Both the position numbers and the translations under genes were made by a program. Positions 1 to 43,245 of a DNA stretch of 43,245 nt are shown here, one piece after another. How positions within the stretch are numbered: position 1 is the first letter of the stretch; each line of letters begins with the position of its first letter. The notes below the pieces were generated by a model. That model made no database searches. It had not been told where the DNA came from and was given only the letters and a program-made list of their open reading frames with translations. The stretch is from an uncultured Muribaculaceae bacterium. GTDB lineage: Bacteria; Bacillota_I; Bacilli_A; RF39; UBA660. The DNA is taken from NCBI GenBank assembly GCA_964465805.1, contig CAYXLG010000005.1, positions 1-43,245 on the forward strand, given 5' to 3'.

Positions 1-421
1 CCATTAAAGCATAACATGATGAAAAAATATACAAACTATTATTTTTATTATGTTTGCTTTTTAAATAACTAAACATTGTTAATCCGGCTAAACCAATTTT
101 CAAACTAATAATTAACAAGATAGCATTATCTAACGATTGTTCAGTAAAAAAGATAACAAGAAAATTTAGAGGACTTGCTAAATAATAGGCAAATGTTCCA
201 AGCATGTTGCCACCCATACCTTTGGAAAACGAATAAAACAAAGACTCTTTACCAGAAAATACATTTTTTAAATAAGAAAACAATGAAATATACTGTGCTT
301 TAAGATCACTTGTTAAAAAATTTTTAGTTCCCCAAAAAATTATATTAGTAGTACAACATGTAAGAATAAATATTGTAAAAGGAATAAAAAAAGATATAAT
401 ATATTGTTTGTTTTTTTTCAT
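1..421 (-). CDS. YfhO-family integral membrane protein (putative glycosyltransferase), N-terminal part; the gene runs off the left edge
   Basis: Absent from the ORF track because it is truncated. The reverse strand from ATG 421..419 reads MKKNKQYIISFFIPFTIFILTCC...DLKAQYISLFSYLKNVFSGKESLFYSFSKGMGGNMLGTFAYYLASPLNFLVIFF... I checked codon by codon that it stays open to position 1. The pattern matches my memory of YfhO N-termini. Confidence 0.65.
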   Translation of the reverse strand, partial: MKKNKQYIISFFIPFTIFILTCCTTNIIFWGTKNFLTSDLKAQYISLFSYLKNVFSGKESLFYSFSKGMGGNMLGTFAYYLASPLNFLVIFFTEQSLDNAILLIISLKIGLAGLTMFSYLKSKHNKNNSLYIFSSCYALM

Positions 422-484
422 ATCATTACCTCACAATCATATTATACCTTAAAATTTATAAAAAATAAACAAGCGATTTATCAT

Positions 485-515
485 TAAAAAAGCACAACAA
501 AATAAATTGTGCCTT
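485..515 (-). terminator. Rho-independent terminator candidate downstream of the pilin gene
   Basis: GCACAA (492-497) pairs with TTGTGC (507-512). The A-run on the + strand at 485-491 gives a U-tract on the minus-strand RNA. Confidence 0.45.
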
Positions 516-528
516 TAAACTTTAAATA

Positions 529-897
529 TTAAGAACGTGATACTGTACCGTCAGGCTTTACAGTAAATACGTAATCACCAAATTGAATAGTACCATCAAT
601 CACCATACCATTACTAATATTAACAGTAATCTTATCCGGTGCTTTCCCACGAATTGAAATTCCAGCTGGATCAGTAAAAGTAGTATTCATCAAAGAAGTA
701 TCATCCTTAAGTTGTCTTGCCATAACTTCTTTTTCAAGAGCATCAATATATCCCATCGCACTATTCTTAGCCGCTCCCACTCTAGCATCTTCAATAAGAT
801 TCAATACCGTTGGCGTAGCAATTAACATAATAATAGCTAATATAACAATAACAGCTAATAATTCAATTAAAGTAAAACCCTTTCTATCTAATTTCAT
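529..897 (-). CDS. Type IV pilin / competence pseudopilin (ComGC-like) with a prepilin N-terminal cleavage/methylation motif
   Basis: MKLDRKG|FTLIELLAVIVILAIIMLIA is a canonical class III signal (G-FTLIE). I moved the start from track position 936 to ATG 897 because GGAGGG (rc of 905-910) lies 7 nt upstream. The product is 122 aa. Confidence 0.85.
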   Translation of the reverse strand: MKLDRKGFTLIELLAVIVILAIIMLIATPTVLNLIEDARVGAAKNSAMGYIDALEKEVMARQLKDDTSLMNTTFTDPAGISIRGKAPDKITVNISNGMVIDGTIQFGDYVFTVKPDGTVSRS

Positions 898-926
898 TAT
901 AATTCCCTCCTCTATTTTATACATCA

Positions 927-956
927 AATATACCACAAATTTAATAGACTAGTCAA
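927..956 (-). promoter_or_regulatory. Sigma-A type promoter candidate for the pilin gene
   Basis: The minus strand reads TTGACT (rc 951-956), an 18-nt spacer, then TGgTATATT (rc 927-935), which is an extended -10. Confidence 0.4.
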
Positions 957-1160
957 TACCTTTTGGTAAGTATGACCATTTTTCTTATTAAATAGTTCAA
1001 TAATATTATTAACACATTTTCATAGTATATACTATTTTTTATTTTTACTTTTCATTTTTTTCGCGAATTAACAAAAACATAAATGTTCAGCTATAATAAC
1101 ATTACCTATTGAGTTTATCAAATAATTTCACATTTCCCTCCTATGGTTAAAATTATACAA

Positions 1161-3719
1161 TTAATCAATTAATTTTTTATTAATATTTTTAAGTGCAATT
1201 TCCTCTTCTTCTAACTTTTTAACTTCTTCATCAATAATATTTTTAGGTGCCTTATTAAGATATCCAGTATTTGCCAGTAATTTTTGACGACGTGCAATTG
1301 ATTTTATTAATTTTTGTTGTTCTTGTTTCAACGCTTCAACGTCAACTTTATCATCTTTTCCAGCATAGCCAATAATAATACCACCATAAGTTAATGGAAT
1401 ATCAATTTTATTCATATCACTAACTATTTCATCAGCAATATTACATTTTAACAATTTTTTAAAAATATTAACATTATCATTTATTAAAAATTTATGATCA
1501 TCATCTAAATTATTAACTAATAAAAAACCAGCACTAATATTTTTTTCATTTTTAATATTTCTTACTTTAGTAATTATTTCAATAATTTTGTTAATATTAT
1601 TAACATCATCACTAAATTCATACTCCTTATAGTACCTAGGATAATCACTTATCATTATAGAATCTAATGTATTAGGTAGTTTTTGATAAATTTCTTCTGT
1701 TACATAAGGCATGAATGGATGTAACATTTTTAAAATATTTTTTAAAACTAATAACAGTACATTCTTAGTTTGATTATTCATATTAGTTTTAGATAATTCA
1801 ATATACCAATCACAAAAATCATTCCATATAAAACTATATAATTCTTGACCAACGACATTAAATTCATACTTTTCCATATGTTTCCTTACAACTTTTATAA
1901 TTTTATTTTGCTTATCCAAAATCCATTTATCACTACTAGATAATTCTTTTACATTAATACTTGTTTCATCATAATTTTCTAAATTCATCATCACAAAACG
2001 AGATGCATTCCAAAGTTTATTAATAAAATTCCAAGTAGATTTAACTTTCTCTTCTTCATATCTTAAATCTTGACCAGGTGCAGTATTAGTTGCTAAGAAA
2101 AATCTTAATGCATCAGTACCGTAAGCATCAATAACATCCATTGGATCAACGCCATTACCTAGTGATTTACTCATTTTGCGTCCTTCTTTATCACGTATTA
2201 AACCGTGAATTAAACAATCATTAAATGGACGCTCATCTATAAATTCCAATCCTTGGAAAACCATACGACATACCCAAAAAGGTATAATATCATAACCAGT
2301 AACTAAAACATCATTAGGGTAATATCTTTCTAATAAAGTAGAATTTTCAGGCCACCCTAGTGTACTGAAAGGCCAAAGTGCACTACTGAACCAAGTATCT
2401 AAAACATCGTTATCTTGTACCCATCCATCTTCTTTTGGCGCTTCATAACCTACATAAACTTCACCATCTTTATACCAAGCAGGAATCCTATGTCCCCACC
2501 ATAATTGTCTTGATATACACCAGTCATAAGTTATTTCCATCCAATGATTTAATATTTTTTCAAATCTCTCTGGAACAAAATTAACCTTTGTTCCTTTATT
2601 TTTTTGATTTTCTAAAACCCTATTAGCAAGCGAACGCATCTTAACAAACCATTGTTTTGATAAATAAGGTTCAACAATCGCGTCACTTCGTTCAGAATGT
2701 CCCACTGAATGAACAATTTCTTCAACTTTAATTAACAAATCTCTTTTTATTAAGTCATTAATTAATTTTTCACGACATTCAAATCTGTCCATCCCTTCAT
2801 ATACACCTGTATTTTTGTTCATTGTCCCATCAGGGTTAATAACTACAACACGATCTAAATTGTGTCTGTTTCCCACCTCAAAATCATTAGGATCATGTGC
2901 TGGGGTAATTTTAACAACACCAGTTCCAAATTCAGGATCTGCATGTTCATCTCCTACAATAGGTATTACCTTATTAGAAATAGGTAATATTACATTTTTA
3001 CCAATTAAATGTTTATATCTTTCATCTGAAGGGTTAACAGCAACAGCAGTATCTCCAAATAAAGTTTCGGGACGAGTTGTAGCAATTTCTAGATATTCTT
3101 CACTATTTTCAATAAAATATTTTAAATGATAAAAAGCACCCTTTTCCTCTTTATAAATAACTTCCTCGTTAGATAAAGCAGTCATTTGAGCTGGATCCCA
3201 ATTAATAATTCGTTCCCCGCGATAAATCAAACCTTTTTTATAAAGTTCAACAAAAACATGATTAACAGCACGGCTTAATCCTTCATCTAAAGTAAATCTT
3301 TCTTTAGTATAGTCTAAACTAAGTCCTAGTTTAGACCATTGTTTTCTAATATTTTTGGCATATTCATCTTTCCAATTCCAAGCATGTTTCAACCATTCTT
3401 CACGATCCATATCACGAGGATTAATTCCTTGTTCACGAAGCTTTGCATCAACTTTGGCTTGTGTAGCAATTCCAGCATGATCCATTCCAGGTAACCATAA
3501 AGCATCGTATCCATCCATTCGTTTATAACGAATAATGATATCTTGAAGTGTCGTATCCCAAGCATGACCCAAATGCAACTTTCCAGTTACATTCGGTGGT
3601 GGAATAACTATACAAAAAGGCTTTTTAGATAAATCACCAGATTCAAAATAACCCGAATTATTCCAAGTTTCATATTTACCTTTCTCAACTTCTACATGAT
3701 TATATTTTTTTTCTAACAT
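1161..3719 (-). CDS. valS: Valine--tRNA ligase
   Basis: Class I aaRS motifs are present: [15 protein letters not shown] (HIGH) and KMSKS. The full-length ValS-like sequence has a C-terminal coiled coil. The start is set at ATG 3719 ([19 protein letters not shown]) with AAAGGAG upstream. The 24-codon track extension covers the T-box terminator. Confidence 0.97.
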
Positions 3720-3950
3720 AATATCATTCTCCTTTAATTTATATAATAAAAAAACCACATCCAATTTAAGGACGTGATTACGCGGTACCACCTTAATTTA
3801 TAACCAATGTTATACACTCAACCATTTAACGCATAAGTTACGTACCAAAAGGTAAACTCCCTTGCAACCTTCAAATAATTTCATTATTAGTTTTCACCAA
3901 CCACTAACTCTCTATAAATTACATTACTTTACTCCTCAAGTTCATTGTTT
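3720..3950 (-). promoter_or_regulatory. T-box leader (tRNA-sensing riboswitch) with a probable GUU valine specifier
   Basis: The minus strand carries the T-box sequence AAGGTGGTACCGCG (rc 3781-3794), then a terminator hairpin. Stem I elements AGAGAG...GGTTGGTGAAAA are present. The candidate specifier GTT (rc 3866-3868) sits in GAAGGTTGCAAG. Confidence 0.85.
3748..3777 (-). terminator. T-box attenuator terminator
   Basis: On the minus strand, UCACGUCC-uuaaauu-GGAUGUGG forms 8 bp including G-U pairs, followed by U7 (rc of the A-run at 3748-3754). Confidence 0.7.
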
Positions 3951-3956
3951 TTATTT

Positions 3957-3984
3957 ATTATATCATTGTATTCTTAAAAGTCAA
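3957..3984 (-). promoter_or_regulatory. Sigma-A promoter of the valS leader
   Basis: The minus strand reads TTGACT (rc 3979-3984), a 16-nt spacer, then TGaTATAAT (rc 3957-3965), an extended -10. Confidence 0.6.
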
Positions 3985-4111
3985 CAAGTTATTTCATCAT
4001 CACAATAACTCTATAATTTATTATTTATAAATACAAGTTTTTACCTCGTTAACACTTGCCCATTTCATTATATCAATATAATGGTTATTATTTGATATAA
4101 TAAGTCAATAA

Positions 4112-5035
4112 TTAAAAATTATATCTATATTTATCAATTTTATATTCATAGTTAACTTCTCCTAAAGTTAAGGCTCTCTTATATATTTTGGCACTATATA
4201 AGTTCATGTCAGTTCGTACATTTTTAGAATTACCACCATATAAACCACTTCCTCCAAGTTGTATATTACCCATGTTACTAGGATACCCAAATTGATCTTT
4301 TTCTATAGCTGTTCTTTCTGCGACTTTATTACCATTAACATATAAATATTGTTTATTAATTGCTTTATTATAAACATAAGCAATGTGTTGAATGGCAAAA
4401 TCATTACTAGTATACGTCATTATACCAGTACCAGAATTATTTCTCATCATTGTACTTAAATTATATTGAGTTGTAATAGAGTCACTAGTTGACCAAAATA
4501 TTCCATAACCACTGTAATAAGTTGCTCCAAACATAGTTGATGAATCATATGATACACTTGCATTACCATCTGCTGTTACTTTATTAATTTTAACTAACAT
4601 GGTCATAGTAAAACTATCGTTAGCTGTTGCAAAATCACTAGCATAGATTCCTGTTGAAACTATGTCATTTACACCATCAAACTTTAAATAATTTTCTCCC
4701 CAACCACTATCAGAATTATAATCAAATGACAATAGACTTCCATCATTGTTATTTGTTAAATCCTTAAAAACATTGTTTTCTATTTCGTTATTCCCTATAA
4801 GATTGACATTCGTAATACCATCATAAAATAGAACCATATCTTTTTTTAAATAACTTTCCTCATTATAGATAGTAGTTTTATTGTCAATATTAGATAGCAC
4901 TTCTTTCTTCATTTTGTCTAACAAAACTTTACGAGTCGACATCATACTAAGTATTCCTGATAATAAAATCAAAAACATTAATAATGTAGCATAAAGAATA
5001 CCAGCAACAGCATAACCCCTATTATTCAATTTCAT
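4112..5035 (-). CDS. Membrane-anchored LamG (concanavalin-A-like lectin) domain protein with a ComGG-like pseudopilin N-terminus
   Basis: The N-terminus MKLNNRGYAVAGILYATLLMFLILLSGIL resembles non-canonical minor pseudopilins; compare B. subtilis ComGG RGFIYPAVLF. The C-terminal part shows LamG_3-type patterns: NYLKFDGVNDIV..., FTMTMLVKINKV..., LYSAKIYKRALTLGEVNYEY. Confidence 0.55.
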   Translation of the reverse strand: MKLNNRGYAVAGILYATLLMFLILLSGILSMMSTRKVLLDKMKKEVLSNIDNKTTIYNEESYLKKDMVLFYDGITNVNLIGNNEIENNVFKDLTNNNDGSLLSFDYNSDSGWGENYLKFDGVNDIVSTGIYASDFATANDSFTMTMLVKINKVTADGNASVSYDSSTMFGATYYSGYGIFWSTSDSITTQYNLSTMMRNNSGTGIMTYTSNDFAIQHIAYVYNKAINKQYLYVNGNKVAERTAIEKDQFGYPSNMGNIQLGGSGLYGGNSKNVRTDMNLYSAKIYKRALTLGEVNYEYKIDKYRYNF

Positions 5036-5050
5036 TCAATCACTCCATTT

Positions 5051-6289
5051 TTAATATTTAATTATTTCCAGTTTAACATTTTCATTTATTTTATCTGCTT
5101 TTATTTTTGGAATAACAATAGTGTCTTTATCACCATCAGATATATATCTTGTTTTTTCTAATATTTTGAAATTATGTTCAATATCAAAATCTTTTCCTAA
5201 ATTATCATACGCTCTTATTCTTTTTAAGTATAATGGATTAAAGTTTTTAGCAAATGGAGATAACTCACTTTCCCAACCAACCCTTAACGTTGATATAGTT
5301 TCATAAATATTATTATTATATTCACTTTTTAATATATGTGAAAAATTTTTATGTTCAATATCAAAAGGCGAGCCAAAAGGTAAGGCAACAACATTAACAT
5401 ATTTTTTAGGTATAATTTTGTCTAATGAATTATATAACTTACCGATTTCTTTCTCTACCTTTTGATCATCTATTTTTGCAAAATTACTATGTCCATAACT
5501 ATGATTTCCAATATCATATCCATTATCTACAAGCCACTTAAGTATCTTTTCATTATATTCTGGTTGTTCAAATAATCCTCCATTTAGAAAAAAAGTTGCT
5601 GTTATATTAAAATCAGGATATCTCTTCTTAAAATTCTCAAGTACTCCAACCGCTGAATTAGGATCAATTATAATATTTCCTTTATCATCTAAACCAGTCA
5701 CTCTAATATTATTTTTAAGTCCATCATCAAAAGTTAATACAATTGGACTTTTACCTTTTTCTACATCTATTATACCATTAACATAATCAATTAACCTAAT
5801 CATTCGATAATTATTTGTATAATAAAATTCTAAATCATTACGAAACGCTTCTACAGTTCTTTGATATCCATCTTTATCTACATTCCCTCCAGTATATGCC
5901 GTATCTTCATTTTTTAAATTATGTATTCCATGATACATCATAATAGGAACGTTACCAGATTCATCAACATCATGAGAAGAATAATATTCTTTACTAATTT
6001 TTCCCAATGAAACAGTCACTATTAATTCATTATCTTTTTCTATCTTTGTACCAATTTCAATACTTTGATTAATAATTTTCCCTTTTGGTATTTCTTTATT
6101 ATATTCTTCTTTAACTATTAATTTTAATTTTACTTCATTAGCATACTCTTTTATTTCTATTAAATTTTTATTACTTAAATCAATCATTTTATTTTCTTTT
6201 CTAACGAATATATTAATAACTACAATAATTGCTATAACTATTAATATTGCAATAAATATATTTTTATATTTCAATCTTCTCTTTCTCAT
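5051..6289 (-). CDS. Membrane-anchored PASTA-domain polysaccharide deacetylase (NodB/CE4, PdaC-like)
   Basis: An N-terminal TM helix (IFIAILIVIAIIVVINIF) is followed by a PASTA-like segment (IDLSNKNLIEIKEYANEVKLKLIVKEEYNKEIPKGKIINQSIEIGTKIEKDNELIVTVSLG). CE4 motifs follow: MMYHGI, LTFDDG and GNHSYGH. Confidence 0.8.
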   Translation of the reverse strand: MRKRRLKYKNIFIAILIVIAIIVVINIFVRKENKMIDLSNKNLIEIKEYANEVKLKLIVKEEYNKEIPKGKIINQSIEIGTKIEKDNELIVTVSLGKISKEYYSSHDVDESGNVPIMMYHGIHNLKNEDTAYTGGNVDKDGYQRTVEAFRNDLEFYYTNNYRMIRLIDYVNGIIDVEKGKSPIVLTFDDGLKNNIRVTGLDDKGNIIIDPNSAVGVLENFKKRYPDFNITATFFLNGGLFEQPEYNEKILKWLVDNGYDIGNHSYGHSNFAKIDDQKVEKEIGKLYNSLDKIIPKKYVNVVALPFGSPFDIEHKNFSHILKSEYNNNIYETISTLRVGWESELSPFAKNFNPLYLKRIRAYDNLGKDFDIEHNFKILEKTRYISDGDKDTIVIPKIKADKINENVKLEIIKY

Positions 6290-6388
6290 TAAATCTTCCT
6301 TACTACTATTATTATCATTATTTACTATATTAAAAGGATATCATTTTTTTATTGCTTTTTCAATAACATTACTCTTTAATATAATTAA

Positions 6389-6415
6389 AAACTCATATTA
6401 TAAAAATATGAGTTT
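6389..6415. terminator. Bidirectional hairpin, likely terminating the spoVID-ysxE transcript
   Basis: AAACTCATAT (6389-6398) pairs with ATATGAGTTT (6406-6415). That is a perfect 10-bp stem with a 7-nt loop and A/T-rich flanks. Confidence 0.5.
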
Positions 6416-6474
6416 TAATAAATTATCACCTATGTAGCATTTTTTATTTTGAATAAAATATATTAGGTGATAAA

Positions 6475-6615
6475 ATGTTTACTAATACTAAGCAAATACT
6501 TAAATATATTTTTCTAATACTAATTTTTCTTTTTATGTTGAAAAATTTTTTTGGTTTATTTAAACTATTAATTATTTTTTTCTTAATTCTTTATCTCTTT
6601 AGAATAATAAGGTAA
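6475..6615 (+). CDS. Possible 46-aa hydrophobic mini-protein (low confidence)
   Basis: AGGTGAT precedes ATG 6475 by 3 nt. The product is MFTNTKQILKYIFLILIFLFMLKNFFGLFKLLIIFFLILYLFRIIR. It overlaps the ysxE-like 3' end convergently by 33 nt. AT-rich DNA easily produces such ORFs by chance. Confidence 0.2.
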   Translation: MFTNTKQILKYIFLILIFLFMLKNFFGLFKLLIIFFLILYLFRIIR

Positions 6616-7488
6616 AACTACGCTACCTGTTTTATATATATAATCCATTTTCTTACCAACTTCACGACAGATATCATACTCTCTACCATTTAATTCAATT
6701 TTATCGGGTAAAGACATTAAAATAAATAACAATTTTCTTTCTTCTTCTAAAAGTGGATAACTTTTTTCATAATACTTTAAAATTTCAGAAAATTCATAAT
6801 CCAAACAATGTTTTTTATATAACTTATATATATCGAAAATAGGTATACCTTCTTTTGCTTTATTCCAACTAATTAAATAAGAATTTTTGTTTCTTATAAA
6901 ATGATCAATCTCTAAATTATTATGCAAAACAACAAAACGTTGTTTTCTTTTTTCTTTAATTAATTTATACCAATTTTCTATTTCTTCTTTACAAAACCCT
7001 AGCGCTGAATAAATTTTTGAAATATTTCTAATAAGAGTATATTCGGATGGACTCATATAAACTTTTGTTTCAATATATGTTGCCAAATCATTATAATATC
7101 CATATAAATATTCTATATTATTAGTAACATCTTCATAAATTTTTTTATAATCAGACTCATCTACCTCTTTATAATATGTAGTTTTATTATGAAGCAAACT
7201 AACCAAATTAATCATATCAATCATCTTCTGATCATCAGGCATATCAACTCTATCAAGATATTCTGTAATTTCAACGTCATCATCCCAATCACTTAAAATT
7301 TTGGGATAATAATTAAAACTTCTGGAATCTAAGTAATTGTAAATATCACTCGCCCTACTATCACGTTCCTTAGGTTTTAAAACACATTTTCCATCTTCAG
7401 TTTCAACTATAATAACCTTACCAACAAACTCATAGCGCAGAGGTTTTAAATTGTATTTTTCTAAAATTTCATTAATCTTCCTCATCAT
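6583..7488 (-). CDS. ysxE: YsxE-like spore coat protein (CotS/aminoglycoside-phosphotransferase-like fold)
   Basis: The size, a kinase-like central region (FVVLHNNLEIDHFIRNKNSYLISWNKA), and the position immediately downstream of and overlapping a SpoVID-like gene match the B. subtilis spoVID-ysxE arrangement. Confidence 0.55.
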   Translation of the reverse strand: MMRKINEILEKYNLKPLRYEFVGKVIIVETEDGKCVLKPKERDSRASDIYNYLDSRSFNYYPKILSDWDDDVEITEYLDRVDMPDDQKMIDMINLVSLLHNKTTYYKEVDESDYKKIYEDVTNNIEYLYGYYNDLATYIETKVYMSPSEYTLIRNISKIYSALGFCKEEIENWYKLIKEKRKQRFVVLHNNLEIDHFIRNKNSYLISWNKAKEGIPIFDIYKLYKKHCLDYEFSEILKYYEKSYPLLEEERKLLFILMSLPDKIELNGREYDICREVGKKMDYIYKTGSVVLPYYSKEIKN

Positions 7489-8209
7489 TTTTTGCTGGAA
7501 TAATTAATTTGTCACCAATATTTAATGCATCAATATTATTATACACACCTAGTTCTTCTTTGGTAACTCCGTAATTTTGAATTAATAAATCTAAAGTATC
7601 ACCTTCTCTAACAACATATATTTTGTAAGTTGTATAAGTTTCACTACTACTATCAAAATTATCAAATAAGGAACTAGCAACCTCTACTTGGCGATTATCC
7701 TCCATTTCTTCTTCCCCTTCTCTATTTTTGGTTATTTCCTCATTATCATTTTGTTCATCTGAAACAGTTTCTTCAATAATATTAGTTCTTTCTACTTCAA
7801 ACTCTTCTTTTAAAATTTCTTCCTTTTGATTTTCCTCAATCTTTTCTTCTAAAACCACTTCTTCTTGTTTTTCAATCAATGGTTTTTCTTCTAAACGGTC
7901 AACAATTACTTCGATATTAATTACTAAAATATTGTCGTTTATTATTTCATAATAAAAATCATATATATCTACAATAACGTTATCAATATTATATTTATCA
8001 TCTATACTAACTTCAAATGGTATATTAAAAGAAAACGACTCAACATTGACGCTAGTATCAACCATTTTATAATCGCCACTAATGATAAATTCTCCTGATA
8101 CCATATTATCTTTATCAACCTGTAAAGTATGTTCAAGTGAAATGCTTGTTATTTCTGATAAATTAGTTTTAAAAATAATTTCTTTTTTAAATGGAATTAT
8201 TTTTTTCAA
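7472..8209 (-). CDS. spoVID: SpoVID-like sporulation protein (N-terminal SpoVID domain, acidic linker, C-terminal LysM)
   Basis: The N-terminus KKIIPFKKEIIFKTNLSEITSISLEHTLQV resembles B. subtilis SpoVID (LQFSVEESICFQKGQEVSELLSISLDPDIRV). A highly acidic E/D-rich middle follows. The C-terminal LysM is YKIYVVREGDTLDLLIQNYGVTKEELGVYNNIDALNIGDKLIIP. The start is set at TTG 8209, with GAGGG 8 nt upstream; the track's GTG 8218 overlaps that SD. Confidence 0.65.
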   Translation of the reverse strand: MKKIIPFKKEIIFKTNLSEITSISLEHTLQVDKDNMVSGEFIISGDYKMVDTSVNVESFSFNIPFEVSIDDKYNIDNVIVDIYDFYYEIINDNILVINIEVIVDRLEEKPLIEKQEEVVLEEKIEENQKEEILKEEFEVERTNIIEETVSDEQNDNEEITKNREGEEEMEDNRQVEVASSLFDNFDSSSETYTTYKIYVVREGDTLDLLIQNYGVTKEELGVYNNIDALNIGDKLIIPAKNDEED

Positions 8210-8235
8210 AAATATCACCCTCTCTATTTCATTTA

Positions 8236-8263
8236 ATTATATGAGTGATTTTTTCAAATATGA
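8236..8263 (-). promoter_or_regulatory. Sigma-E-like (mother-cell) promoter candidate for spoVID-ysxE
   Basis: The minus strand reads TCATATT (8263..8257), a 13-nt spacer, then CATATAAT (8243..8236). The remembered B. subtilis sigma-E consensus is kmATATT, about 14 nt, CATACAhT. Confidence 0.35.
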
Positions 8264-8286
8264 AAAAAAGTAAAGCTAAACTTTAC
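8263..8286 (-). terminator. Terminator candidate for lon
   Basis: On the minus strand, GTAAAG-uuuag-CUUUAC (8286..8270, spanning the lon stop codon) is followed by U7 (rc of the A-run at 8263-8269). Confidence 0.5.
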
Positions 8287-10612
8287 TTAATGTTTCCTCC
8301 TTAATTGCATCTATTACTTCTTCAAAATTTTTAACAGCAATATAATCAATATTATCTTTTATCTCTTTTGGTATTTCATCTAAATCATTAAGATTACCAT
8401 GGGGTATAATAATTTTCTTAATACCATTACGATTAGCACCTATACTTTTTTCTTTAAGTCCCCCAATTGGTAACACTCTACCTCTTAAAGTAATTTCACC
8501 AGTCATGGCCAAATTAGCAGGTATCTTTTGACTTGTTAAAGCACTTATTAAAGCAGTTGTTAAAGTAATACCAGCACTCGGTCCGTCTTTTGGAATTGCC
8601 CCTTCAGGCACATGAATATGGATATCATTTTTAGTTAATTTATCATAATTAATTCCAAATTCCTTGTAATTAGATTTAATATAACTAAGAGCAATATGAG
8701 CGCTTTCTTTCATCACTTCACCTAGTGAACCAGTAAGCACTAAATTACCAGTTCCTTTATAATAATTAACTTCAATCGGTAATGTATCACCGCCAAAACT
8801 AGTATATGCAAGCCCATTAACAACTCCAACTTTAGCTAACCTATTAATTTCATTAAATTTATATTTTTCTTTCCCTAAAAACTTGGCAACCATTTTTTTA
8901 TTTACTCGATATTTATCTTTATCCACTTTTTCAACAACAATATTTGTAACAATCTTTCTAATAATGGTAGATAATTGTCTTTCCAATTCCCTAACTCCAG
9001 CTTCTTTCGTATATCCTCTTATAATATGAAGTAAAATATCTTCACTAAAATATACTTTATTTCTATCAAGACCGTGATCTTTACAAATTTTAGAAATTAA
9101 ATGACGTTTTGCAATATCAAGTTTTTCAAATTCGGTATATCCAGATAAATAAACTATTTCTAGACGATCTTTTAATGCTTCAGGAATATCATCTACATAA
9201 TTAGCTGTTGCAATAAACATAACATTAGATAAATCATATTCTTCTTCAATATAGTTATCACTAAAATATTTGTTTTGTTCAGGGTCTAAAACTTCTAATA
9301 AACAACTTGCAGGATCTCCTTTAAAATCTTTAGTCATTTTATCAATTTCATCTATTAAAAAAACCGGATTAGAACTTTTAGCCTTTTTTAAAGATTGAAT
9401 TATTCTTCCCGGACTAGCACCTATATAGGCACGTCTATGACCAATGATTTCAGCTTCGTCATTAACCCCGCCAACAGACATTTTAACAAAATTACGATTA
9501 ATAGCAGATGCAATACTAAACGCTAAAGTAGTTTTTCCTGTTCCGGGTGGACCAACCAAACATATAATTGGACTCCTTAAACTATTAGTCATTTGCTTAA
9601 CCGCTAAATACTCAATAATACGAAGTTTTACTTTTTCAAGGCCATAATGTGATTCGTCTAACTTTTTACGAACTTCTTTCAAATCTTCATTATCAACAGT
9701 AGTAATATTCCAAGGCAAACTAAGTAACCATTCAATATAGTTTCTTACAATATTTGATTCAGGTGAAGTAGCCAAAAGACCTTCATATCTTTTTAATTCA
9801 CTATTTAAACGTTCAATTATACTTTTAGGAGCATCTAAAATTTCAATTTTTTCTCTTATTTTTTCAAATTCTTCATCCCTAGTTGATATATCCCCTAACT
9901 CTTCTTTAATTGCTTTAATTTTTTCTCTCAATAAATATTCTTTTTGATTATTATCAAGTTCAGTCTTCACTTTTTGATCAATAGATTTTTCGATATCATA
10001 TATTCTTTTACTATCATATATATCTTCTAAGATCATTGATGCCCGACTTTTAACATCATTATTATATAAATATTGTTGAGTACGATCTATTTCGATAGGT
10101 AAGAAAGATGCTAAAATATCAGTCATTTCCGATAAATTATCAACATGTTCAATAATCCCTAAAATATTGTTGCTAATATAGGGAATTCCTTTAATATATT
10201 CTTCAATTTCGCGGTGCAATTTCTTCGTCAGAATGTGATCTTCATTAACATCAACTTTAGTTTCATTTATCATACTTACAATCGCTTCTAAAACATCTGA
10301 ACCTTTACTTAAATTTAAATATTCATGAACCCTTCCACGCTTATTTCCTTTTATAACAATCCTAACATTTCCATTAGGTAACTCTAATTTATGAATAATT
10401 TTTGCAATAACTCCAATTCGTGGAAGTTCATTAATTTTAGGAAATTCCTCCAACAAATTTTCTTGACTCACAACTAATATATTGTTATCATGAAAAAGTT
10501 CCGCAACATCTAATACACTTTTACTAACGGTACCATCAAATTCTAATCGTATTTCATTATTAGGTAATAATACAAGACCTTTTAACAATACGACTGGTAA
10601 ATTCATTTTCAA
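8276..10612 (-). CDS. lon: ATP-dependent Lon protease (LonA type)
   Basis: A Lon N-domain is followed by an AAA+ Walker A (GPPGTGKTT) and Walker B (VFLIDEIDK). The protease catalytic Ser motif PKDGPSAGIT and a downstream K are present. The TTG start at 10612 has AGGAGG about 10 nt upstream; ATG at 10606 is the alternative. Confidence 0.97.
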   Translation of the reverse strand: MKMNLPVVLLKGLVLLPNNEIRLEFDGTVSKSVLDVAELFHDNNILVVSQENLLEEFPKINELPRIGVIAKIIHKLELPNGNVRIVIKGNKRGRVHEYLNLSKGSDVLEAIVSMINETKVDVNEDHILTKKLHREIEEYIKGIPYISNNILGIIEHVDNLSEMTDILASFLPIEIDRTQQYLYNNDVKSRASMILEDIYDSKRIYDIEKSIDQKVKTELDNNQKEYLLREKIKAIKEELGDISTRDEEFEKIREKIEILDAPKSIIERLNSELKRYEGLLATSPESNIVRNYIEWLLSLPWNITTVDNEDLKEVRKKLDESHYGLEKVKLRIIEYLAVKQMTNSLRSPIICLVGPPGTGKTTLAFSIASAINRNFVKMSVGGVNDEAEIIGHRRAYIGASPGRIIQSLKKAKSSNPVFLIDEIDKMTKDFKGDPASCLLEVLDPEQNKYFSDNYIEEEYDLSNVMFIATANYVDDIPEALKDRLEIVYLSGYTEFEKLDIAKRHLISKICKDHGLDRNKVYFSEDILLHIIRGYTKEAGVRELERQLSTIIRKIVTNIVVEKVDKDKYRVNKKMVAKFLGKEKYKFNEINRLAKVGVVNGLAYTSFGGDTLPIEVNYYKGTGNLVLTGSLGEVMKESAHIALSYIKSNYKEFGINYDKLTKNDIHIHVPEGAIPKDGPSAGITLTTALISALTSQKIPANLAMTGEITLRGRVLPIGGLKEKSIGANRNGIKKIIIPHGNLNDLDEIPKEIKDNIDYIAVKNFEEVIDAIKEETLSKV

Positions 10613-10654
10613 AATTAATACACCTCCTAGTAAAAACGCCTTTATTATAATATA

Positions 10655-10686
10655 AAAGATGATAAAAGTCCACCTCTATATCATCT

Positions 10687-10688
<2 letters not shown>
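10655..10688 (-). terminator. Hairpin at the ligA 3' end (possible weak terminator)
   Basis: AAAGATGATA (10655-10664) pairs with TATCATCTTT (10679-10688). The 10-bp stem has a 14-nt loop and overlaps the ligA stop codon. Confidence 0.35.
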
Positions 10689-12672
<1,984 letters not shown>

Positions 12673-12796
12673 TTATCACCAATAATATTATATCACGTAT
12701 AATGTTGATTAGTAAATTAGGGAGGTTAAATATTATTAATTCATTTTATAAAATGAATTGATAATTTGCGATTAAGTTTAGACAAATTATATCATA

Positions 12797-12834
12797 GCCA
12801 AAAGAAAATAGATAAACATTTCTATTTATCTATT
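12797..12834 (-). terminator. Terminator candidate after pcrA and the small ORF
   Basis: AATAGATAAA (12807-12816) pairs with TTTATCTATT (12825-12834) in a 10-bp stem. On the minus-strand RNA it is followed by UUUCUUUUGG. Confidence 0.5.
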
Positions 12835-12994
12835 TTTCCTTTCTTAATTGATCATAAACACTATAGAATATCAACATTGAACCTACGAATATAATAATCC
12901 AAAACAAAGGATTCTTGTGGTATTTAAAAATAAAATCACGAAGTGGTTCAATCAATTTTTCCAACCATTTATATACTTTCACAAGGAAATCCAT
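12830..12994 (-). CDS. 54-aa small membrane protein (unannotated in the ORF track)
   Basis: ATG 12994 lies 5 nt after the pcrA stop. The product is MDFLVKVYKWLEKLIEPLRDFIFKYHKNPLFWIIIFVGSMLIFYSVYDQLRKEK, with one clear TM helix. The terminator follows immediately. Confidence 0.45.
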   Translation of the reverse strand: MDFLVKVYKWLEKLIEPLRDFIFKYHKNPLFWIIIFVGSMLIFYSVYDQLRKEK

Positions 12995-12999
12995 AATAA

Positions 13000-15084
13000 T
13001 CATCCTTTCTTTATACTTTTATGTCCCTTTATTAACTTCTTGATGCCATACTCATGAGAAAAAGCAATAGTTAATATTTTGTTATCAACTCCAACAATAT
13101 ATCCCCTACCAAACACCTCATGTATTATTTTGTCACCAATTGAATATTCCGCAGTTTCATCAATAACATTATTATAATTATTAAATTGAAACTCATTATT
13201 TAATATTTCTTTATCTAAATATTCATCACCAATTTCACCAATAAACCTACTTATCGGATTGCGATTAGTCATACCATAAATTGTTCTTTGCTTTGCATTT
13301 ACTAACCATAATGCCTTTTTAGCACGTGTAACTGCTACATAACAAAGCCTTCTTTCCTCTTCAATTTCGTCAAGATTAACGCTTGAATTTCTATGCGGGA
13401 AAAGACCTTCCTCTAAACCTACAATAAAAACATAATCAAATTCTAATCCTTTAGCTGAATGAACAGTCATTAAGGTTAAAGCATTATCATTGTTTTTATA
13501 TTCCTCTACATCAGCAACAAGACTGATTTCATATAAAAATTCTTCTAACGATATTATACCATTTTTTTCCTCAAATTCCTTAGTAATTGTCTTAAATTCT
13601 TCAAGATTTTCTAATCTTATTTCTGCTTCAATAGTTTTTTCGTTAATTAATTCTTGTTTCATTCCACTTTTATCAAGTACTAAATCAACTAATTCAGTTA
13701 AAGTTAAATCATCTTTTTTACTTTTTATTTTCTCGATGATTTTTTTAAACTCTAACTCTTTTCCACTATCAATGGAAACATATAAAGATTGATTGTAAAG
13801 ATCAGCCTTATTTGTTAATCTTTCAATAGTTTTGAGTCCTATACCTCGCTTAGGAACATTAATGATTCTTAACAAATTAACATTATCATCTTCGTTGTGA
13901 ATTACTTTTAAATAGGCTATTAAATCCTTTATTTCTTTTCGGTTATAAAAATACACACTTCCTACAATTTTATATGGAATATTAGCTTTTAATATTGCTT
14001 CTTCAATTGTTCTTGATTGAGCATTAGTACGATACAAAATAGCAATATCTCTAGCATCAACACCATTATTAATCAATTCAATTGTTTTATCAACAACATA
14101 TGATGCTTCATCTTTTTCATTATAAGATTGATGATACACAACTTTAGGCCCCTTCTCATTATCAGTCCATAGCTTCTTATCCTTTTTTTGAGTATTATTT
14201 TTAATAATATCATTAGCAACATTTAAAATATTTTGGGTTGAACGATAATTTTTTTCTAGAAGAATAGTTTCAGCATCTTTATAATCATTTTCAAAGTTTA
14301 AGATGTTTCTATAATTCGCACCCCTAAAAGAATAAATTGATTGTGATTCATCACCAACAACACAGATATTTTTATATTTTGCACTAATCATCTTTGTAAG
14401 TAGGTATTGAGCCCCATTAGTATCTTGATACTCATCGATCAAAATATATTTATATTTTTCTTGATACTCTTGCAAAATTGACGGATACTTATTAAAAAGA
14501 ATAATTGGTAACATTAATAAATCGTCAAAATCCAAAGAATTACCTTCAAACAATCTTTTTTCATATTTTTTAAATACTTCTAATACCTTTTTATCAAACT
14601 CAGTATGTACAAATTTAATATATCCGTCCGCATCTATTAATTCGTTTTTATTACTACTAATAACATTTCTAATACTTCTTGGATTATATATTTTATGATC
14701 AAGATTTAACTCCCTTAATATTTTTCTAATCAACGTTAAAGAATCTTCACTATCCAAAATAGTAAAATTCTTTTTATATTCTAGTTTATCATAATTTTCA
14801 CGAATAATTTGTAGCCCAAAAGAATGAAATGTCGATATTTGAATTTCATAAGCACTAGGCCCTAAAATATTAACGACTCGCTCCTTCATTTCTTTAGCAG
14901 CTTTATTTGTAAAAGTAATAGCTAAAATCGAACTAGGATCAACATTTTTTTCTTTAATTAGATATGCAATTCTAGTTGTTAAAACTTTAGTCTTACCACT
15001 TCCGGCACCCGCCAATACTAATAATGGTCCTTCTATTTTTGTTACAGCTTGTTTTTGTTGTTCATTTAAACTTTCTAAATCCAT
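13000..15084 (-). CDS. pcrA: ATP-dependent DNA helicase PcrA (UvrD/Rep SF1 family)
   Basis: Helicase motifs are present: AGAGSGKTKVLT (Walker A), ILIDEYQDTN, VGDESQSIYSFRGA, TVHSAKGLEFD and YVAVTRAK. The pcrA-ligA order matches Bacillus. Confidence 0.95.
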   Translation of the reverse strand: MDLESLNEQQKQAVTKIEGPLLVLAGAGSGKTKVLTTRIAYLIKEKNVDPSSILAITFTNKAAKEMKERVVNILGPSAYEIQISTFHSFGLQIIRENYDKLEYKKNFTILDSEDSLTLIRKILRELNLDHKIYNPRSIRNVISSNKNELIDADGYIKFVHTEFDKKVLEVFKKYEKRLFEGNSLDFDDLLMLPIILFNKYPSILQEYQEKYKYILIDEYQDTNGAQYLLTKMISAKYKNICVVGDESQSIYSFRGANYRNILNFENDYKDAETILLEKNYRSTQNILNVANDIIKNNTQKKDKKLWTDNEKGPKVVYHQSYNEKDEASYVVDKTIELINNGVDARDIAILYRTNAQSRTIEEAILKANIPYKIVGSVYFYNRKEIKDLIAYLKVIHNEDDNVNLLRIINVPKRGIGLKTIERLTNKADLYNQSLYVSIDSGKELEFKKIIEKIKSKKDDLTLTELVDLVLDKSGMKQELINEKTIEAEIRLENLEEFKTITKEFEEKNGIISLEEFLYEISLVADVEEYKNNDNALTLMTVHSAKGLEFDYVFIVGLEEGLFPHRNSSVNLDEIEEERRLCYVAVTRAKKALWLVNAKQRTIYGMTNRNPISRFIGEIGDEYLDKEILNNEFQFNNYNNVIDETAEYSIGDKIIHEVFGRGYIVGVDNKILTIAFSHEYGIKKLIKGHKSIKKG

Positions 15085-15109
15085 TATACCACCTTATATA
15101 ATCATAACA

Positions 15110-15133
15110 TAAAAAGACTTAAATTATAAGTCT
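15110..15133 (-). terminator. Terminator candidate after the Fic gene
   Basis: AGACTTA (15115-15121) pairs with TAAGTCT (15127-15133). The A-run at 15111-15114 on the + strand gives a U-tract on the minus RNA. Confidence 0.5.
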
Positions 15134-15196
15134 CTCTCGCTCTTTGTAATGATATTAAAATTTTCCCTTTTTCAACATAAATAGCACAATACAAAG

Positions 15197-15868
15197 TTAT
15201 CTAACTCTTCCATACTCTTTTTTATCACCTTTTACAAGTGATTTAGCTAAAACCTCTTTTAATAATCCTGTATCACCAGTTCTAGCACTAAGAACACATC
15301 CATCAATAAGTTTCTTTTTATCATCTTTAGTCCATTTACTATATTCTAATTTATAATTTAATGAAGGCTTTTTATTACTTATATATTGCATGTATTGTCT
15401 AAAAAATTCACGTTGTACTCTTCCATTTCCCTCTCTAAAAGGATGAATAATATCAAGTTCACCATAATAATGCGCAAGATATTCTAATAAAGATTCTTCA
15501 TCAGTCACCTTTTTTAAATCTCGCTTCATTTGTAATAATGTATACTCAAGATACTTAGCAACAAATTCTGGTCGACAAAAAGGAACACCACTTTTATTGA
15601 TGTTTTCTCTTCGTATTTTACCAGCAAAATCATACAAATCTTCAAAAATATATTTATGAATATCTAAATAATGTTGAATATCAAAATTCCCACTAAAATC
15701 ATTCAAGTAGATTTTGGACAATTTATATGTTGAATAACCCCTTTCAACATCCTCTAACAATTTTTGATCAAGTAAACCTAATTTATTAATTAATACATCT
15801 GTCCCTGGATAACAATATTGTGATTCATAATTAAGTAGTTTTTCATATTTATCATTATCTACCTTCAT
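15197..15868 (-). CDS. Fic-domain protein, class I toxin type (FicT/VbhT-like AMP transferase)
   Basis: The canonical Fic motif HPFREGNGRVQREF (HxFx[DE]GNGRxxR) is present. The N-terminus YCYPGTDVLINKLGLLDQKLLEDVE is typical of Fic/VbhT FIC domains. An ATGA overlap joins it to the upstream small ORF. Confidence 0.9.
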   Translation of the reverse strand: MKVDNDKYEKLLNYESQYCYPGTDVLINKLGLLDQKLLEDVERGYSTYKLSKIYLNDFSGNFDIQHYLDIHKYIFEDLYDFAGKIRRENINKSGVPFCRPEFVAKYLEYTLLQMKRDLKKVTDEESLLEYLAHYYGELDIIHPFREGNGRVQREFFRQYMQYISNKKPSLNYKLEYSKWTKDDKKKLIDGCVLSARTGDTGLLKEVLAKSLVKGDKKEYGRVR

Positions 15869-16053
15869 TTGGTTCTTCCTTCCTTTTTTTTATTATGAAG
15901 TTCAACTAACCTTTTTAAAAATTTATTAGACGACTCTTTTTCCATTATCGAATCTTTCATTTCTTTTATTTCTTCATCAATATGATAAGTATTTTCTGTT
16001 TCAACATTTGCAATTGATTCACAAATTGCTTTTTCTACATCCTTCTCAGACAT
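15865..16053 (-). CDS. VbhA-like antitoxin (Fic inhibitory-helix protein)
   Basis: This 62-aa ORF is translationally coupled to fic. Its segment SIANVETEN aligns with VbhA ALASQRLEG, giving NxxxEN against the [ST]xxxE[GN] inhibition motif. The candidate inhibitory Glu is E20. Confidence 0.7.
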   Translation of the reverse strand: MSEKDVEKAICESIANVETENTYHIDEEIKEMKDSIMEKESSNKFLKRLVELHNKKKEGRTK

Positions 16054-16114
16054 TGTATCACCTCACCTAAATTATATCACAATTTTTAATCAACTAATCA
16101 AATATATTAAAAAT

Positions 16115-16143
16115 CAAAAAAACCACTATAATTTATATAATGG
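16115..16143 (-). terminator. Terminator candidate after the 254-aa orphan gene
   Basis: CCACTATA (16123-16130) pairs with TATAATGG (16136-16143), 7 of 8 pairs. The A-run at 16115-16122 gives a U-tract on the minus RNA. Confidence 0.4.
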
Positions 16144-16153
16144 CTTATTGATT

Positions 16154-16918
16154 TTACAACTTAAATTTTTTAGATAATTTTTTTTGCTTATTATAATTTT
16201 GTTCTAACTCCTCGTCACTAAAAAAACTATTCATTTTAATTAAATCTTTCTTTTCAAAATATTTATTTAAAACATACATATGACGAATCGGACCATCAAC
16301 ACTCTGACTAATCGAATTCACATAAACATTAAATTTTTTCCCAACTTCATAATTAGTTATTTCACAATATAGATCATGGTTTTTACGTTCAAATTTTGAT
16401 AATAATTCAACTATATTCACAAGGTCATCAACCACTTTATCTTTAGAAATATTTTTATTGATACTTTTATTTATATTTCTAAAAAAACTATTGTCATTAT
16501 ATGCTTTAATATCTATTAGAAGTTTTTTTCTATTATGTTCTCTTCCTAACCTTGTTGTTACACCCTCTAAATTATAAACAGAATTAATAATATTATAAAT
16601 AGTCTCTTTCTCATCTAATGGTAAATACATCATAATATATGCCGCATCACCATAATTATGACCAGTACAACACATGTATGTTTCAATGTTTTTATCCCAC
16701 AAATTTAATAATAATTTTTCTAATTCAGGATTTTCTTCTGAAAATAACTTTGCAAAATAATTTTTATCCTTTAACGCATCCTCAAATTTTAAATGTTTAC
16801 CAAATTGATAATTTAACATTCTTTGCCTCCTACTTAAATTATTTAATATATTTTCAAGTGAAGTTATATTAACACTTTTTGAGATAATTGTAAAGCCCAT
16901 TTCCCCGTTTATTTCCAC
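16154..16918 (-). CDS. Hypothetical protein, 254 aa, no domain recognised
   Basis: This long ORF has a GTG start at 16918 preceded by GGTGAT. It has no TM segment or signal peptide. Its only notable motif is YMCCTGHNYGDAAYIMMY. It appears monocistronic, with its own terminator. Confidence 0.6.
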   Translation of the reverse strand: MEINGEMGFTIISKSVNITSLENILNNLSRRQRMLNYQFGKHLKFEDALKDKNYFAKLFSEENPELEKLLLNLWDKNIETYMCCTGHNYGDAAYIMMYLPLDEKETIYNIINSVYNLEGVTTRLGREHNRKKLLIDIKAYNDNSFFRNINKSINKNISKDKVVDDLVNIVELLSKFERKNHDLYCEITNYEVGKKFNVYVNSISQSVDGPIRHMYVLNKYFEKKDLIKMNSFFSDEELEQNYNKQKKLSKKFKL

Positions 16919-16980
16919 ATCATTATCACCCTAAAATGATTTATGAATATAATAACTATGAAACAAAAGGAGGGAATTTT

Positions 16981-17976
16981 TTGAAAAAAATTATTATATC
17001 TATAATTTTTATTATTTTAGTTTTCGTACTTGCATTCTTTACATTTAGAAAAAATGATCAAAAATTAACAAAAGTAAAAGTTGCCGAAGTTACTCACAGC
17101 ATTTTTTATGCACCGCAGTACATTGCACATTCGTTGGGCTACTTTGAAGAAGAAGGTTTAGATGTTGAACTTATATTAGTACCTGGTGCTGATAAAGTCG
17201 CAGCAGCTGTATTATCTGGAGATGTAAATGTTGGTTTTTGTGGTAGTGAAGCATCAATTTATATTTATAATGAAGGTGAAAGTGATTATTTAATTAACTT
17301 TGCTGGTTTAACAAAAAGGGATGGCAGTTTCATAGTATCTAGAAAAAAAATAGATAATTTTAAATTAATCGATTTAATAGGAAAAGACATTATAGGTGGT
17401 CGAAAAGGCGGAATGCCAGAAATGACATTTGAGTGGGCACTAAAAACAAATGGCATTGATCCCAAAAAAGATGTTAACATCGATACTAGTATAGCCTTTG
17501 CTGCAATGGCTGGTTCATTTATTGGTGGTAATGGAGATTTTGTAACCTTATTTGAACCCTTAGCACTTCAAATAGAAAAACAAGGTTATGGATATGTTGT
17601 AGAATCAGTTGGTGTTTTAGGTGGAACTGTTCCATATACTGCATATAATGCAAGAAAAAGTTATATTGAAAATAATCCTAAAATCATCGAAGGATTCACA
17701 CGTGCAATACAAAAGGGATTAAATTATGTACATAACAATACACCCGAGAAAATCGCAGAACATATTGTTGATTATTTCCCAGATACTTCCATGAATGATG
17801 TTGTTGCCGTTGTTGCAAGATATAAAAATATTGATTCATGGTATCCAACAACCAAAATAAGTGAAAAAGATTTCAATCATGTTCAAACAATCATGGAATC
17901 TGCTGGCGAATTAAACAAACGTGCCCCTTATAACAAATTAGTTGATATAAGTTTCAGCAAGAACAACAATGAATAA
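16981..17976 (+). CDS. ABC transporter substrate-binding protein, NMT1/THI5-like (NitT/TauT family)
   Basis: KVAEVTHSIFYAPQYIAHSLGYFEEEGLDVELILVPGADKVAAAVLSGDVNVGFCG is typical of SsuA/TauA/ThiY-like binding proteins. The start is moved to in-frame TTG 16981, with AAAGGAGGG 6 nt upstream, giving the signal anchor MKKIIISIIFIILVF. Confidence 0.8.
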   Translation: MKKIIISIIFIILVFVLAFFTFRKNDQKLTKVKVAEVTHSIFYAPQYIAHSLGYFEEEGLDVELILVPGADKVAAAVLSGDVNVGFCGSEASIYIYNEGESDYLINFAGLTKRDGSFIVSRKKIDNFKLIDLIGKDIIGGRKGGMPEMTFEWALKTNGIDPKKDVNIDTSIAFAAMAGSFIGGNGDFVTLFEPLALQIEKQGYGYVVESVGVLGGTVPYTAYNARKSYIENNPKIIEGFTRAIQKGLNYVHNNTPEKIAEHIVDYFPDTSMNDVVAVVARYKNIDSWYPTTKISEKDFNHVQTIMESAGELNKRAPYNKLVDISFSKNNNE

Positions 17977-18715
17977 AATATTAGATATTAAAAACTTAAA
18001 GAAAATTTATCATACTAAGCAAGGCGAAATATTAGCTATTGATAATTTTTCTTTTAATTTGTATGAAGGGGAATTTGTTGCCATTGTTGGTCCTAGTGGA
18101 TGTGGAAAATCAACTATTTTATCAATATTATGTGGCTTAGAAAAAATATCAAAAGGAACTATTAATTTTAATAACAATTCTACAATAGGTTATATGTTAC
18201 AACAAGATAGTTTGTTTAATTGGCGAACCATTTTAGAAAATTGTTTGCTAGGTTTAGAAATCAAGGGTGAATTAACAGAAGAAAATAAACAATATGTTTT
18301 AAATTTACTAAATACTTATGGATTAGGAGATTTTATAAATAATTATCCAACAAGTTTATCAGGAGGGATGAGACAAAGAGCAGCATTAATTAGAACATTA
18401 GCTACTAAACCAGACATACTCCTTCTTGATGAGCCTTTTTCAGCACTTGATTATCAAACAAGACTTGCTGTATCAGATGATGTTTATAACATCATAAAAA
18501 AAGAAGGTAAAAGTGTTATTATGGTAACTCATGATATTAGTGAGGCTATAAGTATGGCAGATAGAATTATCGTTTTAACTAGAAGGCCTGGAAAAGTAAG
18601 AAGTATTTATAATATTGAATTAACTAATAGATCTACACCAATTCAAAATAGAAAAGCTAAAGAATTTGCCTACTATTATGAACAAATATGGAAGGATCTT
18701 GATTTTCATGTATAG
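17969..18715 (+). CDS. ABC transporter ATP-binding protein (NitT/TauT family)
   Basis: Walker A GPSGCGKST, signature LSGGMRQR, Walker B ILLLDEPFSALD and an H-loop VTHD are all present. Confidence 0.92.
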   Translation: MNKILDIKNLKKIYHTKQGEILAIDNFSFNLYEGEFVAIVGPSGCGKSTILSILCGLEKISKGTINFNNNSTIGYMLQQDSLFNWRTILENCLLGLEIKGELTEENKQYVLNLLNTYGLGDFINNYPTSLSGGMRQRAALIRTLATKPDILLLDEPFSALDYQTRLAVSDDVYNIIKKEGKSVIMVTHDISEAISMADRIIVLTRRPGKVRSIYNIELTNRSTPIQNRKAKEFAYYYEQIWKDLDFHV

Positions 18716-19499
18716 TAAAGAACATACAAAATATTTAAAAAAATTAAAACGAGATAAAATCATCATAATTTCAGTTCAAATATTAATATCTGTTCTGTTT
18801 ATAGTAATTTGGCAACTATTAGCAGACTTTAATTTAATTAATACCTTTATCTCTTCTAGTCCATCAAAAGTTGTAAAAACCATAATAAATCTCAATCAAA
18901 CTAATAATTTTTACCAACATATATATACAACTGTATACGAAACTATAATTAGCTTCACTATAGGAACTCTCATTGGTATTATTTTTGCTACCGTATTGTG
19001 GTGGAATAACTTTTTGTCAAGAATTTTAGATCCCTATTTAATAATATTGAACAGTTTACCTAAGGTTGCTCTTGGCCCGGTTATAATAATTTGGATAGGT
19101 GCGAAGACTAGTTCCATCATTGTTATGGCCTTACTTATTTCTGTAATAGTCACAATTATCAATGTTTTACAAGGATTTAATGAAACCGATCCTATTAAAA
19201 TTAAATTAATGAAGTCACTTGGTGCAACTAAATTTCAAACATTCTTTAAACTCGTGCTACCAAGTAGTTTTAATAACATAATTAGTGCTTTAAAAATAAA
19301 TGTGAGTATGTCATTAATCGGTATAATTATGGGAGAATTCTTAGTATCTAAAAAAGGAATAGGATATTTAATAATGTATGGTTCTCAAGTATTTAATCTA
19401 GATCTAGTTATTACAGGGGTTGTAATACTTGCAATTGTTTCAGCAATTATGTATTATATTGTTTACTATATTGAAAAAAGAATAATTGATAATGATTAA
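18708..19499 (+). CDS. ABC transporter permease (NitT/TauT family)
   Basis: The protein is multi-TM with an EAA-like loop region (MKSLGATKFQTFFKLVLPSS). The start is set at ATG 18708, which overlaps the ATPase stop codon (cATGTATAG). Confidence 0.85.
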   Translation: MYSKEHTKYLKKLKRDKIIIISVQILISVLFIVIWQLLADFNLINTFISSSPSKVVKTIINLNQTNNFYQHIYTTVYETIISFTIGTLIGIIFATVLWWNNFLSRILDPYLIILNSLPKVALGPVIIIWIGAKTSSIIVMALLISVIVTIINVLQGFNETDPIKIKLMKSLGATKFQTFFKLVLPSSFNNIISALKINVSMSLIGIIMGEFLVSKKGIGYLIMYGSQVFNLDLVITGVVILAIVSAIMYYIVYYIEKRIIDND

Positions 19500-19511
19500 T
19501 AAATTACAAAA

Positions 19512-19546
19512 AAGATTAAAATTCAAATGATTTTAATCTTTTTTTC
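19512..19546 (+). terminator. Rho-independent terminator of the ABC operon
   Basis: AAGATTAAAAT (19512-19522) pairs with ATTTTAATCTT (19530-19540) in an 11-bp stem, followed by T6. Confidence 0.75.
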
Positions 19547-19579
19547 GCGCAATTCTCTTAAATATTGTGTATTGTTTAT

Positions 19580-19610
19580 TAAAAAACACGTGGTTCTACG
19601 ACCACATGTT
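19580..19610 (-). terminator. Rho-independent terminator of the cgs-pgi-pgm operon
   Basis: 19586-19594 pairs with 19601-19609. The single mismatch becomes a G-U pair on the minus-strand RNA. The U-tract is the rc of the A-run at 19581-19586. Confidence 0.65.
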
Positions 19611-20990
19611 TTAATTATATTTTTTTTCTTTCATGATATTATTTACTAAATCTAAATATTCTTTTTGAATTTTTTCTAATAAAACTTCTGTTTTAGCCTC
19701 AAAACGCATTGTTAAACTTGGGGTAGTATTAGATACTCTAATTAAGACCCAATATTCATCATGTTCAACCCTAACACCATCTGCCTCATTAATACTCAGG
19801 TTTTTACTCTTAATAACTTCTTTTATATCATTCATTAATAAAAATTTACATTGATCACTTACAGTTAATTTTATTTCAGGTGTTGAATAATATTTATTTA
19901 TACCTTCTAATAATTCTGAAATTGTTTTACCAGTAATAGACAATACTTCTGCCATTCTAAGACCGGCATAAATACCATCATCAAACCCTGGAAATCTATC
20001 ATTAAAAAAGATATGACCTGAATACTCACCAGCTAATCCAACATTTTCTTCATGACATTTGCGATAAATATATGAATTACCAGTTCTATACATTATTTGA
20101 TTGTATTCTAACTTTTCTAGTTCATCAACTAATGCTTTTGAACATTTAACATCATAAAGTGCTGTTTTATTAGATAATTTATCTTGTAAAAAGCGATACA
20201 TAATAACTAAATATAAGTCATTGCTAATAATATTACCTAAGTTATCAACAATTCCAACCCTATCACCGTCAGCATCTAGTCCGATTCCTAAATCATAATT
20301 TAAATCAATAACTGTTTTCTGTAAATCTTTTAAATTCTCAGGAACTGAAGGATCTGGATGATGGTTTGGAAAGGTCGGATCACTTTCAGCATACAAAAGT
20401 TTGTACTCAATTGGTAAAGGATCAAGAATATCTTTAATAAAATTAGCCACCGTACCATTGCCACAATCAACGGCTACTTTTATTTTCTTATCACCAAAAC
20501 TAAGTGAATTCTTAATCATTGAAATATATTTATCTTTAATATTATATGTTTTAACTTCACCGTTTCCATCTTTGAAATTACCTTGAACAGTAAATTTATA
20601 AAAATCTTTTATCTCATCACCTAATGCATTACCTTTATTATTAAAAGATATTTTAAAACCATTATGGTCACTTGGATTATGACTAGCTGTAATCATAATT
20701 CCTGACCAAATATTTAAGTAATATCTTGCATAATAAAACATCGGTGTCGTTATTAGCCCTAAATTGATAACATTTATTCCTGTGCTAATAATTCCTTTTA
20801 GTAATGATTCACATAATAATGGCGAAGATTCACGATTATCATACCCAACTATTGCTTTAGTCATACCTAAATTACTAATATAAGTACCAAAACTACGTCC
20901 AAGAGTATACGCAAAATCTTCATTTATATCATTAGGATATATTCCCCTAATATCATAAGCTCTAAAAATTAAAGGATTTATTTTACTCAT
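19611..20990 (-). CDS. pgm: Phosphoglucomutase/phosphomannomutase (alpha-D-phosphohexomutase family)
   Basis: The active-site Ser loop ITASHNPSDHNGFK and the metal loop GLDADGDR are present, and the sugar loop is near GEYSGH. The start is set at ATG 20990 (MSKINPLIFRAYDIRG). The track's TTG 20999 lies only 3 nt from GGAGG. Confidence 0.9.
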   Translation of the reverse strand: MSKINPLIFRAYDIRGIYPNDINEDFAYTLGRSFGTYISNLGMTKAIVGYDNRESSPLLCESLLKGIISTGINVINLGLITTPMFYYARYYLNIWSGIMITASHNPSDHNGFKISFNNKGNALGDEIKDFYKFTVQGNFKDGNGEVKTYNIKDKYISMIKNSLSFGDKKIKVAVDCGNGTVANFIKDILDPLPIEYKLLYAESDPTFPNHHPDPSVPENLKDLQKTVIDLNYDLGIGLDADGDRVGIVDNLGNIISNDLYLVIMYRFLQDKLSNKTALYDVKCSKALVDELEKLEYNQIMYRTGNSYIYRKCHEENVGLAGEYSGHIFFNDRFPGFDDGIYAGLRMAEVLSITGKTISELLEGINKYYSTPEIKLTVSDQCKFLLMNDIKEVIKSKNLSINEADGVRVEHDEYWVLIRVSNTTPSLTMRFEAKTEVLLEKIQKEYLDLVNNIMKEKKYN

Positions 20991-22185
20991 AATGTTCAAG
21001 TTCCTCCTTTACTAATTTTTTATACTCATTAACACCCGGTTGATCAAAAGGATTAACATTTAAAAGATAACCACCAGTAGCTGCTGCCACTTCAAAAAAG
21101 TAAATTAACTGACCAATATTAAATGGAGTCAATTTATCCATTGATATAAAATTGCTATAAGTAGTATTTTTCATATGAGATTTAGCAACCTGGTTGGCAA
21201 CTAACTTATTTATATCATCTAAACTTTGATTGTATTTATCGATATAAATATCAGTACTATTATCAATATTAATAACAGTTTCAAATAGAAATTGGCTACC
21301 CTCTTGGTAAAACTGCCCTAGCGAGTGCAAATCCCCAGTATTTTGGGTAGCAACAGGAAGAATTCCTTTGCTATCTTTTCCTTGTGTCTCAGCAAATAAT
21401 TGTTTAATCCACTCAACAAAAGATGCTAATTTTGGTTCATAAACAGTAAATGATTCAACCATTTTTCCTTCATTATATAAGATATCTCTAACAATTGCAT
21501 AATCAAATGCCTTTTTTTTGTCTAGAGTTTTAGCACCTTTAAGCATTTCCTTAACATCAATCCCCATAACTGCAATTGGTAAAAGTCCAACTACTGTTAA
21601 AACAGAATAACGTCCACCAATATTACTTGGTAAAACAAATGATTTATAATTTTCCTTATTAACAAGTTTTCTTAACTCACCAATTCTAGCATCAGTAGTT
21701 ACTATAATTCTTTTTATTAAATCTTCTTTAGAATACTTTTTCTTTAATACATTATATATATATTCAAAATATAAATTAGTTTCAAATGTTGTACCTGATT
21801 TAGAAATCACATTAACAATAACATCTTTATCACTAATATAATCTAATAATTCTTCTAGATATTTTGATGATAACGACGATCCAAGAAAAATTATCCTTGG
21901 ACTATCATTTTTAAAATATGGTTTAAAAGCATCGGTAACAGCTTTGGCACCAAGTGATGATCCTCCTACACCAATAACAAGAAATACATCACAGTTTTTA
22001 CGAACATATTCACTTGTTTTGATAACATCATCTAAAACTTCTTCTGAAATACACTTATCTAAGTTATACCAATCATTCATATCTGTACCAGTTTCTAATT
22101 TGGTTTTGATATCTACAATTTTCGAATCATAGTTTTCAATATTTTCAAGTTGTTTCACGTAAGTAGTAAAATCAAATTTAATCAT
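20983..22185 (-). CDS. pgi: Glucose-6-phosphate isomerase (short Gram-positive type)
   Basis: PGI signatures NIGGRYSVLTVVGLLP and NPFDQPGVNEYKK are present. The start ATG 22185 is embedded in ATGATTAA, overlapping the stop of the upstream giant gene. Confidence 0.92.
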   Translation of the reverse strand: MIKFDFTTYVKQLENIENYDSKIVDIKTKLETGTDMNDWYNLDKCISEEVLDDVIKTSEYVRKNCDVFLVIGVGGSSLGAKAVTDAFKPYFKNDSPRIIFLGSSLSSKYLEELLDYISDKDVIVNVISKSGTTFETNLYFEYIYNVLKKKYSKEDLIKRIIVTTDARIGELRKLVNKENYKSFVLPSNIGGRYSVLTVVGLLPIAVMGIDVKEMLKGAKTLDKKKAFDYAIVRDILYNEGKMVESFTVYEPKLASFVEWIKQLFAETQGKDSKGILPVATQNTGDLHSLGQFYQEGSQFLFETVINIDNSTDIYIDKYNQSLDDINKLVANQVAKSHMKNTTYSNFISMDKLTPFNIGQLIYFFEVAAATGGYLLNVNPFDQPGVNEYKKLVKEELEHYE

Positions 22186-25100
22186 TTTTAGCACCTACTT
22201 TAACTATAACAGAATGTTTCTTCTTATCGTTTACTAATTCAATATAATTATTTTTAGCAACTTTATTATCAACTACTATTTCATTCTTAGTTTTGTTTAA
22301 TAAAACTTCTATTTCGTAAACAGTATCTTGATATTTATAAATTATTGAATATTTATCCCAAGTAGTTGGCACATTAGGTCTAATATAAAGTTTATCTCCT
22401 CGCAATTTAAATCCTAAAATATCTATTAGTGCAACACGGTAAAACCAGCCACTAGTACCAGTATACCAAGACCAACCACCTTGCGCACCAAAGTTTTCAT
22501 TACTATAAATATCTGCAACAAAAACATATGGTTCAACCTTATATTTTATAGCATCTTCTTTAGTTAATGCACGATTAATTGGATTAATCATTTGATAGTA
22601 TTTGAATGCTAAATCTGTTTTTCCAAGTTTTATTAAAGCCATAATATACCACGCTACCGAGTGAGTATATTGTCCACCATTTTCACGAATACCTTTAGGA
22701 TAATCCATAATATAACCTGGATAATCCCTATTATTAGCAAATGCTGGAGTTAATAATTTAATGATCTTTAAATCACGATCTACTAATTTAGTTTCAACTT
22801 CCTCAACCATTGTTTTGGCTTGCTTAGAATCCGCTATCTCCGTTAGAATAGCAAAACTTTGAGATAATAAGTCAATAGTACATTCCTCACTGTTTTTTGA
22901 ACCAACAGGATTACCATTATCAAAGAAAGCTCTTAAATAATGTTTACCATCCCACGCTACTTTTCTTATATTTTCTTTTAATTTTTTATTAAATTTAATA
23001 TATTCAGTTAAATTAATTTCTTTATTATATTTTTCAGAGAAGTCCATAAAATTATCAATTAACATATACAAGAAGAAACCAAGCCATACACTTGTACCTT
23101 TACCTTTGATACCAATGTGATTCATACCGTCATTCCAATCACCACCACCCATTAATGGTAAGCCATTTTCACCTAAATCATTCATTGCATTGTGAATAAT
23201 TAACTGACAACGCTCATACAATGTTGTTTTTTCTTCACTTACAATATAATTAATTAGTTTTTCATGTTCATGAGGTTCTAGAGCATCTCCTTCAATAAAA
23301 GAAACTTGCTCATCTAAAATGCTAAGATCTTCAGTAATTTTAATATATTCACTAATAGCATAAATAAGCCATAAGTAATCGTCTTTATATCGTGAACGTA
23401 GACCAATCTTTAATTCTGGATGCCACCAGTGCAAAACATCTCCTTCTTTAAATTGATGTGAAGAATTAATCAATATTTGTTTTCTAGTTATCTCAGGATT
23501 AATACTGCAAACATTCATTGAATCTTGAAGCTGATCGCGGAAACCATAAGCCCCACCAACTTGATAAAATCCGGCACGTGCTTGCAATCTTGATGCAATA
23601 GTTTGATATAATGCCCATCCATTAGTCATATAGTTAAAACTTTCATCAGGAGTTTTAACTTGAACTTTCGAAAGTATATTATCCCAATGTTCTTTAACTT
23701 TTTCTAGTTCATCATTAACCATACTTATTTCTTTATACTTAGTAGCTAGTATTTCTAAATTATCTTTAGATGTACTACCAAGTGTAAATACTATATCTTT
23801 TTCTTCTTTCTCATTAAGATAGAAGTCAACTTCAATCTCTTTGAATAATAAATTATTTAAAACAGCATTTTTAATATTCATACTACTTGACATAAAGGCA
23901 TATAAATTATTGAAATTTTGACTATAAACATTTCTAATACTTAAAAAATTATTTTTTTCATCAAATTGACTTAATAAATAACGTCCTGTTTTCTCTTCAG
24001 AAAACCCTAAAGTAGGATTAATCCAGTATTTCAAAATTATTCGTTGCTTACGTGCTGAATTGTTTTTTAATTTCATTTTATAAAATTTAACATTATCTTT
24101 TAAAGCAACAAACTCTGTTAAATTAATACCTACTTTTTTAAAGTTACCAATAAACTCACTATAACCAAATCCAAACTTAACTAAACTAAATTTTACTGTC
24201 ATATCATTAATTTTAAAACCCTCAGAATAGTCATTAACAAGGGTATCATTAATCCAAGAAGTTAATTTATACTCTCTACTGTTGTGAGCATAAGTAAACC
24301 CACAATTATTATTGGTTATAACCGTTCCGAAGTTTTCGTTAGAAACAACGTTAGACCATGCTGCAGGAGTATTTTGATCAACAATTATATATTCTTTACC
24401 ATTGTTTATAAATCCACCAAACTCATTAAAGAATTTTATTTTATTTTTATCATAAGGAATTGGTAAACTATGAACCATTTTTTCATTTATTTTCTTTTTA
24501 ACAGTATTCAACTTCTGAAGTTCATTAATATAAGCCTGTAAAGAATTATGAAGGCTGCTATCAATTTTTAAACGTGCTACTGTATTTAATAAAGTAAAGT
24601 GTGCTTCATCAATTGTATTTCTTTCTAAAACATAAATATTTCCTGGAGTTTTATAGAAATTATTTAAAGCATATATACGATACTTTTCATTTTCAATTTC
24701 ACGCATCAAAACTTTAGCATCGTCTTCATTATCACTATTAATAATAACTAAATCAACAAAAATAGATTTACTCTTATAATATTCAAAAGCATGCAATAAT
24801 TCTTTAACTAAACTTAAATCATCTAAATCCTCAACATCCAACAAAACAATTGGATTATCACCAGAAATACCAAATTCCCATAAATTAGTTTGATTTAAAG
24901 TGTTTTTTGATAAATTTTCTATGACGTCATCACTAGTAACAATATAATTAGTTTGTAACAAATAGTTAAGCATTGTATTGTATAAACGACAATCATTATT
25001 ACTCATATTAACTAACTTATTGCCTACATTACTCATAATAGTTGTTGTTTTAAAACCTTTCTCAGTAATAGTTTGTTTATTTGAATAAGTTCTGACAATA

Positions 25101-28100
25101 TTCAAAACTTGTTCTCTTGATTTACCAAATCCGCTTATTAAATAAACAGTTTTTTCCTCACCTTTTGGTACTAAAACCCTATTTCTTAAACTAATAATTG
25201 GATCCAAAGTTGTCCCAACATAATTACGGAGGTTTTTATTAAGTGCGACAGGATTATTAGTATTTCTTCCACGACCAATAAATTTGCCCCGATTAGTCTC
25301 ATACTCAAACTCACCTAAAGCATCTTCTACTAACAAACGATTAATCATGTAATACGTTGTTTTAGAATTTCTTAATTTGCGTCGCATAATAACTGAGTTT
25401 GTTTCTTTATCATATTCACTATAAACAAATAAATTATTAAATACAGGATGGCTTACATCATCCATATTCATAGCAAGTATTGGCTCAGTATAAGTAGTTA
25501 GTTCTAACTCTTTATCTTTATTACCAATATTCTTTAAAGTAATCTTTCTAATTTCAGCATGATGTGTTTTAGTTACAACAATTTCAGTTGTTGTAATAAT
25601 ATCTTTATCACCACGAACAAATTTAATATTATCTAGTGCAAAAACAACCTCATACTTTTTAGGCATAACATTCATAGGTGAATAAGTATTTGACCACACC
25701 TTTTTGGTTTGTAAATCTTTAATATATATAAACATTCCATAGTCTTGTTCCGTTACTTTACGATATCTATTTAAACGAATTTGTCTATATTTACTATAAC
25801 CATTACCACGATCATCAATAATGGTACTATATTTTGAATTAGATATAACTGATAACTCCGGTAATTTAGAAATATTATTAAATACTCTAATATCATTAAC
25901 AAATGGTTCTTTATCATAACTGTATTTCTTATACTTCATTATTTTGTAGTTAATATAAGGTTTTAATTGAACCTTTTCTTTTATTAACATATCAATCGCC
26001 TGATTACGAGTATCTTTAAAGAAATATTTTTGAATAACACCATTTTTTAAATAGTTAGTTAAACTACTTAAAATCATTGCTTGGTGATGGGCATAATAAG
26101 CTACAACTGGTGTTTTATCCAAACAATCATAAGACTCATATAACCCGTATTTACCAAACATGTTTAATGGTTCATATTTTTTAATATTCTTTAAAACCTC
26201 TCTTGGATATAATGGAAGCGCAAGCATCGAACTATAAGGTGAAATAACCATGCGCTCACACACTTCTTCACGAAGCCTTAATTGTGGAATACCGAAAGAT
26301 TTATATTTGTAATTTTGAGCATCATCAAGTTCATTATATGCCGATTCAGATATCCCCCATGGATACTTACGATACATTTTGCGCATATAATCCGATTGAG
26401 CATAATATGCAAAATAATAAGATTCATCTAAAATTGTATTAGGATAATTTGGCATAAATATTATTGGCATAAAATACTCAAAGAAAGTACCTGACCACGA
26501 AGATAAACCTTTTCTATCTTTGTACGCAATAAGGGTTTTATCCAAACTAAACCAATGTTTACTTGGAACATCACCTTTAGCAATTGCAACATAACTTAAA
26601 ATACGACTTTCACTCATAAATTTATTATAACTAAACGGTTCCATATAACCCCTATCAACATGATACCCAACACTGAAAACATCGCTGCTTGTATATAAAT
26701 ATTTAAAATCTGTCTTTTCAATTAATCTGTCAACAATTTCAACTAATTTATGTTGATCGTGAGCTTCCAAAAAACCTTTAGTTGTCATTAATGAGGCAAC
26801 AAAATTTCCACTATCAACACTAGAAACAAAATGTGGATACATAACTTCTAATGTTTTAATGTTATACCAATTATATAAATGACCATGCCATTTACTTAGT
26901 TTTTGTACTGTTTCAATAATATTTTCAATTAATTTATTTGCTCTATCTATTGAAATAAAATTTAATTCATATGCCGATATAACAGAGACTAAAGATAAAC
27001 CAATATTAGTTGGTGATGTTTTAATATCAAGTTTAATATCTCTGTTTTCTTGATAATTATCAGATATTAGATAATTGGTTTCTGAAGTTAAATTATTTTC
27101 AAAAAATCTCCAAGTATCTAATGCCAATTCTTTTAAATAATTAACATCTTCATTACTAATTTCTGCTTTTTCTGAAACTAAATCTTTACTTAAGAAATAA
27201 GTAATAACCGGTCCCACGGCAAACATTAATGCAACAAACAGTTTAGCTAATTTATAATCTTCAAAAACTATAGCCAATATAACTAATATAAAAGCAACAA
27301 AATAATTCATCCAAAATTGTTTTAGTGTACTAGTAATGTTTGTCTTTACTAACTTAGCAGCATCATCAGCAGTTACCCAATTTAATAAATGTTTTTTACT
27401 AACAGTCATGCGATATATCGCCCTAGTAAATGAGTTTAAATATAAATAAGCATTAAATGGAATAGTTGAAAATTCAGTTGCAACTTTTAATATAAATGCC
27501 TTATAGCCGTGCGCTAATACACGGTAATATTTTAACGAAATAGAATTTGCACGACTAACTTTTAAATTTTCAATCATTTGGATAATAAAAGGTAAAGCAT
27601 AAATAAGCATAACAAATAATATCCACCAAAACGGATTAATAACCTTACTACATAATGAAATTATAATTATTAGCAATAAGAAGAAACTCATTAATCCACG
27701 CCTAATGTTATCAAAAATTTTCCATTTACCTAATAATGTAATTGGATTTTTTTCCTTATTTCCATTAACATTTTTAACACTTCTTCCTAACCAACCAATG
27801 ATTTGCATATCTCCACGAGCCCATCTTGATCTTCTTGATGCATCTACTAAAAACTTAGATGGGAATCCATCAATTAAATCAATGTCAGTAACATTACCAG
27901 CCTTTACGTAATTACCTTCAAGCAAATCATGACTCAATATTAAATTGTTAGGAAAACGATTTTTTAATACTTGCTGAAAAACATCTAAATCATAGATCCC
28001 TTTTCCATAAAAAGTTCCTTCTTGAAAAACATCTTGGTAAAAATCAGGAAAAATACTGTTATATGAATCAAATCCACCAACACCCGCATAAACTTGAGAA

Positions 28101-29842
28101 AATAAAGACTTATTTGTTGATTCAACTTCTAAACTTATTCTGGGTTGTAATAAAGCATAACCACGAATGACTCTGTTTTTTTCTTCATTCAAAATTGGTC
28201 TATTTAAAGGATGTGCCATTGTTCCAGCTAACTTTAAAGCACTATTTAAGACTAATCTAGTATCAACATCTAAGGTAATAACATATTTTATTTTATGAGG
28301 AAAATTATTAAAAGTATGTACTTTAAAATATTCTTCCTGTTCTTTTTCGGTTAAATTACCTAATAATAAATCGTTAAAATGTAACAAGGCCCCTCTTTTT
28401 CTTTCAAATCCAAGCCAAGTCCCTTCCCCTTCATTATATTTCCTACGACGATACACAAAATTAAAAATGTTTTTACCATATTTTTTATTTAATCTTTCAA
28501 CTACTTCTAAACCGCCTTGAACAATTTTCTCATCATTTTTATGGTGTTCTTCATTATTTTCAAAAGTATCACCAAGCAAAGTAAAATATATGTTTTTTGT
28601 TTTATTAATTAAATAATATTGTTCTAAATTTTCAAAAACTTCTTCAATTTTTTCTCTGTTTTTAATAATAGTTGGAATAACAACCATAGTTTTAAATTCT
28701 GTAGGGATTCCTTTTGAAAAATCTAATTTTGGTAACGGTTTAGTACCATAAACTTTCAATAATATTTTTTGTAATATTGGAATTATTAATTCACTTATAG
28801 GGAATAGTAAAACAATAAATCCCAAAAATCGATAAGAACTAAGATAAGTAGATAAAAAGCAACTTATAACTATAGTTAATACCAAAATAGTTGTTAAATA
28901 GAAAACAACCCTTTTCTCGTTAGATTTTTGCATTTCTGCAATACTTTCACTAATATTATTTCCTTCATCCAAAATATCATTAACAACTTCATCTAACGTT
29001 ACATTTTTTCTTTTAGCTTCTTTCAATAATTGATTACGAATTAATGCTTTAGTTTCTAATGTCATAGTTGAATAATATTTATCATTCTTAAGTATTTTTT
29101 CAACGTCATTAACCTTTTCATAAATATTTTCCATAACAAAAAGGTTACTTTTCTTTATACTGTGAAAAATATTATTAATTAAAATATTTGTTTTTGTATT
29201 TGTTAAATGCTCTTCATTAATTACATCACGCATAACTATTCTGTTTTTTAATAAAAAATTATTCAACATTTGAAAAATCAAATTAGAATCATTATCTAAT
29301 TCTTTAAGTTGTTCATTAAAATAAACAATAAAATAATTAGATGTTTTATCCAAATCAATTAAATGTTCTAATGATATCTCTTGTTGATTTAGTAAATCAA
29401 TTTTTAATTTAACAATTAATTTATCAACCGTTTTCTTGTCCTTTAATTTTGCAGCTTCTATTTCACAAATTTCTGCTATTTTTTTCAATAATAAAACTTT
29501 TATCACTAATGGTATTATTGATATTTCTTTATATTTTAAATTATATCCCGTTGTTTTTTGATAATCGATGACTTCATCAATTACTATTTTTTCGTCAATT
29601 TTATAATTGTACTTTTCTAAAATGTTTTCAAACATTTCATACATATCGATATATCTATTAGTATATTTATATTGTTTTTTATTTTTAACAAATCGACATA
29701 TATTTACACGTTGTTCTTCTAATAAATAATAATTATCCACTATCCACTCATTAATAATTCCTACAAAAAAATGATTGTTAATCATTTTAATTAATTTTTT
29801 ATAGTGCTTTTTTATCTTTCTAAAATCTTTTTTTACTACCAT
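22178..29842 (-). CDS. cgs: Cyclic beta-1,2-glucan synthase-like multidomain enzyme (N-terminal domain, TM, GT84-like glycosyltransferase, TM cluster, cyclization region, GH94 phosphorylase domain), 2554 aa
   Basis: GT-region motifs are TMVVIPTI, ITLDVDTRL (DxD), LSHDLLEG and RRSRWARGDMQI. Hydrophobic clusters lie at about aa 312-375 and 700-880. The middle region includes TSPTNIGLSLVS and WHGHLYNWYN. GH94 motifs are YGFRDQLQD, GGGDWNDGMN and RENGGQYTHSVAW. The domain order equals that of Cgs/ChvB/NdvB. Confidence 0.8.
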   Translation of the reverse strand: MVVKKDFRKIKKHYKKLIKMINNHFFVGIINEWIVDNYYLLEEQRVNICRFVKNKKQYKYTNRYIDMYEMFENILEKYNYKIDEKIVIDEVIDYQKTTGYNLKYKEISIIPLVIKVLLLKKIAEICEIEAAKLKDKKTVDKLIVKLKIDLLNQQEISLEHLIDLDKTSNYFIVYFNEQLKELDNDSNLIFQMLNNFLLKNRIVMRDVINEEHLTNTKTNILINNIFHSIKKSNLFVMENIYEKVNDVEKILKNDKYYSTMTLETKALIRNQLLKEAKRKNVTLDEVVNDILDEGNNISESIAEMQKSNEKRVVFYLTTILVLTIVISCFLSTYLSSYRFLGFIVLLFPISELIIPILQKILLKVYGTKPLPKLDFSKGIPTEFKTMVVIPTIIKNREKIEEVFENLEQYYLINKTKNIYFTLLGDTFENNEEHHKNDEKIVQGGLEVVERLNKKYGKNIFNFVYRRRKYNEGEGTWLGFERKRGALLHFNDLLLGNLTEKEQEEYFKVHTFNNFPHKIKYVITLDVDTRLVLNSALKLAGTMAHPLNRPILNEEKNRVIRGYALLQPRISLEVESTNKSLFSQVYAGVGGFDSYNSIFPDFYQDVFQEGTFYGKGIYDLDVFQQVLKNRFPNNLILSHDLLEGNYVKAGNVTDIDLIDGFPSKFLVDASRRSRWARGDMQIIGWLGRSVKNVNGNKEKNPITLLGKWKIFDNIRRGLMSFFLLLIIIISLCSKVINPFWWILFVMLIYALPFIIQMIENLKVSRANSISLKYYRVLAHGYKAFILKVATEFSTIPFNAYLYLNSFTRAIYRMTVSKKHLLNWVTADDAAKLVKTNITSTLKQFWMNYFVAFILVILAIVFEDYKLAKLFVALMFAVGPVITYFLSKDLVSEKAEISNEDVNYLKELALDTWRFFENNLTSETNYLISDNYQENRDIKLDIKTSPTNIGLSLVSVISAYELNFISIDRANKLIENIIETVQKLSKWHGHLYNWYNIKTLEVMYPHFVSSVDSGNFVASLMTTKGFLEAHDQHKLVEIVDRLIEKTDFKYLYTSSDVFSVGYHVDRGYMEPFSYNKFMSESRILSYVAIAKGDVPSKHWFSLDKTLIAYKDRKGLSSWSGTFFEYFMPIIFMPNYPNTILDESYYFAYYAQSDYMRKMYRKYPWGISESAYNELDDAQNYKYKSFGIPQLRLREEVCERMVISPYSSMLALPLYPREVLKNIKKYEPLNMFGKYGLYESYDCLDKTPVVAYYAHHQAMILSSLTNYLKNGVIQKYFFKDTRNQAIDMLIKEKVQLKPYINYKIMKYKKYSYDKEPFVNDIRVFNNISKLPELSVISNSKYSTIIDDRGNGYSKYRQIRLNRYRKVTEQDYGMFIYIKDLQTKKVWSNTYSPMNVMPKKYEVVFALDNIKFVRGDKDIITTTEIVVTKTHHAEIRKITLKNIGNKDKELELTTYTEPILAMNMDDVSHPVFNNLFVYSEYDKETNSVIMRRKLRNSKTTYYMINRLLVEDALGEFEYETNRGKFIGRGRNTNNPVALNKNLRNYVGTTLDPIISLRNRVLVPKGEEKTVYLISGFGKSREQVLNIVRTYSNKQTITEKGFKTTTIMSNVGNKLVNMSNNDCRLYNTMLNYLLQTNYIVTSDDVIENLSKNTLNQTNLWEFGISGDNPIVLLDVEDLDDLSLVKELLHAFEYYKSKSIFVDLVIINSDNEDDAKVLMREIENEKYRIYALNNFYKTPGNIYVLERNTIDEAHFTLLNTVARLKIDSSLHNSLQAYINELQKLNTVKKKINEKMVHSLPIPYDKNKIKFFNEFGGFINNGKEYIIVDQNTPAAWSNVVSNENFGTVITNNNCGFTYAHNSREYKLTSWINDTLVNDYSEGFKINDMTVKFSLVKFGFGYSEFIGNFKKVGINLTEFVALKDNVKFYKMKLKNNSARKQRIILKYWINPTLGFSEEKTGRYLLSQFDEKNNFLSIRNVYSQNFNNLYAFMSSSMNIKNAVLNNLLFKEIEVDFYLNEKEEKDIVFTLGSTSKDNLEILATKYKEISMVNDELEKVKEHWDNILSKVQVKTPDESFNYMTNGWALYQTIASRLQARAGFYQVGGAYGFRDQLQDSMNVCSINPEITRKQILINSSHQFKEGDVLHWWHPELKIGLRSRYKDDYLWLIYAISEYIKITEDLSILDEQVSFIEGDALEPHEHEKLINYIVSEEKTTLYERCQLIIHNAMNDLGENGLPLMGGGDWNDGMNHIGIKGKGTSVWLGFFLYMLIDNFMDFSEKYNKEINLTEYIKFNKKLKENIRKVAWDGKHYLRAFFDNGNPVGSKNSEECTIDLLSQSFAILTEIADSKQAKTMVEEVETKLVDRDLKIIKLLTPAFANNRDYPGYIMDYPKGIRENGGQYTHSVAWYIMALIKLGKTDLAFKYYQMINPINRALTKEDAIKYKVEPYVFVADIYSNENFGAQGGWSWYTGTSGWFYRVALIDILGFKLRGDKLYIRPNVPTTWDKYSIIYKYQDTVYEIEVLLNKTKNEIVVDNKVAKNNYIELVNDKKKHSVIVKVGAKND

Positions 29843-30020
29843 ACATATATCACCCCTACAACTATTATATTATACAATATTAGTATACCATATATTTAGT
29901 CAAAGCCAAAATATTTTAAGTCTTAAATTATCAAATTAACTAATGCTATATATAGCTTTTTATGTTTTTTTCCGAAATAATAATTTATATAAAATTAAGT
30001 ATATAATGGTATATATTTTA

Positions 30021-32162
30021 TTATATTAATCCAAATATTCTAACAAAACTAGCAAACAGAAAGCACATAATAATGCCCATTATTGTTGGGACTAAAAAAG
30101 AAATAATGGTCCATTTCCAACTTTGAGTTTCCTTTTTTATCGTTAAGCATGTTGTACCACACGGCCAGTGCATGAGGGAAAATAACAACACGCAAACAGC
30201 TGTTAACCAAGTCCAACCATTATTGACAAGTAAAACCTTAAGTTCTGCTAAACTATTAAGTTCAACCATACTACCAGTTGCCATATAACTCATAATAATA
30301 ATTGGTATAACAATTTCATTGGCAGGAAAACCAAGTATAAAAGCCATAAGTATATAACCATCTAAGCCAATAAGATTAGCAAAAGGATTCAAAAAAATTG
30401 CACAATGACTCAAAATACTAACATTTGCTATATTTATATTAGCTAAAATCCAAATAATTAAACCAGCAGGAGCTGCTACTAAAACTGCACGTCCTAAAAC
30501 AAATAATGTCCGGTCAAAAATAGATCTAACAATAACTTTCCCTATCTGAGGCTTTCTATATGGTGGCAATTCTAATATAAAATTAGAGGGTAACCCTTTT
30601 AAAATAGTTTTTGATAAAATTTTAGAAACTATTAAAGTCATCGTTACTCCTAAAACAATGACAGAAGTTAATAAAACAGCAGAAAACAACGAACGTAATG
30701 AGGAAGCATTGACTCCTGCAAAAAACATAATGATTACAGATATTAATATAGGAAATCTCCCATTACAAGGCACAAAATTATTTGTAATAATTGCAATCAA
30801 TCGTTCTCTTGGAGAATTAATTATTCGACATCCAATTACCCCAACTGCATTACATCCAAACCCCATACACATGGTTAAAGCCTGTTTACCACAAGCACTA
30901 GCCTTTTTAAAAAAATTATCAAGATTAAATGCTATTCTAGGCAAATAACCCGAATCTTCAAGAATAGTAAACAGTGGGAAAAAGATAGCCATAGGAGGTA
31001 ACATCACCGAAATTACCCACGCCAAAGTACGATATATCCCTAAAACAAGTACCCCATGAAGCCAAGCAGGAGCATTTATCAAAATAAATAATTCAGTTAA
31101 ATAATCTTCTCCCCAAAATAACATGTTAGCCAGCATTTGAGAAGGCGCATTAGCACCTATTATTGTAATATAAAAAACTACACCTAATAACATAATCATT
31201 ATTGGAATACCAAACAATTTTGATGTAAGAACTTTATCGATATTACGATCCTTTGAAAGATAATCATTAGTTTTAAAATTAACAACTTTTTTGCTTATTA
31301 TTTCAGCATCTCTAACTATCTTAGAAACTATTTTATCGCGCAGATGATTTTTACTAATTCCAATATTATATAATTCCTTTTGACTATTATTCACACTTTT
31401 TAATAATTTATCATTTGAAAACAAATTAAACTTAAGATATTTACTAAGAGACTTTAAAAAACCTTCATCATTCTCAATCAATTTAAGTGCCAACCATCTT
31501 GTATTTATTTTAACATCAATGATTTTATTTAGTTTAATCTGTATCTTTTCAATCGCCTCTTCTATTACATCATCATATTTTATATTAATTATTTCTTTAG
31601 CATTACTATTTGTTAATTTATATACTTCTTTCATTAACTTTGTTAATCCTTCACCCTTATTAGCACTTGTACCTACTACTGGAACACCTAATTCTAAAGA
31701 AAGTTTTTCAAGATTAACATCTATTTTTTTTCTTTTAGCTTCATCCATTAAATTAACACATACAACAACATTAGAAGTTATCTCAATAGTTTGTAAAACT
31801 AAATTCAAATTTCTTTCTAAACAAGTTGCGTCAACTACAATAATTACCACATCAGGATTACCAAAACATATAAAATCACGGGCTACTTCCTCATCTGCTG
31901 AATTTGACATAAGCGAGTAAGTCCCTGGTAAATCAATTAAAACAAAATTATTATCATGATAACTATAACTCCCTTGTGCAATTGTCACAGTTTTACCTGG
32001 CCAGTTACCAGTGTGTTGATTAAGTCCTGTCAATGCATTAAAAACAGTACTTTTCCCAACATTCGGATTTCCCGCTAGTGCAACTACAATATCATTATCT
32101 GCCTTTTTCTCTATCTTAAAAAAGTCCTTTGAAAAACAATTATTATTTAACACCATAATCAC
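30021..32162 (-). CDS. feoB: Ferrous iron transporter FeoB
   Basis: The N-terminal G-domain (GNPNVGKSTVFNALTG, DLPGTYS, NLMD) is followed by a polytopic membrane domain. The start overlaps the feoA stop, at either GTG 32162 or ATG 32156. Confidence 0.95.
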   Translation of the reverse strand: MIMVLNNNCFSKDFFKIEKKADNDIVVALAGNPNVGKSTVFNALTGLNQHTGNWPGKTVTIAQGSYSYHDNNFVLIDLPGTYSLMSNSADEEVARDFICFGNPDVVIIVVDATCLERNLNLVLQTIEITSNVVVCVNLMDEAKRKKIDVNLEKLSLELGVPVVGTSANKGEGLTKLMKEVYKLTNSNAKEIINIKYDDVIEEAIEKIQIKLNKIIDVKINTRWLALKLIENDEGFLKSLSKYLKFNLFSNDKLLKSVNNSQKELYNIGISKNHLRDKIVSKIVRDAEIISKKVVNFKTNDYLSKDRNIDKVLTSKLFGIPIMIMLLGVVFYITIIGANAPSQMLANMLFWGEDYLTELFILINAPAWLHGVLVLGIYRTLAWVISVMLPPMAIFFPLFTILEDSGYLPRIAFNLDNFFKKASACGKQALTMCMGFGCNAVGVIGCRIINSPRERLIAIITNNFVPCNGRFPILISVIIMFFAGVNASSLRSLFSAVLLTSVIVLGVTMTLIVSKILSKTILKGLPSNFILELPPYRKPQIGKVIVRSIFDRTLFVLGRAVLVAAPAGLIIWILANINIANVSILSHCAIFLNPFANLIGLDGYILMAFILGFPANEIVIPIIIMSYMATGSMVELNSLAELKVLLVNNGWTWLTAVCVLLFSLMHWPCGTTCLTIKKETQSWKWTIISFLVPTIMGIIMCFLFASFVRIFGLI

Positions 32163-32401
32163 ACCATTAACCTTTCCACTAATATATTATTTGCAACTTC
32201 ACTTCGAATTGCAATAACGGTACCTCTAATTAAATAGGCAATAGGATCCCCAAATGGACTTTTTTGTAAAACCAAAACCTCAGTATTTTCAATAAGTCCC
32301 AGATCTAACAGCCTTCTTCTAATTGAACCCTCAATCATAATTTTTTTAACTATTCCTTTTTCATTAATCATCAATTCAGATAGTGAAACAATATTACTCA
32401 C
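32159..32401 (-). CDS. feoA: FeoA-family protein
   Basis: This small SH3-like FeoA sequence (GIVKKIMIEGSIRRRLLDLGLIENTEVLVLQKSPFGDPIAYLIRGTVIAIR) sits upstream of feoB. The start is moved to the second GTG (32401), because the track's GTG 32410 is part of the SD AAGGAGTG. Confidence 0.85.
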   Translation of the reverse strand: MSNIVSLSELMINEKGIVKKIMIEGSIRRRLLDLGLIENTEVLVLQKSPFGDPIAYLIRGTVIAIRSEVANNILVERLMV

Positions 32402-32419
32402 AAAACTCACTCCTTAAAT

Positions 32420-32449
32420 TTAGACAAGGGAAAAGTTTCCCTATACTAA
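32420..32449. promoter_or_regulatory. 30-bp imperfect palindrome directly upstream of the feoA SD (candidate metalloregulator operator or 5'-UTR hairpin)
   Basis: TTAG-ACA-AGGGAAA-AG-TTTCCCT-ATA-CTAA has a perfect 7-bp inner arm pair (32427-33 / 32436-42) and a perfect 4-bp outer arm pair (32420-23 / 32446-49). Confidence 0.4.
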
Positions 32450-32452
32450 AAT

Positions 32453-32465
32453 ATGAATAATTCAT
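32453..32465. promoter_or_regulatory. 6-1-6 palindrome ATGAAT-A-ATTCAT in the feoA/regulator divergent promoter region
   Basis: This perfect inverted repeat is loosely Fur/PerR-box-like (TGA..AT-n-AT..TCA). It sits where the -35/-10 elements of both divergent promoters must lie. Confidence 0.3.
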
Positions 32466-32514
32466 CATTATGTTCATTATAAAACATATAATGTTTTAAG
32501 AATTAAGGTGATCA

Positions 32515-32979
32515 ATGAAAAGTAAATTTAGAACAGTAAGAGGATATGAATTACAAGAAAAGAATAAAAAGATTACTCATGCAATGGAAGATTACTTAGA
32601 AATGATTTACCGGTATAGTGAAAAAAATGATTATATTAGAATTACAGAGTTATCTAAATTATTAAATGTTAAAGAATCATCAGTATCAAAAATGGTCCAA
32701 AAATTAGATGAATTAGAACTTTTAAACCATGAAAAATACAAATCCATTACTTTAACAAACAAAGGTGAAAAATTAGGAAAGTTTCTTTTAAATAGACATA
32801 ACACCGTAGAAAATTTTTTTAACTTAATGGAAATAAAAGACAACAATTTAAAAGAGACAGAACTAATAGAACACGTTCTAAGTTCTGAAACTATTAAAAA
32901 ATTAGAAAAACTAAATAATTTTTTAGAAAGAGAAGATATCCTAGAAAAATATAATAATTTTAAAAATAATAATCATTAA
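32515..32979 (+). CDS. DtxR/MntR-family metal-dependent transcriptional regulator (no SH3 domain)
   Basis: The sequence MEDYLEMIYRYSEKNDYIRITELSKLLNVKESSVSKMVQKLDELELL...NRHNTVENFF...ELIEHVLS carries a wHTH plus MntR-like metal ligand positions (D/E near the N-terminus, H, E..EH). A 23-aa basic extension precedes the canonical MEDYLE. SD AAGGTGA lies upstream of ATG 32515. Confidence 0.85.
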   Translation: MKSKFRTVRGYELQEKNKKITHAMEDYLEMIYRYSEKNDYIRITELSKLLNVKESSVSKMVQKLDELELLNHEKYKSITLTNKGEKLGKFLLNRHNTVENFFNLMEIKDNNLKETELIEHVLSSETIKKLEKLNNFLEREDILEKYNNFKNNNH

Positions 32980-32980
32980 A

Positions 32981-33010
32981 AAACTAATCAAAGTGATTAG
33001 TTTTAATTTT
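32981..33010 (+). terminator. Rho-independent terminator of the regulator gene
   Basis: AAACTAATCA (32981-90) pairs with TGATTAGTTT (32994-33003) in a 10-bp stem with a 3-nt loop, followed by a T-rich tail. Confidence 0.7.
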
Positions 33011-33115
33011 TATTTTAACTTTAAAACCTTATTAACATAATTAAGTAACAATAAGGCTTTTATTATTTAACAAAAAGTTTCCAAGCATATTATATCATAG
33101 GAGGTGTAAGTTTTA

Positions 33116-33322
33116 ATGAAAGAATTAGAAAAAGACTTTGAAATAGAAACAAAGAAACCAGATAAAGGGCCAAAAAAAGATGATTACTGCGTTACATTAA
33201 ATGTATATACAAAATGTGGAAAAGATAAACCCTGGGAAAAAGACAGTTATTGTCATAAGGATAAAAAGCATAAAGATTGTGATAGTTGTGTAGAAATAAA
33301 TGTTTATACAGATTGCGATTAA
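33116..33322 (+). CDS. 68-aa Cys/Lys-rich small protein with a tandem C-V-x-[LI]-N-V-Y-T-x-C motif; function unknown
   Basis: A strong SD AGGAGGTG lies 9 nt upstream of the ATG. The product is MKELEKDFEIETKKPDKGPKKDDYCVTLNVYTKCGKDKPWEKDSYCHKDKKHKDCDSCVEINVYTDCD, with 6 Cys. Its own terminator follows. Confidence 0.65.
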   Translation: MKELEKDFEIETKKPDKGPKKDDYCVTLNVYTKCGKDKPWEKDSYCHKDKKHKDCDSCVEINVYTDCD

Positions 33323-33350
33323 TTATAGAAACAGTTTCATCACAATTACT

Positions 33351-33377
33351 AGAGAATTCTTTTAGAATTCTCTTTTA
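33351..33377 (+). terminator. Rho-independent terminator of the small Cys-rich gene
   Basis: AGAGAATTC (33351-59) pairs with GAATTCTCT (33365-73), followed by a T-run. Confidence 0.65.
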
Positions 33378-33411
33378 ATATATTATATACAACTAACAAG
33401 ACTTTGAATCA

Positions 33412-33440
33412 ATAAAAAAGGACTATAAAATAGTCCTTTT
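33412..33440 (-). terminator. Terminator of the arginine operon (bidirectional hairpin)
   Basis: AAGGACTAT (33418-26) pairs with ATAGTCCTT (33430-38). The A-run upstream on the + strand gives a U-tract on the minus RNA. It lies 8 nt below the carrier gene stop codon. Confidence 0.65.
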
Positions 33441-33445
33441 CTTGA

Positions 33446-34897
33446 TTATAAGATTACCATTGCTGTAGTTAATATAATAGCTGACACTATTGCAATAGTA
33501 AGTACTACTTTAAAGGCCCACTTGAACCAAGTCCTATATTCTACTTTAGCAAGTGCTAAGCCTCCCATAATTGAACCACAAGTTGGTGTAATTAAATTTA
33601 CCAGTCCATTTGCAGCAACAAAAATCATAATTGTTACTGATGGATTTAATCCAATACCATCTGCTACCGGAGCAACAATTGGTGTTGATAAGTTTGCTAA
33701 TCCCGAACTTGATGGCACTAAAATTGATAAGAAAATATGTAATAAATAATTCATTGGTGCAAAGACATATGCTGGGGTTCCTTGTAATGCATTAATAGCA
33801 TTTTCAATGATATAATGCCCTAAACCGGTTGTATTCATAATTACACTAATACCACGTGCAACTGCAATAATCATAACAACTTCAACAATTTCTCCTACAC
33901 CTTTCATAAATACTTGAATAATTCCTTCTTCTCCTAAATCAGCAACAATTCCAATAGTAACAGCCATAATTAAAAACCATGTTGCAGCATCTAAGAAATA
34001 AAAATATCCAAAACAATTACCTGTTAATATTGCTGACCAATGAGTTCCAGCATCAGCCACCTCTGGACTAATAATTCCAAAATCAACCCAAGGAATAAAT
34101 CCAATAATCATAACTACAAAAGTAAGTCCAAATAACCATAAAACGATTTTTTGACGACCTGTTAATGTAGCCTCATTTTCATGTTCTTTTTTAACAAATT
34201 CTTCTTCCATATCTTTTTTTTCTTGTAACGATAAGAAAGTAGAACCTTTATCTTTTTTGACCTTTTTCGCATATCTCATAACAAAAAACACTGAAATCAA
34301 ATATGCACTCAACCATAAAATTACACCTAAAGGTAAAATAATTGATTGATCTGCTGCAATACCTTCTGGTAATGCACTAATAGCAGCCCCTACTGCAAAA
34401 GGGTTAATTGTAGATCCAAGTACCCCAGAACCAGCACCCAACAATACAATCGCTGATCCAACAAGTGTATCATATCCTATTGCAACCATTGTTGCTGCTA
34501 GTAAAATATAAAAACCAACAGTTTCTTCCAGCATTCCATAAGTTGTTCCACCAATTGAAAAGATAAACATTAATACTGGAATAATCAATAATTCATTACC
34601 TTTCAATTTTTTAACAAGAGCAGCAATTCCGGTTTCTAATGCCCCTGTATGTTGAACAATACCAAGAAAACCACCAAGAATTAAAACGAAAATACAAACA
34701 TCTACGGCATCAACAAAACCATTTACTGGAGCCATAACAATATCTGATAGCTTAGCGTTTGTAACTTCTGGTATAAACCATGTAATAGCAGAAACTATAA
34801 CTAATAATATTAATATTATAGAAAATGCAGTAAGTCCCTTTTTACCCATATTTGTAGGTGACTTTGCTTTCTTTTTTATCTCTTCCATTCTTTTCAC
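33446..34897 (-). CDS. YfcC/DcuC-like (ArcD-family) membrane carrier, putative arginine:ornithine antiporter
   Basis: This polytopic 483-aa protein has a YfcC-type N-terminus ([25 protein letters not shown]). It is the last gene of the arc cluster and overlaps the arcC stop by 4 nt. Confidence 0.8.
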
Positions 34898-35832
34898 TCC
34901 TTAATTATTTTTGTACCTGTTTTTCCTTCAATTGCTTCTTTAACTTTGTCTAGTGAAGTAATAATAGCTTGGCCTTTTGGATTATTTTCAATAAAATCAA
35001 TACAAGCCTCTATCTTAGGTAACATACTTCCTTTGGCAAATTGATTTTCCAAAATATATTCCTTAGCCTTTTCGACTGATAACTCCTTTAAGGCCATAGC
35101 ATTTGGTTTACCGTAATTAATGTAAACTTGTTCTACAGCTGTTAAAATAAACAAGATATCAGCCTCCAAATCAATAGCTAATCTAGCACATGATTTGTCT
35201 TTATCAATGACAGCATCAACTCCTTTGTAACCAAGGTCAGTAACTACAACAGGAATTCCACCACCACCAATAGCAATAACAATATTTTTATCATCAACCA
35301 ATTGCTTAATACTATCAAGTTCGATAATACTAATTGGGTTAGGAGAGGGTACAACTCTCCTATAACCACGACCAGCATCCTCGATAAATTGATAGCCTGT
35401 TTCTTTAACAAGTTGTTTAGCTTGTTCTTTTGTGTAAAATATACCAATTGGTTTGGTCGGGTTAGTAAAAGCCTTATCGTTAGCATCAACTAGAACTTGT
35501 GTTATTAATGTCACACAATTTTGAGAAAGTTTTCTCATTTTAAGTTCATTAATAATTGCTTGTTGCAAGTGATAACCGATATACCCCTGACTCATTGCAC
35601 CACATTCAGGAAAAGGAATAATTGGAGTACCTGCATCATTGTTATATGCAAACTCCATTCCAGTATTAATCATTCCTACTTGCGGACCATTACCATGACC
35701 AATGATAATTTTATTGCCATCTACTATTAAATCAACAATGCTTTTGGCAGTTGATTTAACCAAATTTAATTGCTCTACTGGGTCATTCCCAAGAGCATTT
35801 CCTCCTAAAGCAATTACAATCTTATTGTTCAT
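34894..35832 (-). CDS. arcC: Carbamate kinase
   Basis: [15 protein letters not shown]..., GHGNGPQVG and GGGGIPV are classic carbamate kinase motifs. Confidence 0.95.
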
Positions 35833-36856
35833 CTAATACCTCTAATTTTTCTAGTTCATCAAACTCTTCATTAGATAAAGTTGCGTACATAATTGCCTTA
35901 ATTGTATGCATTCTATTTTCAGCCTGTTCAAATACTAAAGATTTTTCAGACTCAAACACTTCATCAGTTACTTCCATTTCTTTTAATCCATACTTAACAT
36001 ATACATCTCTAGCAACAAAAGTATTTAAATCGTGAAATGATGGTAAACAATGTAAGAAAATGCAGTTTGGATTAGCAATATCCATCACACGTTTGTTTAC
36101 TTGATAAGGCTTCAAGAGTCCAACTCTTTGTGACCAAATATAATCCGGTTCCCCCATTGATACCCAAACATCAGTATAAATAATATTTGCATTAGCTACA
36201 CCTTCATCAACATTACTAGTTATAGTAATAGTTGTCCCATTTTTCTCAGCTAGCATACGACTTGTTTTAATTAGATTTAAGTTAGGATATAATTCACTTG
36301 GAGTTACACAAGTATAATTAATTCCCATCTTAGCACACATAACCATTAATGAATTAGCAACATTATTTCTTCCATCACCCATATATACTAGTTTTAATCC
36401 TCTTAAATATCCAAAATGTTCTTCAATCGTTAATAAATCTCCGATCATTTGAGTTGGATGAAAGGTATCTGTTAAACCATTCCACACAGGAACACCTGAA
36501 AATTTTGCTAATTGCTCAACATGATGTTGCTCAAACCCACGATATTCAATACCATTATATAATCTTCCAAGAACTCTAGCAGTATCTTCAATACTTTCTT
36601 TTTTACCCATTTGACTACTACCAGCTTCTAAATATGTTACTCCCATCCCCAGATCATAACCAGCAACCTCAAATGAACATCTAGTTCTTGTCGAAGTTTT
36701 TTCAAACAAGATAACAATATTTTTACCTTCTAAGTATTTATGAGGAATATTATTTTTTTTCATCAATTTGAATCTTTTGCCAAGTTCTAAAATATAAAGT
36801 ATCTCATCTTCTGAATAATCTAATAGCTTTAAAAAACTTTTCCCCTTTAAATTCAT
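35822..36856 (-). CDS. arcB: Ornithine carbamoyltransferase (catabolic context)
   Basis: STRTRCSFE (carbamoyl-phosphate site), HPTQ, DVWVSMG and HCLP motifs are present. Confidence 0.95.
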
Positions 36857-36871
36857 ATTATAGTCCCCTCT

Positions 36872-38110
36872 TTAATTTTCTCTATATAACGGCATACTCA
36901 TACATCTTGGGCCTCCACGACCACGCGATAATTCACTTCCATGCATTTCTAATACTTTTAATCCATATCTTCTTAAAAGTGCATTGGTAATGTTATTTCG
37001 ATCATAAACAATAACTACACCTGGTGCGATACATAATGTATTAGAGCCATCATTCCATTGTTCACGTTCTGAAATAATTTGATCTCCAGCACCACAAGGA
37101 ATTAAAGTTATATCTCGACCTAAATACTTTTCTAAAATATTTTCTAAACCGTCTTCCATTTTTTTTACATTAATTAGATTCTCTTCGTGGTCACCTTCTC
37201 TTGGTGTAATTTCAAATACTTCTAGAGTTTCCATAATACCAGGATGATAAGTAAATTTATCATAATCAATTTGTGTAAATACTGTATCAAGGTGCATAAA
37301 GGCACGGCAATTTGGTATTTTAAATGCCAAAATAGTATTAATCCTTGAGGTAGGATCTTTAAATAAATTAGCAGCTAATAATTCAATACTTTCTGGTAGT
37401 GTTCTTTGAGAAATACCAATTGCTAAAGTATTTTCGTTAAGTACTAAAATGTCCCCACCCTCAATATGATAATCATTATATCTGTCATAATATTTAGTAA
37501 CCATATCCTTGTAATCAGGATGATACTTAAATATATACTCTGCATAAATTGTTTCTCTATTTCTTGTAACAGCATACATTCTATTTAAACTTATACCATT
37601 ACCGATAGATGCAAAAGGATCCCTTGTAAAAACCAAATTTGGCATCGGATCAGCTAAAAATTTATTTTCCTCAGTAACTAAATCAACAAGTGAGTGTTCC
37701 TCATCTCTTTCCATAGCATGAAGTTCATTAATATTAATACCCTCCATTGTTTTTAGCACTAATTCTTTAGTATCCTGGAAATTATTTAAAAATTCATAAA
37801 CAACTTCTTTGTACTTAGGTGTTGTAATACCTGCTTCCTTAATAAACTGTCTTAAAAATTTTTCCCTAATTTCAGGACTTAAATCTAATGTTTCAACCAT
37901 TAAATCTTCCAAATAAACAACTTCTGCACCATTGTCCCGCATGATTTGTACAAATTCATCATGCTCATCTTGTGCAACTTTTAGATAAGGAATATCATCA
38001 AATAACAACCTAGTAAGTGAATCTGGTGTTAAATTTAGGAATTCATTACCTGGACGGTGCACCAACACCTTTTTTAATGTTTTAATTTCGTTATTAACAT
38101 TAATAACCAT
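36872..38110 (-). CDS. arcA: Arginine deiminase
   Basis: The N-terminus has LKKVLVHRPGNE. FTRDP, MHLDTVF and the C-terminal catalytic Cys in GGPRCMSMPL are present. Confidence 0.95.
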   Translation of the reverse strand: MVINVNNEIKTLKKVLVHRPGNEFLNLTPDSLTRLLFDDIPYLKVAQDEHDEFVQIMRDNGAEVVYLEDLMVETLDLSPEIREKFLRQFIKEAGITTPKYKEVVYEFLNNFQDTKELVLKTMEGININELHAMERDEEHSLVDLVTEENKFLADPMPNLVFTRDPFASIGNGISLNRMYAVTRNRETIYAEYIFKYHPDYKDMVTKYYDRYNDYHIEGGDILVLNENTLAIGISQRTLPESIELLAANLFKDPTSRINTILAFKIPNCRAFMHLDTVFTQIDYDKFTYHPGIMETLEVFEITPREGDHEENLINVKKMEDGLENILEKYLGRDITLIPCGAGDQIISEREQWNDGSNTLCIAPGVVIVYDRNNITNALLRRYGLKVLEMHGSELSRGRGGPRCMSMPLYREN

Positions 38111-38151
38111 AACTTTCCTCCTTCTTAATCCTGTATATAAAATCTTGCGAT

Positions 38152-38871
38152 TTAGGACCTAATTTTACTAAAAAAAACTTTCAATCTTTCACTTTTAGGA
38201 TGATTAAACATTTGTGTAGCAGTACCCTCTTCGATAATTTTTCCTTCATCAATGAAAATCACGCGATCAGCAAAACCTCTTGCAAAATTCATTTCATGAG
38301 TAACAACAATCATAGTCATCCCTTTAACTGCAATTTCGTTCATTAAATCTAAAACTTCCTTAATCATTTCTGGATCAAGTGCACTTGTAGGCTCATCAAC
38401 CAATAATAATTTTGGTGATAGCATTAAACTTCTAATAATTGCAATTCGTTGCTTTTCCCCTCCGGATAATTGATGGGGATATTTATCTATCTTTTGTAAT
38501 AATTTAAATGATTCTAATAACTTTAAAGCTTTTTTTAAAGCTTCTTCCTTAGTTAAAATTTTTAATTTAATAGGCGCTAAAGTAAGGTTTTCCCTAACAG
38601 TTAAATGATCAAACAAATTATAGTTTTGAAAAATCATACCTATTTCTTGTCTTAAAACTGTTTTTTCATATTCATTTATATTTTTACCATTATAAATTAT
38701 TTGCCCACTGGTAGGTTTCTCTAGTAAATTAATACATCTTAGGAATGTTGATTTGCCACATCCACTAGGACCGATAATAACTATTTTCTCATTTTTTTTA
38801 ATTGAAATATTAATGTTATCTAGTGCTAAAATATTGTTAAATTTTTTAGTTAAGTTTAATATTTTAAGCAT
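38152..38871 (-). CDS. Polar amino-acid ABC transporter ATP-binding protein (GlnQ/ArtP-like)
   Basis: GPSGCGKST, LSGGEKQR and LLLVDEPTSALD are present. The start is moved to ATG 38871, with GAGGTG 6 nt upstream. It overlaps the permease stop codon. Confidence 0.9.
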   Translation of the reverse strand: MLKILNLTKKFNNILALDNINISIKKNEKIVIIGPSGCGKSTFLRCINLLEKPTSGQIIYNGKNINEYEKTVLRQEIGMIFQNYNLFDHLTVRENLTLAPIKLKILTKEEALKKALKLLESFKLLQKIDKYPHQLSGGEKQRIAIIRSLMLSPKLLLVDEPTSALDPEMIKEVLDLMNEIAVKGMTMIVVTHEMNFARGFADRVIFIDEGKIIEEGTATQMFNHPKSERLKVFFSKIRS

Positions 38872-39535
38872 TAATAACACCTCTTTCAAGTTTTTTAAGT
38901 AACTTAGTTATTCCTAGAGTTAATACTAAATAAATTAAAGCTGTTATTATTAAAGGTAGAAAATAATCATAAGTTCTAGAAGCAATAATATCACCAGCTT
39001 TAGTTAAATCTCTAATGCCAATATAACCAGCTACCGATGTTTCTTTAATTAAGGTAACAAATTCATTCCCCAAAGGTGGCAATGAATTTTTAAAAGCTTG
39101 TGGTAAAATAATATATCTCATTATTTGAGAATAACTAAGTCCCAGACTTTTACCTGCCTCCATTTGTCCTTTATCTATTGATTCAATACCAGCTCGAAAT
39201 ATTTCAGATACATAAGCACCTGAATTAATTCCAAATGATATTAATCCAATTAATAGTATATTAATTGTTGAAGTCTTGAAAATAATATAATATATAATCA
39301 TTAATTGAACTAACACCGGTGTACCTCTAATAATAATTACATACATATTAGCTAATAAATTTAACATTTTATGAGTTTTATTTTCCTTATAATTATGCTT
39401 AATTAAAGTAATGATCAACCCAATAATAACTCCTAGTATTGTAGCACCAATAGTCATAATTAAAGTATTCTTAAGACCATTTAAAATAAGTAAATATCTG
39501 TCATCAACAATTAATGTCTTATAAAGATTTTTCAT
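38864..39535 (-). CDS. Polar amino-acid ABC transporter permease (HisMQ family)
   Basis: This 223-aa multi-TM protein has the loop GQMEAGKSLGLSYSQIMRYIILPQA, typical of His/Glu/Gln/Arg/opine family permeases. Confidence 0.88.
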   Translation of the reverse strand: MKNLYKTLIVDDRYLLILNGLKNTLIMTIGATILGVIIGLIITLIKHNYKENKTHKMLNLLANMYVIIIRGTPVLVQLMIIYYIIFKTSTINILLIGLISFGINSGAYVSEIFRAGIESIDKGQMEAGKSLGLSYSQIMRYIILPQAFKNSLPPLGNEFVTLIKETSVAGYIGIRDLTKAGDIIASRTYDYFLPLIITALIYLVLTLGITKLLKKLERGVINA

Positions 39536-39546
39536 ACTATTTTCTC

Positions 39547-40266
39547 CTACCTGTTGGTATGATTTAATGTGAATTCTTCAATCTTACCATTTTCCATCAA
39601 ATCTTTTAGTACAATATTTATTGAATCTAAAAGCTCAGCATTGCCTTTTGCGACTGCTGCTGCATATTTATCAGTAAATAATTCAATATCTAATATTATC
39701 AACTCAGGATTATTTTTAATTAATTCACTTGCTGGAAGAACATCCATAATTAAACAATCCGCTTTTTTACTTTTTACATCCTGTGAAGCACTTAAAAATT
39801 TCTTCTGTTGAATAACTTGGGCCCCTTCTATATCTTTTGAAACAAATATATCTGCAACACTACCAAGTTGTACTGCAATTTTTTTACCTTTTAAATCATC
39901 AACATTTTTTATATCAGTATCTTTCAAAGCAACAACAACTTGTCGACTTTCTGCATACTCAATTGAAAAATCAACTTCCTCTAATCTTTCCTTAGTAATT
40001 GACATCCCAGCCAATGCAAAATCAGCTTTCTTACTATTAAGTTCATTAATAATGGAATCGAAAGCCACCTCTTTAACCACTAATTTCTTGCCCATATTTT
40101 TAGCAATCTCCTTAGCAATTTCAATATCTACACCAACAATTTTCCCGTTCTCATAATATTCATATGGGGCAAAACCTGCCTCAGTAACCATTACAATAGT
40201 ATCTTTATTTTTAGTACAACCACCAATCAAAATGACACATAAGACTAACAAAATTATCTTTTTCAT
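39547..40266 (-). CDS. Polar amino-acid ABC transporter substrate-binding lipoprotein
   Basis: A lipobox is present (LLVLCVILIGG|C). The SBP family 3 pattern appears as GFAPYEY...GVDIEIAKEIAK...FDSIINELNSKKADFALAGMSIT. Confidence 0.88.
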   Translation of the reverse strand: MKKIILLVLCVILIGGCTKNKDTIVMVTEAGFAPYEYYENGKIVGVDIEIAKEIAKNMGKKLVVKEVAFDSIINELNSKKADFALAGMSITKERLEEVDFSIEYAESRQVVVALKDTDIKNVDDLKGKKIAVQLGSVADIFVSKDIEGAQVIQQKKFLSASQDVKSKKADCLIMDVLPASELIKNNPELIILDIELFTDKYAAAVAKGNAELLDSINIVLKDLMENGKIEEFTLNHTNR

Positions 40267-40301
40267 TGTTATATCGTACCTCTTATCTCTATTATAAAAT
40301 A

Positions 40302-40329
40302 ATTATAGCACAGTTTTTTAGGTTGTAAA
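40302..40329 (-). promoter_or_regulatory. Sigma-A promoter candidate for the ABC-arc operon
   Basis: The minus strand reads TTTACA (rc 40324-29), a 16-nt spacer, then TGcTATAAT (rc 40302-10). Confidence 0.45.
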
Positions 40330-40360
40330 TATATCTCATTTTCGTTTGTCATGCCATTTA

Positions 40361-40390
40361 CAAAAAAAGAATTTCGTTTTATGAAATTCT
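40361..40390 (-). terminator. Rho-independent terminator after tsaD
   Basis: AGAATTTC (40368-75) pairs with GAAATTCT (40383-90). The A7 run on the + strand gives a U-tract on the minus RNA. Confidence 0.65.
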
Positions 40391-40400
40391 CATCCTTTTT

Positions 40401-41405
40401 CTAATTTAATTTATCTGTTGGTTTTGCTTTTAAAACATTATCAAATCGACGTCCCATTTTATAAGCATAATAACCTGCTGCACCAATCATTGCAGCATTA
40501 TCGGTACAATATTTAATATTAGGGATTGACAAGTTAATTTCATTATCACGGCATAACTCAGTTAGTCTTTGTCGTAACCCATGATTAGCTGCTACCCCAC
40601 CTGCCAAAATTAAATTATTAACATCATATTTTTTTAAAGCCCTCATGGTTTTTTTGGTTAAAATTTCCACAACGCGGTTTTGAAATGAAGATGCCAAATT
40701 AACAACATTTATTTCATTTCCTCTTTGTTTTTCGTTATGATTCAAATTTATAACAGCACTTTTCAAACCACTAAAACTAAAATCAAATGATGAATCATCC
40801 ATTGGTAGTGGTAAATCATATGTATCTTCACCTTGAAGTGCTAATTCATCGATAAGTGGTCCACCAGGATAACTAAGACCAAGTACCCTTGCTACTTTAT
40901 CATACGCTTCACCAACAGCATCATCAACTGTACCGCCAATATACTTAAAAGAATAATCATCTTCCATAAGAATTAATTCGGTATGACCACCACTTACTAC
41001 TAAAGCAATTAACGGAAATTCCATCTGTTTTTCTAAATTATTAGCATATATATGACCAGCAATATGATGAACTGGTATAAGTGGTTTATTATAGATAAGC
41101 GAAAGCGTTTTAGCTGCAACCAAACCTATTAACAATGATCCAATTAATCCTGGACCATAAGTAACAGCAATAACATCTATTTCTTCCATTTTCATATTAG
41201 CTTTTTCTAAAACATCTTCTATTACTATTGTAATATTTTCAATATGAGTTCGACTCGCTGTTTCAGGAACTACACCACCAAATTTAGCATGAATATCGAT
41301 TTGCGACAAAACAACCGTTGCAATTTCTTTATGACCATTTTTAATAATTGAAACACTTGTTTCATCACAACTAGTTTCAAACGCTAAAACATATACATCT
41401 TTCAT
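40401..41405 (-). CDS. tsaD: tRNA N6-adenosine threonylcarbamoyltransferase TsaD
   Basis: [21 protein letters not shown] (metal-binding His pair) and VSGGHTEL are present. The start is set at ATG 41405, with GAGGGG 8 nt upstream. Confidence 0.95.
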
Positions 41406-41406
41406 T

Positions 41407-41817
41407 CTATTCACCCCTCATATACATTAGGGCATCCTCATTGCCATAATATTTTTTTCTAACACAAACTTCCTTAAAGCCTAAACTCTCGTATAATTTT
41501 CTAGCTACAATATTACTTAATCTAACCTCTAATGATATATTTTCATAATCTTCGCTTAAGTCAATAACATGTTGGATTAATTTTGTAGCAATTTTATTCT
41601 CACGATATTCTTCTAATACATATAAATAATCAATTTCAATTCGATTATAAATAATTGAATATTTTAAAACACCAACAATAGTATTATTAATTACATAAAC
41701 AATACAATTAAAAAAAGGATGTTTTAACATATCAACTGAAATAAATTCATTAGAATCAAGTTTTTTTATTAATTCATTTACTATTTCTAAATCACTAACG
41801 TCTATTTTTTTTATCAT
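41407..41817 (-). CDS. rimI: GNAT acetyltransferase, RimI-type (ribosomal-protein-alanine N-acetyltransferase)
   Basis: A GNAT core ([35 protein letters not shown]) is present. The position between tsaB and tsaD is the conserved one. Confidence 0.8.
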
Positions 41818-42451
41818 TTCTATTTCTTTTTTCTAAATTAATTTCAGCATCTATTCTTTTTAAATAATTTGGTTTAATTAAATGAACATTAGCTGATTCA
41901 TCATTAATATGCTTATTAACTATTTTTATAATATCTAAAGTAGGTTCTACCACTTCACAATCAATATCTAGTTTATCATACCCAATCATAACATAATCAT
42001 CAATACTCTTTAACTCATCCAATAATTCAGATATATGTAAAAATCTATCTTTCATATAAATATTTAATTGACTATCATAAATTCCTGCATATAAATAACC
42101 ATTACGATCATTAATAAACGGTACAAGATATTTATTATCCACAGCAGTGGTTGCATATAGTTCCAAAGTAGAAATCGGTATAATTGGTATTTTTAAAGCC
42201 CAAGCCATAGTTTTGGCAATAGTCAATCCTACTCTAACTCCTGTAAATGAACCTGGTCCATTAACGATAAAAACTTTATCGATGTCATTAATTTTTATTC
42301 CACTTTTTTTAAAAACATCTTCTAAATATATAAAAATATTTTCAGATAGTTTAGGGCTATTAATAATAGAAAAATTATTAACAATTACATTATTAATAAT
42401 AATTGCAGCATTAATATTATAAGCTGAAGTATCTAGAAAAAGGTATTTCAT
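41795..42451 (-). CDS. tsaB: tRNA threonylcarbamoyladenosine biosynthesis protein TsaB
   Basis: MKYLFLDTS... and NGPGSFTGVRVGLTIAK are present. The start ATG 42451 forms an ATGA overlap with the tsaE stop; the track start is 5 codons too long. Confidence 0.9.
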   Translation of the reverse strand: MKYLFLDTSAYNINAAIIINNVIVNNFSIINSPKLSENIFIYLEDVFKKSGIKINDIDKVFIVNGPGSFTGVRVGLTIAKTMAWALKIPIIPISTLELYATTAVDNKYLVPFINDRNGYLYAGIYDSQLNIYMKDRFLHISELLDELKSIDDYVMIGYDKLDIDCEVVEPTLDIIKIVNKHINDESANVHLIKPNYLKRIDAEINLEKRNRNDKKNRR

Positions 42452-42897
42452 AATATAGCACCACAAATATCTTCATATTGTTGACCATGTGGTTTAATAA
42501 TTAAAACACGTTTGTTTTCTCCAGCAATCTTAAATTTAATATCAAGCCTTTCCTTTGGTAAAATGGATTTAATAGTATCTGCCCATTCAATAACTACCAT
42601 ACCATTTTTATTAAAATATTCTTCTATTCCTATATCTTCAACATTACCATCTAAGCGATATACATCCATATGGTATAGAGGTAATTCTCCTTCGTACTCT
42701 TTAATTATTGTAAAAGTCGGAGAAGTAATATTATCTTTTATTCCAAGAGCTGTAGCAATACCTTTGGTAAACATTGTTTTCCCGCTACCTAACTCTCCCT
42801 CTAAGCAAATGATCATATTAGGAAATTTTTCCGATTCCAAATTTTGTGCAACTTCAAATGTTTCTCTCTCATTATTAGTTATAATTTTATATTCCAT
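42448..42897 (-). CDS. tsaE: tRNA threonylcarbamoyladenosine biosynthesis ATPase TsaE
   Basis: The P-loop GELGSGKTMFTKG, then SPTFTIIKEY and HMDVYRL, are present. Confidence 0.92.
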   Translation of the reverse strand: MEYKIITNNERETFEVAQNLESEKFPNMIICLEGELGSGKTMFTKGIATALGIKDNITSPTFTIIKEYEGELPLYHMDVYRLDGNVEDIGIEEYFNKNGMVVIEWADTIKSILPKERLDIKFKIAGENKRVLIIKPHGQQYEDICGAIL

Positions 42898-42981
42898 TTA
42901 TATCACCATAATAATTATATAAGACTTTCACTATAAAAACAATATATTGTTAGCTTTTTATATAGAATATATCACAAAAAT

Positions 42982-43007
42982 AAAAAAATAGGGGAAACCC
43001 TATTTTT
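42982..43007. terminator. Bidirectional terminator at the end of the rRNA operon
   Basis: ATAGGG-GAAA-CCCTAT (42988-43003) is flanked by an A-run (42982-88) and a T-run (43003-07). Confidence 0.65.
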
Positions 43008-43017
43008 AAACAAAAAA

Positions 43018-43123
43018 AATTGGCAACTACCTATCTTCGCTTACACTATTGTCGGCGTGAAAGTGCTTAACTTCTGTGTTCGGAATGAGAACAGGTGTAT
43101 CCACTTTGCTATCGTTACCAATT
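43018..43123 (-). rRNA. rrf: 5S rRNA, unusually short (about 102-106 nt)
   Basis: The rc reads UUGGUAACGAUAGCAAAGUGGAUACACCUGUUCUCAUUCCGAACACAGAAGUUAAGCACUUUCACGCCGACAAUAGUGUAAGCGAAGAUAGGUAGUUGCCAA. The conserved CCGAACAC..GAAGUUAAGC core is present. Helix I closes as UUGGUAAC/GUUGCCAA. The ends are uncertain by +/-3 nt. Confidence 0.85.
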
Positions 43124-43194
43124 TAATATATAAATATAATTCTCTGAAAACTTAGATAATGTGGGTTCTATCAAATATTTAAAAAATAATTATG

Positions 43195-43245
43195 ATTAAA
43201 TCCTCGTTCTATTAGTATTAGTCAGCTTAACATGTCACCATGCTT
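43195..43245 (-). rRNA. rrl: 23S rRNA, extreme 3' end (partial; continues beyond the right edge)
   Basis: The rc AAGCATGGTGACATGTTAAGCTGACTAATACTAATAGAACGAGGATTTAATC matches the conserved 23S 3' terminus; B. subtilis has ...GGCGACACATGGAGCTGACAGATACTAATCGATCGAGGACTTAACC. Confidence 0.8.

Follow-up and report, generated by a model that had tools for sequence, protein, structure and literature searches.

A compact gene for a probable synthase of cyclic beta-1,2-glucans, linked to pgi and pgm in uncultured low-GC Bacilli

The 43-kb window (the whole stretch of DNA analysed, 43,245 nucleotides) carries a gene, cgs, whose product aligns nearly end to end with the cyclic glucan synthase Cgs/ChvB of Agrobacterium, keeps its domain architecture and its catalytic residues, and is directly followed by pgi and pgm. 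Enzyme activity and ring formation are what we infer from these features, and we regard it as likely that cgs encodes a working orthologue of Cgs that produces rings of beta-1,2-glucan.

The gene and the architecture of its product

An earlier note on this DNA had claimed one unbroken reading frame of 2554 codons, and this was recovered at 22178..29842 (-), starting with ATG; at the coding-strand base composition (stop-codon probability 0.094), a run of 2554 codons with no stop would arise by chance with a probability of about 1e-110. The location of cgs on the minus strand is not mentioned in that note. The GC content of the gene is 26.7%, compared with 27.7% for the window. Upstream, hexamers resembling promoter elements (TTGGCT/TTGACT ... 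TG-n-TATACT, then TATAAT) and, 8-9 nt ahead of the ATG, a putative ribosome-binding site, GGGGTG, were found purely as pattern matches.

The reference was the Agrobacterium tumefaciens Cgs/ChvB (At; PDB 8rf0, 8rf9; PMC10901819), of which Brucella Cgs and Sinorhizobium NdvB are orthologues; the numbering of 8rf0 is identical to that of PMC10901819. The features, in the direction of transcription, are:

29843..30020 (-): feoB-cgs intergenic region; consensus scan and direct reading
28910..29842 (-): N-terminal scaffold domain, aa 1-311; weak collinear alignment, boundaries approximate
28772..28909 (-): TM helices 1-2, aa 312-357; Kyte-Doolittle scan
27695..28771 (-): GT84 glycosyltransferase domain, aa ~358-716; residue-level alignment to 8rf0
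27194..27694 (-): TM helices 3-4 (aa 717-757), cytoplasmic connector, TM helices 5-6 (aa 842-883); Kyte-Doolittle
25943..27193 (-): cyclization (CY, GH189) domain, aa ~884-1300; 8wy1, E 7e-99
25007..25942 (-): GP1, first GH94 supersandwich subdomain, aa ~1301-1612; PF06165, At 1559 onward
24533..25006 (-): RFL (Rossmann-fold-like) insert, aa ~1613-1770; alignment to At 1847-2012, boundaries approximate
23690..24532 (-): GP2, second supersandwich subdomain, aa ~1771-2051; inferred from the At alignment
22412..23689 (-): GP3, GH94 catalytic (alpha/alpha)6 domain, aa 2052-2477; PF17167, E 9e-114
22178..22411 (-): C-terminal beta-sandwich tail, aa 2478-2554 and stop codon; weak PF03633 match
20983..22185 (-): pgi, glucose-6-phosphate isomerase, Gram-positive type; 3ifs, E 2e-90
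19611..20990 (-): pgm, phosphoglucomutase/phosphomannomutase (PgmG-like); NF046027, E 3e-125, below cut-off

The N-terminal domain falls short of its Agrobacterium equivalent by about 96 aa and aligns weakly (residues 23-286 to At 82-349, 12 bits), and the TM 3-6 region aligns to At 804-990. For the two hydrophobic clusters described previously, the number has to be corrected, as Kyte-Doolittle analysis predicts six helices in three pairs (2+2+2). PF06165 matched two stretches, with a position given for the best one alone (aa 1328-1571, within GP1); the second probably corresponds to the GP2 region. The RFL insert is retained, and the weak PF03633 match covers aa 2479-2513.

Identity and key residues

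The assignment to the Cgs/ChvB/NdvB type proposed in the earlier note is borne out by Pfam, which found the GH94 catalytic domain (E 9e-114), the GH94 supersandwich domains (E 2e-84) and a Glycoamylase fold (E 6e-20), and by phmmer, which gave a near-full-length collinear match to 8rf0/8rf9 (1347 bits). The CY domain matches that of Thermoanaerobacter italicus (Ti; 8wy1) with E 7e-99. The GH94 region aligns to At 2342-2793 over 452 residues with no gap, and the cellobiose phosphorylases 8ho9 and 3qde also match it (E ~1e-60). To our knowledge, Cgs biochemistry from monoderms covers the isolated CY domain only and no full-length enzyme.

All motifs quoted in the earlier note are present in the product: ITLDVDTRL (from aa 522), LSHDLLEG (636), RRSRWARGDMQI (670), TSPTNIGLSLVS (942), WHGHLYNWYN (985), YGFRDQLQD (2099), GGGDWNDGMN (2232) and RENGGQYTHS (2386). 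The GH94 motifs, said to be intact, do conserve the catalytic residues, and the residues whose homology could have been questioned, D525/D527 of the DxD motif and D2238 of DWND, each fall opposite their equivalents in At, D624/D626 and D2528. In the three enzymatic domains (GT84, GH189, GH94) every mapped catalytic or key residue is present, including the primer tyrosine:

GT84: D425 (At D527); D525-x-D527; Y594, primer Tyr (At Y694); D639, catalytic base (At D739); R673 and W674 (At R773, W774); R676 (At R776)
CY domain: S1007/D1010 (D1010 = At D1104); E1078, acid/base (Ti E1356, At E1300); E1122 (Ti E1400); E1166, nucleophile (Ti E1442); H1252/H1253 (Ti H1536/H1537)
GP3: R2102-D2103 (D2103 = At D2393); D2238, catalytic acid, the second D of DWND; RENGGQYTH, aa 2386-2394

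These residues are invariant in 13 of the 13 aligned sequences of the gene's own clade (described below) and occur in 75-80 of 80 in the whole alignment. For GT84 the counts are 13/13 and 75-79/80, and for GH94 the clade count is 12/12 where L007 is truncated.

The probable cgs-pgi-pgm operon and the fate of the product

For pgi, the probable ATG lies at 22185, giving an 8-nt overlap with the cgs stop codon (ATGATTAA; ribosome-binding site AGGTG); for pgm it lies at 20990, with an equal overlap with the stop codon of pgi (ATGAGTAA; AAGGAGG), so that both junctions are 8-nt ATGnnTAA overlaps with Shine-Dalgarno motifs ahead. A consensus scan found no terminator-like sites between the three genes. 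Within the clade, pgi directly follows cgs in 17 of 18 loci, which represent six or more different flanking contexts, and the stop codon of cgs often overlaps the start codon of pgi; outside the clade, pgi directly follows cgs in none of 67 loci. The linkage is not obligatory, since in one member of the clade, L085, cgs occurs without pgi. In six clade loci pgm is the third gene (WIN, that is the window, L001, L003, L081, L082 and L084), and in L081 a sugar-1-P nucleotidyltransferase gene lies directly upstream of cgs. The earlier note does not mention this conserved downstream operon.

By homology with the Agrobacterium enzyme, the six helices would keep every soluble domain on the cytoplasmic side of the membrane; GT84 would glucosylate its own Tyr594 and then extend the chain from UDP-glucose, GH94 would use phosphate to trim the non-reducing end, setting glucose-1-phosphate free, and GH189 (nucleophile E1166, acid/base E1078) would cut and rejoin the chain to release a ring. 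Transcription would start from the gene's own promoter, with pgi and pgm translationally coupled to cgs. Pgi and Pgm could then supply the precursor of UDP-glucose, made by an unlinked GalU (no galU lies in the 43-kb window), and recycle the glucose-1-P freed by chain-length control. We lean only slightly towards such a role for the operon, in which Pgi and Pgm link fructose-6-P, glucose-6-P and glucose-1-P to Cgs, and the direction of flux may be either; moreover, pgi may be the sole housekeeping copy in the genome.

The host is reasonably seen as a walled low-GC member of the Bacilli with no outer membrane, and hence with no periplasm to receive the product. The earlier argument for a monoderm stands as reasonable, but it is indirect. 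The window carries spore-coat-like genes and genes for peptidoglycan-binding PASTA and LysM proteins: one product resembles YsxE (E 7e-32) and another, a LysM protein, resembles SpoVID (E 3e-9), neither reaching the NCBIfam cut-off, while a third has PASTA and polysaccharide-deacetylase domains. A 5S rRNA is also present, and the locus of a relative carries the germination genes GerA and GerAC. The statement that no ChvA-like exporter is adjacent to cgs can be extended to the whole 43-kb window, where no ORF looked like an exporter by a heuristic based on motifs and hydropathy and the ABC systems are binding-protein-dependent importers only; nor was an exporter conserved beside cgs found within the clade. 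The product might therefore reach the wall or medium through an unlinked exporter, or stay in the cytoplasm.

With the last destination, cgs-pgi-pgm could form a self-contained storage or osmolyte cycle, in which glucan made in hexose surplus would stay inside as a reserve or as a compatible solute. The GH94 phosphorylase of the same enzyme would later degrade it to glucose-1-P, for Pgm and Pgi to lead into glycolysis, as with glycogen synthase and phosphorylase. The predicted cytoplasmic position of all soluble domains (2+2+2 helices; At topology in PMC10901819), the strictly conserved GH94 residues, the lack of a linked exporter and the identity of the conserved partners, exactly the enzymes leading from glucose-1-P to fructose-6-P, agree with it. 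However, the characterised GH94 domain only trims chains and is dispensable (PMC10901819), and Pgi and Pgm are equally able to run biosynthetically. Since rings offer a phosphorylase no free end, the cycle would require a glucanase that opens them, and none was seen nearby. The missing exporter is itself weak evidence, because the Brucella exporter gene, cgt, is not known to lie next to cgs either. We consider this cycle rather unlikely.

Compact size and the missing four-helix insertion

The protein had been described as about 300 aa shorter than its proteobacterial counterparts; it is shorter, but by about 264 aa relative to the 2818-residue 8rf0 chain. The differences are -59 at the N-terminus, -37 before TM1, -127 at the four-helix motif of the CY domain, -39 in GP1-GP2, -30 before GP3 and +26 in the C-terminal tail. 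The largest share is thus the four-helix insertion (~127-150 aa), as the counterpart of Ti SEQRES 149-301 and At 1115-1262 is absent; the VDSGN-to-WGISE spacing is 153 aa, against 256-459 in most homologues. The earlier note does not say where the missing residues lie.

In Agrobacterium this insertion protrudes outward, mediates a back-to-back dimer and has no catalytic role (PMC10901819); in its absence the window enzyme is probably monomeric or forms a dimer of another kind. Together with the loss of about 70 further residues around GP1/RFL/GP2, the missing insertion, described as unique to CGSs (PMC10834661), might have changed the ring size or abolished cyclization, the more so as ring size has been proposed to be set by the landscape that separates the GP site from the primer Tyr (PMC10901819). 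The product would then be a linear beta-1,2-glucan or a ring of clearly different size, for instance a wall- or spore-associated polymer. Nevertheless, both catalytic glutamates and the tuning E/H/H residues are conserved, the Agrobacterium insertion serves dimerisation and the RFL subdomain is kept, and we hold an altered product to be improbable, somewhat more so than the storage cycle.

Relatives and distribution

A scan confirmed at least 144 homologous genome loci in many phyla, 80 of which were fetched; they include Alicyclobacillus, Paenibacillus, Oscillospiraceae and Peptococcaceae. CAZy GT84 already contains about 1930 intact CGSs (PMC12102758), and the cyclization domain of a Bacillota CGS (Thermoanaerobacter) has been characterised biochemically (PMC10834661). 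The surprise expressed at a Cgs in a low-GC monoderm was therefore overstated, and the gene is fairly ordinary, the family being known in many bacteria, Gram-positive lineages included.

The clade of the window gene comprises compact enzymes (~2550 aa) of uncultured low-GC Bacilli, in more than 120 sequence clusters annotated by NCBI as 'glucoamylase family protein'. Leaving aside three shorter, partial entries, their length is 2518-2572 aa and their identity 49-80%, and this points to purifying selection. In a neighbour-joining tree (no support values) the clade nests among other Bacillota Cgs, and this position, together with a GC content near that of the window, argues that cgs is not a recent import. 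That cgs is a functionless remnant of a horizontally acquired proteobacterial gene, as a host genome that appears small and AT-rich and the first description of the family in Alphaproteobacteria might suggest, is effectively refuted by an intact 7.6-kb ORF in 27% GC DNA, catalytic residues that do not vary in a clade whose members have diverged to 44-50% identity, the single length shared by the clusters, a base composition matching the flanks and nearest outgroups in other Bacillota, not Proteobacteria.

Comparison with known systems

In its C-terminal 500 aa the window enzyme has the same GH94 catalytic fold and residues as the stand-alone 1,2-beta-oligoglucan phosphorylases (SOGPs; Listeria innocua Lin1839, PMC3960220; LpSOGP) and the cellobiose and chitobiose phosphorylases, but those enzymes are soluble, catabolic, about 800-1100 aa long and lack GT84, GH189 and a membrane anchor.

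The TiCGS cyclization domain (TiCGSCy, PDB 8wy1), founding member of GH189, makes cyclic beta-1,2-glucans (PMC10834661) and, like the window enzyme, comes from Bacillota. The CY cores are strongly similar, and its nucleophile E1442, acid/base E1356, E1400 and H1536/H1537 are all matched. TiCGSCy has extra alpha-helices (SEQRES ~149-301), which the window enzyme and its clade lack, so that their CY domain resembles the GH144/GH162 glucanases in outline.

With Agrobacterium Cgs the window enzyme shares the order NTD, TM1-2, GT84, TM3-6, CY, GP1, RFL, GP2, GP3, the six TM helices (PMC10901819), the UDP-binding and catalytic Asp, the RW motif, the primer Tyr of the IF1-homology loop, the CY acidic residues and the GH94 catalytic Asp. 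The GH94 catalytic region is about 55% identical by manual count, with no gaps, and overall identity to the two Rhizobiaceae homologues fetched is about 33% (31% listed for the best segment). The window gene differs from its Agrobacterium counterpart in having no adjacent chvA/ndvA-type exporter and in being co-operonic with pgi and pgm.

Identification of the giant gene as a cyclic glucan synthase

The giant gene of the window is followed on its 3' side by two genes of sugar phosphate metabolism:

22178..29842, minus strand: cgs, relative of the synthase of cyclic beta-1,2-glucan (Cgs), 2554 aa
20983..22185, minus strand: pgi, glucose-6-phosphate isomerase
19611..20990, minus strand: pgm, phosphoglucomutase/phosphomannomutase

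The earlier note had described an uninterrupted ORF of 2554 codons, and this is what we found: a single minus-strand frame with an ATG start. The cgs coding strand has the composition A 0.37, T 0.35, G 0.17 and C 0.10, at which one codon in 10-11 should be a stop; the probability of 2554 open codons arising by chance is then about 1e-110. In the 178-nt spacer between feoB and cgs, pattern matching finds promoter-like hexamers and, as a Shine-Dalgarno motif, GGGGTG.

In the protein, Pfam recognizes the GH94 catalytic domain (PF17167, aa 2052-2477, E 9e-114), the GH94 supersandwich domain in two matched stretches (PF06165, E 2e-84) and a "Glycoamylase" fold (PF10091, aa 1076-1275, E 6e-20). The GT84 region is covered by no Pfam or NCBIfam model, and the NCBIfam scan of the protein returned no match, which reflects a missing model and not missing homology. 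A phmmer comparison with the cryo-EM structures of Agrobacterium tumefaciens (At) Cgs (8rf0/8rf9) gave 1347 bits in four collinear segments over residues 23-2503 (query 23-286 on At 82-349, 321-1021 on 421-1115, 1041-1985 on 1262-2245 and 2006-2503 on 2296-2793). The order N-terminal domain, GT84, cyclization domain (CY, GH189) and GH94 is therefore found in one polypeptide that is collinear with a characterised Cgs along its full length. For the middle region there is a match to the Thermoanaerobacter italicus (Ti) cyclization domain as solved by crystallography (8wy1, E 7e-99), the solved domains are matched by sequence at E 1e-99 to 1e-137, and the Rossmann-like insert (RFL) between the GH94-region subdomains GP1 and GP2 is present. 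The isolated T. italicus domain, founder of GH189, turns linear beta-1,2-glucans into rings (PMC10834661).

The motifs quoted in the earlier note were all found, each at the expected place. Of the two hydrophobic clusters it had reported, the hydrophobicity was confirmed and the number was not, since a hydropathy scan predicts three pairs (312-357, 717-757 and 842-883), six transmembrane helices in total. From the even number and the At structure we infer that all large domains would lie on the cytoplasmic side.

Conservation of active-site residues

Published functional residues were mapped from PMC10901819 and PMC10834661. The 8rf0 SEQRES index corresponds to the numbering of the structure paper, D624/D626 falling on the DAD of TLDADTRL, and TiCGS numbering equals the 8wy1 index + 1003, because the 8wy1 construct consists of Met, residues 1005-1591 and LEHHHHHH (596 residues).

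Functional residues of the window's Cgs and their counterparts
GT84: D425 = At D527, UDP binding
GT84: D525/D527 (D525-V-D527) = At D624/D626, DxD
GT84: Y594 = At Y694, predicted primer tyrosine, IF1-homology loop
GT84: D639 = At D739, catalytic base
GT84: R673-W674, R676 = At R773-W774, R776, RW motif
GH189: S1007/D1010 = At S1101/D1104, CY pocket
GH189: E1078 = Ti E1356 / At E1300, acid/base
GH189: E1122 = Ti E1400, tunes E1356
GH189: E1166 = Ti E1442, nucleophile
GH189: H1252/H1253 = Ti H1536/H1537, tune E1442
GH94: D2103 = At D2393, active site (ungapped alignment)
GH94: D2238 = At D2528, catalytic acid of DWND (ungapped alignment)

Residue alignment to At thus recovers the UDP-binding Asp, the DxD, the catalytic base Asp and the (R/Q)xxRW motif of GT84, and alignment to 8wy1 the Glu nucleophile, the Glu acid/base and the supporting Glu and His pair of GH189; the GH94 region has the supersandwich and (alpha/alpha)6 catalytic domains, the DWND Asp and the RD and RENGGQYTH motifs. 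When the window's protein was aligned by MAFFT with 79 homologues from genome loci, each mapped residue was kept in 75-80 of the 80 sequences. Among the compact enzymes of about 2550 aa from uncultured low-GC Bacilli, hereafter the clade, the residues are invariant in 13 of 13 aligned members (12 of 12 for those of GH94, one member, L007, being truncated there). The Y594 column holds Tyr in 78 of the 80 sequences and a gap in the other two; the primer role of Y594 is predicted from its match to At Y694.

Since the mapped residues are conserved and the RFL insert is present, the assignment of the transferase region to GT84 and of the C-terminus to GH94 stands, with DxD and DWND Asp residues homologous to those of the known enzymes. 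The identification as a synthase of cyclic beta-1,2-glucan is consequently correct on the Pfam domains, the full-length structural match and the mapped residues: cgs is a genuine Cgs orthologue, and its family is known and widely distributed.

A compact cyclization domain

The protein had been described as about 300 aa shorter than the proteobacterial enzymes; it is shorter, by about 264 aa when compared with the 2818-residue 8rf0 chain.

Length differences of the window's Cgs from 8rf0
Extreme N-terminus: about -59 aa
Before TM1: -37 aa
At 1115-1262, CY four-helix insertion: -127 aa
GP1-GP2: -39 aa
Before GP3: -30 aa
C-terminal tail: +26 aa

The VDSGN and WGISE motifs are 153 aa apart in the window's Cgs and 153-154 aa apart across the clade. 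Three high-GC gut Oscillospiraceae/Clostridiales MAGs have a spacing of 152 aa and one Acidobacteriota MAG has 165 aa, against 256-459 aa in all remaining homologues in which both motifs were found. The four-helix motif has been considered unique to CGSs by Tanaka et al. (PMC10834661). As a compact CY lacking the insertion also occurs in gut Clostridia (L014, L015 and L041) and in the Acidobacteriota MAG (L071), the insertion is not universal in the family. The gut Clostridia proteins are about 2350-2450 aa long, and the L014 locus has 62% GC.

The cgs-pgi-pgm operon

The three genes overlap. The 3' end of cgs (AAA AAT GAT TAA) contains the in-frame ATG of pgi at 22185, preceded by AGGTG (overlap ATGATTAA), and the 3' end of pgi (CAT TAT GAG TAA) contains the ATG of pgm at 20990, preceded by AAGGAGG (overlap ATGAGTAA). 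No terminator-like site was found between cgs, pgi and pgm. By its matches (3ifs, E 2e-90; NF010697, E 1e-118) pgi encodes an ordinary glucose-6-phosphate isomerase of the Gram-positive type, and the pgm product is PgmG-like.

We found pgi directly 3' of cgs in 17 of the 18 clade loci with downstream sequence (the window, L001-L006, L008-L011, L056, L066 and L081-L084), its start lying -22 to +6 nt from the cgs stop; L085 is the sole exception. The third gene is pgm in six clade loci. Outside the clade, pgi stands beside cgs in none of 67 fetched loci. At least six kinds of flank are seen among the clade loci: feoAB lies upstream in the window, L001 and L084; tsaD with a nucleotidyltransferase gene in L081; tsaD with an unrelated 396-aa ORF in L003; a large serine recombinase gene (8437..9903, plus strand, 488 aa, Resolvase and Recombinase domains) directly upstream in L082; uvrB/UDG upstream and parB downstream in L083; an unrelated block common to L002, L004, L005, L010 and L066; L006 and L011 have a different divergent neighbour; and the context of L009 is another one again. 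Because the gene pair persists at 44-50% protein identity amid such shuffled surroundings, the comparison argues for selection on co-expression of cgs and pgi. The translationally coupled pgi(-pgm) operon and the compact cyclization domain are two peculiarities at the level of the clade.

In L082, a 73%-identical relative, the recombinase gene occupies the place of the window's feoAB. In L081 a 247-aa sugar-1-phosphate nucleotidyltransferase gene, weakly AglF/GalU-like (9160..9903, plus strand), is directly upstream of cgs. In L082 a GalU gene (26548..27405; TIGR01099, E 6e-94) lies between pcrA and ligA, a few kb from cgs, and at the same position in L081 (from 27625) a gene cut by the locus end shows an NTP_transferase Pfam domain only. 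Neither galU nor a nucleotidyltransferase gene like that of L081 is present in the 43-kb window.

Distribution and phylogeny

A scan of GTDB species confirmed 144 loci in many phyla, 80 of which were fetched. Bacillota hosts include Alicyclobacillus mengziensis, Paenibacillus tarimensis and Acidaminobacter hydrogenoformans, besides MAGs of Peptococcaceae, Heliobacteriaceae, Oscillospiraceae and Selenomonadaceae. GT84 also figures among the CAZymes inventoried in Aneurinibacillus, in clostridial MAGs and in rumen metatranscriptomes (PMC7996765, PMC7229112, PMC8728904), and about 1930 intact CGSs are on record in CAZy (PMC12102758). That a monoderm carries a Cgs homologue is thus no novelty. In the literature searched we found no study of a full-length Cgs or its product in a monoderm.

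An exact-sequence search of public assemblies did not return the window's Cgs. The nearest relative among the fetched loci (80% identity) belongs to the MAG "Mollicutes bacterium AS20ysBPTH_155", which is syntenic with the window across feoAB-cgs-pgi-pgm and a convergent ABC importer. Clustered at 90% identity, a large protein collection yields more than 120 groups of proteins 2518-2572 aa long and at 49-80% identity, nearly all metagenomic, besides three entries that are shorter and partial. NCBI names clade members "glucoamylase family protein" or "hypothetical protein", and one JGI entry reads "cyclic beta-1,2-glucan synthetase". Given that clade members are under-annotated Cgs, beta-1,2-glucan synthesis looks, from these sequences, widespread among uncultured low-GC Bacilli from gut and digester, and the identification corrects a systematic under-annotation.

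A neighbour-joining tree (2497 well-aligned columns, no support values) shows the low-GC Bacilli as a monophyletic clade that nests within other Bacillota sequences. On this topology and on composition, the GC content being 26.7% in cgs and 27.7% in the window, we rejected a recent horizontal transfer from Proteobacteria.

The cgs-pgi pair of the low-GC Bacilli type also occurs in three MAGs labelled "uncultured Muribaculaceae bacterium" (L003, L008 and L056). L003 (28% GC) shares synteny with the window in tsaB-rimI-tsaD, pgm and the ABC importer, and the GC content of L008 is 27.5%. These labels look wrong, or the bins contaminated.

The host and the remaining genes

Outside the operon the window is plain chromosomal DNA, with valS, lon, ligA, pcrA, feoAB with mntR, tsaBDE-rimI and a 5S rRNA, and with the following features:

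3765..3954, minus strand: T-box leader (126 bits) upstream of valS (1161..3791)
5051..6289, minus strand: SpoVID-like LysM protein
6583..8218, minus strand: YsxE-like spore-coat protein (E 7e-32, below cut-off)
15197..15868, minus strand: Fic-domain protein, adenylyltransferase-like (E 1e-26), between pcrA and the 254-aa ORF
16154..16918: 254-aa ORF, no family match
33446..38110, minus strand: arginine deiminase cluster (arcA, ornithine carbamoyltransferase, carbamate kinase, DcuC-type carrier)

L082 has a Fic gene at the same relative position. A protein with PASTA and polysaccharide-deacetylase domains adjoins the YsxE-like and SpoVID-like genes, and in one relative's locus the germination genes GerA and GerAC lie beside the same operon. 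These genes support a host that would be a walled member of the Bacilli from a spore-forming lineage; they do not prove its envelope type, for which a monoderm without periplasm had been proposed. The walled, spore-forming signs occur in a genome of 27% GC whose nearest relative is labelled "Mollicutes".

Proposed role and comparison with known systems

Cyclic beta-1,2-glucans are periplasmic osmoprotectants and host-interaction factors of Proteobacteria, made from UDP-glucose with a degree of polymerization of about 17-25, and linkage of the exporter to cgs is not universal there. As already remarked in the earlier note, no ChvA-like exporter adjoins the gene; a dedicated ABC exporter (ChvA/NdvA/Cgt), a trait that accompanies Cgs without defining the family, is found nowhere in the 43-kb window and none is conserved across the clade loci, whose conserved neighbour families are not membrane ABC proteins. 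A heuristic combining Walker-A, LSGG and transmembrane helices gave exporter candidates in 2 of 83 sequences (82 loci and the window), namely L013 and L077. A 583-aa ORF of a Rhizobiaceae locus (L048) was dropped as a ChvA probe, being a spurious high-GC ORF.

The steps proposed here are transferred from the Agrobacterium model (PMC10901819) to the architecture, residues and operon observed. GT84 would glucosylate Y594 and extend the chain from UDP-glucose at the cytoplasmic face; the GH94 domain would trim the chain with phosphate, yielding glucose-1-P; and the GH189 domain would transglycosylate and release the ring. Pgi and Pgm, connecting fructose-6-P, glucose-6-P and glucose-1-P, could both feed UDP-glucose synthesis and recycle the trimmed glucose-1-P.

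It is possible, though we consider it unlikely, that the product serves a cytoplasmic storage or osmolyte cycle. The most specific version, to which we give the same low weight, is that a compact, probably monomeric Cgs, hard-wired to pgi and often pgm in one translationally coupled unit, runs an exporter-less cytoplasmic beta-1,2-glucan cycle in a large clade of uncultured gut and digester Bacilli of walled, spore-forming lineage, the ring or chain being a reserve or an osmolyte inside the cell and the GH94 domain of the same enzyme returning glucose-1-P to glycolysis. If true, this would be a role quite unlike the periplasmic, host-interacting one of Proteobacteria. Somewhat less probable still is an altered product, linear or of another ring size. 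The missing insertion lies outside every catalytic site, so that its loss does not bar membership of the Cgs family. That cgs is a decaying relic is effectively excluded, its frame being open and its catalytic residues kept.

On the glucan's role in bacteria without periplasm no study was found in the literature searched; the conserved cgs-pgi(-pgm) operon offers a concrete handle on it. The overall significance is modest because the understanding of the Cgs family is unchanged.

In Agrobacterium Cgs the four-helix motif juts out of the cyclization domain and builds a back-to-back dimer (PMC10901819), and TiCGSCy has an equivalent insertion at SEQRES 149-301, whereas in sequence alignments both stretches are unmatched in the window's Cgs. 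By analogy, the loss of the dimer helices points to a monomer or to an oligomer of another kind, and such a compact natural form could offer structural studies, or the making of cyclic glucans by enzyme, a smaller scaffold than the known enzymes.
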